Positions 1 to 64,000 of a stretch of DNA of 64,000 nt are shown here, in pieces (positions within the stretch are counted from its first letter, which is position 1; each line of letters begins with the position of its first letter). The DNA is taken from the IMG/VR virus record IMGVR_UViG_3300020123_000219, positions 1 to 64,000 of that record; one strand, given 5' to 3'. Position numbers and translations under genes: made by a program. This DNA comes from a virus. The notes under the pieces were generated by a model. That model did no database searches, was not told the DNA's origin, and saw only the letters and a list, made by a program, of their open reading frames with translations.

Positions 1-89
1 GTTCTTCGTCGGGAACGGATTATTGTATTCGATTTTAATGGGACCTGTAATGCGGCCTTCACTGTCAAGCGAAAGCCTCCCGGGTATGT

Positions 90-608
90 TTAGCATGCAA
101 CCGCCTTCTTTCTCCGGCGCCGGGCTGCTTCGTTTCTTGCATGGCAGGCCAGGCACCTGCGCTCGCCGCTCGGCTTGACTGACGTATTCTTCGGGGTATA
201 CGCGTGACCGTGCCTGCACTGAGCCGACAGCGGACGAAACGACGTACCATGCCTGACCCTATCCTGGCCGTTCTCCGCCGGAGTCCCCCACACTAGGTTC
301 GACGCCCTATTATTAAGGTGATCACCGTCAAGGTGACGCCCCTGCATGCCCGGCCCGGGACGGGCTCCGCTGAACGCATCAAGCACGAGTTCATGAACGT
401 AGCGCTTCGATATGCACCCGTCGGCGCAGAGTGATACGCAGAGGTAATGACCCCTTGATCGCGGCCACGGCTTCAGGTCTGCGGCCTTCCGCCGCCACCC
501 GCGCGCATCAAGCCGTGCAAGAACCCGGACATGACCGAGGTCGCTGACCTCATAGATTCCCTCGAACCCCGCCACCGGCAGCCAGGTCTCACCTGCTGTC
601 GTGGCCAT
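90..608 (-). CDS. NUMOD4-HNH homing endonuclease
   Basis: WLPVAGFEGIYEVSDLGHVR (NUMOD4) and HELVLDAF...RHLDGDHLNNRASNL (HNH), C-terminal CRHGH...CLAC zinc module. Confidence 0.9.
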   Translation of the reverse strand: MATTAGETWLPVAGFEGIYEVSDLGHVRVLARLDARGWRRKAADLKPWPRSRGHYLCVSLCADGCISKRYVHELVLDAFSGARPGPGMQGRHLDGDHLNNRASNLVWGTPAENGQDRVRHGTSFRPLSAQCRHGHAYTPKNTSVKPSGERRCLACHARNEAARRRRKKAVAC

Positions 609-646
609 TGGCGCCTCCCTTATCCTGTAGGCTCTAACCTTATACT

Positions 647-780
647 GGCAGGTTTGGTCGTTACTGCCGTCGACGCCCCGCGACTGTCCCGGTCATGCCA
701 AGCCCGCTGCCGACTGGCCCACCCGCCGCTCCGTGCCGCACGCCGACTACCCGCGCCATCGCCCGCATTCCTCCACGTAG
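647..780 (+). repeat. Array 0: leader hairpin plus short CGAC-(NNNNC)n array, putative ncRNA
   Basis: Stem ggcag/ctgcc (647-668) with 12-nt loop gtttggtcgtta; CGAC at 671, 681, 711, 744; units such as tgtcc cggtc atgcc aagcc; TANNNT boxes at 635-646. Confidence 0.7.
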
Positions 781-833
781 TACCCGGATGCGTGGTACTA
801 TCCGCAAGTATCCGACCAGGGAAAGGAACAGGA

Positions 834-1082
834 ATGGACGTAACGCTGATGCGGGCACGCGACACCCTCAGCATTCCCGGCGGCGCCGACCTCATGGCAC
901 CCGAGCCGTGCACCCTCACCCTCACCACAGCTCCCTGCCCGTCCGTGCTCCCGGACCACGCGTGGGCGCGGGGACGGCACGCAGACGGAACCCCCCGCAC
1001 CGTGCTCATCCCCCGCATCATGCCGCCCGCCACGGCCACCAGGCGCGGCGGCACCGACCCGGTCCGCGCCGGGATCATGTGA
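834..1082 (+). CDS. hypothetical protein
   Basis: ATG preceded by GAAAGGA SD; first gene of a + strand cluster. Confidence 0.55.
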   Translation: MDVTLMRARDTLSIPGGADLMAPEPCTLTLTTAPCPSVLPDHAWARGRHADGTPRTVLIPRIMPPATATRRGGTDPVRAGIM

Positions 1083-1084
1083 CC

Positions 1085-1204
1085 ATGACCGAGGAAACCT
1101 GCGTCTGCCAGATCGACGGCGGCCAATGCCAGAACAACGCCGTAACCGGCGACGACTACTGCAGCCTGTGCCTGAACGACAGGCACGCCCACCACAACAA
1201 CTGA
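1085..1204 (+). CDS. small Cys-rich protein
   Basis: MTEETCVCQIDGGQC...CSLC; closely packed with neighbours. Confidence 0.45.
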   Translation: MTEETCVCQIDGGQCQNNAVTGDDYCSLCLNDRHAHHNN

Positions 1205-1234
1205 GAACACGCGCCGGGAAAGGAAAACACGAAA

Positions 1235-1576
1235 ATGGGTCACGGAACGTACACCTTCGGCAAGATGATCGAGATAGCCGCGCTCACCGGCTTCGGCACC
1301 GCCATGCTCGCCGTCATGGTCCTGCTCGCCGGATGGACCCGCGCCGGCCGGCACGCAGCCGAAGCTGCCCTGGCCGCCCGCGAGACCCGGTGCGCTGCCG
1401 CAGGTTGCGCCCACTCCCACGCCGCCAGCAGCCAGGACATCGGAACCCCGGACGACGACGACGCGACCATCAACTGGCTCACCTGCCTCAGCAGCGACAC
1501 CCCCGCCCAATGGCAGGGAATCGACGCGGAACTCAGCCGCGTCCTCGCCTGGGCCGACCGGGTACTCGCCGGATGA
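1235..1576 (+). CDS. hypothetical membrane protein
   Basis: Strong SD, N-terminal hydrophobic helix, ATGA overlap with next gene. Confidence 0.65.
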   Translation: MGHGTYTFGKMIEIAALTGFGTAMLAVMVLLAGWTRAGRHAAEAALAARETRCAAAGCAHSHAASSQDIGTPDDDDATINWLTCLSSDTPAQWQGIDAELSRVLAWADRVLAG

Positions 1577-2223
1577 AACAACCCCACGCCGTCCCGCCCG
1601 GCAAGCCGTGGACCAGCCGGAAAGCCCGCCGCACCTGGGGACCTCTGAAACTGGGGCGGCTGGCCGCCAGGCTGGTCCGCAGGCCGGACCCGGAGCGGTC
1701 CCACCCCGGTTACCGGACGTGGGAAGAAGTCAAGGACAAGCGCGCCATGCACGACCAGTGGGCACGCGACCACAAGGCACGCGGCTGGCTGATCAGCCGG
1801 GCCTACTCCCTCGACCGGTGGGTGTCGTCCGTCCTGCACCTCACCTGGTACCGCAAGACCCGCACCTTCATCACCCGGGGCCGCAAAGGCTGGGCACCCC
1901 GCGACATCTGGTCCCTCGACCACTACCTCACCCGGGTCATCGGCGACGAGTTCGCGTGGGCCGCCGGCCTCATCGGCGACACCGTCCTCGAACTCGACCG
2001 CACCAGCCACTCCTACCCCAGCGACGGCATGACCCCCGGCCAGTGGCGCGACATCCTCCTCAACATCAGCGTCCCCCTCCGCGCCTACAAGCACCTCTGG
2101 GAAGAAAGCACCCGCGAAGACCGCACCTACAAGGAAAACCGGGCAGCAGAGGAAAAGATCATCAACGACGCAGCAGACGCGTTCCGGCTCCTCGCCGACC
2201 ACCTCCCCTCACTCTGGGACTAA
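1573..2223 (+). CDS. hypothetical phage protein
   Basis: ATGA-coupled start, high GC3 frame, ends HLPSLWD. Confidence 0.65.
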   Translation: MKQPHAVPPGKPWTSRKARRTWGPLKLGRLAARLVRRPDPERSHPGYRTWEEVKDKRAMHDQWARDHKARGWLISRAYSLDRWVSSVLHLTWYRKTRTFITRGRKGWAPRDIWSLDHYLTRVIGDEFAWAAGLIGDTVLELDRTSHSYPSDGMTPGQWRDILLNISVPLRAYKHLWEESTREDRTYKENRAAEEKIINDAADAFRLLADHLPSLWD

Positions 2224-2228
2224 CCGCT

Positions 2229-2486
2229 GTGAAACCCGCAGGCCCGATCACCGAACCCCACCCGATCGAAGAATGCTACGGGTCGAAACTCCACTGCTGG
2301 TCGCATGACGTTGACGAACCCGACCAGCCGGCCTACATCTCGTGTTTCGAGTGCAAGCACGTTTACCGGTCGGCTGAGGAACTAGTCGCCGAGCACAACA
2401 AGCACCTAGACCCGGCATGGAATGAACCTGCCGTGACAGACCCGGAACTTGTGCACTGCTGCCCCCTGTGCATCCACGACTGGTAA
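2229..2486 (+). CDS. small zinc-binding hypothetical protein
   Basis: GTG start; CFECKH and CPLCIHDW motifs. Confidence 0.6.
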   Translation: MKPAGPITEPHPIEECYGSKLHCWSHDVDEPDQPAYISCFECKHVYRSAEELVAEHNKHLDPAWNEPAVTDPELVHCCPLCIHDW

Positions 2487-2500
2487 CGAGCAAAGGAAAC

Positions 2501-2863
2501 ATGAAACTGTACCTGGCAGGCCCGATGCGCGGCTACCCCGAATTCAACCACCCGGCCTTCCACGCCGCCGCCGCCGAACTCCGCGCCTCCGGCCACGCAG
2601 TGTTCAACCCCGCCGAGCACGCCGAGTCACTCGGCATCAACACCACAGGAATGACCGGCGACCCCAGCCACGAAGAACTAGCCGGGTACTCGCTGCGGGA
2701 ACTCATCGCCGCCGACCTGGCCTGGATCTGCGCCAACGCCGAAGCGATCGCCCTGCTCCCCGGATGGCAGGACTCACTCGGCGCCGCAGCCGAGGTAGCA
2801 ACAGCCAAAGCACTCGGCATCCCGGTCGGGTACGCCCGGGACTTCCTCGCCAACCCCCGATGA
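2501..2863 (+). CDS. DUF4406 / nucleoside 2-deoxyribosyltransferase-like protein
   Basis: MKLYLAGPMRGYPEFNHPAF...FNPAE...LLPGWQDSLGAAAE matches the family pattern. Confidence 0.85.
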   Translation: MKLYLAGPMRGYPEFNHPAFHAAAAELRASGHAVFNPAEHAESLGINTTGMTGDPSHEELAGYSLRELIAADLAWICANAEAIALLPGWQDSLGAAAEVATAKALGIPVGYARDFLANPR

Positions 2864-3033
2864 CTAACCCTGACTGCGGCTGCGCTCGCGCAGCGGAACG
2901 CTGGAAGTTGAGGCCCAGGTCATCGCACGACCTGGGCCTCAACTGTGTCCCGGGGGTCTCGACCTGACCCGTGAACGGTGGTATGATCGGTACGGTAAGC
3001 GGCAGTGAAACAGAAACTATAAGGCTACAGGCA

Positions 3034-3360
3034 TTGGCTCGCACGCACATCGTGACCGACGACCTTGACGGAACCCCGGCCCAGGAGACCATCCAGTTCT
3101 CCATCAGCGGGAAGTATTACGAGATCGATTTGTCCCACGCGAACGCTGACACGTTCCGGGAAGTGTTCCAGCCGTGGATCGACGCGGCCAGGTCCCGGAA
3201 CCCGGCCCGGCAGCTTCCCCGGTCGCGGGATTCCCGCGCGGAGTCCGCTGCGATCCGTGACTGGGCCAGGCACACGGGCGTGGACGTGAAGGACCGGGGG
3301 AGGCTCCCGTCGGGCGTGAAACGCCAGTACTATAACCGGATCACTTCCGCCGCCGCTTAA
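3034..3360 (+). CDS. lsr2: Lsr2-family nucleoid-associated protein
   Basis: TDDLDG...YEIDLS dimerisation domain and IRDWAR...RGRLP AT-hook-like motif; TTG start inferred. Confidence 0.92.
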   Translation: MARTHIVTDDLDGTPAQETIQFSISGKYYEIDLSHANADTFREVFQPWIDAARSRNPARQLPRSRDSRAESAAIRDWARHTGVDVKDRGRLPSGVKRQYYNRITSAAA

Positions 3361-3371
3361 AAAAGAAACCT

Positions 3372-3690
3372 CCTGCCGGTACGGTCATCACGGCAGGCAG
3401 CAAACGACTCTCCATTCCAGTACAGGCCGCTGCGTGGCGACTTGTCCGACCAGGGCACGGCGCTTCGACTAATCGTCGCTATCCCGGTCGGCCCCGACTC
3501 TGCCATTCACGACCAACCCGATCCGACGGGTCCGTGCGCGCCGCCTCCCTCGCCGACATGTCAGGCCCACGCGCTTCATGACCGCCGACCTGTCAGACCC
3601 GCGCGTACCACAGCATGTGACTACCCTGCCCACGCCATTCCGTCGACGACTACGCGACTCCCTGCCCGCCCCACCCGCACCCGACTTCCC
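3372..3690 (+). repeat. Array 1: leader hairpin plus 9 units of YGAC-(NNNNC)4-5, putative ncRNA
   Basis: Stem cctgccg/cggcagg with loop gtacggtcatca; YGAC at 3405, 3438, 3466, 3495, 3524, 3554, 3586, 3618, 3647, 3682; nearly every pentamer ends in C. Confidence 0.9.
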
Positions 3691-4125
3691 TCACTCGTCA
3701 GAAGGACCGAAATCCTCAGGGAAAAGCACATCGGCTGTAGGCCATTCCCCGTGCGCGAAGAACTCGACTTCTGCCACGTCGTCCCTGCCCCGGAACACGA
3801 ACTTGCGGACGCGGGGGCACGCCCGCAGGTGCAGGCCGCCGCACCACATGCATCCCTCGCCGTTCGCGAACCGTTCCCGCACGGACGCCCGCTGTTCCTC
3901 GTCGAGGTCTTCAGGGTCCGCGCGTTCCGGCCCGGTCATCGGGTCCGCGAGCGCCTGCTCGCGGATGTCGGCGAACCCACGGAGGCGATCCTCGTGGCTG
4001 CGTATCATCGCCGCTGACAGGGCGATGGCGGGAGCGAGCTTGCTGACCTGGTCGTCGTCGAGGACGCGGCCGAGGGTTTTCCTGAGCACTGCTTCCAGCG
4101 CGGGCCATTCAGGTGAACCAGCCAT
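3691..4125 (-). CDS. hypothetical protein with CxxC...C motif
   Basis: SD AGGAAAGG; CMWCGGLHLRAC; fills the gap between arrays 1 and 2. Confidence 0.7.
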   Translation of the reverse strand: MAGSPEWPALEAVLRKTLGRVLDDDQVSKLAPAIALSAAMIRSHEDRLRGFADIREQALADPMTGPERADPEDLDEEQRASVRERFANGEGCMWCGGLHLRACPRVRKFVFRGRDDVAEVEFFAHGEWPTADVLFPEDFGPSDE

Positions 4126-4140
4126 GAGCGCCTTTCCTGA

Positions 4141-4146
4141 TACAAT
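4141..4146 (+). promoter_or_regulatory. putative -10 box for array 2
   Basis: TACAAT in an AT-rich patch 12 nt upstream of the leader hairpin. Confidence 0.45.
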
Positions 4147-4158
4147 TTAACTGACACG

Positions 4159-4830
4159 CCTGCCGGTACGGTCATCACGGCAGGAGACAAACGACCCTCC
4201 CTTGCCACGCGTGCTCCGACTCCGCCAGCCAGCTCCGGACAATAGCCGACTTCCCGCGCCTTTGCGGCTCGCCGCGACCACCCATGCCCGCGCCATTCCT
4301 TGCGCCGCCAACCGAGCCGACATGCCTGCCCGGCGCGTGACCCACTTCCGACATGACCCTCCCGTTCCCGCCACCCCCGACTCTCCGCTGCGACGCATAG
4401 CCCCGTGACTAACCGGTGCGGTACCGCCCATTGCCGACATGCCGCCGCCCGCGCCCGTCCCGTATCCGACCGGCCAGGCCATCACATGCCAGACCACCCG
4501 ACTTGCCGTTCCATTGCAGTCCCGGCCCGACCTCCCAGGCCGACTCGTCGCAAGCCCGACTCTCCATTCCTGCCCGATGCCGCGCCCCGACGTGCCGCGC
4601 CGCTCCTGCGCATGCGACTGCTCCGGGCATCACACTGCGAACCGACCAACCGCTCCTACGCGAAACGCTCCCGACTCCCCAGCTCAGGCCCACTCCCTTC
4701 CCGACTCCCCAGCTCAGCCCAGGCCCGACTTGCCTATCCGATCCCGCGCCGACCTGACTTGCCGGCCCGATCCCGCGCCGACATGCCGTTGCTGCGCCCT
4801 CCACCGCGACTCTCCATCGCCCTGCTGACC
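4159..4830 (+). repeat. Array 2: leader hairpin plus ~22 units of YGAC-(NNNNC)n, putative ncRNA
   Basis: 26-nt leader identical to array 1; YGAC mostly every 24-32 nt from 4192 to 4826; e.g. CGAC ttgcc gttcc attgc agtcc cggcc CGAC ctccc aggcc gactc gtcgc aagcc. Confidence 0.92.
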
Positions 4831-4831
4831 G

Positions 4832-6502
4832 CTACCGGAACAACGCCGACGCCGCGCCCTGAAACGGTGACGACACCTCCGCGTGCGCGAGCATGTCCCC
4901 CGCCGGGTACGGCTCCGGTTCCCCCTCATCCAGAACCGGGGCCTGCCGGCACTTCGGGCACGCCGGATGCCCCGCCCCGTAGTACTTGTGGCCGCAGAAC
5001 CCGCACTCCGCCACCCCGTACACGTCAGCCCACGACCCCGCCTGCCGCCAGAACGCCTGCACCACGGCGTCCCCCCGGTCCGTTGACCGGCCGATCCTGG
5101 CCCGGATCTCGTCCTTCGTCTCCATCCGCAGCACCCCGCCGGACAGCGGTTCCTTGCTGTGCGGCGCCGACAGGTCCGACAGCAGGTCCTCGTCATCAGG
5201 CAGGCACACCGTGGACCCAGCCGACGGGTCCAGCATCTCCCGCAGCCCGTACCAGGCCCCTACCCTGCAATTCAAGAAGGAAAGCTCGCCGGTCTTGTCC
5301 CTCTTCCGGGTCCGCGCGGACGCCGTGAACGGCTCGGCCCGCGCCCCCATCTCCCGCAGCCGGTCCAGCACCCCCGCCCCGATCCCGATCACGTCCACCA
5401 TCGCGGTCGCCTCCGGGTCCGCGTCGAGGATGCCCTTCACCCGCCCGGTCACCGCCATCGTGTCTTCCTTCGCGTACGTCCGCAGCTCGGTGATCACGTC
5501 GCCCTTGCGGATCGCTATCGCGGTCTTGTCCTCCCCCATACGCGCCGGGTCCACCCCGACCACGTGCGGCTCCCCCGCGTGCAGCAGCCCCGCGCCCTCC
5601 CGCTCGTACCAGCGTTCCACCGCCGCCTCGGCCCACGCCAGCGGAATGATCGCATCCTCATCTCCCGCGTAGAACTCGCCCAGCACGCGGTTCTGGTACA
5701 GCGACGAGATCTCGCCCCACTGCTTCTTCCGCTGGTCAGCCCACTGCTCGCTGATCCTCAGCGACGAGATCGCCTCAGCGAGGGTGACGTGCCGGGGCCG
5801 CCAGTCCTCGTAGCCGGGGCGGCGGGAGCAGATGTCGTAGAACCGTCCCTGCGGCTCCCCTGGCGTGGACAGCGCCAGGGCGTAGGCTTCCCCGGTCCCG
5901 GAGAACGCGCCCTCGCACGCGTCGAACGTGTTCGCGGGGATCGACTTCGACTCGTCGTAGATGAACAGGAGGCTGTCGGCGTGGCAGCCCTCGATCAGGG
6001 CCGGGTTGGAGCACGCGGCAGCGAACGCCTGCCCGTGCTGCAGGTTGACGTGCAGGGACAGCATCTCGCGGGGCTGCAGCGGGTAGTCCCGGATCTTCTC
6101 CCAGTTCAGCCGCTGCGACCATTTCCGGATCTCCGGCCACAGGTAGTGGATGAGCTGCCGCCACGCCCCTGCCGTGGTCACGATCTTCCAGTCCGTTCCG
6201 GTCGCGTCCCTGGTGAGCGCGAACCACCACACGGTCAGCGCCGCGATGCAGGACTTCCCGAGCCCGTGGGGGCCTCGCACCGCTTCCCGCTTGTGGAGGG
6301 ACAGCCCCCCGATGATGTCTTCCTGGTAGGGGGTCAGGCCGGGGCCGTCGCGGAAGTCGACGCAGTCATGGATGAACGCGACCGGGTCGTCGTAGTAGAC
6401 GGCGACGCCTTTCTTGACCTGCGCTGCGCGCTGCTTCAGTGACCGCAGGTAACGGAGGCGTTCGAGCCTGATCTCGTCGAGTGACCGTGGAGCCTGGTCC
6501 AA
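4832..6502 (-). CDS. terL: terminase large subunit
   Basis: Walker A RGPHGLGKS, Walker B LFIYDES, motif III LSTP, nuclease GVDPARMGED and STDRGDA. Confidence 0.93.
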   Translation of the reverse strand: MDQAPRSLDEIRLERLRYLRSLKQRAAQVKKGVAVYYDDPVAFIHDCVDFRDGPGLTPYQEDIIGGLSLHKREAVRGPHGLGKSCIAALTVWWFALTRDATGTDWKIVTTAGAWRQLIHYLWPEIRKWSQRLNWEKIRDYPLQPREMLSLHVNLQHGQAFAAACSNPALIEGCHADSLLFIYDESKSIPANTFDACEGAFSGTGEAYALALSTPGEPQGRFYDICSRRPGYEDWRPRHVTLAEAISSLRISEQWADQRKKQWGEISSLYQNRVLGEFYAGDEDAIIPLAWAEAAVERWYEREGAGLLHAGEPHVVGVDPARMGEDKTAIAIRKGDVITELRTYAKEDTMAVTGRVKGILDADPEATAMVDVIGIGAGVLDRLREMGARAEPFTASARTRKRDKTGELSFLNCRVGAWYGLREMLDPSAGSTVCLPDDEDLLSDLSAPHSKEPLSGGVLRMETKDEIRARIGRSTDRGDAVVQAFWRQAGSWADVYGVAECGFCGHKYYGAGHPACPKCRQAPVLDEGEPEPYPAGDMLAHAEVSSPFQGAASALFR

Positions 6503-6519
6503 TTACCTCCCTTACAGGG

Positions 6520-6822
6520 GTAACTGTACCGTCTCGCGGTGTCGGTGAGGAGTGCAGAGCAGGGACTTGGCCAGTCGGGCGCGGGACGCGCTGACGTGGA
6601 AAGTCGGGCGCGAGGGGAACTGGCCAGGCAAAGTCGGGGCGGAGCGGACAGCAACGGCTGGCGGAGTCGGGCCGGCGCTGGGCGGGATAGGCACGTCGGA
6701 ACGGGGCGGAGTGGACTGGCGGGACAAGTCGGTGTGGCAATGACCGGCCAGGACTAGTCGATTCGCCCGGAGCTGCGGTGAGTGGGATTGTCGTGACGGG
6801 ATGTAGCGACCGAACCATCCCG
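6520..6822 (-). repeat. Array 3: leader hairpin plus 8 units of CGAC-(NNNNC)5 on the minus strand, putative ncRNA
   Basis: Stem cgggatg/catcccg (6797-6822), minus-strand loop gttcggtcgcta; GTCG on + at 6541, 6574, 6603, 6633, 6666, 6695, 6728, 6757, 6790. Confidence 0.9.
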
Positions 6823-6836
6823 GTGAATACTTCCGG

Positions 6837-7388
6837 TCAGGAGGAGCTGACGACCCTGAGGTGCCGACCGTCACTGGCGGGACGTTTCGGCTTGGCCGCG
6901 CGCAGCTTCCCGGCCGTGGCCGTTGCCTTCTGCGGGGGCCACGGCTTGCCTGCTGCCTCGGCTTCCCTGCGGCGCCGCTCGGTGTTGTCCCGGGTGTTCT
7001 TCTTCTCGCAGTCAGTGCACTGGGTCCGCAGCTTTTCCGGGTGCTTCTTGTTCGCGTAGAACGTCAGCTCCGGGTTGTCGCGGACGTTGCGCTTGCAGGA
7101 GCTGCACGTCCGGGGCGGCGGCTCGGGGTCCTCGCCCCGCAGGGCGCGGGCCTCGTTCCTCATCTCCGCAGCGCTGCGCCTGGCCGCGCGGACCAGCACC
7201 TCGTGCTTGCGGACCGTGAGTTCGTCGCGGCGGCGGTCCCGCCGCGACCAGTCAGTTTCCAGCGTGATCAGCGCGTCGACCTTGGCCATGATCTCGTCGG
7301 CGTAGCCAGCGAGACCGAGCGCGAGCGTGCCTTTCAGGTCAGCCCGCGCTTCCAGTAGCTCTTTCGCGTAATCCCTTTCCGTTCCCAT
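6837..7388 (-). CDS. hypothetical zinc-binding protein
   Basis: CSSC...CTDC, basic C-terminus; TAGAAT upstream on the minus strand. Confidence 0.7.
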   Translation of the reverse strand: MGTERDYAKELLEARADLKGTLALGLAGYADEIMAKVDALITLETDWSRRDRRRDELTVRKHEVLVRAARRSAAEMRNEARALRGEDPEPPPRTCSSCKRNVRDNPELTFYANKKHPEKLRTQCTDCEKKNTRDNTERRRREAEAAGKPWPPQKATATAGKLRAAKPKRPASDGRHLRVVSSS

Positions 7389-7420
7389 GTTCCCCTATTC
7401 TACACGAGCGGGGGGAGGCG

Positions 7421-7690
7421 TCACTCAGGAAGCCAGGCACGGCTCCGCTCGCTGTCCGGCGTCCGGACCTTGCCCGGGTTCGCGTCCTGCCAGGACCGGA
7501 ACCGGTCGACTGAATCCTGCACCAGGGCGATGTGCCTGCGCGGCGAGCCGCCCTTGATGCACAGGAACACGTAGTAGGCGAGCGTCTTTACTGACTGGCA
7601 GTCCCTGGCCCGGAGCACGATCACCGGCTCGTCGTCGGGGATGTCCCCGTGCTCGGTCGTTACCTTCCCGTATTTCCCGTCATATCCCAT
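7421..7690 (-). CDS. hypothetical phage protein
   Basis: Compact ORF with DEPVIVLRARD motif seen in small phage proteins. Confidence 0.65.
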   Translation of the reverse strand: MGYDGKYGKVTTEHGDIPDDEPVIVLRARDCQSVKTLAYYVFLCIKGGSPRRHIALVQDSVDRFRSWQDANPGKVRTPDSERSRAWLPE

Positions 7691-7791
7691 GCCGGCAGCT
7701 TACCACCAGGGCAGCCGGGGCCCGGGGGAAGGGTAAGATCACGGGGTGCCTCCTGCGCGGGGCGGGAACGGAAGAGAGGGAGGCGGAAGCG

Positions 7792-8364
7792 ATGCGCAAG
7801 CACATGGTTCTGGACGGGCTGAGGCCCGTCGATTTCACCGGGGTGCTGCTCGCGGAGAAGTCCACCAGGTCCGCCGGGCGGCTCAGGTGGACCGAGCTGG
7901 CTCTGTACCGGATGGCCGGCGAAGACCAGCACCCCCCGGAAGGCGCCGGGGATGAGTACCCTTCTGGCGCCTACGTCCTGACTTCCCTCGGCGCGTCCCT
8001 GGTGTATCACCGGGGCGAGGGCGGGTGCGACCGGAGCAGGCGGTGCGATCCTGGCCGGGCGGGGGACCTGCCTCCGGGGTTCGCGCCGTGCGAGGAATGC
8101 TGGCCGGTGGCGGAGCGGTGGCCGGGTGACGGCGATGACCCGACTGAGCTGGCGCCCGGTGACATGTGCCGGCCTGAGCGGAACCGGCCTAAGGCCGTGG
8201 TGTGCGCGGGGGCCGGGGACGTGGAGGGGACGCTTCGGGACTGGTCGGGGAGCAGGAAGGTGCGGGCGTCGCGGCTGTCCGGCCCGGCGCAGGACCTGCT
8301 GGAGGAGGCGTCGAAGGTCGACGAGGACATCAGGCGCATGATAACCGAGGAAGTCCACCTGTGA
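7792..8364 (+). CDS. hypothetical protein
   Basis: GGAGG SD; LRWTELALYR...YVL. Confidence 0.7.
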   Translation: MRKHMVLDGLRPVDFTGVLLAEKSTRSAGRLRWTELALYRMAGEDQHPPEGAGDEYPSGAYVLTSLGASLVYHRGEGGCDRSRRCDPGRAGDLPPGFAPCEECWPVAERWPGDGDDPTELAPGDMCRPERNRPKAVVCAGAGDVEGTLRDWSGSRKVRASRLSGPAQDLLEEASKVDEDIRRMITEEVHL

Positions 8365-8374
8365 CCGTTATGGC

Positions 8375-8403
8375 TTGACAGGGGCAGCTAGCGCCTATAG
8401 CAT
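8375..8403 (+). promoter_or_regulatory. sigma70/HrdB-type promoter of the early operon
   Basis: TTGACA-N17-TAGCAT. Confidence 0.7.
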
Positions 8404-8438
8404 CCCCTTATAGCTTCACCACCGGGAAAGGAAACACC

Positions 8439-9698
8439 ATGGCGAAACTAGGCGACATCGCGACCATGCAGGTCGCGGGCCGGCCAGTCGTCGGCGACGA
8501 CGACACCCTGCACGACGCCTGGCTCATCTGGGTACGCATCCGCAACAGCGTCACCGACAGGAACCGCAAGGCAGGAGACGGCCAGCCGCTCCCCTGCAAG
8601 CCGATGACCCTCGACGGCGTGCCCGGCTGGGTGTGGCAGGGACACATCTCCGACGCACGCCGGTTCGTGTTCCCGCCAGGCCAGCCACGGGAACACCCGT
8701 ACACCCCCGCCACCTCAGACCCCGACGACATCCAGCGTGCCAAGAACAACTTCAGCACCGTGCACTCGCGGCTCACCAAGTCCACCGCGAACCTGGTGAA
8801 CGTCGAAACTCACCGTCCCGACCCGTCTATCTGGTGGGTCCGCGACGAGTTCTCCGGCGTGTCACTGCCGGAGGGCAGGTACCGGGTGCTGCTCGCGATG
8901 GCCAGGGGCGAGGAAATCCCCGACCAGCCCGAGCCCGCCGCCCCCGCGCAGCCGGCGCCCGAGGTCCCGGCCGCCGGGGCATCGCCTCCGGAGAGCGCAG
9001 CGACGGTCTACATCTGCCGGTACCGCGACGCCGCCGGGTGCGCCTACACCACGACGGTCCAGGGATCGCTGTACTCGCACGCCGAGGCCGGCACCGTCCA
9101 CACCCGCCACGAGATCCCCCTGCAGATCTGCCCGGTCTGCGGTGACGGGTTCGACTCGCCGCTCGGCAGGGCCTTGCACCTGTCGAAGGCCCACAACGTG
9201 GCGAAGGATTCCGTCCAGCGGAACCTCCTCGACCTGGAGCAGACCACGAAGCTGTGGGCGAAACGCGAGGACAAGGCCGCGAGGACAGCCGCAGCAGGCG
9301 GGATGAGCCCAGGCACGACCCGTGACATGGCGGACCCTGACATCGAGGCGGCCATCGACGCCTTCACCCCCCGGAAGCCAGAGCCCGCCGTCCAGGCTCC
9401 TGCCACTCCTGGTCCCGCGCCTCTCAGCGACTTTGCGGGACCAGGCCAGATGGCCCTGATCGGCCAGTCTCCCCCGGAGTTCGCGCTGCTCCCGCCCGAG
9501 CCGCAGCAGCCTGCAGGGATCGGCAACCCGGCCGTCGAGGCGGTCAGGCAGCTCGTCAGCGACTATGACAAGGCCGTCGCCGAACGCAACGCCGCCGTCA
9601 CCGAACTCCAGGCACTCCGCAAGCAGCAGGCGCAGCTGGCCAACATCAAGGCCGCGCTGCAGCTCGCGCAAGAAGCCCTCGACGACGAGGGAGCGTAG
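8439..9698 (+). CDS. C2H2-like zinc-finger / coiled-coil protein
   Basis: CPVCGDGFDSPLGRALHLSKAH, a second degenerate finger upstream, C-terminal heptads. Confidence 0.75.
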   Translation: MAKLGDIATMQVAGRPVVGDDDTLHDAWLIWVRIRNSVTDRNRKAGDGQPLPCKPMTLDGVPGWVWQGHISDARRFVFPPGQPREHPYTPATSDPDDIQRAKNNFSTVHSRLTKSTANLVNVETHRPDPSIWWVRDEFSGVSLPEGRYRVLLAMARGEEIPDQPEPAAPAQPAPEVPAAGASPPESAATVYICRYRDAAGCAYTTTVQGSLYSHAEAGTVHTRHEIPLQICPVCGDGFDSPLGRALHLSKAHNVAKDSVQRNLLDLEQTTKLWAKREDKAARTAAAGGMSPGTTRDMADPDIEAAIDAFTPRKPEPAVQAPATPGPAPLSDFAGPGQMALIGQSPPEFALLPPEPQQPAGIGNPAVEAVRQLVSDYDKAVAERNAAVTELQALRKQQAQLANIKAALQLAQEALDDEGA

Positions 9699-9737
9699 GA
9701 TGCCCGGAATTACAGCAAAGTAGTAAGGGAGCCTCCA

Positions 9738-9986
9738 TTGCCGGCCGAATCCCGCACAGCGGACATCCTCGAACCAGGTGACGTTCTGCTGACGCCCGCA
9801 GAAGTCGCGACGCTGTTCAACGTCAACCCCAAGACAGTGACCCGGTGGGCAGCAAAGAAAAAACTGCGCCCGGTGCTCACCCCAGGCGGTCACCGCCGCT
9901 ACCGCAAATCCGAGGTCCTGGCATTCTTCAACGGCGCCGCAGGAAGCCAAGACGACATCGGCGACGATTATGTACGAGAATGCTGA
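9738..9986 (+). CDS. BldC-like MerR-type HTH DNA-binding protein
   Basis: LLTPAEVATLFNVNPKTVTRWA...TPGGHRRY closely resembles actinobacterial BldC. Confidence 0.88.
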   Translation: MPAESRTADILEPGDVLLTPAEVATLFNVNPKTVTRWAAKKKLRPVLTPGGHRRYRKSEVLAFFNGAAGSQDDIGDDYVREC

Positions 9987-10593
9987 CCTGATGGCCGTGC
10001 GCTGCCCCACATGCGGGGTAGTGCACGGCCTGAGCGAGGGAAGGCAGAGGCTAGCCTCGCAAGAGAACAGCACTAAGCCCCCTTACCATTACGTGAGATG
10101 CCCCAACGGCCACGCGTGGTATTACGAAACCAGCACGGCATTCAGGGCAGCCCCTGAGAAGCTGTTCACCCGGCTGTGCTGTCCTGGATGCGGGCTGCCG
10201 TTCGGCGTCAGCATCGAGTACCTTGCCGCCAGGAAAGGCAAGCTCATCACCTGCCCCAACGGCCACGGGAACGGCTACGCCTGCGGCCAGCCGGAAAAGA
10301 AAGTAGCCGCGAGAAACCCTGCCGGCACGCGCGTAGGCGACACCGCGAGAGACGCAGCATTGTCCAGGCTCACGGAGGCGTTCGTCGCAGGCGAGATCAG
10401 CCACGATGAATACGGCGACCGCTCGGCACGCGCCCTCACCGCTAAGACAGGCACGGAACTCGCGGAACTGACGGCTGACCTTCCCGGCAGCGCCTCCGGT
10501 GCAGGCCGCCACTCGCCTCTCTGGGACTACCTGCCCGTGACCGCGCTGGTGATCTTCTCGCTGGCAGTACTCGCGATAGCCATTCTCGTGTAG
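9970..10593 (+). CDS. zinc-ribbon + DUF1707 (SHOCT-like) membrane protein
   Basis: Two CPxC...CPNGH repeats; RVGDTARDAALSRLTEAF...ELAELTADLP; C-terminal TM helix. Confidence 0.75.
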   Translation: MYENADLMAVRCPTCGVVHGLSEGRQRLASQENSTKPPYHYVRCPNGHAWYYETSTAFRAAPEKLFTRLCCPGCGLPFGVSIEYLAARKGKLITCPNGHGNGYACGQPEKKVAARNPAGTRVGDTARDAALSRLTEAFVAGEISHDEYGDRSARALTAKTGTELAELTADLPGSASGAGRHSPLWDYLPVTALVIFSLAVLAIAILV

Positions 10594-10619
10594 AGCACAC
10601 GGCAGGAACCGCAAAGGAA

Positions 10620-10808
10620 GTGGAAAAGGAAATGGGAACTGCTGACGGGACGGTCGCCAGGGCAACAGCCAACGCCGTCATCGGCGCGGCGGACGGGAAG
10701 AAGGTGACCGGTGACACCATGACGGCGGTCGCCACCGCAGCCGTCGCGCTCAGCCTCCTGGAAGTGGCCGCCGCGATACGTGAGCTGGCAGCGAAGGCAC
10801 AGCCATGA
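10620..10808 (+). CDS. hypothetical protein
   Basis: SD and operon packing. Confidence 0.5.
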   Translation: MEKEMGTADGTVARATANAVIGAADGKKVTGDTMTAVATAAVALSLLEVAAAIRELAAKAQP

Positions 10809-10905
10809 GCGAGAAATGCATGAGCTGCACGAACGCCGACTGCGGGCTCCCCAGCTACAGCCACTGCGGCGGCTGCGACTGCTGCAGGCAGAAAGGGAAA
10901 GGAAC

Positions 10906-11325
10906 ATGACCAGCGCAGCCCACGCCGTCAGCAGCGACGACATCTGGACGTTCATAGAAGCGAACTGGATCTGGGTCCTGATCTTCGGCGGCGGGATCAT
11001 CGACTTCCTGCTCGAAACATTCGACGCCGGCATCGGCTCGATCGCCAGGGCAGGCCGCCGCCGCCACCGCCGCCGGATGGAACGGCTGAGACTCCAGCTG
11101 AAGATAGAGAAAGCCAGGGCAGCCACCCAGGTGCAGCTCGCCGGGGACAACAGCAGCCAGTTCCAGGCCGGACGGTCACTGACCATGCCCCGCCCCGGAC
11201 GGTGCGTGCACCGCAACGTCACCGCCGTCGTGGCCAGCGGAACCGACGACGTAGTCGCCTGGCTCTGCAAGACCTGCGACACCAAACTGCCCCCCGACTG
11301 GGCCGTCCGCGAGGAGGACCTGTGA
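10906..11325 (+). CDS. hypothetical membrane protein with C-terminal zinc motif
   Basis: GAAAGGA SD, TM segment, CVH...CKTC. Confidence 0.65.
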   Translation: MTSAAHAVSSDDIWTFIEANWIWVLIFGGGIIDFLLETFDAGIGSIARAGRRRHRRRMERLRLQLKIEKARAATQVQLAGDNSSQFQAGRSLTMPRPGRCVHRNVTAVVASGTDDVVAWLCKTCDTKLPPDWAVREEDL

Positions 11326-11675
11326 GCATCCTGTCCTGGGACAAGCCAGGGAAGATCATGACCGAGGACGAATGGCGGTCCATCGCCGCCGACGGCGCCC
11401 CTCCCGGCGTGTACACCCCGAACATGTCCGCCGAGGACGCCGCCCGGTGGAAAGCCAAGATCATAGGAAGCCACGGGGACCACCCGCGAGTCGAGATCCG
11501 CAAGAGCGCACGCGGGGTGCAGCTGCTGATCGTTGTCTGCGAGGACGAGGTCGCGATGTCCATGAACGGCACCGCCAAGCTCACCCTCACCGATTACACC
11601 GACATGCTCCAGGCAGTGGTAGAGGCACGGGTGGAACTGGCAGCGCGCAGCGAAGCGAGGGAGGAAAACCGGTGA
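11322..11675 (+). CDS. hypothetical phage protein
   Basis: GTGA-coupled start; GAPPGVYTPNMS. Confidence 0.65.
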   Translation: MSILSWDKPGKIMTEDEWRSIAADGAPPGVYTPNMSAEDAARWKAKIIGSHGDHPRVEIRKSARGVQLLIVVCEDEVAMSMNGTAKLTLTDYTDMLQAVVEARVELAARSEAREENR

Positions 11676-12085
11676 CGTTGCCCAGGGCAACGCCCGCGTC
11701 CAGCCGTAGGATGCTGATCGCTAACCGGTCATCACGAGCGAAGAAACGCGTCACCGCGCCGGAGAACAGGACCGTGGAAACCATGCGGCGTCCCCTGTCC
11801 GGCGGCGGATGCTGGTGCCAGCTCCCCGCCGCCCACGACTGGCCCGGCCGCGACGAAGGCGCACCTCACCCCCGCCGCGCCATGTGGGCGGGGCTAGCCC
11901 GCCAGCCGTACGATCAGGGGCCGTGCCTCAGCGAGCACTGCGACCGGCAGTCCGAACCCGGGGTGTGGTTCTGCTGCGGGCTGTGCGCCGAGGCGGCGGA
12001 CTTCCGCCGCGAGACAGTCGTGCACGCCGACCCCTGCAACGAAAGATCCGGCGTCCGCGTCGGCCTGAAAGGAAAACGAAAGTGA
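11672..12085 (+). CDS. Cys-rich hypothetical protein
   Basis: GTGA overlaps at both ends. Confidence 0.5.
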   Translation: MTLPRATPASSRRMLIANRSSRAKKRVTAPENRTVETMRRPLSGGGCWCQLPAAHDWPGRDEGAPHPRRAMWAGLARQPYDQGPCLSEHCDRQSEPGVWFCCGLCAEAADFRRETVVHADPCNERSGVRVGLKGKRK

Positions 12086-12840
12086 AATTCCGTCTCGCTG
12101 CCGCCGTGATCACGGCGGCAGCTGCCCTCTCGGCAGCGGTGCCCGCCGCAGCGGCAGGGCACGGCAAGGGTCACTGGACGACCTGTAAGCCGTTCTTCCG
12201 CCGCACGATCTCCGGTCCCTGGGGGGCCTACATCATCCGCGATGACGTGTTCACGCTCCCCGGGCTGGCCACGACCATATGCATCCGCCACCAGCGGGGC
12301 ACCCCCGCGTTCGCTGTCAGCTCCTCCGACGCTGCCTCCCCCGGGCCTGCGCTGGCCTACCCCGAAGTGTTCTACGGCTGCGTCTACGGTGCCTGCTCAC
12401 CCGGAACGATCCTCCCCTCCCCCCTGCACGGAGGGGAACACGGCGTCAGCGCGAAGGTGCGGAAAATGAGCGTCTCGGTATTCGACAAGGCCCGGCGCAA
12501 GGGAAAATTCGACACAGGCTTCGACATCTGGCTCACCCCGGACCGGCAGACCGGAGGTCAGGCAACCGGCGCCGAGGTCATGATCTGGCTGCGCGAGCAG
12601 GGAGTCCGCTTCACCCCCCGGTGGCGGGTCCGGGCCGGGGGGATCTGGTGGCTGGCAGAGGAATGGCGGACCTGCCACTCCAACGGCCTGTGCTGGCCGC
12701 TGATCATATTCCTGCGCGAGCACCAGCACTCCTACGCCAGGAAACTACCCCTCATGCCGTTCTTCGCGTTCGGCGAGCACCACGGCTGGATCAGGAAAAC
12801 GTTCTGGCTGGAATCAGTCGAGCACGGATTCGAGATCTGA
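12082..12840 (+). CDS. secreted GH12 endoglucanase-like protein (possible premature TGA)
   Basis: Signal peptide; YPEVFYGC...CSPGT, FDIWL, AEVMIW (nucleophile), SVEHGFEI (acid/base). Confidence 0.82.
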   Translation: MKFRLAAAVITAAAALSAAVPAAAAGHGKGHWTTCKPFFRRTISGPWGAYIIRDDVFTLPGLATTICIRHQRGTPAFAVSSSDAASPGPALAYPEVFYGCVYGACSPGTILPSPLHGGEHGVSAKVRKMSVSVFDKARRKGKFDTGFDIWLTPDRQTGGQATGAEVMIWLREQGVRFTPRWRVRAGGIWWLAEEWRTCHSNGLCWPLIIFLREHQHSYARKLPLMPFFAFGEHHGWIRKTFWLESVEHGFEI

Positions 12841-12887
12841 TCCGGCGGCACAGGACTAGCGTGCACGTTCTTCCGGGTGTTCCCGTA

Positions 12888-15285
12888 ATGGCCGCCCTGA
12901 TAAGCACGGTAGCCACGCCTACCGCCGTGCACATCTTCGACACTAAGGTCGTTATCGTGGCCCAGGACGGCCAGGTCATCGAGATCGCACGGAAGCTGCC
13001 GGAGGTCCTGCGGAAACCGGAGAAGAAAGAATGACCTCCACCACGACCGCGACCATCTGGTGCGATGCCCCCGAGGGCTGTCCCGCCAACGTCACAGGGG
13101 CGACCATCCTCGACGCGCTCAGGGCAGCCGGGCGGCAAGGCTGGCAGACAGGCGACCACATGCACGGCGAAGCTGACCTATGCTCACACCACGCACCGCA
13201 GGGAAGGGACACCCCGTGCATCCCGCGCAGGAACTAGCCGAGGCAGCGGCGATCATGCGAGCAGACGCAGGGTTCTGCGGCCTCGTAGGGAAAGTACTCG
13301 ATGACGCAGCTACCGAATACGCCCAGCACTCCCCCGAAATCCAGGCCATCCTCGCCGGAACCGGGGACGCAGCCGACCTCCGCGTCGGCATCGCCCGCCA
13401 GATTCTGCAGCTGCCACGACCCGCTGGTGTTCGGGCACCAGTGCGCCGGGCACTGGACGGCACGGCAGGCACGCACCCTGTTCGAGAGATCGGCACTGCA
13501 GATGACCGGCGCGCTCAGGGACCTGAGCGCGACAATCGAGCAGGCCACCCGGAGCCTTGGTGAGCACCGCGTCGTCCAGCCGCCTGATCAGGGACGAGGG
13601 GAGCTGCGTCATCGCCGTCGAGGAAAGCAACCCTGACGGCACCGCGCAGGCACTGTGGGTCCGGGCCGGCAGGGTGTACGACGCCGGGAAGCTACGCGAC
13701 CAGCCCGGACTGTGGGTTCACTACCAGGAAGACTACATGCGGGCCACCCTCGACGGCCCCGTGCTCATCACTCCCGCCGTGTGGCGGCTCCTGGTGAAGG
13801 AAACCAACGCCAGGCTCAGGAAACAGAAACGGTACCTCCGCCGGTAACGGCGCAGGGAAAGGAAAACAAGTGGCAGGTAAGAAACCGTGCCCGCGATGCT
13901 GGTCCGCGCCCGGCTTCGGCTGCGAGCACGACCAGACCGCGCCCGGCATGCACGACACCGGGCGCACGCACACCATCAGGCTGGCAGGCAAGAACGAAAC
14001 CGTTCCCGTCCGCGTGTTCTGCGACGGACGGTGCACCACCTGCGGCGGCACCAGGGAGGTAGACGCATGACAGGCTCCCCGTTCCCCCCGCCCGAGTTCG
14101 AGGAAATCCGCGACCACGTCCGCGAGCACGGCGAACCCTACATCGGCGGGCTGTCCCTCAGGGGCACCGCAGACTCCGCTGTCATCTCCTGCGAGAACGG
14201 CTGCAACATCATCGACACCGGCAGGTTCACCGACTACCACTTCCTCTGCCGCAGGGCGATGGACCACGCAGGCGAAACCGGGCACAGCGTCGCCATCAGC
14301 TGCAGCCAGCAAGCCGTCTACGGCCCCTACACCTACGAGCCGTCGCCATGATCAGCGAAGTGCTGTCGTGCCCGGTCTGCGCCACCGAACTCGACGACGA
14401 GCAGTGGTGCACCGGCTGCGACCGGCACGTATCGGACGAGGAAATCGCGCAGCACCAGCGTATTTGGGGTGACATCTGGTATGAACCGCGCTAAGGAAGC
14501 CCGGATGAGGCAAGTGATCAGAAATGTTCTCTACCGCTTCAGCGACTGGCTGTGCGCCCATCAGCGAACCTTCGAGCTGGGCAACTGGCTCGGGGAACTT
14601 GGCTGGAAGCTGCGATGACCCACGCTAGCGGCCAGCGCATCGAAGTGATGCTGGTCGATCCTGACGACCCGGCGCGGGACATCGAGATCTTCGTCTACCC
14701 CGCACACCCTCCGCACGACCCCTGCGGAGACGGCGCATGCGGCTGCGCAGGGCGAAGCATGCTGCTGACCGACCAGCTCGGACGCGGGCTGCTAGACCAG
14801 CTGCACACGTTCTACGACCAGGGAATCCAGACGGTGAAGACCTATGAACCTCGTTAGCGAGCACATGATCGACGCCGCGTTCGCGGCCTACATAGAAGAT
14901 CACTGCCTCCCGTACATGGCCCGCGCCAGCGAGTACATCGACGACGACAGCACCGGGAGCCTGCGCGAGACCCAGATCGGGGAGCTGAGGGAAGCCGACC
15001 GGGAAGCCGACCGGATGAACCGGGAGTTCCTGCGGAAGGTTCTCGAAGCAGCGATGCGGGCGTGGGCAGCCGACGAGCACACCCGCCTGGGCGAGGAGAT
15101 CGAGGATGGAAGGTAACTGCACCGGGGTCACATCGACATGCACGTGCCTGTGCACTCCGTGCCTGGGCGGCGACCATTGCGACACGACCCATGACAAGTG
15201 ACCCGCTGCTGACCCCCGCCGAGCACGCGGTGCTGGACATCACCGAAATGCTCGCCGGGACGATGAAGAGGAAGAGGAAGAATGA
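12888..15285 (+). other. cluster of small hypothetical early genes (e.g. 13031-13237, 13557-13847, 13870-14070, 14067-14351, 14615-14857, 14844-15116)
   Basis: Short, translationally coupled ORFs, many with Cys/His pairs; no family recognised. Confidence 0.55.
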
Positions 15286-16331
15286 CGACTGCCAGCGTTG
15301 TCCGCGTCGCACCGCCCAGCCTCGAACGGCGGTCCCGCGAGCAGTGGCTGCAGCAGCGCCGGTCCGGGATCGGCGGGTCCGACATCGCGGCGATCCTCGG
15401 CTTCGATGACCGCCGGACCGCGCTGGACGTGTACTTCGACAAGAAAGGCATGGGCGAGGCCCGCCGCACCGCGCAGATGGACGAGGCCGCGCGGTTCGGG
15501 CACCTCCACGAGGAACTGGTCGCCCGCGAGTTCGCCCGCCGGGCCGGGCTCCGGCTCTACCCCTCTCCCGGGACGCTGGCCCGCGCCGACAAGCCGTGGA
15601 TGCGGGCCAGCATCGACCGGCTCGTCGCCACGCCCCCCGCCCGGCGTGCCCGCACCGTGAAAGTGCCCCTGGAAGTCAAGACCCGGTCCGCGTACCAGTC
15701 CCAGCAGTGGCAGGACGAGCCCGCCGACCCGCCCGCGATCCAGCTCCAGTGGTACCTCGCCGTCACCGGGGCCAGCCACGGCTACCTCGCCGCGCTCATC
15801 GGCGGGAACAGCCTGCGCTGGTACCGGGTGGCCCGGGACGACGAGCTGATCGGCATGCTCATCGACGCGGGCGAGGAATTCATGCAGCGCCTCGCCGACG
15901 ACAACCCGCCCCCGCCGGGCGGGTCACCGCGCACCGCCCTGCTGCTGGACTCGGTGTGGGACGCCGAGCCCGGCAGCTTCCTGAACCTGACCCCGGAACA
16001 GGCGTCGCACATGAGAGCCATGCGCACCGTGGTGAAAACGTGCGATGCCAGGATCGAGCGGGCCACGTGGCGCCGCGAGGCCGCGATCAACGACATGAAG
16101 ATGATCATGGGCGACGCGGAAGTCGCCGTCGCGGGCACCGAAGTGCTCGCCACCTGGCGCCGCAACGGCACGTTCCGGCAGAGATACCTGACCGCCGACC
16201 ACCCCGACATCGCCGCGAAGTACTCGAAGTCAACTGTGAAGATAGACACGAAACGGCTGCAGGAAGACGAACCTGACCTGTACCGTGCCTACCGCAGCCG
16301 CGCCTTCCGCATAGCAGACGGGACGACATGA
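15282..16331 (+). CDS. YqaJ-like viral recombinase exonuclease
   Basis: WLQQRRSGIGGSDIAAILG, ASIDR, LEVKT, QLQWYLAVTG. Confidence 0.93.
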   Translation: MTTASVVRVAPPSLERRSREQWLQQRRSGIGGSDIAAILGFDDRRTALDVYFDKKGMGEARRTAQMDEAARFGHLHEELVAREFARRAGLRLYPSPGTLARADKPWMRASIDRLVATPPARRARTVKVPLEVKTRSAYQSQQWQDEPADPPAIQLQWYLAVTGASHGYLAALIGGNSLRWYRVARDDELIGMLIDAGEEFMQRLADDNPPPPGGSPRTALLLDSVWDAEPGSFLNLTPEQASHMRAMRTVVKTCDARIERATWRREAAINDMKMIMGDAEVAVAGTEVLATWRRNGTFRQRYLTADHPDIAAKYSKSTVKIDTKRLQEDEPDLYRAYRSRAFRIADGTT

Positions 16332-16537
16332 TGCCGGACATCATGGACTGGCCGTTCTGGCTGAAAGACGACGGAACCATCGAGTGCATGCTCGTCACTG
16401 CCAGAACGGAAGACGGTGACCGCAGGCTGACGTACTGCGGCCTGCCGATCCTGCAAGGGAGCACCCTCGGCGAGCTGCACGACAACATCGAAGGGCATGC
16501 CAGGCACGTCCACGGGCACGAAGCGGAGAGGCCGTGA
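16328..16537 (+). CDS. hypothetical protein
   Basis: ATGA-coupled to yqaJ. Confidence 0.55.
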   Translation: MMPDIMDWPFWLKDDGTIECMLVTARTEDGDRRLTYCGLPILQGSTLGELHDNIEGHARHVHGHEAERP

Positions 16538-16590
16538 TCCATGGCCACGTACCCGAAGTCTGGCAAGCGAGCTGACCCAGGGAGGAAATA

Positions 16591-17871
16591 ATGATCGACT
16601 CGAATCTACTGCTTGATCAGCCGGGAACGGTCGTCGCGGCGCTAGCGCGCAGAGGCGTTGCGTCGGATCTCGTCCTTTCCGCCAGGGATGCCCTGATCCT
16701 TCGCCGGACTATCTTGACTGAGGTCGAAGGGCTCCGCGCCGAGATGAACTCGCGCTCGAAGCAGGTCGGGAAACTGATCGCGGCCAACGATCCGAACGCC
16801 GCTGGCGAGCGCGAGGCGCTGGCGGACCTCAAGTCTCGTCTCGCCGAGAAAGAGGTCGCGTTTCGGGAGGCTGAGAGCAACTCACGATCGCTCCTGCTAG
16901 TCTTGCCGAACTTGCCCTCACCGAACGCACCAGATGGTCTCGACGAGTCGTGCAATGTTGTTCTCCGGGTCGAAGGACCTCCGGCTGACAAATACAACCC
17001 AGCGGACTACCGCCCGCACTGGGAGGTCGCGGGCGACCTTGGAATCTTCGATCCCGAGCGCGCCGCAAAGCTGAGCGGTTCTGGTTTCTCGTTGCTCTCT
17101 GGTGACGGGGCAAGGCTGATCCGTGCTCTCGTGCAGTTTGGCCTCGACCTCAACCGTGATAAATACCGTGAGGTCCTTGTCCCGCACATGGTGCGCAGCG
17201 AAGTCTTCGAAGGCACTGGTCACCTGCCTAAATTCGCCGATGACGCTTACAACACCACCCTGGACAATCTGTGGTTGATCCCGACCGGTGAGGTTCCACT
17301 GACCGGCATGCACCGAGGTGAGCTATTCGAACAAGATGAACTGCCGAAGCGTTATATGGCGTACTCGGTCTGCTTCAGGCGAGAAGCCGGATCGGCCGGG
17401 AAGGATACGCGAGGCCTTCAGCGGCTTCACGAGTTCCATAAGGTCGAGCTTGTTCGTATCTGTACGGCAGAGACGGTTCAAGACGAATTTGAGGGCCTGC
17501 TGGCGGATGCCGAGCGGCCTCTTCAGCTTCTGGAACTGCCTTACCGGGTTGTCGACCTGGCTGCGGGCGATCTTACGTTCTCGTCCTCACGCATCTTCGA
17601 CCTAGAGGTTCACTCGCCCGGCGTCGATCGCTGGCTCGAAGTCTCTTCAGTCGGAAACTTTACCGACTTCCAGCCCAGGCGAAGCAATATCCGATACCGC
17701 GCCGGAGCTGGTCAGACTAGGCCGCCCTACTACCTCAACGGATCGGCCATGGCTACTCCGCGGATGTGGGCCGCAATTATCGAGCACGGCCAAAGGGAGG
17801 ATGGCACGGTTGCGCTTCCTGAGCCGCTGGTGTCCTACATGGGCAAGAAAGTGCTGGAACCGGAGAAATAG
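16591..17871 (+). CDS. serS: seryl-tRNA synthetase
   Basis: N-terminal coiled-coil arm, GHLPKF, LIPTGEVPL, motif 2 FRREAGSAGKDTRGLQRLHEFHKVE, EVSS..NFTDFQ, motif 3 LNGSAMATPR. Confidence 0.97.
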   Translation: MIDSNLLLDQPGTVVAALARRGVASDLVLSARDALILRRTILTEVEGLRAEMNSRSKQVGKLIAANDPNAAGEREALADLKSRLAEKEVAFREAESNSRSLLLVLPNLPSPNAPDGLDESCNVVLRVEGPPADKYNPADYRPHWEVAGDLGIFDPERAAKLSGSGFSLLSGDGARLIRALVQFGLDLNRDKYREVLVPHMVRSEVFEGTGHLPKFADDAYNTTLDNLWLIPTGEVPLTGMHRGELFEQDELPKRYMAYSVCFRREAGSAGKDTRGLQRLHEFHKVELVRICTAETVQDEFEGLLADAERPLQLLELPYRVVDLAAGDLTFSSSRIFDLEVHSPGVDRWLEVSSVGNFTDFQPRRSNIRYRAGAGQTRPPYYLNGSAMATPRMWAAIIEHGQREDGTVALPEPLVSYMGKKVLEPEK

Positions 17872-17891
17872 CGTGGTCTCAGTCGGGCGGC

Positions 17892-18209
17892 GTGGTTCTC
17901 ATGACCTTTAACCACGTATCGGCGTGGCCGGGCTACCTCGGGGTGTTCAACGCGGGCCTGCTCACAGGCGCGGTCATCGCTGCCCTGGTGCTCCTTACCC
18001 GGCGCCCCCGCCCCCGCCCGGTTCAGGCCACGGTGCTGCGCTGCCTGCGGGTGCAGGTGCGCCTCACCTGCGACTGCGGCAACCAGCAGGAAAGCGACGT
18101 TCCCTACGAGGACGGGATGAGCGAGGTCGCGGTGACCTGCGACGAGTGCGGGGAGACGCTGTGGATGGAAGTTCCGCCAGAAGTGGCTGCTTTCCTCAGC
18201 GAAGAGTAG
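17892..18209 (+). CDS. membrane-anchored zinc-ribbon protein
   Basis: TM helix, CDCG...CDECG. Confidence 0.6.
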   Translation: MVLMTFNHVSAWPGYLGVFNAGLLTGAVIAALVLLTRRPRPRPVQATVLRCLRVQVRLTCDCGNQQESDVPYEDGMSEVAVTCDECGETLWMEVPPEVAAFLSEE

Positions 18210-18261
18210 ATGTCAGACCCTGTGGATACGATGCTGCCAAAGCGACGAGAAAGGAACCAGG

Positions 18262-19356
18262 TTGAGCCTCACTGACCGAGTCCGCGACGCCCGCAGCAGC
18301 AACCCCGGAACCGCCGTGGACGTGGTGAAGGAAAAGACCGCGACCATGCGGCACGTCCTGGACTCCATGTCCGGCGAGTTCGCGAAGGCGCTGCCCTCCC
18401 ACATCCCCCCTGCCCTGTTCATCCGCACCACCCTGACCTGCGTGCAGAAGTCGCCGCTGCTGCTGGACTGCACCGCCGAGTCGTTCCTCGGCGCGCTCAT
18501 GTCCTGCGCCACCCTCGGCCTCATGCCCGGCACCAAGGAAGCCGCGCTCGTCCCGTTCGGCAAGACCTGCACCCTGATCCCGCAATGGCAGGGAATGGTC
18601 AAGATGATGTACAACTCCGGGCAGGTCGAGTCCGTCATCGCCGAATTCATCTGCGAGAAAGACGAGTGGGCGTACGTCCCGTCGATGCGGCAGCCCGGCG
18701 ACTTCTTCCACCGGCCCTCGCAGGACGAGGACCGTGGCCATGTCATCCGCGCCTACGCGTTCGCGTGGCTCCTCAACGGGGGCAGGAGCCGCGTCTCCAT
18801 CCTCACCCGCACCCAGGCAGAGGAAATCAGGGACCGGTTCTCCAGGAACTACGCCCGCGCCGAGCAGAACGGCAAGCGGAACTCGACCTGGCACACCGAC
18901 TTCGACGCGATGTGGCGGAAGTCCGCGATCCGCAGGATCTGGGACTACGTCCCGTCGAGCGCGGAGATGCACGCGTTCAACTCCATGGCCGACGAGGACG
19001 GGGAGATCACCAGCACCTATGCCTCCCCCGCCCCGGCCAGGGTGAGCCCGGCTATCCCGGGCGAGGCACCGGGTGAGCTGGACGCTGCCGTGCCAGAGCT
19101 GGCGGAGCTGAACGCAATGTTCGGGACCTATTTCCCCGGTGCCGTTCCAGGTGACATACTCGAAATGAGGTCGGAATTCACCGGACGCGACATCGCGGAC
19201 GTTTCCATGCTAGACGCGGCTGATATAGGTGATATGATGGACGCGTTCAGGACGGCCGAAGCGACCACCGAGTCAGCGGACCCGGCCGAGGTAGCGACCG
19301 CGTTCCGCGAGCTGCTCACCTACGCAGCAGCAGGACCGCCTGAGACCAGGAACTGA
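18262..19356 (+). CDS. recT: RecT-family ssDNA annealing protein
   Basis: ALPSHI...SFLGALMSCATLGLMP...LVPFG and WHTDFDAMWRKSAIRR; YqaJ nearby. Confidence 0.92.
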   Translation: MSLTDRVRDARSSNPGTAVDVVKEKTATMRHVLDSMSGEFAKALPSHIPPALFIRTTLTCVQKSPLLLDCTAESFLGALMSCATLGLMPGTKEAALVPFGKTCTLIPQWQGMVKMMYNSGQVESVIAEFICEKDEWAYVPSMRQPGDFFHRPSQDEDRGHVIRAYAFAWLLNGGRSRVSILTRTQAEEIRDRFSRNYARAEQNGKRNSTWHTDFDAMWRKSAIRRIWDYVPSSAEMHAFNSMADEDGEITSTYASPAPARVSPAIPGEAPGELDAAVPELAELNAMFGTYFPGAVPGDILEMRSEFTGRDIADVSMLDAADIGDMMDAFRTAEATTESADPAEVATAFRELLTYAAAGPPETRN

Positions 19357-19373
19357 AAAGGAACGGGAACCTA

Positions 19374-19928
19374 ATGGCAAGACGCGACTACGTGGCCGAC
19401 ATGACGGCCTACATCAAGGAACGCATCCCTGAAGGGGACTACGTCACGGCCAAGGTGGCGAAGCTGATCTTCGAGCAGGTCAAATCCGACGACCCTGACC
19501 TGCTCAGCGGCTGGCTCATGGCCTGCGGGCCGTCGCTGATCAGCAGGCAGATCGGCCACGCCCGCCTCGCGAGCCACGCGACCGCGCGCCGGTCCCTGAA
19601 GAGGGAACGGTTCGCGGCGGCGGCAGCGGCCTTCAGCCAGGGAAACCCCGAGCCGCTGAAAGATTACCTGGACGAGCTGCAGTACCGCACCGCCGGTAAC
19701 GTGATCAAGAAACTGGGGAACCTGACCAGCGCGGACTGCCGGTTCATCGCGTCGACCTGCCACGAGGCGTCCGCTACCTACAACTTCGAGGCCGTCTTCA
19801 TGGACGCGCTCGCACGCAAGGTACCGGAAGGGGTCGTGCGGGACCACCTCACCGACGAGCAGGTCGCCGAGCTGAGGTCCAACGTGGCTGACGCGATCCA
19901 GCGCAGGTCGGCTGTCATCAGCGCCTGA
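19374..19928 (+). CDS. hypothetical helical protein, upstream neighbour of the RAMP-like gene
   Basis: SD, good coding bias, no family recognised. Confidence 0.75.
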   Translation: MARRDYVADMTAYIKERIPEGDYVTAKVAKLIFEQVKSDDPDLLSGWLMACGPSLISRQIGHARLASHATARRSLKRERFAAAAAAFSQGNPEPLKDYLDELQYRTAGNVIKKLGNLTSADCRFIASTCHEASATYNFEAVFMDALARKVPEGVVRDHLTDEQVAELRSNVADAIQRRSAVISA

Positions 19929-19960
19929 CACGAAACAAGGGAAAAGGAAAGGAAACCGAA

Positions 19961-20833
19961 GTGGCTGTTGCCATTCCCCCGGCCGGGAACGTGTTCAAGG
20001 AATATGACGAGCGCGCATGGCCGTACAAGTTCACCGTCGGATTCCGCATCGGCGCCATCGCCGGCGGCATCCCCTCCGACCCGATGATCGCCGAGTCATG
20101 GATCAAGACGAAGATCGCGGGGAAAAGCGAGGAAGATTACCGGGCCATGGTCGCGCAGACCATGCTGGACCGCAACGTGACCCTCGACGAGGCCGTAGCC
20201 CAGGCCAACATCATGAAGAACCTGAACGGGTTCAAGCGGGACACCGAGCTGGGCATGTACATCGAGGGCCGGCAGGTCAAGGCAGCGATGAAGGAAGCAG
20301 TGTCCGTTGCCTGCGCGTCCCCGGAGAACAAGCTGGACATCAGGTCATGGGGCAACACCCGCAAGTACCTGACCAACTACCTCCCCGAGCACGTGTTCGT
20401 CGACGACCTGCGGGTCTACCTGTTCCACGCCTCCGACCACCCCCGCGAGGGCTGCGCCTCGGACTGCGAGGACTGCAAGGAAGGACGCGTGTACAAGGCA
20501 GGCGACCCGTTCCACGAGAAGACCCGGGTGATGCAGACCTTCCCGGTGAACGAGAAGACCCGCCAGTCAGGCATCCAGTACACCGAAGTGTGCGAGGACG
20601 TGTACATCGAGTTCACGGTCCGCACCGACCACCCGTTCACCTACGAAGAGTGGGCGATGATCTGGCTGACCGGCCAGTACCAGGGCGTCGGCGCGCTGCG
20701 GGCGATGGGCATGGGCGTCTACGAGCCCGTCAAGTTCACGCAGATCCGGGGACCGGCCATCAAGAAGGCCGGCAAGTCCGGCGGCCCCAAGAAAAAGGAA
20801 GCCGCAGGCGCAGGCGAGGATGAAGAAGACTGA
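19961..20833 (+). CDS. RAMP / Cas7 (Csm3)-like RNA-binding protein
   Basis: N-terminal strand + AIAGG; MYIEGRQVKAAMKEA resembles xIPGSSxKGxxR; C-terminal G-rich loop GVGALRAMGMG; HxxxxCxxxCxxC insertion. Confidence 0.7.
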   Translation: MAVAIPPAGNVFKEYDERAWPYKFTVGFRIGAIAGGIPSDPMIAESWIKTKIAGKSEEDYRAMVAQTMLDRNVTLDEAVAQANIMKNLNGFKRDTELGMYIEGRQVKAAMKEAVSVACASPENKLDIRSWGNTRKYLTNYLPEHVFVDDLRVYLFHASDHPREGCASDCEDCKEGRVYKAGDPFHEKTRVMQTFPVNEKTRQSGIQYTEVCEDVYIEFTVRTDHPFTYEEWAMIWLTGQYQGVGALRAMGMGVYEPVKFTQIRGPAIKKAGKSGGPKKKEAAGAGEDEED

Positions 20834-21069
20834 CCCGCCGCCCCGGCAGTCCTGCGGGTACCTGACCGGGATCATGCTGCACAGGGTGCACGGCGAGAAG
20901 CTGTGCGCCCTGTGCAGGGCACGCGCCGGGGACACTACCCCCGACCCCCCGCCGCCCCCGCAGCTCCCCCCCGACGCGCATGTCCCGCACCGCCGCCGCG
21001 CCATCATCGTCCGCGACACTCCCACGGCTGAAAGGATCATCCCCGTAGGGAAAGGACCCGGGAAAAGAG

Positions 21070-21702
21070 GTGACTATGGTTTCCCCAGCATTTTCTGAGG
21101 CTTCACCGGCATTGTCAGATACCTTCCCGCGCTCGCGGTCGCAGGTGCGCCGCCTCGCCGTGATGGACGGCGAAGACCCCGACGAGGCGGTAGCGGACTT
21201 CATCGCCGCGCAGCTGGACCGGCTGTCCCTGCCCGTGCTGTGCTGGGACCTGGACTCCACCATCGCCGACACCCTGCACCGCCAGCCCATGATCGCGAAG
21301 ATCAAGGCAGGGGAAAGCACGTGGGATGACTACTCACTGGCCTGTACGGACGACAAGCTCATCCCCGGCACCGCCTGGCTCATGGACATGCTCAGGGAAC
21401 GGCACCGGCACTTCATCATCACCGGCCGGTCCGAGATCGCCAGGGAACTGACCACCGAATGGCTCGGGATACGGGGCGTGCCCTGGGACCGGCTCATCAT
21501 GCGCAGGCAGGGCGACCACCGTCCCAACGCGGAACTGAAGATCGCGATCCTCCGCGCACTCAAGACAGAGAGCGTCCCTGTCGCCGGGTTCTTCGAGGAC
21601 TGGCCCGAAGCTGCGGCCAGGATCAGGTCCGAGTTCCCGTCCCTGCCCGTCGTGGTGCTCAACCCCTGCTACCCAGCAGGCGCCCCCCACGCCAACGCGT
21701 AG
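21070..21702 (+). CDS. HAD-family (PNKP-like) phosphatase
   Basis: WDLDSTIAD motif I, ITGR motif II, K, FFED motif IV. Confidence 0.85.
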   Translation: MTMVSPAFSEASPALSDTFPRSRSQVRRLAVMDGEDPDEAVADFIAAQLDRLSLPVLCWDLDSTIADTLHRQPMIAKIKAGESTWDDYSLACTDDKLIPGTAWLMDMLRERHRHFIITGRSEIARELTTEWLGIRGVPWDRLIMRRQGDHRPNAELKIAILRALKTESVPVAGFFEDWPEAAARIRSEFPSLPVVVLNPCYPAGAPHANA

Positions 21703-21711
21703 CATGTAAAC

Positions 21712-22122
21712 GTGGCTGTTGAGAACCACGCCGGGGCGGGCGCAGAGTTCCCGGCCACCGCCCGGGTTCCCGCCTCGCACGGGGGAACCCGGGCACCACG
21801 ACGCAGGCCCGAAGAAGAGTTCGCGGAGAAAATCCGTGCCCTCATCAAGATGAAACCGTCCCTGAAAGCCTTCCACGCCCGCGACTCGCGCATGTCCTGG
21901 GGGCCTGGCTTTCCCGACCTGGTAATCGCAGGCCCTGCAGGGGTCCTTTTCCGTGAGCTGAAAGCCGGAACCAGGCTCAGCCCGAACCAGAAAGCATGGA
22001 TCGCTTTGCTGGAACAAGCCAAAGCAGACGTGGAAGTGTGGACGCCGGCGGACCTGCAATCCGGCAGGATATGGGCACAGCTTAACGCGATATCGTTCAC
22101 GTTCCCCCCGATCGTGCTGTGA
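21712..22122 (+). CDS. VRR-NUC domain nuclease
   Basis: PGFPDLVI...FRELK...LSPNQKAW. Confidence 0.88.
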   Translation: MAVENHAGAGAEFPATARVPASHGGTRAPRRRPEEEFAEKIRALIKMKPSLKAFHARDSRMSWGPGFPDLVIAGPAGVLFRELKAGTRLSPNQKAWIALLEQAKADVEVWTPADLQSGRIWAQLNAISFTFPPIVL

Positions 22123-22468
22123 GCGGGCTGCAGTGCGGTTTCCCGGCGTCCCCGCAGCACGCGAAACCGCAGGAAATCGTATTCGGCCCGATCGGCGGCA
22201 GCTCCCGCAAGATAACGCCTGACGGCTGGCACAGGATCGTCCCCGGATACGAGGGAAAGCTCACTGCCCTCGGCCTGGGTGCCCCCGCATTCGCCTGGAT
22301 AGATGCACGGCCCGAACGGCAAGGAGAATGAACGATGGCGCCGAAACCGCCAAGGCCCGCGCTTCCGGGCTGCACCCGCTGCGGGAGGCAGCACCGGACC
22401 GGCCAGGTGTGCCCCCTTCCCAAGCCTCCCCCGCCGCCCGACCAGCTGCCTGATCCCGATCCGCAGGA

Positions 22469-22714
22469 ATGAGCGCGTCACCCCGGCTGCCGTACGGATG
22501 GGGAAGCTGGGCGGTAACCGCCCGGTTCATGACCGACGCCACAGGGGAACAGTGGACGCGGCAGCGCATCTACTCGGCGTGGTCACGGCGGCGGGTCAAC
22601 GGGTTCCCTGAGCTGTGCGACGTGCGCGGCGTGCCCGCGTTCCGGATGGAAGATGTCCTGACCTGGTACTATGCGAGGAAAAGGAACGGAAGGAAACGGC
22701 ATGTCCCTGACTGA
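22469..22714 (+). CDS. small winged-helix-like DNA-binding protein
   Basis: WTRQRIYSAWSRR...FPE...FRMEDVLTWY resembles Xis/AlpA-type HTH. Confidence 0.55.
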   Translation: MSASPRLPYGWGSWAVTARFMTDATGEQWTRQRIYSAWSRRRVNGFPELCDVRGVPAFRMEDVLTWYYARKRNGRKRHVPD

Positions 22715-23015
22715 TGCTGAGAGGATCATCCTCATCGCCACCGAGGCGGCAGCATCGTCGGTCGCGGGACAGATGCTCCTGCCCCTCGCCCTGCACATGG
22801 CCGACGAGTACCGCCTGGCCCTGCCCGACCTGGATGACGTGACCATCTCCCGGGTCCTCATCCAGGTGTGCGGCAAGCTCGCGGCCCTGTCCGTGCACAT
22901 GGGCATGGGATCGTTCTGGAACACGTTCCCCCCTGCCGACCTGGCCGGCAACCTCGCTATCGCGTTCGGCACGGCGGCACGCGACCTGGCAGGATTCGAG
23001 CTAGACATCCCCTGA
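22701..23015 (+). CDS. hypothetical protein
   Basis: SD GAAGGA, helical ORF. Confidence 0.55.
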   Translation: MSLTDAERIILIATEAAASSVAGQMLLPLALHMADEYRLALPDLDDVTISRVLIQVCGKLAALSVHMGMGSFWNTFPPADLAGNLAIAFGTAARDLAGFELDIP

Positions 23016-23030
23016 CCCTGTTGGAGTTGA

Positions 23031-23246
23031 GTGGCCCAGCCCGAGATCACCATCGAGAAGATCCAGCACCTGCTGGAAGGCGCGGACGCGCAGGGACGCA
23101 ACTTCAACCAGCCGGTCCAGGACCTGTACATCGGCAAGGCACTGGTGTCCGCGCTGCTGCTGATCGCGCAGGAGCTTGACCAGATCGCGGACTGCCTCGC
23201 GGTGCTGGCGAAGCTGAAGGAACCCGGCGAAGCGGCGATCACATGA
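23031..23246 (+). CDS. hypothetical protein
   Basis: GGAG SD, coupled to the next gene. Confidence 0.55.
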   Translation: MAQPEITIEKIQHLLEGADAQGRNFNQPVQDLYIGKALVSALLLIAQELDQIADCLAVLAKLKEPGEAAIT

Positions 23247-23857
23247 CGGCACCGCTGAGCGAGGCCCTCGCTGACGCAGCATCGGCGCTGGAGACAGCCC
23301 TGGGCCAGCTGGAACGCGAGATCGCCGAGCCACGCAGCCCGGTGCCGGGAATGCCGCACGGCAGCTCAGGGTCGCGTCCGCCATGGAACAGCCCGGTCGC
23401 CTGCGCGCTGACCACCATCCACGCAGGCGTGCGGGAGCTGGAAACAGACCTGCGGTACCGCCTGTCCGGGGCCTGCCGTGACGGCCGGGGGGGCAGCGAC
23501 GCGAACACCCTGCTCGCGGTCCGGGCAGTGCTGTCGATGTGCCACGGAGCGGACTACAAGGCCCAGTCCGGGGTGATCCGCAAGTTCACGTCATGGGAAT
23601 GGCAGGCCCGCATCGCGCTGGGCGAGGCCGAGCAGCCGCAGCGGCTCCCCCGCAAGCCCGGCCAGCCTGAGCCTGCCTGCCCGTACTGCCTGTTCACCAC
23701 GCTGCGGATGCGCCCGCTGAAAGGCGAGATCCGCTGCGTGTACCCGCAGTGCCGGGACCGGGACGGCAACCCGCCGGTCGCCCACATCGAGTACGGCCGG
23801 TACGCCTGCGAATGGCAGCTGGTATGGAACGACTCCACTACCGGGCTCGTCGCATGA
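23243..23857 (+). CDS. actinophage protein with zinc ribbon (possible transcription regulator)
   Basis: SRPPWN and CPYC...CVYPQC; followed by an HTH gene. Confidence 0.7.
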   Translation: MTAPLSEALADAASALETALGQLEREIAEPRSPVPGMPHGSSGSRPPWNSPVACALTTIHAGVRELETDLRYRLSGACRDGRGGSDANTLLAVRAVLSMCHGADYKAQSGVIRKFTSWEWQARIALGEAEQPQRLPRKPGQPEPACPYCLFTTLRMRPLKGEIRCVYPQCRDRDGNPPVAHIEYGRYACEWQLVWNDSTTGLVA

Positions 23858-24114
23858 CCCTGCCAGCGCTCGGCGACGACAGCCGGTACTGGACAGCGGC
23901 GCAGGCAGCGGCGCTGCTCGGCCCGCCGGAGCTGACGGTGACCCAGGTCCGGCAGCTGATCCGGCTGACCTCCATCGAGCCTGCGGGCCGCCGGAAGCCG
24001 GGGCCACGGTCCCGGGGCCGGTGGCCGGCGGTGTACCCGGCTGAGGACCTGATCCGGGCCTATGATGCGGTCTACCGGGCGAGCCTGGCCCGTGGTACCC
24101 TGACCGCATCCTGA
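23854..24114 (+). CDS. small HTH DNA-binding protein
   Basis: WTAAQAAALL...QVRQLIR...VYPAEDL. Confidence 0.6.
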   Translation: MTLPALGDDSRYWTAAQAAALLGPPELTVTQVRQLIRLTSIEPAGRRKPGPRSRGRWPAVYPAEDLIRAYDAVYRASLARGTLTAS

Positions 24115-24189
24115 TAGGAACACTGAAAGGAACCCTGATGTGCAATATCGGCCAGCCTCTCCGCGAGTACGTCATGACCGGCGTCCCCG

Positions 24190-25131
24190 GTGAGCCGCCG
24201 CTTCCGGACACGGCGCCTGTTCAGCCGGCTGTTCCAGCCGCCAGCTGCACTGCCAGCGACACCCAGCCTGACGCAGCCCCGGTACCTGTGGGGGCTTGAG
24301 GCTACGGTCAGCCCCCGGATCGCCCCCGCTGTCCTGTACGTGCAGCACCACGGAACGGTCAGGGCCGTGCCTGTCTCTGCTTTCTCTGACTTCACCTGGA
24401 CGTACTCGTCATCGACGCCATATCCCCGGCCGCCGGTAACGCCGTTCAGCGTGCTGTCGCCATCGCTCGGCCTCCCCGCCCTGCCGCTCGCGCAGCCGCA
24501 CCCGGTGCCCCGGGTCGCGCAGCCGCGACCCGGGGTGATACGGGCGCAGAAGACCGCGCGGCTCACCCCGGACCGGGGCGCCCCGTTCCGGGGCAGCGGC
24601 GTGTACATACGGTACGGCGCCAAGGATACCGCGCAGTGCTGCGGGTTCTCCGCCCGGTCGTACCGGGGCGGGGAGGCGCCGGATGACAAGGGGGCGCATG
24701 AGGCCCCGCACCCGGACTGCTCGTGCGGGTTCCACGCCCACCTCCACGGCCCGCGCCTGGACTGCTGCGGGCGGTACGCGTGGCTGCTGGACGTGGAGCT
24801 TCACGGCAGGATCATCGAGCACGCGGACGGGTACCGCGCGCAGTGCCAGCGGGTCATTTCCGTGACACCGTCACGGAAATGCTGCGCCTCATCCGGTTGC
24901 TTGCTCGATGCCACTGTGTACGCGCTGCGAGACGGGTACATCCTCCCGTGCTGCGTGAGGTGCCTGCAGGCACCCGTGACTGTGTGGCGCCGCCAGGTCC
25001 CCATGCCGTGGCAATGGATGTACGGGAGCCAGCCCGATTCCCCGGTCGCTTACACGTACATGACTGCGGTCAGCGCGGACACGGTCCGTGACCTGGTTGC
25101 GCCCGCGCTGCTGAAACCCCCGGTGGAATGA
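24190..25131 (+). CDS. hypothetical Cys/His-rich protein
   Basis: HEAPHPDCSCGFHA and VELHGRIIEHADGYRA; start uncertain. Confidence 0.6.
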   Translation: MSRRFRTRRLFSRLFQPPAALPATPSLTQPRYLWGLEATVSPRIAPAVLYVQHHGTVRAVPVSAFSDFTWTYSSSTPYPRPPVTPFSVLSPSLGLPALPLAQPHPVPRVAQPRPGVIRAQKTARLTPDRGAPFRGSGVYIRYGAKDTAQCCGFSARSYRGGEAPDDKGAHEAPHPDCSCGFHAHLHGPRLDCCGRYAWLLDVELHGRIIEHADGYRAQCQRVISVTPSRKCCASSGCLLDATVYALRDGYILPCCVRCLQAPVTVWRRQVPMPWQWMYGSQPDSPVAYTYMTAVSADTVRDLVAPALLKPPVE

Positions 25132-25179
25132 GAATGTGCCCCTCCCCCCGGTTCGGGCGGGGGGAGGGGCACATTCTCA
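25129..25179. terminator. bidirectional terminator-like inverted repeat
   Basis: 22-bp perfect stem tgagaatgtgcccctccccccg / cggggggaggggcacattctca where the + and - operons converge. Confidence 0.8.
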
Positions 25180-25209
25180 AGGGGAGGGCTACGGGGTTCA
25201 CGTCATAGG

Positions 25210-25617
25210 TCAGGGCACATCACCCCCGTTCAGCTTCCGGTGGATCTCGTCCAGCTTCGCGGCGTGGGCCGAGTGCTGGGAGTCCAGTTTCTCGTGCAGC
25301 TTCGCGGTCTCGTTCTTCACGTGAGCCTCGGTGAGCCCGGAGGTGAAGAACGAGATCACCGCACCGAACAGGGGGATGAGGACGAGCAGCACGACCGTGT
25401 TGCACACGTACCCGGCTGTGTTGGTAGGGGGAACGTCCCCGCCGAATGTCTCCGCGTTCGCGAGGATCACGTACAGGCCGTGCCAGAACGGGATGCGTTC
25501 CGCGACCGCGAACCCGGCCGAATCAGCGAGAAGCACCAGCAGGCACACGGCGATCACCTTCACGGCCCGGCGCCTGCCGTCATTATCCGGGAGCAACCCC
25601 ACGGCCTGCCTCCTCAT
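25210..25617 (-). CDS. two-TM potassium-channel-like (Ion_trans_2) protein with degenerate filter
   Basis: TM1, FWHGLY pore helix, TFGGDVPPTNTAG, TM2, coiled coil; KcsA-like layout. Confidence 0.6.
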   Translation of the reverse strand: MRRQAVGLLPDNDGRRRAVKVIAVCLLVLLADSAGFAVAERIPFWHGLYVILANAETFGGDVPPTNTAGYVCNTVVLLVLIPLFGAVISFFTSGLTEAHVKNETAKLHEKLDSQHSAHAAKLDEIHRKLNGGDVP

Positions 25618-25902
25618 CAGCCTGCTACCCTCGCTGCATGACCCGTTCACGGAACAGTACGGGTCCGCGCACGCGGGCCTGCAGATGACCGCCACGGCCC
25701 GCCGCACCGTGGACACGCGGGCGCTGGCCGCAGCGATCGACCGGAAGCGCAAGCGTCACCACCTGTCGTGGCGGCAGGCCCTCACGCAGATCACCGGCTC
25801 CCCGTCGGGGTCACTGAGAGCCAGGATGGAAGCCGGGCAGCCCGTGTCCGGCGACATGGTCGGCGCTATCATGATCTGGCTCGGTCACACAGACATGAAA
25901 CC

Positions 25903-26322
25903 CTACCTGCTGCCGTTCACCCGTAACCGTTTCCGCCCGTTACCCTTCGCCACAGGGCAGCCCACGTCCGGGGCCAGCTGGCTGAGTTTCTCGTGGAGCC
26001 GCTGCTCGAACGCCCGCGACGGGTTCGTGGCCGGGTTCCCCGGTGGCGGCCGGAGCTGCACCAGCCCGTCCAGCGTCTGGCAGAGCTTGCGTTCCACGAT
26101 CCTGCCCTGCTGTTCCTGCACCTGCTGCTGGCGGCGCTGCGCAGCCTGGTAGCTGACGCTGTCCACGATCACGCCGATGACGGCAGCAACCGCGATCAGC
26201 GACGGCAGCAGGAACAAGACGACCAGCGCCCTGCTGACCTGGGGCGACAGCCTGGCGTCGCCCTTGTCGCCCTTCGGCCCCTTCGGTCCCTGCGGCCCGA
26301 GCCTATTCGCTATGCTGCTCAC
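25903..26322 (-). CDS. membrane protein with short collagen repeat (lysis-cassette-like)
   Basis: GPQGPKGPKGDKGD, TM helix, coiled coil with two Cys. Confidence 0.6.
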   Translation of the reverse strand: MSSIANRLGPQGPKGPKGDKGDARLSPQVSRALVVLFLLPSLIAVAAVIGVIVDSVSYQAAQRRQQQVQEQQGRIVERKLCQTLDGLVQLRPPPGNPATNPSRAFEQRLHEKLSQLAPDVGCPVAKGNGRKRLRVNGSR

Positions 26323-26590
26323 CAGATCCCCCTCGCATAGGTGATGATGGCTGTGACCCATGCTGCTGCGATGACTGCGACAATGAGTCGGCTGCGGAAG
26401 ACGGCAAGATCGCCTTCACGTGCTCCGCGATCGACGGCACCGTGAACGCGAGCGCTACCCCGAGGACCCCTTCCCAGTCTGGTCCTGGCGCGAACGTTTC
26501 CTTGAAAACCAGGAATATGCCGGTGCCGGTGAGGACCACATCCCTGATCAGCGCCCATGTGCGCCTGAGCAGCAGTTCCCAGGGCTTCAC
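26303..26590 (-). CDS. putative holin-like two-TM protein
   Basis: Two hydrophobic helices at the end of the tail operon. Confidence 0.5.
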   Translation of the reverse strand: MKPWELLLRRTWALIRDVVLTGTGIFLVFKETFAPGPDWEGVLGVALAFTVPSIAEHVKAILPSSAADSLSQSSQQHGSQPSSPMRGGSGEQHSE

Positions 26591-26784
26591 CGCTCTCCCC
26601 CCCGTATGTGGCGCTTGCCGGTGGCTGGACAGGCAGTTCTGCGGGCTGGTACGTCAGGTAGGGAAGGACCGCCAGGCCGGAGCAGGTGACCATCCCGAGA
26701 ACCGGGGCCAGCGAATCCCAGGTGACGGGCTCGCGCGCCGTCAGGGCATGCGCGACGATCGGGAGGAACAGCATGCAGGGCTCC

Positions 26785-27315
26785 CTACTGGCTGATGAGT
26801 ATGATCCCGAGCTGCGAGTACCGCCCGATGCTGGTCGTGTCCGTCGGCGTGCTCCCAGCCGACGGGGTGGCCTGCACCGTGATGTAGTCCTGGCCCCCGA
26901 TCAGGAACACCTGCGCCCACGCGGACGCGCCTCCCGACGTGCCCCCGGCCAGCGTCACCTGGTTCGTGGTGTACGACACCGACCCGTTGACCGTGATGGC
27001 GAGCTGCAGGTTGACGGCGGTGGTGTTGATTGACACGAACGCCTCAGCCTGGTACCAGGCATCGAATGGCGGCGTCCACGAGTTCGCGGGCATCCCGGTC
27101 GCGTTCCACCCGCTGTACGGGTCTTCGAGCACCGCGTCGTACTGCACGGTGTTCACCGACCCGGTCAGGGTCTGGGTGACTGTCTGCTGGGCGCGGAACA
27201 CCACCCCGGCTGTCTGGAATCCTGCCGGCGCGGTGACCCAGCCGGCGAAATCAGCTGGCAGGGGGTTGAGCCCGGCGGTGAACACGGGGATCTCGGGGGG
27301 CTGCAGCAGCGTCAA
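26785..27315 (-). CDS. minor tail protein
   Basis: Beta-rich C1q/TNF-like pattern (FRAQQTVTQT...DPYSGW). Confidence 0.7.
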   Translation of the reverse strand: MTLLQPPEIPVFTAGLNPLPADFAGWVTAPAGFQTAGVVFRAQQTVTQTLTGSVNTVQYDAVLEDPYSGWNATGMPANSWTPPFDAWYQAEAFVSINTTAVNLQLAITVNGSVSYTTNQVTLAGGTSGGASAWAQVFLIGGQDYITVQATPSAGSTPTDTTSIGRYSQLGIILISQ

Positions 27316-28697
27316 GCGCCCTCCCAGATCGTGATCAGCCGGCAGGAGTAGTTACCCGACCCAAGGAGGGTCGCGCCGAGCCCGCTGGTGTCGTGCTGGA
27401 ACCCGGCCAGCGCTATCGCGTCGCCTGCGTTGAGCCTGAGGTACCGGGTGACGGTGCACGCGGTGACCAGTCCCTCGACCGAGGCGGCCGGGTCGGAGTT
27501 GACGGCGGACTGGCCTCCGCCCCACAGCGTGAACGTGGTCCCGGAGTTGTAGTTCGCTGACGTGATGGTGAGCCCTGCCGCCGCGACTGTGGTAGTGGCG
27601 TTGCTGGCGATGGCCACGCACCCGTGCGCGTAGTACAGGCCGCCGACCGGGGCAATCCACCCGTTCGAGTTCGACGCGCTGTAGTTATCCATGGTCGCCG
27701 AGAACAGCTGGATAGGCTGCCCGATCGCCGGCAGGCCGGTGGACGAGCCCAGCGGGATCGGGGAACCGCCCAGGTACTGGCGCTGCATGACCGGCGGGTA
27801 CAGCAGGAACGCGGCAGCGTCCCTGACGTTCTTGTTGAAGAACGGCGCGTCAACGGGGACGCTCACCGCCGCCCCCGACGCGTGCGCGTGCGCGGCAGGC
27901 GTGATCGGCACGGTCCCGGACGCTGCCGGGCCGGTCATCACGACGTTCTCAGCGGCCGGGGTGCCGATGTCAAGGCCCAGCGTGGTGCCCTGCCCGCCGT
28001 AGAACGTCATCCCGGTCAGCGACGCGGGCACCATCTGGGTGCCTCCGGCCGCGACCGTGCCGGTCAGGGTGGTGGACGGCGGCGGGAACGCGTCGTTCGA
28101 CGGGACAGGCAGCGGCGCGGTGCCGGACAGCGCGCACACCCACCGGCAGGCCAGGCGCGGGAACCTGGACGTGCCGTTCAGCAGCGGCCAGGAGAACGCT
28201 CCCGTGCCGGTCTGGTTCACCGACATCGCGATGAAATCTCCGGAGCCGCCGACCACCCCGGTCACCGCGATCTGGCACAGCCGCGCCCCCGATGCCACGG
28301 AGAAGCTGCCTGACGTGTTCGGCATCCGCATACCGAACTTCGTGGTCGCCGTGCCGTTCTGCTGCGCCTGCACGCCGACCGCGAACGCCCCCCCGCCGCC
28401 CGTGTAGTTCAGCGGCGCGGTCACCTCGGCCAGGTACCAGCCGGGGAACTGGCCGAAGTACTGGGCGCTGTCGGTGGTCAGGAAATGCCCGCTGACCGAG
28501 TCCGCGACCTCGGTGTCCAGGGTGACTGGCGTGTTCGTGTCGGCGGTGATCACCTGGCTGGTGAGGGTCTGGGCGCCGATGAACATGGGCGGGTGCGACA
28601 GCAGCTGGATGGTGCCCGCGAAGTCCGCTCGCAGCTGCGGCGCGGTGATCACCTCGGCGGTGGACCAGGTGGACGGCTGCGGCAGGTAAAGCGACAC
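27312..28697 (-). CDS. minor tail protein
   Basis: Two repeated beta domains, G/T/A-rich, tail operon position. Confidence 0.75.
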   Translation of the reverse strand: MSLYLPQPSTWSTAEVITAPQLRADFAGTIQLLSHPPMFIGAQTLTSQVITADTNTPVTLDTEVADSVSGHFLTTDSAQYFGQFPGWYLAEVTAPLNYTGGGGAFAVGVQAQQNGTATTKFGMRMPNTSGSFSVASGARLCQIAVTGVVGGSGDFIAMSVNQTGTGAFSWPLLNGTSRFPRLACRWVCALSGTAPLPVPSNDAFPPPSTTLTGTVAAGGTQMVPASLTGMTFYGGQGTTLGLDIGTPAAENVVMTGPAASGTVPITPAAHAHASGAAVSVPVDAPFFNKNVRDAAAFLLYPPVMQRQYLGGSPIPLGSSTGLPAIGQPIQLFSATMDNYSASNSNGWIAPVGGLYYAHGCVAIASNATTTVAAAGLTITSANYNSGTTFTLWGGGQSAVNSDPAASVEGLVTACTVTRYLRLNAGDAIALAGFQHDTSGLGATLLGSGNYSCRLITIWEGA

Positions 28698-28700
28698 CGG

Positions 28701-31700
28701 TCACCACGCCAGCGTGTTCAGGCCGTTGAGCAGCCCCAGCGTCGTGCTGCCCAGCTGCAGCGCCGCCGCCTCAGGCGCGTTGTCGATGATGCAGGTCACG
28801 GACGCTGACACCTCGCCTTTCACCCCGAACGCCCAGCGGCGCTGGGTCTGCGTCACCCGCCCTGTGATGGAGATGACCGGGTTCCCCGCCCCGAACGGCC
28901 TGCGGTTCACCGTCACCAGGTCACCCACCGACACCCCGAGAACGAACCGCCACCGGAACGGGGACGCCTGCGCCGTCACGGTCACGTGGTTGAGCCGCAG
29001 GTCCGGCGCCGCGTACGTGTTCGCGAGCCAGTTCGCGAGGTCGAGCAGACCGGGGCCGTAGTTCAGCGCGACCCTGGTGTCGCCGTTCAGGTAGCCGGTG
29101 GCGAAGTTCGTGACGCAGCCGTACTGCTTCTGCGAGGCGTCGACCAGCGCCGTGTCGGCGGGCACGACATCGTCCTGCGTGTCGAGCTGGGTGAGCTGGA
29201 TCTCGTTCTGGATGCGGGTCAGGTCGTAGTCGAACGAGATGTCCGGCTCGTAGTGGAACTCCCCGGCGAAAGATTCCTCTCCTAGCACCCACTGCACTGC
29301 CTGGTTCCAGGCAGCCTGCCTGGAAAGCGACACCAGGTCACCGGTCGGCGCAACGTAGAACATGCCGGGCAGCACGGCCTGCGCGATGTTGCTGACCGAC
29401 TGCGACGTTGGCTCTCCCGGTATGTCCTGGCAGGACACGACCGGGGTGACGTAAATGCCGCCCTGCTTGCCGATGGCCCTGCGGCCCGGCGCGTTGTCGC
29501 CGCCCTGCAGCAGCCGCTCGATCCGGTTCTGCGACGGCTCGCCCGCCAGCCCGGTCAGGCCGGCCTTGTAATGGGTCAGGATTCTCTGCTGCGGGAGCAG
29601 GAACGGGAACACCGCGAGCTGGCCGGTGCTGCCGTTGAAATTCAGGCTGCTGATCCCCGCCGCGTTCGAGGTCCCGTTCAGCCAGATGAACGAGAAGTCC
29701 TGCGGAAGGTGCGGAGATCCCCACGACCCGGACCCGGCCTGCTGGCCGTTCAGGTACACGGTCCACGCGGTCCTGTTGAACGTGATCACGACCTGGGTCA
29801 TCGGCGGGGTGCCAGGCGTCAGCGTGTACACCGTCGACCCGATCGTGGTCAGGCTTGCCCCGTTATGCCAGGACATGTGCAGGCCCGCCGACAAGGTGTC
29901 GGCGTAAAAGCCGAAGATCTGCCCGGCCGTGTTCCCCACCGTCATCAGCGACGGCTGCTGGAGGCTGAACGGGCTCTGCATCTGGAACCAGAACTCGATG
30001 GACACCCCGCCCGCTATCGGCGGGAACGTGCTGGTGGAAGCCACGAGGGTGTACCCGCTGTTCGCGCTGAGCGCGCCGACGTTCGTCAGCTGCCACATGC
30101 CCTCGCCGACCGTGACCCGGAACGTCGGGTTGATCAGCAGCGTCGACGAGGTCCCGACCAGCGTGGTCGCGGGGGTGCTCCCGAACTGCTGCTGGATTCC
30201 GCCGGCCCCGTATTTCGACTGCGTCACCGTCAGCGGCACGTTGCTGCCCTGCGCGAGGTTCGCTGCCGCTGACGCTCCCTGCGCGTCCGCGCACGGCCAG
30301 TAGTGAGACGGGTTGTCGTGCAGGACCTCGGTGGACATGATCGGCTGCGGCTCGCAGTTCATCGCGAACCACGCGTCGGTGACCGTGGCCTCGGTGAAAC
30401 CCCGGTACGTCTCGTCCCACTGCTGCGGCAGCCGCTCGATGTTCCCCGAGTACGGCAGGTACCACGGGGTGGCCCACGGCGGTCCCAGCGGGTCGGGCTT
30501 CCACTGCCCCGTCACGGTCACGGTCGCGCCGTTCGCGGCGGTCCACGGCACCGCCGGGGGAAGCAGCAGCCAGCCGGGCACGGACGGGTACGGCGCGGAC
30601 GCAGCCCGGAACGCGGCGTTGACCGGCGGTATCCCGTTGGCCTGGACCGTGATCACCGCCTGCACCGTGCCTGACGGGGCGATGCCGGTGACGATCGCCA
30701 GCGTCGCAAGGGGGCTGGTCACCGGAGCGGACGCCGCTGTCCCGAGCGGGGTGCCGCTCCCGTTCTGGAACGTGATCACCAGCGACACTCCCGCTGCCCA
30801 CGGCACCGAGCACGCGAGCCACGCCGGGAACGAGTACGTGGCCCCGGCGGTCGCTGGGATGGTCACCGATCCCTGCGCCTGAGGGTTCGCCGTGAAGCCG
30901 TTCCCGGTGAACGACACCTGCCACGACCCGCCGGTCCACGCGGTCCGCAGCCGTACCGGGGTGCCCGCGTTGATGCCGGCCAGCGACCCGGACCCGGGCG
31001 GCAGGAACGACCCGGTCGGGTTGTCGAACAGCAGCGTTCCCTCGCCCGTGGACAGCTGCGCCGTCTCGTACTGCCTGCCCTGCGTGATCTCCAGCGCCAT
31101 CGACGCGGTCGTCACCGGCACCCACGTCATGTTGTCGGGCATCGTCTGGAACCCGGAGCCGGGCGCCATCTCGAAGTACGTCACCGGCCAGTTCGACAGC
31201 GGCCTGGCCGGCGCGGCTGCCGCGCACAGCATCCCCCCGAGCCCGACCGCGAAGTTCACCGTGCCCGTCGAGTTCCACGTCGCCGAGCACGCCGTCGTGG
31301 TGTACTGCCATGCGGCCGAGCACTGGATGTCAGCGGAGTCGTCCACGCCGTTGCTGCCGGTCACGGTCGCCACCGGGGACCACAGGCCGCCGGGCGCGAG
31401 GGTGACCGTGTCGGTCAGGTTGTCCGACGCGGCCACGGTGACCGCGAACTGCTGGCTCACCGGGGCGGGCAGGCTCCCTGTGATGGCGGTGACTGAGTTC
31501 CCGAAGCCCGTGGCTGCCATGGTGTTCACCCACGGAGCCATGTTGGCCACGTTCCAGATGATCGCCGCGAATGCGGTGGTGTAGCTGTTCGGGGCCACGA
31601 ACACCGTGGTCTGCGGCGGCAGCCCGGAGTCTTTCGGCGGCGCGGTAACCCTGGCAGCCGGGGCACGCCACACGGAGCACCGGACCAGGCCCTGGTCCGA

Positions 31701-32018
31701 GGACATCGACGAGCCTGCGTCGCACGGCTCCCACCAGTTATGGGCGTCGTCAGCGACCGTGAACACCGGGGCGTCGTACCCGGGCGGGCACCGCCACGTG
31801 ATCACCGCGACCATCCAGTCCCCGGGGGTGTTCGCGCACTTGATCGCCAGCGACGCCGTGCCCGGCAGCGGCGACCCGGTCACGGGCGTGGCGAACACCT
31901 GCGACCCGGACCCGATGACCGTCGCCCCGATCGGGGCGGGCGGCACGGGACCGGGAAGCGGCGGCCCGGTGTCAGGCAGCAGCCCCGGCAGCGGGCCTGG
32001 GAGGAGCGGAAGCGCCAC
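28701..32018 (-). CDS. large minor tail / baseplate protein with LamG-like domain
   Basis: 1105 aa; PSHYWP...SIEFWF...VYLNG LamG pattern. Confidence 0.8.
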   Translation of the reverse strand: MALPLLPGPLPGLLPDTGPPLPGPVPPAPIGATVIGSGSQVFATPVTGSPLPGTASLAIKCANTPGDWMVAVITWRCPPGYDAPVFTVADDAHNWWEPCDAGSSMSSDQGLVRCSVWRAPAARVTAPPKDSGLPPQTTVFVAPNSYTTAFAAIIWNVANMAPWVNTMAATGFGNSVTAITGSLPAPVSQQFAVTVAASDNLTDTVTLAPGGLWSPVATVTGSNGVDDSADIQCSAAWQYTTTACSATWNSTGTVNFAVGLGGMLCAAAAPARPLSNWPVTYFEMAPGSGFQTMPDNMTWVPVTTASMALEITQGRQYETAQLSTGEGTLLFDNPTGSFLPPGSGSLAGINAGTPVRLRTAWTGGSWQVSFTGNGFTANPQAQGSVTIPATAGATYSFPAWLACSVPWAAGVSLVITFQNGSGTPLGTAASAPVTSPLATLAIVTGIAPSGTVQAVITVQANGIPPVNAAFRAASAPYPSVPGWLLLPPAVPWTAANGATVTVTGQWKPDPLGPPWATPWYLPYSGNIERLPQQWDETYRGFTEATVTDAWFAMNCEPQPIMSTEVLHDNPSHYWPCADAQGASAAANLAQGSNVPLTVTQSKYGAGGIQQQFGSTPATTLVGTSSTLLINPTFRVTVGEGMWQLTNVGALSANSGYTLVASTSTFPPIAGGVSIEFWFQMQSPFSLQQPSLMTVGNTAGQIFGFYADTLSAGLHMSWHNGASLTTIGSTVYTLTPGTPPMTQVVITFNRTAWTVYLNGQQAGSGSWGSPHLPQDFSFIWLNGTSNAAGISSLNFNGSTGQLAVFPFLLPQQRILTHYKAGLTGLAGEPSQNRIERLLQGGDNAPGRRAIGKQGGIYVTPVVSCQDIPGEPTSQSVSNIAQAVLPGMFYVAPTGDLVSLSRQAAWNQAVQWVLGEESFAGEFHYEPDISFDYDLTRIQNEIQLTQLDTQDDVVPADTALVDASQKQYGCVTNFATGYLNGDTRVALNYGPGLLDLANWLANTYAAPDLRLNHVTVTAQASPFRWRFVLGVSVGDLVTVNRRPFGAGNPVISITGRVTQTQRRWAFGVKGEVSASVTCIIDNAPEAAALQLGSTTLGLLNGLNTLAW

Positions 32019-32026
32019 CGGCTACC

Positions 32027-33757
32027 TCACGGGTTGTTGATCTGCCAGTAGAACGCGGAGTTGTCGCCGCCGTTCGACGACGACACGACGAAACTCGTGC
32101 CCGCGTTCCGCGCCCCCACGTGCAGGAACCCGGGCGTCCCGGAGGTCACGCCGGCGGTCACCAGGATCACGCTGGACGAGGTCACCGACGTGCACGCCAC
32201 CGTGGCCACCCCTGACGACAGCGAAGCCGTGCCGTACCTCGGTCCCTGCACCGTCGGCGCGCTCGTCGACCCGGACGCGGCGAGCACGGTCAGGTCGTAC
32301 AGGGTGGCCGCCGTCGTCCCGTCGTCGATGATCGCAGAGTTGAACCCCTGGATGTAGGTCGCGCCCCCTACCTGCACGAACGTCTTGTTCGTGTTGTTAC
32401 TCGACAAGATCATCCCGACCTGCGGGGAAGTTACCCCCGAGCCGTCGTCATCGACCCCGGGCCACACCTGGCAGCCGGAGATCTGCAGCGCGTTCGGGAA
32501 CGCCGTGCAGAAGATCCCGGAGAGAACCCCGCCTCCGGCGTTGCCGTTCCTGCCGTCGCGGCGGAACGCGCACCCGGACAGGATGACCGGCGCGGCAGAG
32601 TTGTTGTTCGACGAGATGTAGAACCCGTACCCCTCGTTCCGGTCCGTCGAGCAGCCGATGAACCGGCAGCCACCCGACCCGGTCGAGGACGACGTGGCGG
32701 TGAACGTGTACCCGTTCCCCACCCCCGCCGTGCCGTTGTGCTCGCTGCGGCACCCGATGAACACGCCGCTCGACGCGTTCGTGATCTGCCACCCGTCCCC
32801 CGCGCAGCCCTCGACCAGGCAGTCGATGTACGTCGAGTCGGAGATCTTCGGGTGCAGGATGCCGACCGAGTTGCCGTGCAGGACGTTGCAGCGGAACATG
32901 TGCACGGCGTCCTGCCCGTTCCCGGCGAGGTCGTTCACGAAGTTCACGCCCGCCCCGCGCGGGAACTCGATCAGGACGTGCTCCACGCGGGGCCGCGAGA
33001 TACCGCCGTAGAACTGGATGCCGTCCGCTGACCCGGTAGTCAGCAGCGAGCAGTCGATCGCGAAGTCGTACAGCTTCTGCTCGTCGGCCACGTTGGCGTA
33101 CCCGCCCGTGAACTGGCCTTGCACCACGATGATCGCGTTCGCCGGGGCGGTGCCCTGCGCCCACGTCGCCGACGGCTGGATGATGCTGCCCCACCGGCCC
33201 ACCGACGGCTTGGCGACCTCGTTGGAATGATCCCCGATCAGCACCGCGCCCGGCGGGACGAGGATCGGGGACGTGGTCTTGTAGATCCCGGCCGGAAGGT
33301 ACACCGGCTGTCCCGGGGCGTTGTTGTACGCGTCGGTCAGCGCGTTGTTGATCGCCGTGGTGGAGTCGACCACCCCGGTCGGGTCCGCGCCGTACGCGGG
33401 CTGCACCACGTTGACCCAGTCGGTCTTGTACAGGTCCCGCCCGGCAGCGCCGTGCGCGATCGTCACCCCCGCGCTGTGCGCCGGGGCCGCTGACCCGTCA
33501 TCACCCCGGATGCTGTTGCTGTAGGTGAACGGCCCGGTCCCGGTCGCCGCCTGGGTGACCGTGATGACCTCGGAGTTCGTGGTACCGGGCTCGACGACCA
33601 GCGTGAACGGGAACCTGGCGTTCCCCTGCACGCCCGGGTTCCCGGTGATCGAGTTCACCTGCACGGTCCCCGTCGTGCCGGGTGACACCGACCCGAGCGG
33701 CGCGGCCAGCGTCGTCAGCGCCGCGTCCGAAGAGTAGTACCACCTGGTCTGCGCCAT
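32027..33757 (-). CDS. tailspike-like right-handed beta-helix (pectate lyase 3-like)
   Basis: WVNV...YGADPTGVVDSTTAINNA...VYLPAGIY followed by parallel beta-helix repeats. Confidence 0.85.
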   Translation of the reverse strand: MAQTRWYYSSDAALTTLAAPLGSVSPGTTGTVQVNSITGNPGVQGNARFPFTLVVEPGTTNSEVITVTQAATGTGPFTYSNSIRGDDGSAAPAHSAGVTIAHGAAGRDLYKTDWVNVVQPAYGADPTGVVDSTTAINNALTDAYNNAPGQPVYLPAGIYKTTSPILVPPGAVLIGDHSNEVAKPSVGRWGSIIQPSATWAQGTAPANAIIVVQGQFTGGYANVADEQKLYDFAIDCSLLTTGSADGIQFYGGISRPRVEHVLIEFPRGAGVNFVNDLAGNGQDAVHMFRCNVLHGNSVGILHPKISDSTYIDCLVEGCAGDGWQITNASSGVFIGCRSEHNGTAGVGNGYTFTATSSSTGSGGCRFIGCSTDRNEGYGFYISSNNNSAAPVILSGCAFRRDGRNGNAGGGVLSGIFCTAFPNALQISGCQVWPGVDDDGSGVTSPQVGMILSSNNTNKTFVQVGGATYIQGFNSAIIDDGTTAATLYDLTVLAASGSTSAPTVQGPRYGTASLSSGVATVACTSVTSSSVILVTAGVTSGTPGFLHVGARNAGTSFVVSSSNGGDNSAFYWQINNP

Positions 33758-34344
33758 CAGGAATACCCCACCCAGAACGTGAACGCCGACGTGGGCGTGT
33801 TCGACGTGACGGTGAGCTGCGTGCCCAGCACCGTCCCGGTGCCGTTCGTGCAGAACCGCAGCCCCGACGCGGTCAGGCCCAGGTTCAGCAGCGTCACCGA
33901 CCCGGTGGACCCCAGACGGAACAGCGACGGCTGGGTGGTGCCCAGGTTCGACAGCAGCGCCGCCCACACGAACGTGCCCGCCGACACCGGCTGAGCGGTG
34001 GCCAGCGGCGCCGTCACGATCGACGGGGCAGCAGCTGTGAACAGCGTCCCCACGTCAGCAGACCCTGACAGCAGCACCCCCGTGGAGGAGTACACGCCGA
34101 CGAACGTCCCCGTCGAGCTGCCGACTCCCGAAGCGCCGAGCCCGAACCACAGGTTCGTCATCGTCCCCGACGCCCGGATCGGGATCTTCATCATCGTGAC
34201 GGTGCCCTTGGAGATCGCCACGGTCGACCCCCCGGCCGCAGCGACGTTGTCGTTGGCGCCCAGCAGCGCATTATCCGCCGGGGTCCAGAACACCGTGGAA
34301 AGCTGGCCGTTCACGACCAGGTTGTCGTTGATCGTTGTCGCCAT
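33757..34344 (-). CDS. virion structural protein
   Basis: Beta-rich; paralogous to 48626-49330. Confidence 0.7.
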   Translation of the reverse strand: MATTINDNLVVNGQLSTVFWTPADNALLGANDNVAAAGGSTVAISKGTVTMMKIPIRASGTMTNLWFGLGASGVGSSTGTFVGVYSSTGVLLSGSADVGTLFTAAAPSIVTAPLATAQPVSAGTFVWAALLSNLGTTQPSLFRLGSTGSVTLLNLGLTASGLRFCTNGTGTVLGTQLTVTSNTPTSAFTFWVGYS

Positions 34345-34345
34345 G

Positions 34346-35731
34346 TCAGCTCCCGCTCAGGAATCGGGTCATGTAGTCGCCGATCATCTGGTGGCCCTTG
34401 TTCGACGGGTGCACCAGGTCGCCGCCCTGCCACAGGCTGTAGGTATCGGTGTCCGCGCCCGGCATGCGCGGCCCGAGGGTGAAGTCCATCACCGTCGTGA
34501 TAGGCGTCAGGTTCGGCCCTGACGTGTCCGCTCCCGCGACGTTCCACGCGGCGTTCACGTACTGTGCCCACGGGTAGGTGTAGGACGACTGGCTCGTGCG
34601 CGGCGGGTACATGCACAGCACGAACGACGGGAACGGCGTCGACAGGACCGCCTGCAGGTCCGTGATCATGGTCTGAAGGTTCGTCTGGAACGTCGCCGGG
34701 AGGACGTTGTTGAACTGGTCGTTCACCCCGAGCGCGATGACGATCAGGTTCGGGTTCAGGGCCTTGATGGCAGCAGCAGGCCCCGTAGTGCCGTTCGCGA
34801 GGACCGTGATCCAGTTCTGGGTGGTCCACCCGAAGTGCCCGCAGTCGTGAACCTGGATGCCCTGCGAGAAATCCCCCCAGTACTCCACGACCCCGGTCAC
34901 GTCCGCGTTCCCCGACACCCACGCGAGCGTGAGGGTATGCTGCCCGGCCGAACCCAGCGAGATGTGCGTGACCTTCCCGTCGACGATCGACCCGCCGGAC
35001 GTGGACACGTTCGTTGCCGACCCGCCGTCCACCGCCCACGAGAACGTCCCGCCGCCCGGTGCCTGGGTCCACATGATGTCCGCCGAGTCGCCGTTCAGCG
35101 TGTACACGACCGACTGCCCGGTGTTGTTCAGCTGCAGGAACGAGGACTTCGGGCCTAGCGTCGACGCCGGGGTCGGCGACCCGTTGATCGTCGTCGGCCA
35201 CGTGAACGAGGTCTCGCCCGTGGACTGCACGCCGATGAACCCCTGGCCCCCGCCGGTCACGAACGGCGTCGGGTAGGCAGACCTCAGCGAGTCGCGCAGC
35301 CGCGCGACCCACCGGTCCTGGAACCCCGTGGACGGCGGCCCGACAGCGTGCTGCCCCTCGGTGATCGAGTCGCCGATGACCGCCACGTTGCAGCGCGCCG
35401 CCTGCCGGTTCGCCAGGCCCGCGAACCACGGGGTCAGGGCCTGCGCCCGCTGGGTAGCGAGCTGCTGCTGCCCGTACTGCGTCAGGTTGACCAGGTTCGA
35501 GCCGGCGAACGTCAGGTTCCCGTCAACGGTGAGGTTGCCTGCGATCTCGACGTTGGCGGGCAGGTACGCGAAGTTAGGCATGACCACCGTGTCCGTGATA
35601 GTGCCGGGCGCGAAGTTCTGGGTAGTGGCGGCGACCGCGACCTTGTCCCACGTCTGCCCTCCTGGCGCAGGCAGGCCGGACGACGGGCTGATCCCGGCGA
35701 AGTACCGGAACAGCGCCAGGGTGGTGTCCAC
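34346..35731 (-). CDS. SGNH/GDSL hydrolase-domain tail protein
   Basis: IGDSITEG, LGVND, DLVHPSNKGH. Confidence 0.88.
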   Translation of the reverse strand: MDTTLALFRYFAGISPSSGLPAPGGQTWDKVAVAATTQNFAPGTITDTVVMPNFAYLPANVEIAGNLTVDGNLTFAGSNLVNLTQYGQQQLATQRAQALTPWFAGLANRQAARCNVAVIGDSITEGQHAVGPPSTGFQDRWVARLRDSLRSAYPTPFVTGGGQGFIGVQSTGETSFTWPTTINGSPTPASTLGPKSSFLQLNNTGQSVVYTLNGDSADIMWTQAPGGGTFSWAVDGGSATNVSTSGGSIVDGKVTHISLGSAGQHTLTLAWVSGNADVTGVVEYWGDFSQGIQVHDCGHFGWTTQNWITVLANGTTGPAAAIKALNPNLIVIALGVNDQFNNVLPATFQTNLQTMITDLQAVLSTPFPSFVLCMYPPRTSQSSYTYPWAQYVNAAWNVAGADTSGPNLTPITTVMDFTLGPRMPGADTDTYSLWQGGDLVHPSNKGHQMIGDYMTRFLSGS

Positions 35732-35859
35732 CGTGCCTCCCCGCCCCGGTATAATGGGTCACGCAAAAGGACAACTGAAAGGTTTGCGTTTTGTCGGTCA
35801 GGACACGGGTCTTCATCACGTTCGCCCTGATAATCGGGGCAGTCCTCACCGCAACCGCG

Positions 35860-38712
35860 CTAATGAACGCGCCCGCTGATGAACAGCTGCGTCGAGCCGT
35901 TCCTGATCGTCTTCCGGTTCAGGCCCGCCTGGGCCACCCTGATCATTTCCTGCTCGGCCATCAGCGACCCGTGCACGTGCACCACCACCTGAGACGCCCC
36001 GCCGCCCCCCAGCCGCACGATCCCCGGGTTAGGGCCGTGCACCCCGCCCGGTGCCCCTGACGGCCCTCCGCCCCCGCCGCCTACCCCCGGGACGTTGCCC
36101 TGCTGGGTGACCGTGACAATGATGTTCTTGCCGTGCATTGAGTCGATGAACGCCTGCAGCCGCTCCGCTGACGCCTGCGCGCTGGAGAACGCGCTCGTCA
36201 TGCTGTGCCCCGCCGACTGCACCGACGTGGACGCGTGGCTGCTGCCCTGAGCCATCTGGTTACCCCACGCGATGCCCCGCAGCCCGGCGGTGTTGATCGC
36301 GTCCTGCACCGTCTGCAGGTCGCCCCTGATCGTGGCCCACGGGGCGCCGTTCGCCGCGTCGGTCTGCAGTTTCGCGAGCTTGGTGTTGAACCCGGTCGAG
36401 GCCAGCGCGGCGTTCGCGAGCTGGGTGGACACCTGCTGCGACAGGGCGCTCGCGACGTTCTTCGCCATCTGCGACAGGTTCGACATCGCGATCGTCGTGT
36501 TCGATACCCGCTTGCTGAGGTCCCCGAACCCGACGCCGGCCTGCGCGACCATCTGCTTCAGCCTGTTGAACGACGGGATGTTCAGCCCCGCCGACCGCAG
36601 CACCCCGAGCAGCGTGGCCTGCGCGGTCTTCGACTTCGCGGCGAGCGGCACCAGCGCCTTCGCCATGTCCAGCGCCGCGTGGGTCACGTCCCTGCCCGTG
36701 GACGCCCCCAGCACCCCGGCGGTCCTGAACCAGTCCAGCATCTGCGGCATCGTCGAACCGACCACCTGGTCGAAGTTGTTCCACGCCGCCGCGCCCGTCC
36801 CCTTGAACGACTGCAGCGCCGTCGCGAACTGGCCGACCGACAGGCTCATCTGCCCCGTCGCCTTACCCAGGTTGTTCCGCACGTTCGCGGCGACCTGCCC
36901 GATGTTCTGCATCGACTCCGAGAACGCCGCCAGCGCCCCAGTCCCGCCGGTCAGCAGCCCGATGTACTGGTCGATGGCCTGGTTCAGCTGCTGGACCTTC
37001 GAATCCTGCACCGCCGTCGCCAGCGACAGGGCGTCCATCCCGGCGCCGACCTGCCCGGCCCGCAGCCCCATCTGCGCGTACCCGATCTCCAGGTTCACCA
37101 GCGCCATCGCCTGCGTCCCGATCGCCTGCGACAGCCTGCTCATGTCACTGGTCAGCCCCGCGACCTTGTTACCCGCCAGCACGTTCCCGAACCGGCCGAA
37201 CGACCCGGCGGCCCCCGTCGCCGCGCGGGTAGCGGCGTTCAGCTGCGGAGCCAGGTTCTTCACCCCGCCGAGCAGCAGCTTCACGCCACTGGTCATGTTG
37301 CCCAGCGACGGGGTCATCGACTGGACCTTCTTGATCAGCGCGTCCGACGCGTCCGCGCCCCGCGTCATCGCCACCACGAGATCAGCGCCGATGACAACCG
37401 CCGCCGCAGCGGCCATGACCCCGAGCGGGGTCATGAGGAACGTCCCGAGCTTGTACAGCGAGGCCCCCAGCGGGCCGGAGTACGACAGCGCGGTCCCGAG
37501 GCCCTGCGACATGTAGCTCAGGCCGGTGACGATCCCCCGGATCGCGCTGACGAGCTGCATGCCGATCAGCGCCCGGAACATGCCGACCAGCAGCAGCCCG
37601 TACCGGTACGCCGCAGACAGGGCGGCGGCCATGCCGATCAGGAACCCGATCACCGGGTTCGCGGTCAGCATCTCCAGGACGTGCGAGATCACCACCAGCA
37701 CGTTCAGCAGAGCCGTGCCTGCACCCCACATATTGTGGGCGACGTTGACGAACGTGTGCCCCAGGTTCCCCAGCAGCTGGCCCCACTGCGTCATGAAGTG
37801 CACGCCGCCGGACAGCATCTTGGTGAGCTGGCCGCCCAGCGCGCCGCCCGGCCCCAGCTCGGTGGACAGGTGCGACGCGAACCGGGCCATCACGTTCCCC
37901 GCCTGCTCGGCGACCTGAGAGAACGCGCTGAGGTGGCTGCTGATCGACGTGATGATGCTCCCGAAGATCATGTACACCTCGGGGGCCATCGCCCGGGACA
38001 GGGTACCGAAACTCTGCCCGAGGGCGTGCAGCGGCCCCACCGAGTTCAGCAGAGCGTTCCCCAGCCCGCCCGACGCCACGAGCAGGTTATTCATCACGTC
38101 GGAGATGTGGATCACTGTCGGTGCCATGCCCGCCGCCGCCGACCCGAACGCGATCAGCGCCGGGATCGCCGTCGCCGCGACCTCCAGCGTCCCCATCACC
38201 AGCCAGTGCAGCGCCTGGGTCGTCAGCCTGATCCCTGTGCCCCAGATCCGGATCGAGTTATTCGCGCCACTGGCCGCAGCAGCAGACGCCGTCGTGCCCG
38301 CGCTGAGGACACCGAGCCCGGCCGCCATCACCGCAGCTGTCGCGCCGACCTTATCCAGCGCGTCTTTCTTCTTGTCCAGCTCGGTGTCAAGAGCAACCAG
38401 GGCGCCGAGCAGGGTGCCGATCTTGCCGTTCAGCCCGGTGAACCGCCGCGACAGCGACGAGGTCTGGTCGCCCACGGAGCTGAGCGCCCTGGCGGTGCCT
38501 TCCGCCTTCACCCCGAGTTCGCCCAGCCTGTCGCTCAGCGCCCCCACGCCCCCGGCGGCGGCAGCGGCATCCAGGCGCCCGATCTCCCCCACCAGCTCGC
38601 CGACCGCCCCCGCCGCCGCCGCCGTCACGCCGATCATGTCCCGGACCGGGCCGATATACCGCTCCGCTGACGCTATGAACTCCTGGATGATCGGCGGAAG
38701 GTAATCAGCCAC
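35860..38712 (-). CDS. tape measure protein
   Basis: 950 aa A/G/L-rich helical protein with hydrophobic stretches, downstream of the tail chaperones. Confidence 0.88.
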   Translation of the reverse strand: MADYLPPIIQEFIASAERYIGPVRDMIGVTAAAAGAVGELVGEIGRLDAAAAAGGVGALSDRLGELGVKAEGTARALSSVGDQTSSLSRRFTGLNGKIGTLLGALVALDTELDKKKDALDKVGATAAVMAAGLGVLSAGTTASAAAASGANNSIRIWGTGIRLTTQALHWLVMGTLEVAATAIPALIAFGSAAAGMAPTVIHISDVMNNLLVASGGLGNALLNSVGPLHALGQSFGTLSRAMAPEVYMIFGSIITSISSHLSAFSQVAEQAGNVMARFASHLSTELGPGGALGGQLTKMLSGGVHFMTQWGQLLGNLGHTFVNVAHNMWGAGTALLNVLVVISHVLEMLTANPVIGFLIGMAAALSAAYRYGLLLVGMFRALIGMQLVSAIRGIVTGLSYMSQGLGTALSYSGPLGASLYKLGTFLMTPLGVMAAAAAVVIGADLVVAMTRGADASDALIKKVQSMTPSLGNMTSGVKLLLGGVKNLAPQLNAATRAATGAAGSFGRFGNVLAGNKVAGLTSDMSRLSQAIGTQAMALVNLEIGYAQMGLRAGQVGAGMDALSLATAVQDSKVQQLNQAIDQYIGLLTGGTGALAAFSESMQNIGQVAANVRNNLGKATGQMSLSVGQFATALQSFKGTGAAAWNNFDQVVGSTMPQMLDWFRTAGVLGASTGRDVTHAALDMAKALVPLAAKSKTAQATLLGVLRSAGLNIPSFNRLKQMVAQAGVGFGDLSKRVSNTTIAMSNLSQMAKNVASALSQQVSTQLANAALASTGFNTKLAKLQTDAANGAPWATIRGDLQTVQDAINTAGLRGIAWGNQMAQGSSHASTSVQSAGHSMTSAFSSAQASAERLQAFIDSMHGKNIIVTVTQQGNVPGVGGGGGGPSGAPGGVHGPNPGIVRLGGGGASQVVVHVHGSLMAEQEMIRVAQAGLNRKTIRNGSTQLFISGRVH

Positions 38713-38778
38713 CAGCCTCCCGCGTCACAACGCAAAAAAGCGGGACGCGAACCACGTCCCGCCATCCCGTCCCGGCCA

Positions 38779-39273
38779 TCACAGCACCGCGTCGACGATC
38801 GCGCCGAAAGCCTCCCCGGCCGCGTCCCTGATCCCGCCCTCATACACCGCGATCGCATTCGCCGGCCGCATGTACGGACGCGGCGGCAGGCTATGCGCCC
38901 TCGACCTGTGCCACACCCCCGGCGGCTGCTGCCAGTGCATGAACCCCGACGGGTTATGCGCTCGCATCATCCCGCCCAGCTCCTGAATCCTCGCGTACCT
39001 CACCGTCGGACCCGTCAGCGACCGCGCCGTCACATCCCCCGTCAGCACCGCCGCCGTGTTCACGAAGGACCCCTTCAGCGCCCCCGAGATCCACGCAGGC
39101 GGCGTGCCCGGCATCGACGGAGTCTGCGTATGCAAAGGGTGCCCCAGCCTCATGATCGAACGCGCGATGCTCACGAACGGCGGCGGCATCTCATTCGCCG
39201 CCGCCAGCACCGCCGACGGGAGCACCGCCTCCAGCCGCGCGAACCGCGCCTCAAGATCACCGAAACTAGCCAC
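38779..39273 (-). CDS. HK97 gp10-like tail completion protein
   Basis: SGALKGS...YARIQELGG...LPPRPYMRPA. Confidence 0.8.
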   Translation of the reverse strand: MASFGDLEARFARLEAVLPSAVLAAANEMPPPFVSIARSIMRLGHPLHTQTPSMPGTPPAWISGALKGSFVNTAAVLTGDVTARSLTGPTVRYARIQELGGMMRAHNPSGFMHWQQPPGVWHRSRAHSLPPRPYMRPANAIAVYEGGIRDAAGEAFGAIVDAVL

Positions 39274-39496
39274 GCGCCGCCCTCCGCCGGTCCTCCGCGA
39301 TATGATCCAGCGCCGTCCACATCACCGGCAGGTAGATATAGCACTGCAACGGCTGCTCCAGCGTCACCTCCGCCGCCCACCCGTACTTCTCGTAGCACAT
39401 CAGGCACATCAAGTCCGCGTTGTCAAGACCCCACGGAAGCGGCCCGCCCTGCCCTTCGAGAATGTGCTTCAGGCGGGAGGCGTCCTGCGGTTTGGG
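39266..39496 (-). CDS. tail assembly chaperone, -1 frameshift extension (GT-like)
   Basis: Open -1 frame from slippery C CCA AAC to TAG at 39266. Confidence 0.7.
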   Translation of the reverse strand, partial: PKPQDASRLKHILEGQGGPLPWGLDNADLMCLMCYEKYGWAAEVTLEQPLQCYIYLPVMWTALDHIAEDRRRAARG

Positions 39497-39798
39497 ACCA
39501 CCCGCATCACCTCCAGGTGATCCGTCGTCGCCTCCGACAGCGCGTTATACGCCTCCAGCGGCAGATCCTCCAGCTGCGCCCTCGTCACCGGCATGTCCCC
39601 GTACGACCACGACGTGATCACCGACACCAGCAACGCGATCTGCATGTCCTCCTGCATCCCCGCGTTAATCATCATCGGCTTGCCGTCAGGATCAGGAACA
39701 TAAGACAAAGCCCGCTGAATCGCGACCTTATCCTTCGCCCTCAGCTCATCCAGCCCCCGCAGCTCCGCCCAGTTGCCACCAGGCAAATCAACGCGCAC
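39469..39798 (-). CDS. tail assembly chaperone (G-like)
   Basis: ITSWSY...LEDLP; lies between tail tube and tape measure; slippery site near the 3' end. Confidence 0.78.
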   Translation of the reverse strand: MRVDLPGGNWAELRGLDELRAKDKVAIQRALSYVPDPDGKPMMINAGMQEDMQIALLVSVITSWSYGDMPVTRAQLEDLPLEAYNALSEATTDHLEVMRVVPNRRTPPA

Positions 39799-39809
39799 AA
39801 ACGCCTCCG

Positions 39810-40583
39810 CTAAGAATGGTTAATGATGTGCCACGCCACCGTCGACGAATCCGACGACGAAGTAGAAAGCACCGTGAACGAAACACCCGGGGTAACCGTC
39901 CCCACATAAGGCCCCCCCGGCGTGCCCCCCGGCACCTGCGTCGTCAGGAACACCCTCGACTTAGCAGAAACAGCCGACGTGGACACCGTCACCGGGGTAA
40001 CCCCGTTCAGGACCGCCGTTCCCATCCACGCATTCGAGCCCTCAGGAACCACGATCGACTGAGAAAACGTATTCGCAGCCGTCCACGTGTTCGCCAGCCC
40101 CAGCAGACCAGCATTCGCGACCGTCACAACCCCCGACTGGCCGTTCACCGACGAAACAAACGGGACCGACAAGCCGCCCGCCTGCTGCGCGAAAACAATC
40201 GGTGCGCTCGTAGGACCCGACACCTGCGCCGTGGGCAGCGACGCCTCAGGAGAAACAGCCGTAATATCCACCGTCGCCCCGAACGACGATGGCAGAAACG
40301 CCGAAAACGTCTGCTGCGCCCCCGGAACCGCAACCCCGATAACCCACCACCAGCCAGAAGGCCGCAGATTCGCGTTATCCGTGCACGCAAGGCCAGGCTG
40401 CGAAAACGTCCCGAGCGTGCCCAGCGCGGAAACGATAGGAACCTGAGCCAGAACGGTTTTCCCCGACAAGTCAGAAAGCTCATTCGACGGCGAGAAAGTC
40501 ACCGCACCCGCCTGCGGACTACCGCCGCCGTCCAGGTACTTCCCGGTGACGGTGATCGTGGTCAAGTCGACCGGAAGAGGCAC
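39810..40583 (-). CDS. virion structural / fibre-like protein
   Basis: VSSVNGQSGVV motif; C-terminal domain shared with 32027-33757. Confidence 0.7.
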   Translation of the reverse strand: MPLPVDLTTITVTGKYLDGGGSPQAGAVTFSPSNELSDLSGKTVLAQVPIVSALGTLGTFSQPGLACTDNANLRPSGWWWVIGVAVPGAQQTFSAFLPSSFGATVDITAVSPEASLPTAQVSGPTSAPIVFAQQAGGLSVPFVSSVNGQSGVVTVANAGLLGLANTWTAANTFSQSIVVPEGSNAWMGTAVLNGVTPVTVSTSAVSAKSRVFLTTQVPGGTPGGPYVGTVTPGVSFTVLSTSSSDSSTVAWHIINHS

Positions 40584-40606
40584 TGACCTCCACGGAAACT
40601 GTTAGC

Positions 40607-41110
40607 ATGCCGAACATGGACGATGCAACCTGGGCAGACATACCAGACCGGCCTGGCTACCAAGCCAGCACGCACGGGCAAATCCGCAGCACCGACAGGC
40701 TCGGCTCCGACGGACGCCGACTCAAAGGCCGAATCCTCAAACCCCGGCCCACGCCGACCGGATACCTCCGGGTGTCGCTATGCACCGGAGGCAAGCCCGT
40801 CGACGAGTACATCCATTACCTCGTAGCACGAACCTTCATCGGGCCTCGCCCCGAAGGACTAGACGTTGCCCACGACGACGGCAACCCCTCAAACAACGCC
40901 GTCACCAACCTGGCCTACAAAACCAGGTCAGAAAACCAGCTCGACATGCGCAGGCACGGCACGCACCGCAACGGAAGGAAGACCCACTGCGACAGCGGAC
41001 ACGAGTTCAGCGAGGAAAACACGCATGTTGACCCTGCGCACCCCGACTGGCGTATCTGCAAGATCTGTCGGCGCCAGCGCCTTCGGGACTGGCGTGCGAG
41101 GAATCAGTAA
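40607..41110 (+). CDS. NUMOD4-HNH homing endonuclease
   Basis: YQASTHGQIRS; HYLVARTF...HDDGNPSNNAVTNL; inserted antisense in the tail operon. Confidence 0.9.
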   Translation: MPNMDDATWADIPDRPGYQASTHGQIRSTDRLGSDGRRLKGRILKPRPTPTGYLRVSLCTGGKPVDEYIHYLVARTFIGPRPEGLDVAHDDGNPSNNAVTNLAYKTRSENQLDMRRHGTHRNGRKTHCDSGHEFSEENTHVDPAHPDWRICKICRRQRLRDWRARNQ

Positions 41111-42354
41111 ACTGGCGTCTGATTCTTCAGAGTGATTTGGATTGGACCGTATCCAGCTGAATTGCCCGTATTGGTAGTGTTTGCTATTCCTTGCCAGGAA
41201 TCGTTGTAACCCAACAAAGCCTTACCGGGTTCGATGACCGATGCGTCGAATGCGCATTGCTGTACGTCGAACTGGATGGATTCGGCGAGGGTTCCGGTGA
41301 GTCCGTTGGTCTGGATGACCTGGATCTGCGGCTGAACATTGTTCAGCATCTCGGTGAGCGGAACTTCGTCGATGGTCGGGGCGAACGTGACCTTGCCGGT
41401 GGTGGAGAACTTGCCCCGGCCGAGGATATAGGGGTTCTGCGCTCCGTCGGCGGTGTAGAAGGGCTCGACGACGCGGGTGAGGGTGAATTCCCATTCGCCG
41501 ACCTGGTAGATCTGGGCTCCGGAGACGGTGCCGCCGAGGCCGAATGTGGAGTTCCAGGACGGTTCGGCGGGGATGTTGCTGAACGTGCTGGTGGGCGCGG
41601 AGTTGGGTTCCTGGTTGGCGTAGCTCATGCCCTTGCCGGCCCAGGTGAACAGTTTCTCGGCGTTGCCGGTGAACGTCATCTCGGACATGCAGGTGAACGG
41701 GTACCAGCGGGCCTGGTTCGCGGGGATGAAGGTGCGGTCGGTGATGGTGTGGGTCGGGGGCTGGGCGTTCCCGGTGCCGTTGAGCAGGGAGAACACGTGG
41801 GTGTAGGAGCCGGTGACCTGGAATACGGTGGCGTTCTGGGCGTGAGCGAAACGGGTGGTGCCGGACAGGACGATGTTGGTTCCGGCGGCGGAGGAGTAGG
41901 CGACGATTTCGCTGTTGGTGCCGGTAGCGTCGAGCTGCACGTAGCCGGGGGCTCCGGCAGTGAAGTTGGAACCCTGCGGGACCTTGATCGAGCCGGTGGT
42001 CGCGGCGGGGTACCCGCCGACGTTGCTGATCGTGCCGGTGGTGCCGGTGGACACCCCGGATGCGGTGTAGTCACCGAGGATGTTCCACAGGAAATGACCG
42101 ATGGTGTCCATGTAGACCGGGGAGGCGTCGAACGTCAGGTCAGCGACGTACGGTCCCTGGATGAGGCCGTAAGTTGCGGCCATGGCGGCGCGCATGGACT
42201 CGTCGGGCAGCCAGATCGGCTTGTCTTCCGGGACGAATCCGACCATGGGGATCGAGAACGTGGGAGCCAGCGGCGTGCCGGGAGTGGCCTCGCGGGCACC
42301 GCCGATCGCGCGGCGCTCGCTGGGAAACACATTTGTAGGCACCGTCAGGGGCAT
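41104..42354 (-). CDS. major tail (tube) protein
   Basis: REATPGT N-terminus, beta-rich, canonical position. Confidence 0.8.
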   Translation of the reverse strand: MPLTVPTNVFPSERRAIGGAREATPGTPLAPTFSIPMVGFVPEDKPIWLPDESMRAAMAATYGLIQGPYVADLTFDASPVYMDTIGHFLWNILGDYTASGVSTGTTGTISNVGGYPAATTGSIKVPQGSNFTAGAPGYVQLDATGTNSEIVAYSSAAGTNIVLSGTTRFAHAQNATVFQVTGSYTHVFSLLNGTGNAQPPTHTITDRTFIPANQARWYPFTCMSEMTFTGNAEKLFTWAGKGMSYANQEPNSAPTSTFSNIPAEPSWNSTFGLGGTVSGAQIYQVGEWEFTLTRVVEPFYTADGAQNPYILGRGKFSTTGKVTFAPTIDEVPLTEMLNNVQPQIQVIQTNGLTGTLAESIQFDVQQCAFDASVIEPGKALLGYNDSWQGIANTTNTGNSAGYGPIQITLKNQTPVY

Positions 42355-42364
42355 TAGCCTCCGG

Positions 42365-42589
42365 TTAGTCCGTGGTGTCGGGGTCAGTCGTCACCGGGGG
42401 CGCAGTACCGGTGGTGTCCTTGTCCGCCGGGGGCGCCTCGCGGGTCCACCAGGCCGGGTTCCCGGGCGGGTCGCCCCCGAATTCGTATTCCTGTCCGGGG
42501 CGGAGGATCAGGGTGCCGCCGATGTCGTCCTGCGCGCCCATGTCGGGCACGGTTTCTTCCTGCGGTCCCGCGTATGTCCACGTGCTCAT
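42365..42589 (-). CDS. small hypothetical structural protein
   Basis: ATGA-coupled, acidic. Confidence 0.6.
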   Translation of the reverse strand: MSTWTYAGPQEETVPDMGAQDDIGGTLILRPGQEYEFGGDPPGNPAWWTREAPPADKDTTGTAPPVTTDPDTTD

Positions 42590-43107
42590 GCCTGGAAGCT
42601 CTCCTTAGCGATGACCTTTACCAGCGCCTCGTACAGCATTGACCTCTGGTTCAGCTCCGTTCGCGGCGTGGCGATCTCGTAGGCCATGTTCTCTCCGATG
42701 GAGAACAGCGTGGAGTACCGGAACGTGGCGGAGTCCTGCAGGTTGTAGGCGGCGTCCACTGAGCAGCGCATCGCGTCCATGACCGCGTCCACGATCACCG
42801 GGAACGAGATGCTGGGTGTCAGGTCGCCCTGGTCGCGCCACCACATGAGCCACACGTCAACGCGGTGCTCCATCTGCTTGTGCCCGGCTTGCGTCGACCC
42901 TGTACCGGGGGTGCCCTGCTGCGGGCGTGGCAGCGACTCGCGTTTCTCGTCCCCGGCCGTCGGCCACACGTAGGCGACGGCGTTCTGCTGCTCGGTCTGC
43001 GGGTCCGGCGGGTCGATGACGGCTAGGAGCGTAGAGCCCCCGAATCCGGGGAGGGGCAGGTTTTCGAGGAGGCTGTGCACGTGCGTCAGCGCGGTTGCGA
43101 TGGGCAC
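42586..43107 (-). CDS. tail terminator-like protein
   Basis: Size and position upstream of the tail tube. Confidence 0.6.
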   Translation of the reverse strand: MPIATALTHVHSLLENLPLPGFGGSTLLAVIDPPDPQTEQQNAVAYVWPTAGDEKRESLPRPQQGTPGTGSTQAGHKQMEHRVDVWLMWWRDQGDLTPSISFPVIVDAVMDAMRCSVDAAYNLQDSATFRYSTLFSIGENMAYEIATPRTELNQRSMLYEALVKVIAKESFQA

Positions 43108-44028
43108 TCAGGTCATCCTGCGGTACGGCTTGCACAGCAGCTCGGCTTCGGTGGCGTACGCGGCCGGGTTGTCGCCGTGGATCGTGGCCGCGTTGGTGGA
43201 CTGCACCGCTGTGGCGGTAGCGCCCCGCATCAGGGCCTGGGACATGGCGAACAGGATCGCGGCCTGCATCAGCTGGGGCGGCAGCGACGAGATCAGCGTC
43301 CCCGTCTGGTGCGCGAAGAAGGTCGGGGTTTCCAGGACCAGGGTTCCGGGGCCGAACGCTGCGCTGGTGTCCAGGCAGTGCAGGGATTCCTCGTTGCCCG
43401 CGTCGTACACCAGACCGGATGCGCCGGGTCCGTTCATTGTCTGCGGCGCCCACCCGGTCACGTCGTCGACCTGGACGGTCAGGGAACCGGCGGGGGAGTC
43501 GGCGGTCAGGACCGCATGCGGGTACCCGGACACGTACGACACGGTCAGGGTCGTTCCCCGGCGCCCGTTCCGCCAGGTCACGAACCCCGGTGCGAGGGTC
43601 ACGGACTGCCCGGATTCCCCCGCGTCCCCGGGGACGGTGGACCCGAACACCCCGGGGGACGGCTGGTTGATGAGGAAGGCGCTGGCCGGGACCGGCTGGT
43701 AGTTCACGGGCGGGATGGTCAGCCCCCACTGGCCGCCGGTCACTTCCAGGATGGGCTTGCGGGCCAGCAGGATGTAGGCCGCGCCTGACGGCATGACCGT
43801 GACCCGGTAGTCCGGGGCCAGGAGCGTTTCCTTCGACGCCGTAGCGCGGAGCCGCTGGTTGACCTCGGTGTCGATCATGGCGGAGGCGCGGCGGCAGATG
43901 TTCCACTGCTCGGCAAGCTGCTGCGCAGGGGTCGCGTTGCGTGACGGGAGCGTCTGCCACGAGATCCCCGTCGCCGCGTTCGTCAGGATCTCGGGAGTGA
44001 TGTACGGGGCTGGCGTCAGCGCCGACAC
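43108..44028 (-). CDS. head-to-tail adaptor
   Basis: YITPE...ASAMID...VSYVSGY...LPPQLMQAA...LLCKPYRR. Confidence 0.78.
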   Translation of the reverse strand: MSALTPAPYITPEILTNAATGISWQTLPSRNATPAQQLAEQWNICRRASAMIDTEVNQRLRATASKETLLAPDYRVTVMPSGAAYILLARKPILEVTGGQWGLTIPPVNYQPVPASAFLINQPSPGVFGSTVPGDAGESGQSVTLAPGFVTWRNGRRGTTLTVSYVSGYPHAVLTADSPAGSLTVQVDDVTGWAPQTMNGPGASGLVYDAGNEESLHCLDTSAAFGPGTLVLETPTFFAHQTGTLISSLPPQLMQAAILFAMSQALMRGATATAVQSTNAATIHGDNPAAYATEAELLCKPYRRMT

Positions 44029-44345
44029 TAGCCTCCCGTCGCTGGCGGCAGCACCGTGGTCTTCCCCTTGAACTCCGGCCGGCCGGCCAGGGCTTCGAGC
44101 GCCTCGTGCATCATCGCAGGGTCAGGCAGCGGGACGGCCGGGGGATGCCGGGACGTGTGCGGCGCCCAGTAGCTGGCGGCAGCGCCGAGCAGGGCCGACA
44201 CAGCCCAAGGCAGGAACGTCTGCAACGTCGGCGGCAGGCCGCTGTGGAACGCCGGGACGTAGGTCACGAGAATCCACGCGATCATGCCGGTGACCAGAGC
44301 CGACGCGCCGCCGGCGGCTGTCTTGATCTCAACCGGTTCTTTCAC
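44028..44345 (-). CDS. holin-like two-TM protein
   Basis: VEIKTAAGG...two TM helices...YWAPHTSR. Confidence 0.6.
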   Translation of the reverse strand: MKEPVEIKTAAGGASALVTGMIAWILVTYVPAFHSGLPPTLQTFLPWAVSALLGAAASYWAPHTSRHPPAVPLPDPAMMHEALEALAGRPEFKGKTTVLPPATGG

Positions 44346-44541
44346 GCCGCACACCCTCATCCAGGCACCGCTGGCAGTAAAACGCGTCCTCATCCCACTT
44401 GGCGTGCTTCGGGCACAGCGGGACATGGCACTGCTGGCACATCGTCACGGACTGGGGGGCCTTCCGTGACCTGGCGCCGGTCGCGCCGCACCGGCCGCAA
44501 GAGCGGGCCTGCCCGGGTGCGCCGCGCCGACGCCAGCTCAC
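44329..44541 (-). CDS. small zinc-finger protein
   Basis: CGRC, CQQC...CPKH, CQRC. Confidence 0.55.
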   Translation of the reverse strand: MSWRRRGAPGQARSCGRCGATGARSRKAPQSVTMCQQCHVPLCPKHAKWDEDAFYCQRCLDEGVRRERTG

Positions 44542-45170
44542 TTACGGCAGTCCAGGCAGTCTGAGGGCCACCGGCCGGTGGCGTGTGCCCGGCGGGTCAG
44601 CGTGTTCCCGCACGTCCCGCACTTCCGGGACGGGTGCGCCTCGGCGGGGAAATCAGGAACGTCGCGGCCAGGCGCGGGAACCGCGTCTCGCACCTCCTGC
44701 CCGGACGCTGCCTTCGCCACCGACGCCTGCCCCGGCACTGATGCCATCGCGATCCTGGTGGCCTCCTTCAGCGCAGCCGCCCGGTCCTCAGCTGCCCGCT
44801 CGGCGGCGGCAGCCGCCCGCTCGGCTTCCGCAGCAGCAGCGAACCGGGCCTGCGTCGCAGCCGTCTGCGCCTCGGCGACATCCCGCTCGTGCAGGATCTT
44901 GCCCGCCGACATGGCCAGCGCTTCCGCGACCTGCCGCATCGTCGACGTGCCCTCGACTTCGAGTTTCCTCGCCTTCCGCTCCTCATCAGCGGTCGACGGG
45001 ATCATGTCCGGGTGCTGCGACCAGCACGGATCGGACGACAGCTCCATCTCGCACATCGGGCATGCCAGCGCGAACACCCGCACCGGCTCGCCGTCCACCA
45101 CCGGCCGGTCATGCACGTGCCCGTGCGACGACACGTACCGGTCCACGTCAGACCGCGCGAAAACCGTCAT
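44538..45170 (-). CDS. hypothetical protein (zinc motifs, coiled coil)
   Basis: CPMC, CGTC...CLDC. Confidence 0.65.
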   Translation of the reverse strand: MTVFARSDVDRYVSSHGHVHDRPVVDGEPVRVFALACPMCEMELSSDPCWSQHPDMIPSTADEERKARKLEVEGTSTMRQVAEALAMSAGKILHERDVAEAQTAATQARFAAAAEAERAAAAAERAAEDRAAALKEATRIAMASVPGQASVAKAASGQEVRDAVPAPGRDVPDFPAEAHPSRKCGTCGNTLTRRAHATGRWPSDCLDCRK

Positions 45171-45472
45171 TCCTGCTCACTTCCTTCCGGAACCGTCGGG
45201 CCGCCGCATTTATGGCACTCCATGGTCCACCCCTGCCAGAGGCGCCTGCACGGCAGGCACCAGCGGCCCTGCTTGGTGCCGATGCTGACCTGCAGCTTCG
45301 ATGAGATCAGGCCCAGCCGCCCGTTAGACGACGACTCGATCTGCGCCGCCTGATGATCATCGACAGTGACAGTCCCGCCGGGCTTCCCGCTGACCTTCGA
45401 CCCGTCCTCGAACTCCAGCCCGTAACAGCCGGTCTTCCTGCCAGTCTTCGGCAGCGCCACCCGCGCGCTCAT
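45167..45472 (-). CDS. hypothetical zinc-ribbon protein
   Basis: CLPC...CHKCG; coupled starts and stops. Confidence 0.6.
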   Translation of the reverse strand: MSARVALPKTGRKTGCYGLEFEDGSKVSGKPGGTVTVDDHQAAQIESSSNGRLGLISSKLQVSIGTKQGRWCLPCRRLWQGWTMECHKCGGPTVPEGSEQE

Positions 45473-45759
45473 GTCGTCGTCATTATCGTGACCTGCAGCG
45501 TGGAAACGCCGCCTGTGGACACCGCGTACAGGCTCGCCGGCTGCGAAGTCAGCGGCAGGTACATCGGGTACGGGAACTGTGTGCCGTTCGGGCAGTAGAT
45601 CCCGTTCGATGAGGTCAGGGCCGTGCCGATGCCGACGTAGTTCGGGTTCGTGCCCGTGGTCTGGAACAGCGCAGTCCCGCCCGGCGGGAGGAACCCTACC
45701 GGGGTCAGCAGCGTGCCCGTGCCGGTGCCCGTGGAGTAGGTGTTCACCGAGACAGCCAT
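45469..45759 (-). CDS. small beta-rich structural protein
   Basis: T/G-rich; similar pattern to 49663-49938. Confidence 0.6.
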   Translation of the reverse strand: MAVSVNTYSTGTGTGTLLTPVGFLPPGGTALFQTTGTNPNYVGIGTALTSSNGIYCPNGTQFPYPMYLPLTSQPASLYAVSTGGVSTLQVTIMTTT

Positions 45760-46301
45760 CAGCCTCCCAGCCGTATCTCACCCAGGCCGTTGCAGCCGGG
45801 ATGGTTGACCCAGGTCAGCCCGTTGGCCGGGCAGAAGTCGTCGAGAGCCTGCGCGACCTCGCGGCGCTCCCACTCAGTGTCGTGCAGCAGGACCGTGCCC
45901 CGGGAGTGCAGCAGCGGTATCCACAACCTGAGTTCGTCCATCGTGTGCTGGTACAGGTGCGAGGTGTCGATGAACAGCAGGTCCGCCGGGGCGGCGTGCT
46001 CACGGTGCCAGTCCACGATCTCCCCGGCGGTGTCGTCACCTCGGGTGAACGTCCACGACGGCAGATCCAGCCACCCGGGCGGAACCTTCGGCGCGTCGAT
46101 GTCAACCGACCACAGGTGCCCGGCGCCGAGATGCTCGATCGCCGCGAGGAACGCTGACGTGGAGTTCCCCGTCCTGGTTCCCAGCTCGATGATCCTCGGC
46201 TCCGGTGACCGGCACGCCGCCGCGAACAGGTAATCCATGTGCTCCCAGATGTCCGACGGCACCAGGCGCCGCGCGTCGAACTGCCGGGTGACGGTCAGCA
46301 C
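45759..46301 (-). CDS. class I SAM-dependent methyltransferase (Methyltransf_24-like)
   Basis: IIELGTRTGNST, SVD, DLLFIDTSH.Y, LLHD. Confidence 0.88.
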   Translation of the reverse strand: MLTVTRQFDARRLVPSDIWEHMDYLFAAACRSPEPRIIELGTRTGNSTSAFLAAIEHLGAGHLWSVDIDAPKVPPGWLDLPSWTFTRGDDTAGEIVDWHREHAAPADLLFIDTSHLYQHTMDELRLWIPLLHSRGTVLLHDTEWERREVAQALDDFCPANGLTWVNHPGCNGLGEIRLGG

Positions 46302-48255
46302 CCCGCTGCCTCGCGGACCTTGCGGACGGTTTCCACGTCCGCTTTCATCCGCTCGAACCGCCACTGCTCGAAGTTCCCCATGTCCTGCGTGAACTTCGTC
46401 TCCGCCTGCCGGTACGTGTCATCGCGCACCGACGGGTGCTTCGGGTTTAGGTGATGCAGGTGCTCGACGTGCACGTCCTCGCAGTACGTGATGCACCCGG
46501 CGAACTGGCCCAGGTCCGACCACACGTTGTCGACGAAGAAATGCTCCAGCCGGGGCTCGCACATCCACCCGAGCGCCTGCACGATCTCCGACGACACGAC
46601 CACGGCCTGCGGGATGTCCTCGCGCACATGGTCGTTCGGGTACGTGAACCCCGGGCCTCCGGCTTCCAGGACGCGTATCAGCATCTCGTCCCACCCATCG
46701 GTCAGCGGCAGGTGATCATCGCCGAACGACGCGAGGTACCGGTACCCGGACGCGTGGTCCAGGGCCAGCTTGTTCGTCCACGGCCCCAGGTCCATCCGCT
46801 CCCCGGAGGTCACGATCACCGACGGCACGCGCCTGTCGCGGAAGCCTGTCAGCGACTCGCTGACCGCCTTCAGGTTCGCCTCGAACTCCGGGTCATCGTC
46901 GTCGAACCCGAATGCGATGTCGGTGCGCATCACTGCGGTTTCCGCGACAGCCCTGATCAGCCGCCGCACGTTCTCCGGCCTGCCCCTGGACGGGACGATG
47001 AGCAGCAGGTCCCCGTCCGTGCTGCCCTCAGATGCCTTCGGCAGCTCGTCCAGCTGCGCGGCGCTGACCCGCCGGGTCTTCGGCCGCTGATCGTCGATCG
47101 CTTTCAGCACCGGGGTCCAGTACTCGTCAAGCACCCGGTCCGCGTCATACTGCAGAGCGAACTCCCGGGCCTTGGCCTGCACCTGCGCCCACGTCACCGT
47201 GCCCTGACCCGGCACGCGGGTGCCCTTGTCACCCGCGTCGTGGAGCTTGCGTGCGTTGTTCAGGGCAGACAGGATTCCGGACACGTTCGGCCGGGTCCAC
47301 ATCGCGTCATGGCCGTCAACGAAAAAGTCCTCGCCCGACACCTTCCACCCGGAGCCGCACAGCTCCGTCATCGACGACGCGTTCGTCACGATCACCGGAA
47401 CCCCGCACGCCTGCGCCTCGACCACCGGCAAGCCGAACCCCTCCCCGTAGGAGCAGTTCAGCAGCACGTCCAGGCACCCGTACCAGCGGGCCATCGTCGG
47501 GGTGTCCATCAGCCCGCACGCGTACGCGTATTGGTCCGGCAACATGATCGCGTTCGCGATCCCGTAGTAGTCGGCGAGGTTCTTCACGTTCAGGCCCTCG
47601 CGCGGCTGCGCGAACGAGTGCACCAGCAGCCGCGAATCCGGGTGCTTCTCATGGAAGTACGCGAACGCGATGATCTGCTCCTGCAGGCCCTTCCGAGGCC
47701 CTGCTTTATTCGCCGCGTTCAGCCCGACCAGGAAATGCTCCGGAGAGAACCCCAGCTCCTCCCGCAGCGCCCTCTTATCCTCAGGAGGAGAGAACACCTG
47801 CGTGTCAATCCCGTGCGGCACGTAGAACGGGTCGAAGCCCGCCTCCCGCATCTGCTCCTCGCCGAACCGCGACATCGCGATAAGCGCCGACGCGTGCCGC
47901 GCCTTCTCCGCGTCCTGCTTCCCCATCCGCCGGCAGTCCACCGGCAGCCAGTGCACCACGTTCAGGCCCCGCATCGCCGCAGGCTCCATCATGAACACGT
48001 CACACAAAGTGATCATGATGTCGCATTGATTCCGGCGGTAATGCCCCGCGATCACATCCGACCCGAACGGGTCCTGCGCGCCCGGCAGGACCTGGAAACC
48101 GCCCCACGCCATCGGCGACCCGGCAAAAGAAAAAGGCCCCGAGATAACAATCTCATGGCCTAGGGCCTGCAATCTCGGCGCCCAGATTCCTGTTTGCTGA
48201 CCGTACCCGGTAAAGTACGAATCCAGGGAGCATTACTGTGGAATAGGATTCGCAT
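46295..48255 (-). CDS. GT4 + GT2-like fused glycosyltransferase with a frameshift near the 5' end
   Basis: EGFGLPVVEAQACGVPVI (GT-B) and VPSRGRP...GDDH...FVDN (GT-A); MRILFHSNAPW start (48255) is out of frame with TGYGQQT. Confidence 0.85.
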
Positions 48256-48429
48256 TTAAACATCACCTCCCTGCGCACGGGAAGTAATGTCCCGTGCGTA
48301 AGCGCAGTCCTGCACTCTCACGCACTAGCCTCCATATGATGTGACCGGCAGTGGCATTCATCGCCGGCGCAGCGGAAAACGACGCAGCCTCCGTGCGGGC
48401 AGCGGTCGCAGTGATAAACAGACCTCAGG

Positions 48430-48624
48430 TCAAGTGCCATCGTTTCTCAGGTCGTCGCCGCGTTTCAGGTCCCGCTGCTGTTTCAGGTCAGCGATCTGCG
48501 ACAGCGCAGAGTCAAGCCGCGAGTTCACCAGGAGGTGAACCTCGGTCAGCTTTTTCCTGTTCAGGAGTCCCAGGACTGCCGCCGCGAGGGCGGCGGCAGC
48601 CGAGATCACTGATGCCCAGGCCAC
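48430..48624 (-). CDS. small membrane protein
   Basis: TM helix, VHLLVNSRL, coiled coil. Confidence 0.6.
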   Translation of the reverse strand: MAWASVISAAAALAAAVLGLLNRKKLTEVHLLVNSRLDSALSQIADLKQQRDLKRGDDLRNDGT

Positions 48625-48625
48625 G

Positions 48626-49330
48626 TCAGGACAGGCCGCACCAGAACACCTGCGCCCCGGTGGTTCCGGCGGAACCGAGAGCGAAGGTACCGGGCATCGC
48701 GGTGCCCGAGGTGGTGGCGATGGCCGCGAACGGGGACGGGTAGACCGTGCCGCCCGTGCCGACCGGGGTGGTGAGGGTGGACAGGGCGGTGAACCCGACG
48801 GACCCCGCGTAGGTGGTCAGTGAGTTCGCTGCTGTCTGCCCCGTCATCCCGCCGAGCACCGGGAACGACGCCGTCCCGGAGGCGTTGAAGAACATGCCCA
48901 CGTAGTACGGTCCCGACGTGGTCGGGGTGTAGGCAGTGGCCAGCGGGAAGGTCATCAGCCCGGTCTTGCCGGCGACGGTGGACAGCACGCCGGACAGGTC
49001 AGCGGTGGTAGCCACCAGGGTGCCCGTGGAGTTGTACAGCCCCGCGAAACATGATCCGGCTGACGCGGTACCGCCGTTGGCGATGACGTTGACGTGAATG
49101 TTGGAATAGGTGAGCCCGGTCTGCAAGTGCATCAGCGTCATGTAGACAGACCCAACGACGGAGAACGTCGCGGTGCCGGTGCAGTTGTAGGTCGGGAAGT
49201 TCCACGCCTTCAGGGCAAGGTCGGCGGGGTTGAGCGGGGACATGGCCAGCGTCACGTTCGCGCCGCCGGTCAGGACCGTGCCGTCGAACAGGTACGGGGC
49301 CTGGGTCTCGTTGACTTGCGGGTTAGGCAC
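48626..49330 (-). CDS. virion structural / decoration protein
   Basis: Beta-rich; paralogue of 33757-34344. Confidence 0.7.
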   Translation of the reverse strand: MPNPQVNETQAPYLFDGTVLTGGANVTLAMSPLNPADLALKAWNFPTYNCTGTATFSVVGSVYMTLMHLQTGLTYSNIHVNVIANGGTASAGSCFAGLYNSTGTLVATTADLSGVLSTVAGKTGLMTFPLATAYTPTTSGPYYVGMFFNASGTASFPVLGGMTGQTAANSLTTYAGSVGFTALSTLTTPVGTGGTVYPSPFAAIATTSGTAMPGTFALGSAGTTGAQVFWCGLS

Positions 49331-49354
49331 TTACCTCCTGTGAGCGGGGTGCTT

Positions 49355-49648
49355 CTACTGCCGTGGGAGCGTGGTGACTGAGCCCCCGCTGCCCGAATTG
49401 GAGTGGGTGATCCCGACGCTGCCGATGTTCCCGGCAGAGCCCTTGGCCAGGCTCACCGCCGAGGACACCGCCGTGGCGAGGACCGCCGGCGCCGAGAACC
49501 AGGTCAGGTCCACCTCGGACCCGTTGGCTTCCACCAGGTCCGGGCGGACCTGCCCGGACCACTGCGCGGCCTGGCCCAGCAGGGCAGCCAGCCTGGCCGC
49601 ATCTGCAGGGCTGGCGCACGCGATTCTCGTGTATGACTGGCGGTTCAC
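49355..49648 (-). CDS. hypothetical protein
   Basis: GAAGGA SD, GTG start. Confidence 0.5.
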   Translation of the reverse strand: MNRQSYTRIACASPADAARLAALLGQAAQWSGQVRPDLVEANGSEVDLTWFSAPAVLATAVSSAVSLAKGSAGNIGSVGITHSNSGSGGSVTTLPRQ

Positions 49649-49662
49649 CAACGCAGGTCCTT

Positions 49663-49938
49663 CTAGCTGATCGACTGGGTGATGGTCAGGGTGACCGATG
49701 TCCCGGATGCGGTGATGCCCCAGATGCCCGCCGCCGGCAGGTTGAGGAACACGGCCTGGGAACCCGGGGGGAACGGGCATCCCGTGGTCGTGGCGACCCC
49801 GGAGCCCGCCCCGAGGTACGCGGTCACGCCGGAGGTAGGAGGGTTGAAGATGGTGACGGTCTCGTTGCCGTACTGCGCCTCGCCAGCCACGACGAGGGCG
49901 GCAGAGCTGGTCACTGTCGCGAAAAGCTGGTTAGCCAC
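49663..49938 (-). CDS. small structural protein
   Basis: GGAGG SD; follows the capsid gene. Confidence 0.65.
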   Translation of the reverse strand: MANQLFATVTSSAALVVAGEAQYGNETVTIFNPPTSGVTAYLGAGSGVATTTGCPFPPGSQAVFLNLPAAGIWGITASGTSVTLTITQSIS

Positions 49939-50007
49939 TGGCCTCCGGGATGGAGCGGTCCTGCTGCGGGGTTAGCGCAGCCTCGCAGCAGGACCGGGTC
50001 GCAGGGA

Positions 50008-51894
50008 TCAGGAGTAGGGGGTGGTGTCGGAAATCTGGATGCCGCCGAGCCGAGCGCAGTAGTACGGGGCGTTCGCGACAAGCGAGCCGTACATGAACAG
50101 CGAGTAGCGGAAGGTGGCGTCGATGACGGGCCACGCGATCGAGATGTAGTCCTGGACCAGGGTCATTTCCCACACGTTCGCGACGTTCGTCCACGTGTAG
50201 GGCAGCGAGTAGCTCATGAGGAGCGCGTTGCCCTGGGACAGGAACGGGTGGACCAGGATCTTGATCAGCTTGCGGGTAATCGGGTTCTGGAACTCGCTCA
50301 CTGCCGCGCCGGTCGTGATCCCGGACGACTGGTCTTGCTGGACGAACATGCGGAAGTTCGTGGCGTTACCGGACTGCACGATGTCGTTCGACATGCGCAT
50401 GATGTCGCCGCCCTCGCCGATCAGCTCGTCAGGGTCGGCCCGGAACGCGCCCGGGGAGATCGAGCCGGTGCCGTCGAACATGCCCTGAAGCGCGTTGTTC
50501 ACGGCGGTGATCGACAGGTGGGTGCCGAGTTTCTGGTTGATGTACCCGCCGTCCCAGTTCGCCGGGTACACCCCGGCGGTGGACGCCTGCCCGTCGAGAG
50601 TCGGGATGATACCCGCCATGCGGGTGTTCTTCCCGGTGCCGGTGTCCACGGTCGGAGGGTTCGCGCCCGTGGTGGCCACCGCGCCCTGGATGGTGAACCG
50701 CAGGCCGCCCGCAGACGCGGCGGTCTGCGACCCGGTCGACAGGACCCCGTTCTGGGTGGTGGACCCGACCTGCAGGAAGTACTGCGAGTTCGTCGGCGCC
50801 GCAGCGGCGTTCGACACGTAGATGTTGTACTGCAGCGCCCCGGCGACAGTCGGGATGGTCACGTCCGCGACCTGCGAGGTGGTCACGGTGGTGTCCGTGG
50901 ACTGCGCCGACGCGATGGTCTCGCCGTAGTAGTTCACGGCGGTGACCTTCACCGAGAAGTGCGAGGTCGCGCCGGTCATGGCGGTCTCGTTCGACCCGGC
51001 GGTGCGCACCGCGACGGTCGGGGTGCCCGGGGTGGCCAGCGCGGCGGGAGTCGCCGCGATCATCGCGTACTCCTCGGCCAGCATGAACTCCTGCAGGAGT
51101 ACCAGGTTGGCCAGGGCGGACAGGTCCTCGAAACCCTGGCCGGCGAACTGCGACAGCCACGACAGGGACTCAGTCAGGCCGAAGAACTGGTACGGGACGT
51201 TCAGGTCAACAGCGGTCTGCGCCCCTGCGCCGGGCAGGTTCAGCGGCCACGTGCCGGTGATCGACGATCCGCTCACCAGCTCGGGGATCGAGATGTCGAT
51301 GACTCCCTGACCGCCGGTCTGGGAACCCGAGATCCCGGTCATGACCTTCACCCTGCGGCTGGTGCCCTGGCCCTGCACGCGCGGCAGCTTGTTCCGCAGC
51401 GGCGTGTACACCGGGTAGATCAGCCGGGACGGCGCCACCAGGTCGAACGGGACGAACCCGGACGCCAGCGGCGAAGTAAGGGTGAAGTTCTTCAGCGCGT
51501 CGACCTGGCTGAACGCCGAGTTCAGCTCCGACACCAGCTTCTGCAGGCCCTGCCCCCCGAACCCGGGGGTGCCCTGCGCGAGAAACGCGGGGAACTGGCT
51601 CGCGAAACCGGAGTTCAGGCCCTTGTACACCGACTGGGAGTCATAGATCCCGTCGTGGGTGGCCTTGCGGAGCTTGGTGACGGCGTTGAACGAACGCTCG
51701 AAGATGACATCTTCGTCCCTCACCGAGTCCAGCGGCTCCACGCCGCCGGGCTTGGCGTACCCGAATCCCTTGACCGCGTCGGGCATGCGGTGCGCGAGCA
51801 TGTCGTTCGAGCCATTCGGCCCGTTCGCGAACTTGGCGGCCTCGCCGGCCGCCTGCGCCTGCACCTGGGCAGGCGTGTCATACAGAACTGCCAC
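50008..51894 (-). CDS. major capsid protein with internal beta-domain insertion
   Basis: FDLVAPSRLIYPVYTPLRNKLPR; C-terminal VHPFL...GSLVANAPYY; follows the protease gene. Confidence 0.82.
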   Translation of the reverse strand: MAVLYDTPAQVQAQAAGEAAKFANGPNGSNDMLAHRMPDAVKGFGYAKPGGVEPLDSVRDEDVIFERSFNAVTKLRKATHDGIYDSQSVYKGLNSGFASQFPAFLAQGTPGFGGQGLQKLVSELNSAFSQVDALKNFTLTSPLASGFVPFDLVAPSRLIYPVYTPLRNKLPRVQGQGTSRRVKVMTGISGSQTGGQGVIDISIPELVSGSSITGTWPLNLPGAGAQTAVDLNVPYQFFGLTESLSWLSQFAGQGFEDLSALANLVLLQEFMLAEEYAMIAATPAALATPGTPTVAVRTAGSNETAMTGATSHFSVKVTAVNYYGETIASAQSTDTTVTTSQVADVTIPTVAGALQYNIYVSNAAAAPTNSQYFLQVGSTTQNGVLSTGSQTAASAGGLRFTIQGAVATTGANPPTVDTGTGKNTRMAGIIPTLDGQASTAGVYPANWDGGYINQKLGTHLSITAVNNALQGMFDGTGSISPGAFRADPDELIGEGGDIMRMSNDIVQSGNATNFRMFVQQDQSSGITTGAAVSEFQNPITRKLIKILVHPFLSQGNALLMSYSLPYTWTNVANVWEMTLVQDYISIAWPVIDATFRYSLFMYGSLVANAPYYCARLGGIQISDTTPYS

Positions 51895-51912
51895 TAACCT
51901 CCACTGATTAGG

Positions 51913-54603
51913 TCAGGTAGAGAGCATCTTGCGGATTTGTGCCTTCGCGCCTTCCCGCAGTTGCGGGTCGCCGCTGTTCTCCAGCGACTGGAGCCACGAC
52001 AGGTAACCCGCCCGGTGCTGCTCGCCTGCCTCATCAACCAGGGAGCGCCGCTCCGCTGGAATTACGGCAGAGGCCGCCTTCGCCACGACGGACCGGTTAG
52101 GCGCGTCAGCGGTGTCAGGCTGTGAGCCGAGGATGTCGACGCTGCGCCGCAGCGTGTCGATCTCGGCCTGCTGGTGTTGCAGCCGGGACTCGTAACCCTT
52201 GGTGAGTTCCGCGATCTGGCTGTCCTGCTCCTCGCGGGCCTTGCCCAGCTTCCTCAGCTGGCGCTCGACCCGGGCGAGCAGGACGGAAATGTCGCCGGTC
52301 TGGGCGACGTAATCACTAGAAGGGACATATGTAGCGGTGAACCCTGATTCGTTCACCTTGACGGACGACGGGGTCGCGGGCATAGACGGGATCGGGTCCA
52401 TCGGCGCCCATTCGGCGGGCGGCTTCTTAGACTTCTTCTTCTTGCCCTTCCCGATCCCGGTGGCCGGGCCGGCGTCCGCGCCCATCGGGCAGACGCCGTT
52501 CCAGCGGGCAGCGAAGTGGTTGTGGATGGTGCGGAGCTGCGCAGCTGCCTGCTGCGCATCAGCCGCGTGATCGTAGACCTGCCCTGCCGGGGTGCCGGCA
52601 GGGAACGGGTTGGAGTCGCCCTTGTTCCCGGGCGACGGGGACTCGTGGCCTGCGGTAAGCGGGCCGCGCCTGAAATCGTTCGCCATCGGGTGATACGACG
52701 GTACCGTGCCCGGCGATGTGTCCCCAGACGGCGCAGGAGCGTTCGCGTGCCCCGCCGAGATGTACGGGCGGTGGAACTGGCCCGGCATGATCTCGCCCGG
52801 GGACAGCCGCACCGACGGGTACATGTCGGTGAACGCCTTTCGCAGCCCAGCCATCGCGTCCGCGATCACCAGCGGGTCAGCCTTCGACAGCATCTCTGCA
52901 GCCTTCGCTGCGGCGAGCAGCCGCTCCCCGCCGTCAAGATCACCGGAGGCGACCGCTGACAGGGCGGCTTCCTTCAGCTCACCCGGGTCGCAGGCAACGC
53001 CCGGATGCGCCAGCGCCGGGTACGCCGCCTTCACTGCGACAGGGTCATACGCAGGGCACGTCGCGTCGTGCGCCCGCTGCGCCGAGTACGGGGCGTCGGT
53101 GGTGCGCTTGACCGCCTTGCCCCACGGCTGGTCCGGGTGGATGACATCCGGGCCGCAGTCCATCGACCCGCCGCCCCGGTGCGCCGGAACAGGCGACGCC
53201 TGGGGCACGCCCTGCACGCCCACCGTCGGCGTGCATTTCGCCAGCTCGGCCTGTAGCTGCTCGATCTGCTTCATGATCTCCGCAGCCCGGCCGCCCTTCC
53301 CAGAGTCATTGTCGTCATCGTCATCGTCGCCGCCGGGAGGCATCTTCTTGCCGTCCTTCGGCTTCTTGCCGAACGGCTTGGCCTGGTTACCGCCGAACGG
53401 CTTCGCGGCCTTCCCTGCGGTCTGCGGGGCCTCGTCGTCATCGAGGTCGTTGTCTTCGTACTCGTCGGCCGTTTCCTGCGAGGACCGCGAGTCCTTCACT
53501 GACTCAGGCGCGTAACCGAGGTACTTGACCGCCATCTCCTCAGCCAGGTTCCCGTCAGCGAGGGCCTTCGACACGGACCCCGTGTCGATCTCCACGTCGT
53601 CGACATCGAAGACCTTTCCCGTGTGATCGCCTTCCAGCGACGGAGGGAGCTTCTTGCCCGGCCACTTCCTGCGCGCGATAGCCGCGATCCGGGACCGCAC
53701 CGCGCCCGGGTTCTTCGCGTGATGCGCCAGCGACGCCGCGTCGGACACGTCGCCCCACGTCTCGATCGGGAAAGTCTTCCCCGGTCCTGCGAAGTCGCCG
53801 GAAGCTACATCGGAGCGGTCCTGCCCTGAGGAGTCCACCACCCTGCCCGACGCCGTCACCCGCTTCGCCACCTCGGCGTCAAGCACAGGCGCTGCGTACC
53901 GCATGTCCTCCGACTTGGCGACAGCCTCAGCCAGCGACGACTCCGCCAGCGCGTCAGCGAGCCGCTGCGCGACAGGGTCGGAATACAGGTGCCCGATCTG
54001 GCCGGCGTCGCGGCGCCGTGCCACCCGAGCCGCGATGTCGGCCGGACTCGGCGCCGTCACCGACTTCTCCAGCGCCAGCCGGGGGTCGCCGTGCATCTCC
54101 GCGACCCTGACCAGGTTCCCGGACGCATCGGACTTCACCAGGGTGAACGCGCAGTTCTTGTTCGCCGGCCGGTCCACCAGCGAGATCTCCGCGAGCTGAC
54201 CGCCCTTGATGATCCCGCCCCGCGCCTTACCCGAGATGTCCCGCTCGACCACAGGACGGGCGATCCCCACCGAGTAGGCACGCAGCACGCCCTTCTTCAC
54301 CAGGTTCTTCGCGTTCGAGTCCACGACCAGGCTCTTGACGAAAACACCGTCGTCGGTCAGGTCCACGCCCAGCGACGTGCCGACGGCCTTCGTCGGGTCA
54401 TGCGACTGGCGGACGTTCCCCCCGGTCTCGTGCCACTCCGGGACGGCTGTCTTCGCCCACATCGGGTCAACGATCTGCAGGTCCGAATCCACGCTGCCGT
54501 CAGTGGCCTTGCCGTAGACGACCAGGTCCCCGTCTTCGGTGGTGTCCCACTTCTCGATCGGGAAGGAGACGAAAGTCAGCTCGTCGGTCAGGGTCTGCGG
54601 CAT
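51913..54603 (-). CDS. capsid maturation protease / scaffold fusion
   Basis: VYGKAT...DSDLQIV, NVRQSH, RAYSVG, EISLVDRPAN; C-terminal coiled coil. Confidence 0.85.
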   Translation of the reverse strand: MPQTLTDELTFVSFPIEKWDTTEDGDLVVYGKATDGSVDSDLQIVDPMWAKTAVPEWHETGGNVRQSHDPTKAVGTSLGVDLTDDGVFVKSLVVDSNAKNLVKKGVLRAYSVGIARPVVERDISGKARGGIIKGGQLAEISLVDRPANKNCAFTLVKSDASGNLVRVAEMHGDPRLALEKSVTAPSPADIAARVARRRDAGQIGHLYSDPVAQRLADALAESSLAEAVAKSEDMRYAAPVLDAEVAKRVTASGRVVDSSGQDRSDVASGDFAGPGKTFPIETWGDVSDAASLAHHAKNPGAVRSRIAAIARRKWPGKKLPPSLEGDHTGKVFDVDDVEIDTGSVSKALADGNLAEEMAVKYLGYAPESVKDSRSSQETADEYEDNDLDDDEAPQTAGKAAKPFGGNQAKPFGKKPKDGKKMPPGGDDDDDDNDSGKGGRAAEIMKQIEQLQAELAKCTPTVGVQGVPQASPVPAHRGGGSMDCGPDVIHPDQPWGKAVKRTTDAPYSAQRAHDATCPAYDPVAVKAAYPALAHPGVACDPGELKEAALSAVASGDLDGGERLLAAAKAAEMLSKADPLVIADAMAGLRKAFTDMYPSVRLSPGEIMPGQFHRPYISAGHANAPAPSGDTSPGTVPSYHPMANDFRRGPLTAGHESPSPGNKGDSNPFPAGTPAGQVYDHAADAQQAAAQLRTIHNHFAARWNGVCPMGADAGPATGIGKGKKKKSKKPPAEWAPMDPIPSMPATPSSVKVNESGFTATYVPSSDYVAQTGDISVLLARVERQLRKLGKAREEQDSQIAELTKGYESRLQHQQAEIDTLRRSVDILGSQPDTADAPNRSVVAKAASAVIPAERRSLVDEAGEQHRAGYLSWLQSLENSGDPQLREGAKAQIRKMLST

Positions 54604-54649
54604 TCGCCTCCGGTAGGAAACTTCATCGTCAAATTCTCGGGAAGGGCGC

Positions 54650-55204
54650 TCAGGTATCCCACGCAAGGCCCCAGGAAAGCAGCGGCACAGTTTCCCAGGG
54701 TGATTCAATCCCGTGCGACACGGCGAAATCACCGGCCACGTACACGCAATGGTCCCCGGTTACCGCGATATCGCAGCCGGGAACTATCTCTGCTTCCGGG
54801 CCGAGGAACCCGCTCGCTGCCAGCGCCACCACCTCAGCCGGGTCAGCCCATGCGGCGTTGCCGCCCGCAGCGACATGCAGCCGGACAGCGTCCTCGTCGG
54901 TCACCGGCACGCCTGCGGCGACAAGGCTGTTAGCGACCGCGACAGCCGCGCACGTTCCCAGGACATCGTTCATGCCGGTCAGCCAGCGGGAACCCGGAGC
55001 CAGCACGCCCGCAGCCCCGGCCTTGTGGCGGCGGCCATGATGTTTCGCTGCCGCCGCAGTGTGTTTCGACGCCGACCTTTTCGTGCCCGCGTGCTTGCGC
55101 TTGACTGTAACCCTGCTCCGTGCGCTGCCGCCCGGAAGGCCCAGGAGTTTCTTGGCCGCCTTGAACTGCGAGGGCGTCAGCGTGTTGATTCCGGCAGCGG
55201 CCAC
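54650..55204 (-). CDS. hypothetical protein (basic N-terminus, possible Cys-peptidase-like C-terminus)
   Basis: NDVLGTCAAVAVAN...HCVYV. Confidence 0.55.
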   Translation of the reverse strand: MAAAGINTLTPSQFKAAKKLLGLPGGSARSRVTVKRKHAGTKRSASKHTAAAAKHHGRRHKAGAAGVLAPGSRWLTGMNDVLGTCAAVAVANSLVAAGVPVTDEDAVRLHVAAGGNAAWADPAEVVALAASGFLGPEAEIVPGCDIAVTGDHCVYVAGDFAVSHGIESPWETVPLLSWGLAWDT

Positions 55205-55213
55205 CGGGTCACC

Positions 55214-55519
55214 TCACTGGATCTGGATCTGACCCGGGGTGCGGACAGGTACCTCCGGGTTATCGGTGATCTTTACCCAGATCGTGTAGATCCCGGGCGT
55301 GAGGGCCACCACTCCGGACGGCCCGATGTTGCAGGCCGCGTAGTAGGTGTTCGCGACAGGGATGAACCACGTGCCCGTGTACCACGTTCCAGGGGCGACT
55401 GCGCCCGGCTCGAACGCGAACTGCACCACGTCACCGGTCGGGTTGTACGGCTGGTTCACCCCCGCAGCTGACACCGGGACGAACACGTACTCCGTTGACG
55501 AAGCCAGGTAGGTCAGCAT
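55214..55519 (-). CDS. small Ig-like structural protein
   Basis: GIYTIWVKITDNPEVPV. Confidence 0.6.
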   Translation of the reverse strand: MLTYLASSTEYVFVPVSAAGVNQPYNPTGDVVQFAFEPGAVAPGTWYTGTWFIPVANTYYAACNIGPSGVVALTPGIYTIWVKITDNPEVPVRTPGQIQIQ

Positions 55520-55655
55520 CAGCGGCCCGGCGCCAGCGTGACCGGCTGCCCGGCCACCCAGCGCGGCAGCGGCGCCGCAAGGTCCCACCGTGCCAGCGGC
55601 TCCCCGAAAGCCCAGCGGGGCAGCGGCGGCCCCAGCTCGAACACGATCACGGCCA

Positions 55656-56486
55656 TCAGGTCACCAGCGTCTCGGTCATCTTCCGGAAAGCGGCAGCGAA
55701 CACCGGGTTCCGCATAATCCTGAAATCACCGTCGCGGCACCCCGACAGCCAGACCAGGTCACCGCAAGGCTTCCCGTCCGCGATCCTGCGGGCAAAGAAA
55801 TCCTGGGTGTAATCAAGGAACGACATGTTGTCGCGCTCGCAGAGCCGGTCAAAGTCCGGGGTGAACTCGGCGAGCCCGAACGGCTTGCCGTGCTCGTCAG
55901 CAAACGCCGCAGCCCGGTCCAGCGACAGCCCCGTCGGGTAGAACGTCACCGCCACAGAATCGGCGTACTCATCACCCGGCCAGAACCGTTCCAGCGCATC
56001 AGTGGTAATGGCAGCGAAATTGGAGACGCAGAACGTGTGCGTGAACCCGTACTGGTGAATCACCGGGACGTAGATCTCGCACAGCACCCGGTACTGCTCC
56101 GCGTGCATCTTGTGATGCGCCTCAGGATGCAGCGTCACATCCACGACCAGCCCAGCCGCCTTGCACAAGCCAAGGAACAGCGCCAGCCTGCCCGGTACCC
56201 AGCCCGCGCCCGGACGGAACACCACCAGCGTCTTGCGGCCCGTGCCCCGGTCCGTCCACGAATCAGACTCCTGCAGCCGCTCCGGGATATCCGCCCCGTA
56301 ATCATGCTTGCGGGCATACAGCGGAGCCCCGGTGAACTCCACGAACTCCGCGATAGCCCCATCCATCGGCTGGCCAGGCTCGGGGATGATGAACGCGCCG
56401 GTCAGCGAACCCCGGCCGTCCGCCACCACGAGCGGCGCCGACGCGCTCGCCTCCCCGGCGGTCACGGTCGCGAGATACCTCGTCAA
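55656..56486 (-). CDS. GH26-like glycoside hydrolase
   Basis: FWPGDEYADSVAVTFY and HGKPFGLAEF; HPE at the acid/base position. Confidence 0.65.
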   Translation of the reverse strand: MTRYLATVTAGEASASAPLVVADGRGSLTGAFIIPEPGQPMDGAIAEFVEFTGAPLYARKHDYGADIPERLQESDSWTDRGTGRKTLVVFRPGAGWVPGRLALFLGLCKAAGLVVDVTLHPEAHHKMHAEQYRVLCEIYVPVIHQYGFTHTFCVSNFAAITTDALERFWPGDEYADSVAVTFYPTGLSLDRAAAFADEHGKPFGLAEFTPDFDRLCERDNMSFLDYTQDFFARRIADGKPCGDLVWLSGCRDGDFRIMRNPVFAAAFRKMTETLVT

Positions 56487-56773
56487 GCGGTCGCGGTGAA
56501 CACGGCCACGGTGCCGTTATCGGACGACTGCGCCCACGTGCGGCTGCCCGTGTCCGACACCGACACGGTGTCACCGGCCTGCGGCGTGTTCACCGTGAAA
56601 GGGGCACTGTCCTGCGCCACCGGGGTGCCGTCGGTGTTCGAGATCACCACCGTCGCAGTGAACGTCTGGGGGACGACGCCGGGAGTGTCCGGAGTGTAGT
56701 CAGCGGTCAGGGTGATCATCTGGCCCGGCGTGTACGACGCCTGGTCGAACGTGATCGAGTTGACGACGGCCAT
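56483..56773 (-). CDS. small Ig-like protein
   Basis: FDQASYTPGQMITLT; SD GAAGG. Confidence 0.6.
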   Translation of the reverse strand: MAVVNSITFDQASYTPGQMITLTADYTPDTPGVVPQTFTATVVISNTDGTPVAQDSAPFTVNTPQAGDTVSVSDTGSRTWAQSSDNGTVAVFTATA

Positions 56774-56800
56774 CAGCGAGCCTTCCGGTGAACGGGCATC

Positions 56801-56827
56801 AAAAAAGCCCAGACATCGGCCTGGGCT
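56801..56827 (-). terminator. intrinsic terminator
   Basis: Minus strand agcccag-8nt-ctgggct followed by a T-tract. Confidence 0.7.
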
Positions 56828-56858
56828 CACCTGGAGACAGATCTGTCCCGCTGGCTGA

Positions 56859-56886
56859 ATTATAGACACAAATTGAACGCCGTCAA
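56859..56886 (-). promoter_or_regulatory. sigma70-type promoter upstream of the head-tail operon
   Basis: TTGACG-N16-TATAAT on the minus strand. Confidence 0.65.
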
Positions 56887-56928
56887 CACCCGCCGCATAA
56901 CGAGGCGCATCCCGGGGAAGAACAACCA

Positions 56929-57085
56929 TATGCCGGCCTCCCGCATGCTGCTCCTCGTAGCCGCCGCATGCTTCCTTATCGCGGCGCTCGCAGCAGCGGT
57001 CGCCGGGTTCCCGCTAGGCCCCCCGCTCGCGTGGATCGCGGGCGGGCTCAGCGCGTGGGCGCTCAGCGGCGTAGTGACCCCGTGA
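56929..57085 (+). CDS. small two-TM membrane protein
   Basis: MPASRMLLLVAAACFLIAAL...WIAGGLSAWALS. Confidence 0.55.
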
Positions 57086-57090
57086 AAAGC

Positions 57091-57122
57091 AGGACCCCCC
57101 GGGCTGCAGCCCGGGGGGTCCT
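57091..57122 (-). terminator. palindromic terminator ending the Ro60 operon
   Basis: Perfect 32-bp palindrome aggaccccccgggctgcagcccggggggtcct followed by TTTT on the minus strand. Confidence 0.7.
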
Positions 57123-57185
57123 CAACGCCCACGAAGGCCGTCAGATAATCACCGCCACCTATCTTAGGTGACTAATGTGCCTTTG

Positions 57186-57440
57186 TCAAGGCCACGAGAT
57201 ATCCCGCCACGATTTCGGCTTCCCAGCCGGGCTCAGCAGCCGCTTCAGCAGTACTTCGCCCGGTGGGACATCCATTCGCCACGTGCGCAGCGGAACTCGC
57301 TTCCCTTTCTTCCCGACCGGCCATTTCTTGCCCATGAACTTCATCGGCCTGCGGCACAGCGGGCACGCCGGGGTGCCGTGCGACTTCGCCACGAAATCGC
57401 ACGGCACGCACCAGAACTTGTACCGCTCGCTAGCTCGCAT
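57186..57440 (-). CDS. small basic zinc-ribbon protein
   Basis: CVPC...CPLC; directly downstream of Ro60. Confidence 0.6.
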   Translation of the reverse strand: MRASERYKFWCVPCDFVAKSHGTPACPLCRRPMKFMGKKWPVGKKGKRVPLRTWRMDVPPGEVLLKRLLSPAGKPKSWRDISWP

Positions 57441-57452
57441 CGCGCTGCCCCC

Positions 57453-59273
57453 TTAGCCTGCGGTCCCCCACGGCCCGTCGGACATGTAGTCCTCCGGAAC
57501 CCCGTGCTCGGTGAAAGCCTTGCAGGTAGCCGGGCGGACCTCGGCCATGCGTGCCTTCAGCCGATCCGTCCCGCTCTCGGCGAGCCACGGCCACGGCACG
57601 GTCTTGCCCGCCTGCAGCGCCGTGATCAGCCGGAACGCCGCGTCAGTCAGGCCGCCGAACGTGTGCCGGTTCGACCCGCCCGACGGCAGCGCCCCGGTCT
57701 TGTACCCGGCGAAGTTCCACATGTACACCGGGACGGTCTTCGGGATCAGGTCATCGATCAGGGTCTCGCTCATGCTGTTCGCCGCGATGCTGCGCCCGTA
57801 CTGGATGCAGTTCGACGGAAGCCACCCCGGCCGGGTCTGCTCGTCAGTCAGGATCACGACCTCCGTGTGGTACGGCTTCAGGTGATCCCGCACCGCCGCC
57901 GGGATATCAGTCCCGCCCGGAGCGGGCTTCACGGAGAACTTCTCCATGATCTTCAGCACCGACTCGCCCTTCCCGAACGGCACCGGCTTCGAATGCGCCC
58001 AGAACTCCGCCAGGTCCGCGTTATCCGCCCGCACCGCCAGCGCGGCGCCGAACAGCGCAGCAGCATCCGCCCAGTCCATGTCCGAATGCTCCGTCATCTT
58101 GTACGCCCACATCGACGGGGACCGGTCCACCAGGACCAGCGGGCGCCGCAGCGGAGTCACGTTCGCCAGCGACGCGTCCAGCGCCTTCTCCAGCGGCCAC
58201 GCCCACCGCAGCGACGGCGCGTTCCTGTACGCAAGCCAGAACGCGAACGGGAACTCACCCGACCGCGCGACCGCCTCCGGGTCGGCCAGACGGGCAGCCA
58301 CCTTCGCGGCGACCGCGTCCGAGATCCCGGCCCGGTCGAAGTTCGCGAGGTTCCGCCGCAGTGCCATGTACGGCATCGACGGGATCGCCGCCTCCCACTT
58401 CCCGGCAGTCATCTCGCCATGCGACGCGGCCCGCTCCCACGTCATCCCCGCCTTCTTAGCCGACTCAGCCGTGATCTTCGACGGATCGCGCATCAGCCGC
58501 TTGTTCTGCCGCAGAACCCGCAGCACTGCCGGGATCTCCGCGTCCTGGTCGTGGCGCCGCGCGATCAGGTACTTCCACAGCACCGCACGGTACGCCGGGT
58601 CGCCCTCGCAGCCCGGAGCGTGATGCCCCAGCGCGCCGCACAGGTAGCACGTGCCGCGAGACGTGGCGTTGTACCGCGCGTTGACGATCTCGATCACGTC
58701 ACCGAACCGGACCGCAGCCGACGGAGTATCGTACTTCGCGACCGCGTACTCCGTGTACAGGCGCGGCAGCGCATCGGCGATGCCGCGCTTCAGGCCCTTC
58801 GGCATGGTGTTCCGGCCGTACTTGGTGATCCAGTACGCGATCAGCTCGCCTGGCTCGTCACCGCGCTGCAGGACAGCGTCGGTCACCTTCCGGACCGTCC
58901 ACTCCTGAGGGTCGGCGCGGTAACGTGCCTCTTCCTTGCGTGCCTGCGCGAACTCGGCTGCGCCGTACACCGGCCCGAGCCGCAGGTTCCCGCCATCGCG
59001 TGCCCGCAGGTAGTTCAGCAGGCCACCGGCCCAGTCAGGGTCCGTGCTGGCGTTCGCGCGCACCAGCTCCGTCCACCGGGCCACCCGGGCGTCCTTGCCC
59101 TCGTGCAGGGTCTTTTCGTCCGGCATGTAGCACGACGCCAGCACGTACAGCTCTGACTTCAGGTCCCGCAGGTAGCCCTGCGCGCCCAGTGCGGTCTTCG
59201 CGTCCGGCGCAGCCTCGGAGAAGACCGGCGACGACGGCAGGGTCGTGACCCTGCCCCTGTTGTACCGCGACAT
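57453..59273 (-). CDS. rsr: Ro60 / TROVE-vWA RNA-binding protein
   Basis: TROVE helices (LQRGDEPGE, YAVAKY, MPYMALRRNL), vWA MIDAS DRSPSM, GGTD, ILTDEQ. Confidence 0.92.
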   Translation of the reverse strand: MSRYNRGRVTTLPSSPVFSEAAPDAKTALGAQGYLRDLKSELYVLASCYMPDEKTLHEGKDARVARWTELVRANASTDPDWAGGLLNYLRARDGGNLRLGPVYGAAEFAQARKEEARYRADPQEWTVRKVTDAVLQRGDEPGELIAYWITKYGRNTMPKGLKRGIADALPRLYTEYAVAKYDTPSAAVRFGDVIEIVNARYNATSRGTCYLCGALGHHAPGCEGDPAYRAVLWKYLIARRHDQDAEIPAVLRVLRQNKRLMRDPSKITAESAKKAGMTWERAASHGEMTAGKWEAAIPSMPYMALRRNLANFDRAGISDAVAAKVAARLADPEAVARSGEFPFAFWLAYRNAPSLRWAWPLEKALDASLANVTPLRRPLVLVDRSPSMWAYKMTEHSDMDWADAAALFGAALAVRADNADLAEFWAHSKPVPFGKGESVLKIMEKFSVKPAPGGTDIPAAVRDHLKPYHTEVVILTDEQTRPGWLPSNCIQYGRSIAANSMSETLIDDLIPKTVPVYMWNFAGYKTGALPSGGSNRHTFGGLTDAAFRLITALQAGKTVPWPWLAESGTDRLKARMAEVRPATCKAFTEHGVPEDYMSDGPWGTAG

Positions 59274-59313
59274 GAAAAAGTCCTCCTCGCGTCAGCGGCG
59301 GGAGGACGTGCAT

Positions 59314-59480
59314 CAGGTGACCGCGCCCGACAAGAAATGCCGGAAGACATATCAAGGACGGGACTCGAACCCGCGACCTCTACCTGCGTAGGGTAGCGCT
59401 CTTCCAACTGAGCTACCAGCACCGAATGGTGTGCTGTTATTGAAGGAACTCCCGGCGGGCACCCCGGGCGCGGTCATCTG
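59314..59480 (-). ncRNA. Y RNA-like element with permuted tRNA-like domain
   Basis: 16-bp closing stem; D arm, anticodon-like arm (loop CTACGCA), T arm GGTTCGAGTCC; acceptor-like stem cagcac/gtgctg closed by a loop. Confidence 0.8.
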
Positions 59481-59489
59481 AAGTTATGT

Positions 59490-59575
59490 CCCCTCACCGA
59501 CAACAATCGGGAAGCGGCTGTGGTTTCCACTGCGAAGGTGAGAAGTAACCGCTGCCCAGCACCCCGGTGACGGGG
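59490..59575 (-). ncRNA. second, shorter Y RNA-like stem-loop
   Basis: Long stem with the same internal loop motif (CCG-GGGUGC / AUU..UUGU-CGG) as 59314-59480. Confidence 0.7.
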
Positions 59576-60023
59576 TAGAACGAAAACTACCCTACATTGG
59601 GGAGTGCCGTTATGCAAGCCTTTTTCGGGTCATCGTCCCGCTGTGCCTTCCGGCAGCACCAGCACGGGTCCTCCGGCGTGCACCGCTGCATGCAGTCCGG
59701 GCATATCCCGTGCCGTTCCATGACCTTCCTTTCCCTTCACGGGCTTGTGGGCGCAGTCGCACCACGTGCCTCCCCGGCACTTCCCGTGCCGCTGCCTGCA
59801 GCACGCCTTGCAGATCACGCCCGCCCCAGGACCAGGCCGCCAAGACACGATGACTCGTGTACCCGCCGGTCAGCGGCAAGCGCAACGAAATCACGCTGCG
59901 AGTTCGCTGTCCTGTGCCACCCGCACCACCGCTCACCCTGGGTGCACAAAAGTATATACGGTATCTTAATAGGATTTCCGGTGACTTCACCAGCGACCGG
60001 TTCGCTGCTGTACTTTACGGCCA

Positions 60024-60599
60024 TCAGTAGAACTTCCCAACTCCCCGCTCAGTCCGGAGAACGGTCGTTGCTGAGCAACCGACGATCCTTCCCACCTCCG
60101 CCTGCGACAGGCCAGCAGCCCGCAGATTCAGTATTACAGCGGTGCGCTCGGCGAGCGCAGCCCGGTAACCCGCGCGTTCAGGAGCCCTTCTGCGCTCAGC
60201 GTACTCGCGCGCGCATGTCTTGCACTGGCCCCTGGCATTGTCGTTACCGTTCCCCCACGAGTGACCGCACGAGCGAAGCCGACTGCGACGCTCAGTACCA
60301 GAGCGCTGCATGTTCTCCGCGTGGGTAACGGCCTCAAGATGTTCCGGCCAGAAACAAGCCCTAGACCGGCATCCGCGTTCCCAAACGTGGTCGATTTCCT
60401 TCCCTGCGGGGATCGGGCCGTTAAATCTCTCATACGCGACCCGGTGAACATACTCGGGGTGTTCACCCCAGCGACAGACACCGTATCCAGATGACTTGCC
60501 GAGCGGCCAGACCAGGCAGCCGTTAGCATCACGACCCAGCGCGCCAAGCCTGACGTACTCAGGGAAGCACAGTGCCGACATGACATCTTCCGGCGTCAT
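60024..60599 (-). CDS. HNH endonuclease with C-terminal HTH
   Basis: GCLVW...GYG...VHRVAYE...IDH...C...C...HLEAVTHAEN; GLSQAEVGRIVGCSATTV. Confidence 0.88.
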   Translation of the reverse strand: MTPEDVMSALCFPEYVRLGALGRDANGCLVWPLGKSSGYGVCRWGEHPEYVHRVAYERFNGPIPAGKEIDHVWERGCRSRACFWPEHLEAVTHAENMQRSGTERRSRLRSCGHSWGNGNDNARGQCKTCAREYAERRRAPERAGYRAALAERTAVILNLRAAGLSQAEVGRIVGCSATTVLRTERGVGKFY

Positions 60600-60631
60600 G
60601 TCGGCACTGTATCACCTACATGATGTGCAGG

Positions 60632-61030
60632 TCAGATCGTCGCGTGCTTGAATACCTTGGCGGCATCCTGGACACCGGTCTGCTCACGCAGCCTGTCCAG
60701 CTCCTCCTGCACCGGGGTCTGCCTCCGGTCGAACTCGCCGTTCCTCACCCCTGCGAGGAACGCATCCCACTCGGCAGCAGTGAACTCCAGCACCGGGCCG
60801 TCAGGGTTCTTCGAATCCCTCACGAGCACCTCGGTTCCCTCTTTCACAGGATGGTAGGACTCGGGGACGGCCGACGCCTCGACGCAGCCGCTCCGCTCGC
60901 TGAAGCTGGACTTGCCCCACCCGACTTCCACGCAGCCGCCGCCGTTCCCGCCGCTGAAGCTCGCCTTGTGCCACGAGACCTCAACGCAGGACTGGCTGGC
61001 GAACGAATATGACGACTTGAACCAGGTCAT
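60632..61030 (-). CDS. DUF397 protein with three tandem repeats
   Basis: Three W.K[SA]S.S...CVE units, then VRDSKNPDGPVLEFTAAEWDAF. Confidence 0.9.
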   Translation of the reverse strand: MTWFKSSYSFASQSCVEVSWHKASFSGGNGGGCVEVGWGKSSFSERSGCVEASAVPESYHPVKEGTEVLVRDSKNPDGPVLEFTAAEWDAFLAGVRNGEFDRRQTPVQEELDRLREQTGVQDAAKVFKHATI

Positions 61031-61043
61031 GGGCGTTTCCTTT

Positions 61044-61640
61044 TCATCGGACTCGGAAGTATTCCGTCGGGTGCCACCACTGGTCATAGTGGATGACGCT
61101 GACAGGGGAACCGGAATCGTGCGCCCCCAGAGTGTACCCGGAGCGGTCGTACAGCTCCACGTGCCCGGACCCGTAGAACGCGAGATCGCCTTTCCTCGGG
61201 TGGTAGACGCGGACCAGCTGCCGGCTGCCCAGCATCTCGTACGTCGTCCGGGGCAGGTAAACCCCGGCGTGCCGGTAGGCCATCATCACCAGCCCCGAGC
61301 AGTCGTAACCGTCGTGGCACGGCCCGGTGCCGCCCCACACGTACCAGCAGCCCCTCTGGGACATCGCCCACCTGTAGGCGATCAGCCGCCGGGACGTACC
61401 CGACCGGACCGGGATCAGGTCACCGTGCGCCTTCCCCGAACGGGTAACCAGCACGCGTGCGTCCCGCGCCGCCGGAGCTGCAGGGACAGCAGGAGCAGCC
61501 GGCGCGGCGAACCTGGCTGCTTTCGACAGGGCAGCGGGCTGGGCGAACGCGGACGTGCCGCGCGGAGTAGCCAGCAGAACCCCCGCCAGGATGAAGGACG
61601 CCGCGCCGAGCCACGCAGCCGTGATCTTCGCGCGCCTCAT
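61044..61640 (-). CDS. secreted NlpC/P60 peptidoglycan endopeptidase
   Basis: Signal peptide; YVWGG...YDCSGLV...GDLAFY...HVELY...H. Confidence 0.92.
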   Translation of the reverse strand: MRRAKITAAWLGAASFILAGVLLATPRGTSAFAQPAALSKAARFAAPAAPAVPAAPAARDARVLVTRSGKAHGDLIPVRSGTSRRLIAYRWAMSQRGCWYVWGGTGPCHDGYDCSGLVMMAYRHAGVYLPRTTYEMLGSRQLVRVYHPRKGDLAFYGSGHVELYDRSGYTLGAHDSGSPVSVIHYDQWWHPTEYFRVR

Positions 61641-62404
61641 GCCTGGCACCCGTCGTAGCTGCTCCACGGCGAGGCGCCGGCTTCGGCGTAAAGCTTGTCG
61701 AATGCCTCGTACTGCACCGACGGGGGTGCCGTGGATGCGCCGCCCGGGTAGCCGAGGCCCATGCCGTCCCAGGTGGACAGCAGGAACCCGAACAGGCCCG
61801 ACGCCCCCGATGACGGGTTGTAAGCAGCCGGGTCTCCGCCGGACTCGGACGCGATCACGCACGCGGTGAACGCGGCGGGCGGGGTGCCGTAACCGCCGGA
61901 AACCGGCGGAGCGGGAGCGGGCGCCGCCGGGGGCGGCGAGGTGACCGGCTGGGCGGGCTGGGCGGGCTGCGCAGTGGTCACTGGCGCAGGAGGCGGCGGC
62001 GGGGCGGCAGCGCTCTGCGCCTTCGCCATCACCAACGAGGAAACACCCGGCGACGCGGGGATCTGGACGCCGTCACCTGCCTCGATGACGTTCGGGTCCG
62101 GGATCAGGTTTCTGTTCGCCCACCACAGGGCAGGCCAGTCACCAGCGGACCCGAACACGCGGCGGGCGATGACGGACAGCGTGTCGCCCCGCCTGACCAC
62201 GACGTACCGGGGACGTGCAGGCCGTGCGGCCTGCGGGTGCTCCTGAGCAGCCCCTGCCGGGCCGGGAGACGTGAGAGAGATCGTGCCCGCCAGGCGCGCA
62301 GCCGGACCGGGCCGGGCACTGGCGGACGGGACCGCCGCGACCAGGATCGCGGCGGTGGCGGAGACGCCCGCTAGGGACAGGGCGATCCTCCGGGATCGGT
62401 GCAT
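61637..62404 (-). CDS. LysM + Rpf/SceD-like lytic transglycosylase
   Basis: Signal peptide; YVVVRRGDTLSVIA (LysM); CVIASESGG...SGASGLFGF. Confidence 0.88.
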   Translation of the reverse strand: MHRSRRIALSLAGVSATAAILVAAVPSASARPGPAARLAGTISLTSPGPAGAAQEHPQAARPARPRYVVVRRGDTLSVIARRVFGSAGDWPALWWANRNLIPDPNVIEAGDGVQIPASPGVSSLVMAKAQSAAAPPPPPAPVTTAQPAQPAQPVTSPPPAAPAPAPPVSGGYGTPPAAFTACVIASESGGDPAAYNPSSGASGLFGFLLSTWDGMGLGYPGGASTAPPSVQYEAFDKLYAEAGASPWSSYDGCQA

Positions 62405-62934
62405 GTGTCTCCAGACACTCGCAGTGCGCGCTGACCGCCAGCGCCCGGCTACGGGGGGTGACGGCAGCGCCTGGTGAAAGGCACAGTAACACATCCGTGA
62501 TCCCGCGCAAACCTTTTGATGAAATTTTCATCCGTTCCTTAGCGGCGCTAAGATAGTGATAGGTTCCGAAAGACGGGGAACGGAAGGAAACGAACATGAA
62601 CTGCGACCGGTGCGGCCAGTGGGTCGGGATCGCCAGCAACGGTGAACTAGCCAGGCACAACGACCCGAAGACGGGCAGGACGTGCACCTGACGGACAGGA
62701 TCAGGATCTACCTGGAGCCACGCGACCTGTGGGTCGGGCTCTACGTCAGCCCCCGGCACCTCTACTGGTGCCCGCTGCCCTGCCTCGTGGTCAGGTGGAC
62801 GAGGAAACGCAGGATAAAGTACCCGCTGGTGCCGAACTGCGCGGGCTGCGGCCACATGTGGGCTCTCCACGGCCTGAACTACCGAGGCGGCGGCTGCTAC
62901 GCCGACAGCGACTGCCCGTGCCTTGAATACGAGG

Positions 62935-63990
62935 CTAGTGGTGAGAAGCCCGGAGTTCTTCCCATTCTGCGAGCGCTCGCCGGGACGCTGCGACGACCTC
63001 GGGGGTGATCTTGTGGTGCCCCCAGTGCAGGTCACCGCGAGCCCACCTCTTCACCGCGTTGATCGCGGTGGCGATGGCCTGTGACTCATCCATGCCCTGG
63101 TCCCGCATGAGGGCGTGGGCTATGTGCTCGATATAGTTCGGGAGCTTCTGCGGACGACTGACGTGCCGGTCCGGTGTGTGCCACAGCCCGTGCGTGCCCA
63201 GCAGGTCCGGGGTCGCCTCAAGACGGGGGGTCTCCGCTGACTTCGACACCATCGCCGCGATGTGGTCCCACTCCGACGCCAGTTCCATCCGCAGGTCCGG
63301 ATGCGACCCCATCTCCCCCGGATGGAACCACCCCAGATCCTCCGGGTCACCGTCCGGGTGATCCGGGTCGACGACATGGCCGCGTCGCTGCGGGACCGCT
63401 GATTCTGACGGTACTTCGAGGAAGTACACGCGGTGCTTCCCGTTCGGCGAGTCCACCCAGCCCGTGACCTTCCCGTCGGGCGGCAGGCACCTGGTCTCCT
63501 CCGCCCACTCCCGCATCGCCGCGTCCAGCGGCAGCTCCCCGTCCTCCATCCGCCCGCCCGGGAACTCCCACTTCCCGCCCGCGTCATCATCCGGGTCAGG
63601 GCGGCGCCGCATCATCAGCACCCGCCCGGAATCCGCAGCGTGCACGGCCACCGACGCGGCCCGCATGCCCTTCGACGCCGCCGAGTCGGTCGCTCCCGGG
63701 TCACCCTCGTGGTACTGGTAGTCGTGGGACTTCTCCGCCTCCCGCGCCGTCTCCATGTCAACCCGGCCCACATAGGCGTGGATCGGCTCGCCCAGCTCGT
63801 GGTACGCCACCGCGTGATGATGCCCGTCGATAATGATCAGGTGCGTGCCCCGGTCAGTGTCCGGCCGGTCGATCATCACGACCGGCTTCGGCTGCCTGCC
63901 CGCCGCCAGGTCGTCCTTGATCTTCCGCTTGAAACGGTCGACCTTCGCGTCCTCATGCCCCGCCGCCCACTTCTCCGGGGTATAGTTCAC
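62935..63990 (-). CDS. C-terminal part of a large multidomain (probably head-associated) protein: ParB-like + Nudix
   Basis: IIDGHHH (ParB/Srx-like); GKWEFPGGRMEDGELPLDAAMREWAEET Nudix box; frame stays open to the window edge. Confidence 0.8.
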   Translation of the reverse strand: MNYTPEKWAAGHEDAKVDRFKRKIKDDLAAGRQPKPVVMIDRPDTDRGTHLIIIDGHHHAVAYHELGEPIHAYVGRVDMETAREAEKSHDYQYHEGDPGATDSAASKGMRAASVAVHAADSGRVLMMRRRPDPDDDAGGKWEFPGGRMEDGELPLDAAMREWAEETRCLPPDGKVTGWVDSPNGKHRVYFLEVPSESAVPQRRGHVVDPDHPDGDPEDLGWFHPGEMGSHPDLRMELASEWDHIAAMVSKSAETPRLEATPDLLGTHGLWHTPDRHVSRPQKLPNYIEHIAHALMRDQGMDESQAIATAINAVKRWARGDLHWGHHKITPEVVAASRRALAEWEELRASHH

Positions 63991-64000
63991 CTGCGTCGCA

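What the first reader, a model, noticed from the sequence alone, without database searches (positions are those of the whole stretch)
647..6822. Conserved leader hairpin with covarying stems and a 12-nt loop heads all four arrays
Arrays 1 and 2 have cctgccg-gtacggtcatca-cggcagg. Array 3 (minus) has cgggatg-gttcggtcgcta-catcccg. Array 0 has ggcag-gtttggtcgtta-ctgcc. Stem sequences differ completely but keep pairing, while loop length and consensus GTWYGGTCRYYA hold. This is the signature of a structured RNA element and suggests the CGAC strand is the functional one. It could be a protein-loading or processing signal.
Basis: seen in the sequence. Interest (0 to 1): 0.85.

Follow-up and report, generated by a model that had tools for sequence, protein, structure and literature searches.

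The report
Hairpin cap on phage VIPR guide arrays
The four hairpins are real and mark one end of four guide-RNA arrays of a VIPR system (a CRISPR-related phage system first described in 2026); this particular hairpin is confined to one phage lineage and its job is still untested.

Summary
Observation confirmed. Four GC-rich stem-loops (5-7 bp stems, 12-nt loops fitting GTWYGGTCRYYA) lie 2-7 nt before the first CGAC of four strand-specific arrays. Four of the 7 stem pairs change on both sides and none is broken, but only three hairpin sequences are independent.

The arrays are VIPR guide (vrRNA) arrays. Units are CGAC plus 4-6 pentamers N-N-B-Y-C, with two hypervariable and three constrained positions. 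The protein at window 19961-20833 folds as a Cas7-like RAMP. In about 70 of 80 IMG/VR loci its homologues lie next to such arrays. The usual order is accessory gene, array, vipr. In this phage those two genes are 32 nt apart with no array between them. The arrays lie 13 kb away, around the terminase gene.

This hairpin was found only in this lineage: the window, a near-identical contig, and a relative in which 34 nt are identical while the array cannot be aligned. Other VIPR clades have different head hairpins or none.

Best reading (about 0.5): a structured RNA cap at the 5' end of C-rich-strand array transcripts, acting as a boundary, stability or loading signal. Main rival (0.25): the G-rich strand is the guide and the hairpin is a 3' tail, as in published vrRNAs. 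No RNA data were found. This scan has already recorded VIPR systems in other genomes. Verdict: new variant of a known kind, moderate interest.

The parts
647..668 (+). Hairpin H0: 5-bp stem (6 with a terminal U.G pair at 646/669), 12-nt loop GTTTGGTCGTTA
671..770 (+). Array A0: about 4 short CGAC-headed units with C every 5 nt. A second hairpin (TAGTACC, 9 nt, GGTACTA) follows at about 778-800
629..646 (+). Two -10-like hexamers (TAGGCT at 629-634, TATACT at 641-646) upstream of H0, in a divergent region with the HNH gene (90-608, minus strand)
   Evidence: read from the sequence; inference only
3372..3397 (+). Hairpin H1: 7-bp stem, loop GTACGGTCATCA, 11 nt after the lsr2 stop codon. On the minus strand it is followed by a T-rich run
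3405..3700 (+). Array A1: about 9-12 units; 44% C and 23% G
4140..4145 (+). TACAAT -10-like box 13 nt upstream of H2, back to back with a TAAATT box on the minus strand upstream of the 144-aa gene (3691-4125, minus strand)
   Evidence: read from the sequence; not listed by the consensus scan, which requires both promoter hexamers
4159..4184 (+). Hairpin H2, identical to H1. The duplicated stretch starts exactly at the 5' base of the hairpin
4192..4870 (+). Array A2: about 24 units, reaching the 3' end of the terminase gene (4832-6502, minus strand)
6797..6822 (-). Hairpin H3: 7-bp stem, loop GTTCGGTCGCTA, 14 nt after the stop codon of the 183-aa gene (6837-7388, minus strand)
   Evidence: an identical copy in L129
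6520..6793 (-). Array A3: 9 units between H3 and the terminase ribosome-binding site. The near-identical contig L005 has 12 units
19374..19928 (+). Accessory (vap-like) gene, 184 aa. Homologues lie directly upstream of the array in 44 of 80 Vipr loci
19961..20833 (+). vipr candidate: 290-aa RAMP/Cas7-like protein with a Cys-rich insertion. No array lies next to it in this phage

Best explanation
The most likely mechanism is as follows. Each array is transcribed on its C-rich (CGAC) strand. A0 and A2 would use their own promoters just upstream of the hairpin. A1 and A3 would be read through from the upstream genes, lsr2 and the 183-aa gene. The hairpin then lies at or near the 5' end of the array RNA and sets the array's 5' boundary. 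There it could block 5'-end-dependent decay, and its conserved loop could be a recognition site where the phage's Cas7-like Vipr protein, or a processing factor, engages an array that is no longer encoded beside vipr. Shown: the hairpins, their positions, the compensatory changes, the pentamer code, the RAMP fold, and the linkage of the protein family to such arrays. Inferred: which strand is transcribed, the transcription starts, and any binding, processing or stabilising role.
For: Array anatomy: units are CGAC plus 4-6 pentamers, with C at 90-100% of unit positions 3, 8, 13, 18 and 23. A two-unit pattern matches 10 times in the window and 0 times in 100 shuffles. The pentamer is N-N-B-Y-C, with two fully variable positions, which fits the 3 fixed plus 2 variable code of VIPR (bioRxiv 10.64898/2026.04.26.720920). 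Non-GGY motifs such as CAC/NN are reported in 10.64898/2026.10.21.760802.

Protein: the model of window 19961-20833 has pLDDT 69.5. All listed Foldseek PDB matches are chains of type III (Csm/Cmr) or type VII effector complexes, at probability 0.99-1.00.

Linkage: homologues lie next to C-periodic arrays on the same strand in about 70 of 80 loci. In 44 of 80 the order is accessory gene, array, vipr. Units run from the accessory gene's stop codon to the vipr ribosome-binding site, so the C-rich strand must be transcribed there.

Hairpin: compensatory changes at 4 of 7 pairs. It is the minimum-energy fold on the CGAC strand in all four cases, but not on the opposite strand for three of the four windows folded (the opposite-strand windows were not the same). 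A 34-nt island is identical in L129 while the upstream DNA is 73% identical and the array cannot be aligned. In metagenome variants the indels lie just outside the hairpins (3359, 4158, 6832) and no change inside a hairpin is among those shown. The H1/H2 duplication begins exactly at the hairpin. Other clades have their own head hairpins with covarying closing pairs.
Against: There are no RNA data, so strand, transcript ends and processing are all inferred. Published vrRNAs carry their structured cap, a pseudoknot, at the 3' end and are G-anchored. Reading the G-rich strand would reproduce that layout. Most related arrays have no such hairpin: across 89 array heads the 50 nt upstream fold no better than sequence further upstream (median -12.3 versus -13.3 kcal/mol). 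A head hairpin is therefore not a general requirement. Only three independent hairpin sequences exist, and the stems are short with a large loop. H1 and H3 lie 11-14 nt after stop codons, where an ordinary terminator-like hairpin would also sit.
Confidence: 0.5

Rival explanations
1. The functional guide is the G-rich strand. The hairpin is then a 3' tail or cap, possibly part of a small pseudoknot, that ends each array transcript, as in published vrRNAs.
For: Published vrRNAs are G-anchored (YNNGG, NNNGG, YNNNG, NNNNG) and end in a structured 3' tail that caps the Vipr filament. On the G-rich strand our arrays read as a G-anchored tract followed by the hairpin. On that strand H1 is followed by a T-rich run, which looks like an intrinsic terminator. 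On that strand the loop also reads YGAC, which could pair with the preceding GUCG delimiter. In H1/H2 this pairing would include a G.U pair, which would be a C.A mismatch on the other strand. Connector lengths of 2-7 nt suit an H-type pseudoknot; this is my own geometric inference.
Against: In about 70 of 80 related loci the G-rich strand is antisense to vipr, and the array fills the space between the accessory gene's stop and the vipr start. Guides from that strand would need an antisense promoter inside vipr. Non-G motifs exist in divergent VIPR systems. The hairpin is not the best fold on that strand for H0, H2 and H3. H0, H2 and H3 have no T-run. The proposed 4-bp pseudoknot helix is very short.
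Confidence: 0.25
2. The hairpin is an ordinary transcription terminator or insulator, or an mRNA 3'-end stabiliser, for neighbouring genes. It was duplicated together with the array cassettes and has no specific role in VIPR.
For: H1 and H3 lie 11-14 nt after the stop codons of co-directional genes. Actinobacterial terminators often lack a U-tract (my own knowledge). In other clades strong hairpins directly follow the vipr stop codon. Related arrays mostly do without this hairpin.
Against: H0 and H2 have no co-directional upstream gene. A 12-nt loop conserved at 8-10 of 12 positions, while 4 of 7 stem pairs are replaced, is not expected of a generic terminator. All four copies abut an array head and none occurs elsewhere in the 88 kb.
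Confidence: 0.15
3. The hairpin is a DNA-level element: an inverted repeat used as a protein-binding or recombination site that moves or seeds array cassettes, or a packaging-related site beside the terminase gene.
For: The arrays lie at four separate intergenic sites. The H1/H2 duplication starts exactly at the repeat. The arrays flank the terminase gene, and the small terminase gene that relatives carry just upstream of it is missing here. An HNH gene neighbours A0 and an HNH-like gene neighbours A3.
Against: A dimeric DNA-binding protein would conserve the arm sequences, yet the arms change while the centre is conserved. A 12-nt centre makes cruciform extrusion unfavourable (my own knowledge). 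No flanking direct repeats or target duplications were seen.
Confidence: 0.1

Closest known systems
VIPR systems: Vipr RAMP protein plus vrRNAs, including 'staggered' vrRNA arrays (bioRxiv 10.64898/2026.04.26.720920; cryo-EM in 10.64898/2026.04.26.720927)
   Same: A lone Cas7-like RAMP gene with a small accessory gene. Phage-encoded. The noncoding arrays have a 5-nt period, with 3 constrained and 2 hypervariable positions per pentamer. Units abut with a one-base register shift, as described for staggered arrays. A structured element caps one end of the repeat tract. Array content turns over quickly between close relatives.
   Different: The fixed letters are B-Y-C on the strand of the vipr gene, not GGY. 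There is one cap per array, not one per guide. The cap is a simple stem-loop with a 12-nt loop, and on the favoured strand it lies at the 5' end, whereas the published cap is a 3' pseudoknot. The arrays are not beside vipr but 13 kb away at four sites. Units are short, at 4-6 pentamers against the published 9-16.
Solo (orphan) vrRNAs of SUSP1-family phages (bioRxiv 10.64898/2026.10.15.759431)
   Same: Guide RNAs are encoded away from any vipr gene.
   Different: Those are single GGYNN guides with a 3' pseudoknot tail, in phages that lack vipr. Here vipr is present, and whole multi-unit arrays are dispersed, each with a hairpin.
CRISPR repeat hairpins bound and cut by Cas6, and CRISPR leaders
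   Same: A short GC stem-loop is associated with a RAMP-family protein and marks guide boundaries. A weak Cas6 G-loop match (E 0.022) is the only sequence hint.
   Different: There is one hairpin per array, not one per unit. No Cas6 gene is present, no repeat-spacer structure exists, and no cleavage has been shown.
5'-terminal stabiliser stem-loops of bacterial mRNAs (for example the ompA 5' hairpin); named from my own knowledge
   Same: A stem-loop lies within a few nucleotides of the predicted 5' end of an RNA that would otherwise be unstructured.
   Different: Such stabilisers need no conserved loop. Here loop length and sequence are conserved.

Membership tests
VIPR system | Vipr protein with a RAMP (Cas7-like) fold | tested here: met
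   The AlphaFold2 model has pLDDT 69.5 and pTM 0.66. All listed Foldseek PDB matches are chains of type III (Csm/Cmr) or type VII effector complexes, at probability 0.99-1.00 and TM 0.30-0.38 by query. There is no Pfam or PHROG hit and no sequence match to a solved structure.
VIPR system | Tandem pentamer repeats with a fixed trinucleotide and a hypervariable dinucleotide | tested here: met
   C autocorrelation peaks at lags 5, 10 and 15 in the three long arrays; A0 (102 nt) is too short to show it. C is at 90-100% of every fifth position. The pentamer composition is N-N-B-Y-C. The motif is not the canonical GGY. Non-canonical motifs are reported in 10.64898/2026.10.21.760802.
VIPR system | Arrays encoded next to the vipr gene | tested here: not met
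   In this phage the accessory gene and vipr are 32 nt apart with no array, and the arrays lie 13 kb away. In about 70 of 80 homologous loci the feature is met, so the link between the protein family and the arrays holds. Detached solo vrRNAs are known.
VIPR system | Accessory (vap) gene in the locus | tested here: met
   The 184-aa gene at 19374-19928 has homologues directly upstream of the array in 44 of 80 loci. Its relation to the published vap1-6 genes was not tested.
VIPR system | vrRNAs are expressed, processed and bound by Vipr | not testable with these tools
   No RNA run holding this sequence is listed.
VIPR system | Guides match targets under a gapped (1-nt skip) code | not tested
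   Units of 4-6 pentamers specify only 8-12 bases, which is too few for the collection scans (at least 14 specified bases are required). Decoding also could not tell the strands apart.
vrRNA structured cap (published 3' pseudoknot tail) | Conserved secondary structure directly flanking the repeat tract | tested here: met
   A hairpin lies 2-7 nt from the first unit at all four arrays, with compensatory changes.
vrRNA structured cap (published 3' pseudoknot tail) | Located at the 3' end of each individual vrRNA | tested here: inconclusive
   There is one hairpin per array, not one per unit. Whether it lies 5' or 3' depends on the transcribed strand, which is unresolved.
Rfam families | Match to a curated covariance model | tested here: not met
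   The only match in the window at gathering threshold is a tRNA at 59350-59422.

The most novel reading that the evidence does not exclude
In this C-anchored actinophage VIPR clade the filament cap has moved to the 5' end and works at the level of the whole array. The conserved 12-nt loop would then be a trans-loading or processing signal, perhaps read by the Cys-rich insertion that none of the seven aligned Vipr homologues has. Such a signal would let guide arrays work from anywhere in the genome, detached from the accessory gene-array-vipr operon. That would mean assembly polarity and guide biogenesis differ from the published type II system.
Probability: 0.25. Interest if true: 0.65.

Novelty: new variant of a known kind. 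Interest (0 to 1): 0.45.

Why it matters
VIPR systems were described only in 2026, and how their guide RNAs are made has been studied only in E. coli-type systems, where each guide has a 3' pseudoknot. This phage shows a different arrangement. Multi-unit staggered arrays lie far from vipr and are embedded in other operons, including the region upstream of the terminase gene, where relatives carry the small terminase gene. Each array begins or ends with a small stem-loop whose loop is conserved. If the hairpin is a loading, processing or stability signal, it is a compact and portable 'array start' module. It also gives a direct experimental handle on which strand and which end Vipr uses in C-anchored systems. 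If it is only a terminator-like boundary, the finding is ordinary.

Tried and rejected
- Rfam scan of the window: only a tRNA.
- Tandem Repeats Finder does not detect the arrays.
- DNA search of the phage collection: only distant terminase and DUF4406 matches, with no arrays.
- Terminase-based relatives at 52-70% identity (80 IMG/VR loci): no hairpin. The closest examined (L009, L010, L012, L013) carry a helix-turn-helix small terminase gene where A3 lies. This phage has no homologue of that gene.
- IMG/VR scan for the loop plus two CGACs: only the same phage.
- A covariance model of the hairpin searched over 0.95 Mb of VIPR loci: nothing beyond the seed sequences. The best extra hit, in L327, is a post-vipr hairpin with no array.
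The 109-kb contig of the closest terminase relative (P0002, 82% identity) could not be fetched, and the metagenome scan did not return it.
- RNA evidence: no RNA holder is listed. Laying DNA contigs gave only near-identical strains.
- Directional terminators at array ends: too few to decide the strand. The consensus promoter/terminator scan was uninformative because its loop limit is 8 nt.
- Ideas considered before the VIPR identification and dropped: Rho-binding sites or a Rho sponge, phased DNA-binding or packaging sites, primase sites, G-quadruplex or i-motif, Chi-like decoys, and DnaA boxes. None explains an invariant C every 5 nt with register resets.
- Pairing between the loop and the delimiter as a general rule: not seen in other clades.
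- A broad regular-expression search for wobble pairs in head hairpins was too noisy to use.
Full report
**What is there.** The window is the first 64 kb of an 88,198-bp IMG/VR phage contig that is about 78% complete. It is a high-GC actinophage only distantly related to Streptomyces phage TurkishDelight and Actinoplanes phage phiAsp2. The four hairpins exist exactly as described:
- H0 at 647-668 (+)
- H1 at 3372-3397 (+)
- H2 at 4159-4184 (+), identical to H1
- H3 at 6822-6797 (-)

Stems are 5 or 7 bp and every loop is 12 nt. The four exact matches to the loop consensus in the whole contig are these four loops. Each hairpin ends 2-7 nt before the first CGAC of an array.

**Is it more than chance?** Stability alone is unremarkable. 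The z-scores are +0.4 to -1.9. Perfect hairpins with stems of 7 bp or more and a 12-nt loop occur 28 times in the contig, against about 11 in shuffles. The weight comes from three other points.
- A copy lies at every array head. My rough estimate for that by chance is about 1e-7.
- Loop length and motif are shared.
- Four of the 7 stem pairs change on both sides and no pair is broken. 97% of cells are paired and 0 of 500 shuffles reach the covariation score.

Only three hairpin sequences are independent, so this is suggestive rather than a powered covariation test.

**What the arrays are.** Aligning units at CGAC shows C at 90-100% of unit positions 3, 8, 13, 18 and 23. Units are CGAC plus 4, 5 or 6 pentamers, giving 24, 29 or 34 nt. 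The C autocorrelation peaks at lags 5, 10 and 15 in the three long arrays. A two-unit pattern matches 10 times in the window and never in 100 shuffles. The pentamer is N-N-B-Y-C, with the first two positions fully variable.

A literature search and earlier notes of this scan pointed to VIPR systems, described in bioRxiv 10.64898/2026.04.26.720920. A VIPR system has:
- a lone ancestral RAMP protein, Vipr;
- guide RNAs made of pentamers with three fixed and two hypervariable letters;
- array variants that include 'staggered' arrays whose guides overlap by one base;
- a structured cap on the repeat tract.

**Testing that lead.** The 290-aa protein at 19961-20833 has no Pfam or PHROG hit. Its model (pLDDT 69.5) matches only chains of type III (Csm/Cmr) and type VII CRISPR effector complexes, at probability 0.99-1.00. 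Its homologues lie beside arrays in loci that I had found through the array pattern alone. An alignment-based scan then gave 80 IMG/VR loci. About 70 of them carry a C-periodic array on the strand of vipr and directly adjacent to it. In 44 of them a homologue of the window's 184-aa gene (19374-19928) precedes the array. The usual locus is therefore accessory gene, array, vipr. In this phage the two genes are 32 nt apart with nothing between them. The arrays lie 13 kb away at four sites around the terminase gene. A3 occupies the place where relatives carry a helix-turn-helix small terminase gene.

**How the arrays evolve.** They change as guide arrays would.
- A contig that is 99.3% identical differs in A3 by a three-unit indel and a 10-nt indel.
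- In L129 the upstream DNA is 73% identical and the terminase region 92% identical, yet the array cannot be aligned at all.
- In L129 the hairpin plus TCACGAC, 34 nt, is identical.
- Soil metagenome variants show indels just outside three hairpins, and no change inside a hairpin is among those shown.

**Distribution of the hairpin.** I found it only in this lineage.
- An IMG/VR scan for the loop plus two CGACs found only the same phage.
- A covariance model found nothing else in 0.95 Mb of VIPR loci.

Other clades have their own head elements. One is CGAC, GCCGN, a loop of 4-10 nt, NCGGC, then TAGCC, with a covarying closing pair. Another is GCCRC, ATCAGG, GYGGC. Many arrays have no head hairpin at all. 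Across 89 array heads the upstream 50 nt fold no better than sequence further upstream. A cap at the array head is therefore recurrent but is neither universal nor conserved in sequence.

**Which strand?** This decides whether the hairpin is a 5' leader or a 3' tail.

Evidence for the CGAC (C-rich) strand:
- In the usual loci, units run from the accessory gene's stop codon to the vipr ribosome-binding site, leaving no room for a promoter. That strand must therefore be transcribed.
- TANNNT boxes lie 12-13 nt upstream of H0 and H2, in AT-rich divergent promoter regions.
- The hairpin is the best fold on this strand in all four cases, and H0 gains a U.G pair.
- Non-G pentamer motifs are reported for divergent VIPR systems.

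Evidence for the G-rich strand:
- Published guides are G-anchored and capped at the 3' end by a pseudoknot.
- H1 is followed on that strand by a T-rich run.
- The loop there reads YGAC, which could pair with the preceding GUCG delimiter, using a G.U pair in H1/H2.

Target decoding cannot settle the question, because targets are double-stranded. No RNA run was available, and directional terminators at array ends are too few to help. I put the C-rich strand at about two in three.

**Verdict.** The interpretation as a structured single-strand element tied to the arrays is supported. The inference about the strand, and the proposed loading or processing role, remain unproven. The thing as a whole is a VIPR system, a kind already known from 2026 preprints and already recorded by this scan in other genomes. 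What is new here is the variant: dispersed, staggered, C-anchored arrays detached from vipr, each with one lineage-specific stem-loop cap. Detached 'solo' guides are already known in E. coli phages.

Noticed in passing
window 6503-6836, compared with L009, L010, L012 and L013: Relatives with 68-70% terminase identity carry a helix-turn-helix small terminase gene directly upstream of the large terminase gene. Here that slot holds array A3, and no homologue of that small terminase is found in the 88-kb contig, which is 78% complete.
   Followed up: partly
window 19374-20833: The accessory gene and vipr are only 32 nt apart, whereas 44 of 80 homologous loci have a 0.3-1.9-kb array between them. 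The array seems to have been lost from the operon in this lineage.
   Followed up: yes
window 20410-20560 (Vipr residues about 150-200): This Vipr has a Cys-rich insertion (H, then C-x3-C-x2-C) that is absent from the seven aligned homologues. Its glycine-rich loop reads RAMGMG where most aligned relatives have RSQGYG. In parallel, the fourth pentamer position is C in only 52% of pentamers here, against 51-84% in loci with the usual loop, so the ranges touch and the link is only suggestive.
   Followed up: partly
L005 (same phage, 4.2 kb) compared with window 6520-6793: The A3 array differs by three extra units flanked by near-duplicate units, and by a 10-nt indel. The rest is 99.3% identical, so the arrays change by unit-level recombination.
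   Followed up: yes
L248:3945-9400: More than 5 kb of almost continuous pentamer arrays in one phage contig. The fourth pentamer position is mostly T (58%) rather than C.
   Followed up: no
L298:3798-3833 and 5686-5715: Two 11-12-bp inverted repeats at array heads have loops that contain TTGAC(A). A TAAGGT box lies about 17 nt downstream, so this looks like a promoter embedded in a hairpin.
   Followed up: no
window 778-800: A second hairpin (7-bp stem, 9-nt loop) closes the 3' side of array A0 and overlaps a TACTAT box upstream of the gene that starts at 834.
   Followed up: no
terminase homologues P0003, P0004, P0050, P0053 and P0082: Several close terminase homologues are 870-915 aa long and carry a LAGLIDADG (PF14528) insertion, which is probably an intein. 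The window's terminase (556 aa) has none.
   Followed up: no
window 2971-3360: A phage Lsr2-like nucleoid protein gene (Pfam Lsr2 dimerisation and DNA-binding domains) lies directly upstream of H1 and A1.
   Followed up: partly

What the first reader, a model, noticed from the sequence alone, without database searches (positions are those of the whole stretch)
4159..4830. Largest array: strict 5-nt cytosine periodicity nested in a ~29-nt CGAC period
Splitting on CGAC gives units such as 'ttgcc gttcc attgc agtcc cggcc', 'ctccc aggcc gactc gtcgc aagcc' and 'caacc gctcc tacgc gaaac gctcc'. The phase resets at each CGAC. Period 5 does not fit codon structure, and units are not copies of each other, so CRISPR and tandem-repeat finders would likely miss it. 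A TACAAT box just upstream suggests its own transcript, convergent with terL.
Basis: seen in the sequence. Interest (0 to 1): 0.9.

Follow-up and report, generated by a model that had tools for sequence, protein, structure and literature searches.

The report
Phage VIPR guide-RNA arrays, C-type
The five-base cytosine rhythm is real and marks guide-RNA arrays of a phage VIPR system, a CRISPR-like RNA-guided DNA-silencing weapon first described in 2026 preprints, so it is a known kind of system in an unusual cytosine-based form.

Summary
Window 4159-4830 is the largest of four non-coding arrays (645-770 +, 3372-3690 +, 4159-4830 +, 6530-6822 -). Their units are CGAC plus about five NNNYC pentamers. 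In 4192-4830, C fills 88 of 96 in-phase positions, against 37% elsewhere (z = 9.2 against shuffles).

A DNA-pattern scan found the same arrays in dozens of other viral contigs, with up to about 100 units per array. They always travel with a two-gene module. In many relatives the order is P1, array, P0. In this window P1 (19374-19928) and P0 (19961-20833) lie 13-16 kb from the arrays.

This clade differs from the studied type II. The constant bases are YC, not GGY. The C-rich strand seems to be the RNA. Units are short and CGAC-delimited, with a 5' hairpin leader.

Transcription, P0 binding and targets are not shown. Verdict: new member of a known kind. This scan has already met VIPR in at least 10 other genomes.

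The parts
645..670 (+). Leader hairpin of array 0: 5-6 bp stem, 12-nt loop GTTTGGTCGTTA
   Evidence: Loop consensus GTWYGGTCRYYA is shared by all four arrays. Stems differ but still pair.
671..770 (+). Array 0: about 4 CGAC-headed units of NNNNC pentamers
   Evidence: 12/15 in-phase C, z 2.5
3372..3397 (+). Leader hairpin of array 1: CCTGCCG / loop GTACGGTCATCA / CGGCAGG. Identical to that of array 2.
3405..3690 (+). Array 1: about 9-12 units. It lies downstream of the lsr2-like gene and is co-directional with it.
   Evidence: 31/39, z 5.0
4141..4146 (+). TACAAT, a candidate -10 box 13 nt upstream of the array 2 leader hairpin
   Evidence: Not called by the consensus scan. Family-wide enrichment of -10-like boxes on this side of arrays.
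4159..4184 (+). Leader hairpin of array 2
4192..4830 (+). Array 2 (the finding): 23 CGAC-headed units of about five NNNYC pentamers. It fills the gap between ORF 3691-4125 and the terL stop codon.
   Evidence: 88/96, z 9.2; non-coding by GC1/2/3
6530..6796 (-). Array 3: 9 units, alternating 33 and 29 nt, C-rich on the minus strand. It lies between ORF 6837-7388 and terL and is co-directional with both.
   Evidence: 40/42, z 7.0
6797..6822 (-). Leader hairpin of array 3: GGGATG / loop GTTCGGTCGCTA / CATCCC
19374..19928 (+). P1: conserved helical partner protein of 184 aa, a candidate Vipr-accessory (vap-like) gene
   Evidence: Homologous to the gene preceding arrays in other phages. No Pfam, PHROG, PADLOC or NCBIfam family. 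AF2 model is helical with no PDB match.
19961..20833 (+). P0: Vipr-like RAMP protein (Cas7/Csm3 fold) of 290 aa. Predicted reader of the arrays.

Best explanation
The region is one of four guide-RNA (vrRNA-like) arrays of a phage VIPR system (Viral Interference Programmable Repeat).

**Published mechanism (type II; Escherichia phage SUSP1 and a Pseudomonas fulva prophage).**
- One small RAMP protein (Vipr) binds each 5-nt repeat of the RNA.
- It locks the constant bases away and presents the variable bases.
- The filament then base-pairs discontinuously with double-stranded DNA, 5 RNA nt per 3 DNA nt, as an R-loop triplex.
- This silences genes of competing phages or satellites.

**Inferred here.**
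- P0 (19961-20833) is the Vipr-like RAMP, and P1 (19374-19928) is its accessory protein.
- The four arrays near terL are probably transcribed from their own promoters as C-rich RNAs.
- Each RNA starts with a hairpin leader followed by CGAC-headed units of about five NNNYC pentamers.
- P0 would bind the constant Y-C of each pentamer, leaving three variable bases to specify the target.
- CGAC resets the register and marks unit borders, either as a processing site or as a filament start.
- A unit corresponds to about one filament turn (5-6 protomers per turn in the SUSP1 structures).

**Shown here:** the periodicity, its conservation across many phages, its tight co-occurrence with P0, the RAMP fold of P0, and the non-coding nature of the arrays.

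**Not shown:** transcription, which strand is the RNA, P0 binding, the pairing rule, and the targets.
For: 1. **Periodicity.** It is strong and specific and confined to four intergenic tracts of the 88-kb record.
2. **Spread.** A two-unit DNA pattern found 69 viral loci, most with multi-unit arrays of up to about 100 units or 4 kb. The pooled logo is NNNYC.
3. **Partner gene found without prior assumption.** Clustering the neighbouring ORFs gave one protein family in 24 loci. It is homologous to window P0 (E 7e-29).
4. **Second partner.** A second family is homologous to P1 (E 1e-12).
5. **Recurrent architecture.** The order P1, array, P0 on one strand recurs in at least 12 loci. The array runs from the P1 stop codon to the P0 ribosome-binding site.
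6. **Co-occurrence.** Of 10 array-bearing records with no P0 in the fetched flank, 8 have P0 elsewhere, including 6 of 6 records at least 90% complete. All 15 bacterial-genome loci found through P0 carry an array beside it.
7. **Fold.** P0 has a Cas7/Csm3 RAMP fold. Helix-1 and the G-rich loop align to the SUSP1-type Vipr family (hhalign E 6.5e-4).
8. **Literature.** VIPR is defined as phage-encoded Vipr RAMP plus vap gene plus vrRNAs of pentanucleotide repeats in the flanking intergenic DNA. It has seven types. Alternative repeats are NNNGG, YNNNG and NNNNG, and there are 'staggered' contiguous arrays (10.64898/2026.04.26.720920). One protomer binds each repeat (10.64898/2026.04.26.720927). 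Orphan vrRNAs lie far from vipr (10.64898/2026.10.15.759431). Non-canonical repeat motifs such as GAC/NN and CAC/NN are reported (10.64898/2026.10.21.760802).
9. **Natural variants.** Soil-metagenome variants change variable positions (4236, 4515, 4631), or delete exactly two pentamers (10 nt at 6651), or delete one base that restores a 29-nt unit (4687).
Against: - Sequence similarity of P0 to the characterised type II Vipr family is weak (hhalign probability 28%). P0 matches no Cas or other family model.
- The SUSP1 residues that hold the two guanines (H17, D177, W178) are not conserved in P0.
- The repeat scaffold differs from the published one: YC on the strand co-directional with P0, against GGY co-directional with vipr in SUSP1.
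- Units are about 5 repeats with no structured 3' tail, against 9-16 repeats plus a pseudoknotted tail.
- In this window the arrays lie 13-16 kb from P0 and flank terL.
- No natural target and no pairing rule were found.
- No RNA evidence exists.
Confidence: 0.85

Rival explanations
1. Same VIPR system, but the functional RNA is the G-rich complement, (GRNNN)n ending in GTCG. This would match the published NNNGG/NNNNG 'staggered array' types. The hairpin would then be a 3' tail, as in SUSP1 vrRNAs.
For: - All published vrRNA consensus motifs are G-based, and the structured tail is 3' of the repeats.
- In the G orientation the hairpin follows the repeats. Its loop (YGAC) can pair with the adjacent GTCG, like the SUSP1 tail pseudoknot.
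- In the G orientation arrays 1 and 2 would be co-directional with terL and ORF 3691-4125, and array 1 would end in a hairpin plus a T-run.
- In record G001 the arrays beside P0 have the G-rich strand co-directional with P0.
- A long untranslated C-rich RNA should be a strong Rho substrate. A G-rich RNA would not be.
Against: - -10-like boxes lie upstream in the C orientation for 15 of 74 arrays, against 1 of 74 in the G orientation, at equal AT content.
- Arrays squeezed between the P1 stop codon and the P0 ribosome-binding site leave no room for an antisense promoter.
- In 15 of 15 genome loci, and in Microcystis phage Mae-JY09, the C-rich strand is the P0 sense strand. In Mae-JY09 the order is P0, array, terminator hairpin.
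- In G001 an intrinsic terminator separates P0 from the downstream array. The upstream array has a TTGCGG-16-TATCAT promoter reading in the C orientation.
- The guanine-binding residues of SUSP1 Vipr are absent from P0.
Confidence: 0.2
2. The arrays are idealised Rho-utilisation (rut) sites: C-rich, G-poor, unstructured RNA with regularly spaced YC dinucleotides. They would load the host Rho factor to terminate, insulate or titrate transcription around terL, independently of P0.
For: - Composition is C 0.46-0.47 and G 0.18-0.23.
- The periodic motif is exactly the YC dinucleotide bound by each Rho primary binding site.
- The structure-derived E. coli consensus AAACCCAAUC reads as two NNNYC pentamers, and 58-61 nt bind one hexamer, about two 29-nt units.
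- Arrays often sit at convergent gene junctions.
Against: - Rho reads 10 nt per protomer and needs no strict register.
- Arrays of 1-4 kb far exceed what termination needs.
- Near-perfect co-occurrence with a RAMP gene is unexplained by Rho.
- The CGAC punctuation and the leader hairpins are also unexplained.
- A published system already accounts for a 5-nt register by one protomer per repeat.

Rho may still act on these RNAs as a side effect.
Confidence: 0.05
3. A DNA-level element: iteron-like protein-binding arrays for packaging (terS/terL) or replication. The 5-bp sub-period would reflect half a helical turn.
For: In this window the arrays bracket terL in inverted orientation.
Against: - In most other phages the arrays bracket P1/P0, not terL.
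- The signal is strongly strand-asymmetric, which points to a single-stranded reader.
- The units are not copies of each other.
- Array sizes vary from 100 nt to 4 kb.
Confidence: 0.03
4. The window's arrays are 'solo' or decoy vrRNAs aimed at other phages' Vipr proteins, rather than guides for the phage's own P0.
For: They lie 13-16 kb from P0. Published work describes orphan vrRNAs that redirect or target competitors' VIPR systems.
Against: The phage encodes its own intact P0 and P1 (GC3 0.89). Relatives with the same array type have arrays both adjacent to P0 and remote from it in one genome.
Confidence: 0.1

Closest known systems
VIPR systems (Vipr RAMP + vap + vrRNA). The type II references are Escherichia phage SUSP1 and a Pseudomonas fulva prophage (bioRxiv 10.64898/2026.04.26.720920, 10.64898/2026.04.26.720927, 10.64898/2026.10.15.759431).
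   Same: - Phage- or prophage-encoded.
- A small stand-alone RAMP with helix-1 and a G-rich loop, plus one adjacent accessory gene.
- Long intergenic tracts of 5-nt repeats with constant and hypervariable positions.
- Several arrays per genome, some far from the protein gene.
- No cas genes or CRISPR repeats were seen in the stretches examined; the whole record was not screened for them.
   Different: - Constant bases are Y-C (about 1.7 fixed bases per repeat), not G-G-Y.
- The C-rich strand is co-directional with the RAMP gene, whereas in SUSP1 the G-rich strand is.
- Units are about 5 repeats headed by CGAC with a -1/-2 register shift, not 9-16 repeats with a pseudoknotted 3' tail.
- There is one 5' hairpin leader per array.
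- P0 is larger (about 225-290 aa against 195) and lacks the guanine-binding residues.
- P1 has no detectable similarity to anything known.
Non-canonical and 'staggered' VIPR arrays: NNNGG, YNNNG and NNNNG repeats with contiguous 1-nt-overlapping vrRNAs (10.64898/2026.04.26.720920, methods and fig. S18 legend), and GAC/NN, CAC/NN, WGT/NN, TGH/NN motifs (10.64898/2026.10.21.760802).
   Same: Degenerate pentamer scaffolds beside Vipr-like folds, and contiguous units without long tails. Read on the complementary strand, the present repeat is GRNNN, close to NNNGG/NNNNG. The -1 shift at GTCG could be the published '1-nt overlap'.
   Different: The figures are not available to me, so identity with a published type cannot be checked. 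The evidence here points to the opposite strand as the RNA. A YC-only scaffold with CGAC punctuation is not named in either text.
Type III / type VII CRISPR-Cas backbone (Csm3, Cmr4, Cas7) on crRNA
   Different: The register is 5 nt, not 6 nt. No repeat-spacer array, Cas10, Cas5, Cas6 or Cas11 turned up, though the record was not screened for them. P0 matches no Cas HMM.
Rho utilisation (rut) sites
   Same: C>G skew and regularly spaced YC dinucleotides in untranslated RNA.
   Different: rut sites have no strict register, no CGAC punctuation, no kilobase length and no linked RAMP gene.

Membership tests
VIPR system | Sequence homology to published Vipr proteins (the SUSP1 / X1U2U4 family) | tested here: inconclusive
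   Profile-profile hhalign of A1 against A4 gives E 6.5e-4, probability 28%, over 134 columns from helix-1 to the G-loop. The single SUSP1 sequence gives E 0.05. tblastn of P0 does not reach SUSP1.
VIPR system | Tandem pentanucleotide repeats with constant and hypervariable positions, in intergenic DNA associated with the RAMP gene | tested here: met
   Period 5 with C at 0.91 and Y at 0.80. Arrays are adjacent to P0 in relatives and co-occur in 6 of 6 near-complete records. In the window itself they are 13-16 kb away.
VIPR system | Canonical GGY/NN (YNNGG) repeat scaffold | tested here: not met
   The scaffold is NNNYC (complement GRNNN), while SUSP1 shows YNNGG on the vipr strand. The papers accept 'related consensus' motifs (NNNGG, YNNNG, NNNNG, GAC/NN, CAC/NN), so this separates the locus from type II, not from the family.
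VIPR system | vrRNA of 9-16 repeats capped by a conserved structured 3' tail (type II architecture) | tested here: not met
   Units have about 5 (1-8) repeats headed by CGAC. There is one hairpin per array, at the C-strand 5' end. Arrays between P1 and P0 have no hairpin at either end. Published array architectures vary (staggered, ribozyme-interspersed), so this feature does not define the family.
VIPR system | An adjacent accessory (vap) gene | tested here: met
   P1 is a conserved neighbour of P0 in the window and in at least 12 loci. Its fold is unassigned.
VIPR system | Encoded mainly by phages and prophages | tested here: met
   The window is an IMG/VR virus record with terL, recT and other phage genes. 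Relatives are viral contigs and loci in Actinomycetota and Chloroflexota genomes.
VIPR system | vrRNAs are expressed and co-purify with Vipr, and the RNP binds dsDNA by gapped pairing (1-nt skip rule) and silences transcription | not testable with these tools
   No RNA run holds the sequence. Computational target searches under several skip rules gave nothing.
CRISPR-Cas (class 1) | A repeat-spacer array and a multi-subunit cas operon; 6-nt register of Cas7 on crRNA | tested here: not met
   The units are not copies and TRF finds no repeat array. The register is 5 nt. P0 matches no Cas HMM and no other cas gene lies beside it.
Rho utilisation site | C-rich, G-poor unstructured RNA with YC dinucleotides, about 60-80 nt, that causes Rho-dependent termination | tested here: inconclusive
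   Composition and the YC motif fit. Termination cannot be tested. The strict 5-nt register, the length and the RAMP linkage are not features of rut sites.

The most novel reading that the evidence does not exclude
This large actinobacterial-phage clade (814 protein clusters at 50% identity) may use a 'mirror' VIPR code. The guide would be the C-rich strand. Its Vipr-like protein would hold a Y-C dinucleotide instead of G-G-Y, using a different pocket, since the guanine-binding residues are replaced. Three bases per repeat would remain free. Guides would be CGAC-headed units of about one filament turn, fired from promoter-hairpin leaders. That would imply a pairing rule different from the published '2 paired, 1 skipped' rule, and a second solution for register setting.
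Probability: 0.45. Interest if true: 0.6.

Novelty: new member of a known kind. Interest (0 to 1): 0.35.

Why it matters
VIPR is a months-old discovery, and only type II (GGY/NN) has been studied at the bench.

- **A large new clade.** This locus and its relatives are soil and rhizosphere phages and prophages of Streptomyces, Nocardiopsis, Actinomadura, Streptosporangium, Chloroflexota and others. They have a minimal YC scaffold, short CGAC-headed units and arrays up to 4 kb, which reaches 3-6% of some genomes.
- **If the C-rich strand is the guide.** The family would then tolerate a complete change of the protein-held bases. That matters for how the code evolved and for engineering orthogonal VIPR tools.
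- **A possible bench handle.** One isolated phage, Microcystis phage Mae-JY09, carries the same clade and might serve as one.
- **For genome annotation.** Strand-asymmetric period-5 tracts in phage intergenic DNA should be read as vrRNA arrays.

Tried and rejected
- **Rfam** (E-value mode, 1-9000): nothing relevant.
- **Phage database by DNA:** only weak terL hits to Streptomyces phage TurkishDelight and Actinoplanes phage phiAsp2.
- **terL-based locus search:** only one identical fragment.
- **First literature search on '5-nt periodicity':** uninformative.
- **The window's GGTC-loop leader:** it does not occur upstream of arrays in other contigs, although other hairpins and -10 boxes do.
- **Consensus sigma-70 scan:** it calls no promoter at the arrays.
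- **Target search in local databases.** I took the variable positions of about 1,000 units under rules p1p2p3, p1p2, p2p3, p3p4 and p1-p4 with 0-3 skipped bases. I searched a 0.66-Mb and then a 1.5-Mb local database of related phages, with order-reversed, shuffled and rotated controls. The only excess was array-to-array matches at period 5.
- **Target search in IMG/VR:** two scans with a 12-pentamer unit, under p1p2-x and p2p3-x. Both gave 0 hits.
- **Codon-likeness of the variable triplets:** there is within-pentamer correlation, but no frame or strand stands out. TAA and TAG are mildly depleted and TGA is not.
- **RNA evidence:** no RNA holder is listed for the stretch.
- **P1 fold search against PDB:** no match at E <= 0.001.
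- **Family libraries:** Pfam, PHROGs, PADLOC and NCBIfam gave nothing for P0, P1 or ORF 3691-4125.
- **Coding explanation:** rejected, because GC1/2/3 is flat.
- **CRISPR explanation:** rejected, because there are no repeats.
- **Hairpin as a terminator for the minus strand:** only array 1 has a T-run, so this is rejected as a general reading.

Full report
**1. The observation**

Window 4159-4830 lies between the start of a minus-strand ORF (3691-4125) and the stop codon of terL (4832-6502, minus).
- Splitting on CGAC gives 23 units. Their bodies read as pentamers ending in C.
- C fills 88 of 96 in-phase positions (0.92), against 0.37 elsewhere.
- Shuffling each unit body 20,000 times never exceeded 64 (mean 45.9, sd 4.6, z 9.2).
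- The same construction occurs at 671-770 (+), 3405-3690 (+) and 6530-6796 (minus strand). It occurs nowhere else in the 88-kb virus record that holds the window.
- On the 5' side of the C-rich strand, each array is headed by a hairpin with a 12-nt loop, GTWYGGTCRYYA. The stems differ but still pair (3 of 7 pairs show compensatory changes among three distinct sequences).
- ORFs inside the arrays have flat GC1/2/3, unlike real genes here.
- Tandem Repeats Finder sees only one local duplication, and Rfam sees nothing.

**2. The arrays are widespread**

A pattern of two consecutive 29-nt units found 69 stretches in IMG/VR. Most of them hold multi-unit arrays, some with 50-100 units over 1.8-4 kb.
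- Pooled over 63 distinct arrays and 926 units, the pentamer is N-N-N-Y-C (Y 0.80, C 0.91). Composition is C 0.46, G 0.18.
- CGAC-to-CGAC distances peak at 5k+3 and 5k+4.
- So '29 nt' is only the commonest case: five pentamers, then a -1 or -2 register reset at CGAC.

**3. The partner genes**

I clustered all plausible ORFs in the flanks. One family turned up in 24 loci and a second in 10.
- Both have homologues in the window. P0 (19961-20833) matches at E 7e-29 and P1 (19374-19928) at E 1e-12. They sit directly after recT.
- In at least 12 viral loci the order is P1, array, P0 on one strand. The array starts at the P1 stop codon (for example TGAC..., TAACGAC...) and ends at the P0 ribosome-binding site.
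- Of ten array-bearing records with no P0 in the fetched flank, eight encode P0 elsewhere. The two exceptions are 27-28% complete fragments. All six records at least 90% complete have it.
- Conversely, all 15 bacterial-genome loci found through P0 have an array beside it. The hosts include Nocardiopsis, Streptosporangium, Streptomyces, Streptacidiphilus, Actinomadura and Chloroflexota.
- The P0 family has 814 clusters at 50% identity and carries no annotation.

**4. What P0 is**

An AlphaFold2 model built from 42 homologues (pLDDT 80.6, pTM 0.79) matches only Cas7-family RAMPs.
- Foldseek E is 2e-6 to Cmr4, Csm3 and type VII Cas7.
- Helix-1 (G-R-Q-x-K-A-A-x-K-E) and the G-rich loop (G-x-G-A-x-R-x-x-G-x-G) are (near-)invariant.
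The fold search supports that.
- P1 is helical, with no structural match.

**5. Comparison with what is known**

A literature search led to VIPR systems.
- **Discovery preprint** (10.64898/2026.04.26.720920). It describes mostly phage-encoded loci with a small ancestral RAMP (Vipr), one accessory gene (vap) and vrRNAs made of tandem pentanucleotides (YNNGG) in the flanking intergenic DNA.
  - The variable NN bases pair with dsDNA while skipping every third target base.
  - There are seven types.
  - Alternative repeats are NNNGG, YNNNG and NNNNG.
  - Array architectures are 'staggered', ribozyme-interspersed or single.
- **Structural preprint** (10.64898/2026.04.26.720927). One protomer binds each repeat. 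There are six protomers per turn in the binary filament and five in the DNA-bound form. The guanines are held by H17/D177 and R138/W178.
- **Third preprint** (10.64898/2026.10.15.759431). It describes orphan vrRNAs far from vipr.
- **Fourth preprint** (10.64898/2026.10.21.760802). It reports non-canonical motifs (GAC/NN, CAC/NN ...) beside Vipr-like folds.

The present locus meets the family-defining features: a stand-alone RAMP, an accessory gene, period-5 arrays with constant and variable positions, and a phage host.

I fetched SUSP1 (KT454805) to compare. Its YNNGG tracts flank vipr and vap on the same strand as those genes. Sequence similarity of P0 to the SUSP1-type family is only marginal (hhalign E 6.5e-4, probability 28%), and the guanine-binding residues are replaced.

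Earlier follow-ups in this scan classified at least 10 other loci as VIPR, including a 'CGC-type' and staggered arrays. I did not re-test those.

**6. Which strand is the RNA?**

This is the main open point.

*For the C-rich strand:*
- It is the sense strand of P0 in 15 of 15 genome loci, in all P1-array-P0 loci, and in Microcystis phage Mae-JY09. There the order is P0, array, terminator hairpin.
- -10-like boxes (>= 5/6 of TATAAT) lie within 110 nt upstream in that orientation for 15 of 74 distinct arrays, against 1 of 74 in the other orientation, at equal AT content.
- Record G001 is the one case where the arrays beside P0 are inverted. There the upstream array has its own TTGCGG-16-TATCAT promoter plus hairpin plus ACAAAC-CGAC leader reading in the C orientation. 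An intrinsic terminator separates P0 from the downstream array.

*For the G-rich strand:*
- All published consensus motifs are G-based, with 3' tails.
- The hairpin loop could pair with GTCG, like the SUSP1 pseudoknot.
- A long untranslated C-rich RNA looks like an ideal Rho substrate. The E. coli Rho consensus AAACCCAAUC equals two NNNYC pentamers.

I put the odds at about 80:20 for the C-rich strand.

**7. Mechanism proposed**

*Inferred by homology.* P0 polymerises on array RNA, one protomer per pentamer. It holds Y-C and exposes three variable bases. CGAC sets the register and bounds units of about one filament turn. The RNP binds DNA of competing mobile elements and silences it, and P1 assists.

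*Supporting microevolution.* Soil-metagenome variants differ at variable positions (4236 p1, 4515 p3, 4631 p3). They delete exactly 10 nt (two pentamers) at 6651, and one base at 4687 that turns a 30-nt unit into a clean 29-nt one. The numbers are small.

**8. What failed**

I found no targets and could not derive the pairing rule. No RNA data exist.

**9. Verdict**

It is best explained as vrRNA arrays of a VIPR system (confidence 0.85). That makes it a new member of a known kind, in a little-described YC/CGAC form whose guide strand and code remain to be shown. Rho loading, DNA iterons and decoy arrays are minor rivals.

Noticed in passing
L128 (Microcystis phage Mae-JY09, PP395641.1) record 37713-38860: This is the only isolated phage in the phage collection with a P0 homologue (25.6% identity, E 6e-16). 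The gene is followed directly by a CGAC/NNNYC array of about 400 nt and a hairpin terminator. The stretch has 73% GC, which is odd for a Microcystis phage.
   Followed up: partly
L025:6966-7561 and L010:977-2545: The DNA pattern scan also pulled in two other period-5 array types: (NNGAC)n in L025 and (ACNNC)n in L010. They match the 'GAC/NN' and 'CAC/NN' non-canonical VIPR motifs reported in 10.64898/2026.10.21.760802. No P0-family gene was found in the 10.8-kb L025 record.
   Followed up: partly
window 19961-20833, residues about 156-177 of P0: A His/Cys-rich insertion (H..C...C..C), probably zinc-binding, is present only in the window's P0 and its closest relative (about 3 of 42 aligned homologues).
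   Followed up: partly
window 6651 and 4687: Soil-metagenome variants of this phage carry a 10-nt deletion (exactly two pentamers) in array 3. They also carry a 1-nt deletion in array 2 that converts a 30-nt unit into a 29-nt one.
   Followed up: partly
G004 (record of L022) and G001 (record of L004): Some relatives devote 5.2-5.9 kb to such arrays, scattered over 7-8 sites. That is about 3.8% of the 153-kb G004 record and at least 5.7% of G001. G005 has a single 4-kb array of about 100 units.
   Followed up: partly
window 4192-4830 and all arrays: Untranslated RNA that is 46% C and 18% G, with YC every 5 nt, should be an excellent Rho substrate. How kilobase-long arrays escape premature Rho termination is unexplained. 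P0 coating or phage inhibition of Rho are possibilities.
   Followed up: no
window 3691-4125 (-) and 6837-7388 (-): The two small ORFs embedded among the arrays have no family assignment. ORF 6837-7388 has weak PHROG hits to HNH endonuclease and endonuclease VII (E about 6e-4). ORF 3691-4125 has a CxxC...C motif.
   Followed up: partly
window 2971-3360 (+): This is an Lsr2-like nucleoid-associated protein (Pfam Lsr2 dimerisation and DNA-binding domains, E 4e-20 and 1e-9). It is encoded directly upstream of array 1 and is co-directional with it.
   Followed up: partly
window 16591-17871 and 12082-12888: First-reader notes mention a seryl-tRNA synthetase between yqaJ and recT, and a GH12 glucanase with an in-frame TGA. 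I did not examine either.
   Followed up: no

What the first reader, a model, noticed from the sequence alone, without database searches (positions are those of the whole stretch)
19961..20833. Orphan Cas7-like protein with a zinc-finger insertion and a basic/acidic tail
It carries the helix-1 motif (YIEGRQVKAAMKEA), the G-rich loop (GVGALRAMGMG), an HxxxxCxxxCxxC insertion, a thumb-like segment (QTFPVNEKTRQSGIQYTE) and a K-rich then acidic tail. Even without the arrays, a solo phage Cas7 is notable, for example as an anti-CRISPR decoy subunit.
Basis: partly seen in the sequence, partly recalled or inferred. Interest (0 to 1): 0.75.

Follow-up and report, generated by a model that had tools for sequence, protein, structure and literature searches.

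The report
Phage VIPR-like guide-RNA RAMP protein
The gene encodes a real Cas7-like protein, but it is not an orphan: its family travels in phages with a helper gene and arrays of five-base repeats, which makes it a divergent form of the CRISPR-like "VIPR" RNA-guided DNA-silencing systems first described in 2026 preprints.

Summary
The 290-aa ORF at 19961-20833 (+) is real. It matches no Pfam, PHROG or NCBIfam model, and about 800 homologue clusters exist.

"Orphan" and "anti-CRISPR decoy" do not hold. In 54 of 72 related loci a ~185-aa helical protein, the homologue of window 19374-19928, lies just upstream. In 55 of 63 loci a period-5 array lies within 1.5 kb on the gene's strand. The array units are CGAC followed by 4-10 pentamers of the form NN-B-Y-C.

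This is the architecture of VIPR systems (Vipr RAMP, Vap protein, pentanucleotide vrRNAs; bioRxiv 2026). One guide conserved among relatives was read with the published 1-nt-skip rule. It hits 71 IMG/VR contigs, against 0-6 for the controls. Of those hits, 49 lie on the HEXXH site of HTH-ImmA/IrrE switch genes.

In this phage the same kind of array lies 13-19 kb away, around terL.

Differences from published VIPR:
- a C-type repeat instead of GGY;
- short CGAC-delimited units;
- displaced arrays;
- a lineage-specific Zn-knuckle insertion.

This scan has already found VIPR systems in about 20 other genomes. Verdict: a new variant of a known kind.

The parts
19961..20833 (+). Vipr-like RAMP protein (290 aa) with a lineage-specific His/Cys knuckle insertion and a K-rich/acidic tail
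   Evidence: ORF. No Pfam, PHROG or NCBIfam hit. AF2 model and Cas7-type fold matches. hhalign to type II Vipr profile E 4.8e-4.
19374..19928 (+). Vap-like accessory protein (184 aa, all-helical, no known family)
   Evidence: A homologue lies upstream of the RAMP gene in 54 of 72 loci. AF2 pLDDT 93.6. No informative fold match.
646..812 (+). Array 0: hairpin with a 12-nt loop (646-669), then a few CGAC-delimited pentamer units
   Evidence: Sequence display; fold. This is the weakest of the four arrays.
3372..3690 (+). Array 1: hairpin (3372-3397), then CGAC + (NNBYC)n units, directly after lsr2
   Evidence: Lsr2 by Pfam
4159..4830 (+). Array 2: the same hairpin (4159-4184), then about 25 CGAC/TGAC-delimited units; it ends at the terL stop codon
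   Evidence: TRF period 29 at 4727-4782
6544..6823 (-). Array 3: hairpin (6798-6821), then 8 units of 29-33 nt, ending just before the terL ribosome-binding site
   Evidence: terL by PHROG

Best explanation
The ORF encodes the RAMP subunit of a divergent VIPR-type system (Viral Interference Programmable Repeat). By analogy with the published SUSP1 system, copies of the protein would polymerise head-to-tail along an RNA made from pentanucleotide-repeat arrays, with one protomer per 5-nt repeat. Each protomer would hold the constant part of the repeat and expose the two variable bases. The complex would then bind double-stranded DNA whose sequence matches those dinucleotides with one base skipped between them, usually the codon wobble position, and would silence genes of competing phages or prophages. 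The upstream 184-aa helical protein is the accessory (Vap-like) partner.

Shown here:
- the RAMP fold;
- the conserved gene pair;
- the conserved, strand-fixed linkage to CGAC + (NN-B-Y-C)n arrays in relatives;
- arrays of the same kind in this phage;
- a 1-nt-skip match of one conserved relative guide to ImmA/IrrE genes.

Inferred:
- that RNA is made from the arrays, and from which strand (I favour the C-rich strand, about 2:1);
- RNP formation and DNA silencing;
- that this phage's distant arrays feed this protein in trans.
For: (1) Fold. The matches are only Cas7-type RAMPs. Viral RAMP-like proteins appear in BFVD at E 3e-10 to 3e-6.

(2) Remote homology to the SUSP1/type II Vipr profile. 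hhalign gives E 4.8e-4 over 135 collinear columns from helix-1 to the G-loop. The GxG-x-R...G G-loop is shared.

(3) Locus. A two-gene module sits in phage contigs, and the partner is present in 54 of 72 loci. The record itself is a phage with terL, tail genes and RecE/RecT.

(4) Arrays. 55 of 63 non-redundant loci with flanks have a same-strand period-5 array within 1.5 kb. 354 of 2186 near windows score as array against 5 of 8015 far windows. 809 units lie on the gene's strand against 63 on the other. The CGAC delimiter and the pentamer logo persist down to 25-32% protein identity, including Microcystis phage Mae-JY09.

(5) Code. Positions 1-2 of the pentamer are compositionally uniform, position 4 is Y, and position 5 is C in about 96%. 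Homologous units in related phages keep positions 1-2 and vary at 3-4.

(6) Targeting. The guide shared by L018, L020, L029 and L072, read with a 1-nt skip, gives 71 IMG/VR hits. The 0-skip reading gives 6, the 2-skip reading gives 0, and a reversed-order control gives 5. 49 of the 71 hits encode HELGHLVM in HTH + Peptidase_M78 genes, with the skipped base at the wobble position.

(7) Self-assembly. A three-copy model supports head-to-tail contacts. The score is 0.64 and the best of 3 controls is 0.00. That mark was reached by 20 of 30 proteins solved as pairs of one chain and by 1 of 23 solved as single chains. The runs agree in at least 61% of contacts, and partner pLDDT is at least 73. This pass may partly reflect the model's memory of Cas7 filaments.

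(8) Published VIPR biology was read.
Against: - There is no array next to the gene in this window. The nearest is about 13 kb away.
- The A1 HMM finds nothing in the SUSP1 genome, and the hhalign probability is only 32%.
- The repeat is not GGY/NN.
- By the low-confidence hhalign alignment, the SUSP1 G-binding residues D177 and W178 correspond to A245 and L246, and R138 corresponds to T208.
- Units are 4-10 pentamers without a per-unit structured tail. Five pentamers give only 10 informative bases.
- The transcribed strand is unknown.
- The window's own guides gave no convincing target.
- Nothing here shows expression.
Confidence: 0.8

Rival explanations
1. The arrays are DNA-level elements such as iterons or packaging and regulatory sites around terL. 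The RAMP-like protein binds them directly as DNA, with no guide RNA involved.
For: In this phage the arrays bracket terL. A 5-bp period is half a helical turn. No RNA evidence is available. Lsr2, a DNA-binding silencer, lies next to array 1.
Against: In most relatives the arrays sit between or after the two system genes, not near terL. The orientation relative to the gene is fixed at 809:63, as expected for a transcript. The variable dinucleotides match foreign genes by the published RNA-guide rule. RAMPs are RNA-binding proteins.
Confidence: 0.08
2. An anti-CRISPR decoy: a solo Cas7 mimic that poisons host type I or type III effector complexes.
For: The fold resembles Csm3/Cas7, and the model supports self-association.
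Against: The protein has its own conserved partner and its own arrays. There is no sequence similarity to any host Cas7 profile. The family is large and old, with 812 clusters at 50% identity, which does not look like a recent capture of a host subunit.
Confidence: 0.03
3. A recombination accessory: a single-strand-binding protein working with the neighbouring RecE/RecT module.
For: In the window the gene lies two genes after recT and before PNKP-phosphatase-like and VRR-NUC genes.
Against: RecT is found near the gene in only 7 of 86 loci. The only conserved neighbours are the 184-aa partner and the arrays.
Confidence: 0.03
4. A degenerate CRISPR remnant, such as a type IV-like or mini-Cascade fragment that has lost its other parts.
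Against: No CRISPR repeats were found. No cas genes appear among the conserved neighbours. The period is 5 nt, not the 6 nt of CRISPR Cas7 backbones, and the arrays are not repeat-spacer arrays.
Confidence: 0.03

Closest known systems
VIPR type II system of Escherichia phage SUSP1 (vipr, vap1, vrRNAs; bioRxiv 10.64898/2026.04.26.720920 and .720927)
   Same: Both have a small phage-encoded RAMP with helix-1, thumb and G-loop. Both form a two-gene operon with an accessory protein and carry flanking tandem pentanucleotide arrays, with two variable bases per repeat. Predicted targets follow the 1-nt-skip rule with the skipped base at the wobble position. Targets are lysis-lysogeny regulators of other elements.
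   Different: - No HMM-level similarity; hhalign only reaches E 4.8e-4.
- The protein is longer (222-290 aa against 195 aa) and has an extra helical insert after strand 1.
- On the gene's strand the repeat is NN-B-Y-C, not YNNGG. In SUSP1 the YNNGG repeats are on the vipr strand.
- Units are 4-10 repeats separated by CGAC, not 9-16 repeats plus a pseudoknot tail.
- The partner is an unrelated 184-aa helical protein.
- In this phage the arrays lie 13-19 kb from the genes.
Non-canonical VIPR-like arrays (GAC/NN, CAC/NN, WGT/NN, TGH/NN) reported from a genomic language model survey (bioRxiv 10.64898/2026.10.21.760802); also the NNNGG, YNNNG and NNNNG variants named in the first preprint
   Same: Period-5 arrays with a non-GGY constant part lie next to a Vipr-like fold. 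Read on the opposite strand, the present repeat is V-N-N-G-R, close to the NNNGG variant.
   Different: Those clusters are described as about 10 repeats per unit. A CGAC-delimited, C-terminated pentamer is not named in the text I could read. The figures were not available, so identity with one of types I-VII cannot be excluded.
CRISPR Cas7-family backbone subunits (Csm3, Cmr4, type VII Cas7, Csf2)
   Same: An RRM-based RAMP fold, a G-rich loop, a thumb, and predicted head-to-tail polymerisation along a guide.
   Different: No cas neighbours, no repeat-spacer array, and no match to any Cas profile. The nucleotide period is 5 rather than 6.

Membership tests
VIPR system (Vipr RAMP) | RAMP fold with RRM core, helix-1, thumb and glycine-rich loop | tested here: met
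   AF2 model. Foldseek and VIA-align match only Cas7-type RAMPs at the top. Motif positions are in alignment A1.
VIPR system (Vipr RAMP) | Sequence homology to described Vipr proteins (SUSP1 / X1U2U4 clade) | tested here: inconclusive
   The A1 HMM gives no hit in the SUSP1 genome at E<=10. Profile-profile hhalign gives E 4.8e-4 and probability 32% over 135 collinear columns.
VIPR system (Vipr RAMP) | Minimal locus: vipr plus one accessory (vap) gene, without cas genes | tested here: met
   The partner family is upstream in 54 of 72 loci, and there is no other conserved neighbour.
VIPR system (Vipr RAMP) | Mostly carried by phages and prophages | tested here: met
   The window is an IMG/VR phage record with terL, tail genes and RecE/RecT. 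70 viral loci and 15 genome loci were found.
VIPR system (Vipr RAMP) | Tandem pentanucleotide-repeat arrays flanking the gene | tested here: met
   Relatives: 55 of 63 loci have an array within 1.5 kb. In the window itself the arrays are of the same kind but lie at 646-6823, not adjacent to the gene.
VIPR system (Vipr RAMP) | Repeat consensus GGY/NN (YNNGG) on the vrRNA strand | tested here: not met
   The logo on the gene's strand is N-N-B-Y-C, and on the opposite strand V-N-N-G-R. The preprint allows a 'related consensus', so this marks a variant rather than an exclusion.
VIPR system (Vipr RAMP) | vrRNA of 9-16 repeats followed by a conserved structured 3' tail | tested here: not met
   Units are 4-10 pentamers (mode 5-6) separated by CGAC. 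In the window there is one hairpin per array, and no such hairpin was found in most relatives (7 of 80 arrays).
VIPR system (Vipr RAMP) | Targets specified by the NN dinucleotides with a 1-nt skip, the skip falling on codon wobble positions | tested here: met
   One conserved guide of relatives gives 71 hits against 6 (0-skip), 0 (2-skip) and 5 (reversed order). 49 of the 71 lie in the ImmA/IrrE HEXXH codons. The window's own guides were inconclusive.
VIPR system (Vipr RAMP) | Guanine-recognition residues of SUSP1 Vipr (D177, W178, R138) | tested here: not met
   By the hhalign alignment they correspond to A245, L246 (S in most relatives) and T208. R179 corresponds to the invariant R247. The alignment has low confidence.
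VIPR system (Vipr RAMP) | Array transcribed, and RNA co-purifies with the protein as a filament with one protomer per repeat | not testable with these tools
   The only related result is a three-copy model that supports head-to-tail contacts (score 0.64, best control 0.00).
CRISPR-Cas Cas7 (class 1 backbone subunit) | Match to a Cas7/Csm3/Cmr4 sequence profile | tested here: not met
   No Pfam or NCBIfam hit. PADLOC gives only a Cas6 G-loop fragment at E 0.022.
CRISPR-Cas Cas7 (class 1 backbone subunit) | Linked to other cas genes and a repeat-spacer CRISPR array | tested here: not met
   No CRISPR family or repeat array in the window. No cas-like conserved neighbours in 86 loci.

The most novel reading that the evidence does not exclude
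This is a separate, undescribed VIPR lineage, mainly of actinobacterial phages. Its protein reads a cytosine-terminated pentamer (NN-B-Y-C) instead of GGY. It uses very short guides (4-10 repeats) strung together with CGAC punctuation. In this phage, hairpin-led guide arrays are dispersed around the terminase gene and supplied in trans to a Vipr that has gained a zinc knuckle. Such a system would show that the RAMP pocket can be re-specified for a different constant trinucleotide, and that guide arrays and effector genes can be uncoupled within one genome.
Probability: 0.35. Interest if true: 0.7.

Novelty: new variant of a known kind. Interest (0 to 1): 0.55.

Why it matters
VIPR systems are a months-old discovery proposed as the ancestors of CRISPR effectors. 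Only the GGY-type SUSP1 and P. fulva systems have been studied experimentally.

This family has more than 800 clusters, is common in soil actinobacterial phages, and also occurs in a cyanophage. It offers a natural variant with a different constant motif, different punctuation and an unrelated accessory protein. That makes it useful for three things:
- working out how the RAMP pocket sets repeat specificity;
- finding how short a guide can be;
- developing compact programmable DNA binders for high-GC hosts such as Streptomyces.

The predicted targeting of the catalytic HEXXH codons of ImmA/IrrE switch proteases suggests a concrete and testable mode of inter-prophage warfare.

For annotation, several hundred "hypothetical proteins", together with the gaps next to them that have no annotated gene, can now be named.

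Tried and rejected
- Sequence searches of the target against Pfam, PHROGs, NCBIfam and PDB sequences gave nothing useful.
Context was obtained with the search for related loci instead.
- A simple lag-5 autocorrelation scan failed to pick out the arrays. It was replaced by a run-of-pentamers coverage measure.
- A strict YNNGG scan of the window found no arrays.
- Exact-match target searches of all 801 units under eight rules, against the 1.4 Mb of loci in hand, showed no enrichment over shuffles. The database was too small.
- The window's longest guide (unit at 4275, 16 informative bases) gave 43 IMG/VR hits, about what chance predicts. Four of them fall in one family A DNA polymerase gene of high-GC phages, which I treat as a lead only.
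- Window guides with 12 informative bases gave no self-targets or clustered hits.
- No RNA holder was listed among the sequencing runs. Metagenome contigs laid on 3300-7000 showed only near-identical fragments.
- The consensus scan found no promoter-like sites and no terminators beyond the number expected by chance, so it did not settle the transcribed strand.
- The hairpin energies are individually unremarkable, with z between -2.3 and +0.8.
- RecT linkage was considered and dropped (7 of 86 loci).

Full report
**Observation.** The ORF at 19961-20833 (+) is a 290-aa GTG-started gene in an 88-kb IMG/VR phage record. The record carries a large terminase, a minor tail protein, a RecE-like exonuclease and RecT. 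In an alignment of 40 homologues, helix-1 (R104, K107, K111, E112) and the G-rich loop (G242, A245, R247, G252) are invariant. The His/Cys insertion (H160, C165, C169, C172) occurs only in the window protein and in one 80%-identical relative. The charged tail is a variable appendage.

**Fold.** The protein matches no Pfam, PHROG or NCBIfam model. PADLOC gives only a marginal Cas6 G-loop fragment, and PDB sequences give nothing. It has 342 close homologues and 812 clusters at 50% identity, and every source name shown for them is 'hypothetical protein'.
- An AlphaFold model built on the alignment has pLDDT 78 and pTM 0.75.
- Foldseek against the PDB returns 35 matches at E<=1e-3. The listed ones are Csm3, Cmr4 and type VII Cas7 chains, with the best at E 5e-5.
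- BFVD returns viral RAMP-like proteins.

**Context in relatives.** I fetched 70 viral and 15 genomic loci, plus Microcystis phage Mae-JY09. All-against-all clustering of neighbouring ORFs found one conserved neighbour only, a ~185-aa protein homologous to window 19374-19928. It lies upstream in 54 of 72 loci that have upstream DNA. It is all-helical (pLDDT 93.6) and has no informative structural match. RecT is nearby in only 7 of 86 loci, so the recombination context of the window is incidental.

**The VIPR literature.** A literature search led to the 2026 preprints on VIPR systems. These are phage-borne modules with three parts:
- a minimal RAMP (Vipr);
- an accessory Vap;
- vrRNAs made of tandem YNNGG pentamers.

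Vipr protomers bind one per repeat and hold GGY. The exposed NN dinucleotides recognise dsDNA with one base skipped per pair, usually the codon wobble base.

Earlier notes on this window reported arrays with a 5-nt cytosine period at 647-6822, so I tested the link.

**Arrays in the window.** The window holds four arrays: 646-812 (+), 3372-3690 (+), 4159-4830 (+) and 6544-6823 (-). Each starts with a 7-bp hairpin with a conserved 12-nt loop. Units of CGAC plus pentamers ending in C follow.

**Arrays in relatives.** Relatives carry the same thing immediately beside the RAMP gene. This explains the roughly 500-nt 'gap' between the partner gene and the RAMP gene in most loci.
- 55 of 63 non-redundant loci with flanks have a same-strand array within 1.5 kb.
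- 354 of 2186 nearby windows score as array, against 5 of 8015 distant windows.
- 809 units lie on the gene's strand and 63 on the other.
- The CGAC punctuation persists at 25-32% protein identity.

**The repeat code.** The pentamer logo is uniform at positions 1-2, C-biased at position 3, Y at position 4 and C at position 5. Homologous units in related phages keep positions 1-2 and drift at 3-4. This is the VIPR logic of two informative bases plus a constant part.

**Homology to Vipr.** I located the SUSP1 locus: vipr at 28477-29061 (-) and vap1 downstream, with YNNGG arrays on the same strand.
- The family HMM finds nothing in SUSP1.
- A profile of type II Viprs aligns to the family profile with E 4.8e-4 and probability 32%, over 135 collinear columns from helix-1 to the G-loop.
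- In that low-confidence alignment the guanine-binding D177 and W178 correspond to A245 and L246, while R179 corresponds to the invariant R247. That pattern is consistent with a changed constant motif.

**Targeting test.** One guide is conserved in four relatives (L018, L020, L029, L072). Its dinucleotides are TG AT AC AG TG CC AG TC TG. Exact searches of IMG/VR gave:
- 71 matches with a 1-nt skip;
- 6 matches with no skip;
- 0 matches with a 2-nt skip;
- 5 matches for the same dinucleotides in reversed order.

Of the 71 hits, 49 encode HELGHLVM, the HEXXH site of HTH + Peptidase_M78 (ImmA/IrrE) proteins, with the skipped base at the wobble position. This reproduces the published rule and the published preference for lysis-lysogeny regulators. 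The window's own guides are mostly too short for such scans. The one that could be scanned gave chance-level results.

**Self-assembly.** A three-copy model supports head-to-tail contacts. The score is 0.64 and the best of 3 controls is 0.00. That mark was reached by 20 of 30 proteins solved as pairs of one chain and by 1 of 23 solved as single chains. The runs agree in at least 61% of contacts, and partner pLDDT is at least 73. This may reflect likeness to Cas7 filaments.

**Open points.**
- The transcribed strand is unknown. The C-rich strand runs in the same direction as the system genes in relatives, and as an upstream gene or AT-rich box for all three main window arrays. Read on the opposite strand, the repeat is V-N-N-G-R, and the hairpin would then sit at the 3' end as in canonical vrRNAs.
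- I could not see the preprint's figures. I therefore cannot tell whether this family is already one of its seven types.
- This scan has recorded VIPR systems in about 20 other genomes, but none with this protein.

**Verdict.** 'Orphan' and 'decoy' are wrong. The gene is the effector of a divergent VIPR-type system whose guide arrays in this phage lie around terL.

Noticed in passing
window 16591-17871: A complete seryl-tRNA synthetase gene sits between the RecE-like exonuclease (15282-16331) and recT (18262-19356) of the phage. This is unusual cargo for such a module.
   Followed up: no
window 2971-3360: An Lsr2 homologue (dimerisation and DNA-binding domains, Pfam) ends 11 nt before the hairpin of array 1. 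A xenogeneic silencer sits next to a guide array.
   Followed up: partly
window 6651 (array 3): Contigs from two soil or rhizosphere metagenome runs carry a 10-nt deletion here, exactly two pentamers. This suggests that arrays change length in whole repeat steps.
   Followed up: no
L018:9406, L020:9576, L029:9732, L072:9738: Four different phages or prophages share one guide. Its dinucleotides match the HEXXH codons of HTH-ImmA/IrrE regulator genes in 49 IMG/VR contigs.
   Followed up: yes
window 4275-4318; L183, L190, L195, L196: [quoted passage not shown] This may be a real target or may be chance.
   Followed up: partly
L001 (Microcystis phage Mae-JY09, PP395641.1, 37713-38976): A cultured cyanophage carries a 25%-identical family member, annotated as hypothetical. 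A CGAC-delimited pentamer array follows it at the genome end. This is a tractable model outside the actinobacteria.
   Followed up: partly
alignment A1, proteins P0046 and P0109: Two relatives have a different Cys-rich insertion (C-x2-C-x6-C) at another loop, just before helix-1. Metal-knuckle insertions seem to arise repeatedly in this family.
   Followed up: no
L046 and L047: Here the gene order is reversed, with the RAMP gene first and the partner second. Arrays lie on both sides in opposite orientations.
   Followed up: no
window 646-669, 3372-3397, 4159-4184, 6798-6821: All four window arrays are headed by hairpins. The stems differ but the 12-nt loop is conserved (G-T-W-Y/T-G-G-T-C-R-Y-Y-A). 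Such hairpins were found at only 4 of 77 arrays in relatives, so they appear specific to this phage's displaced arrays.
   Followed up: partly
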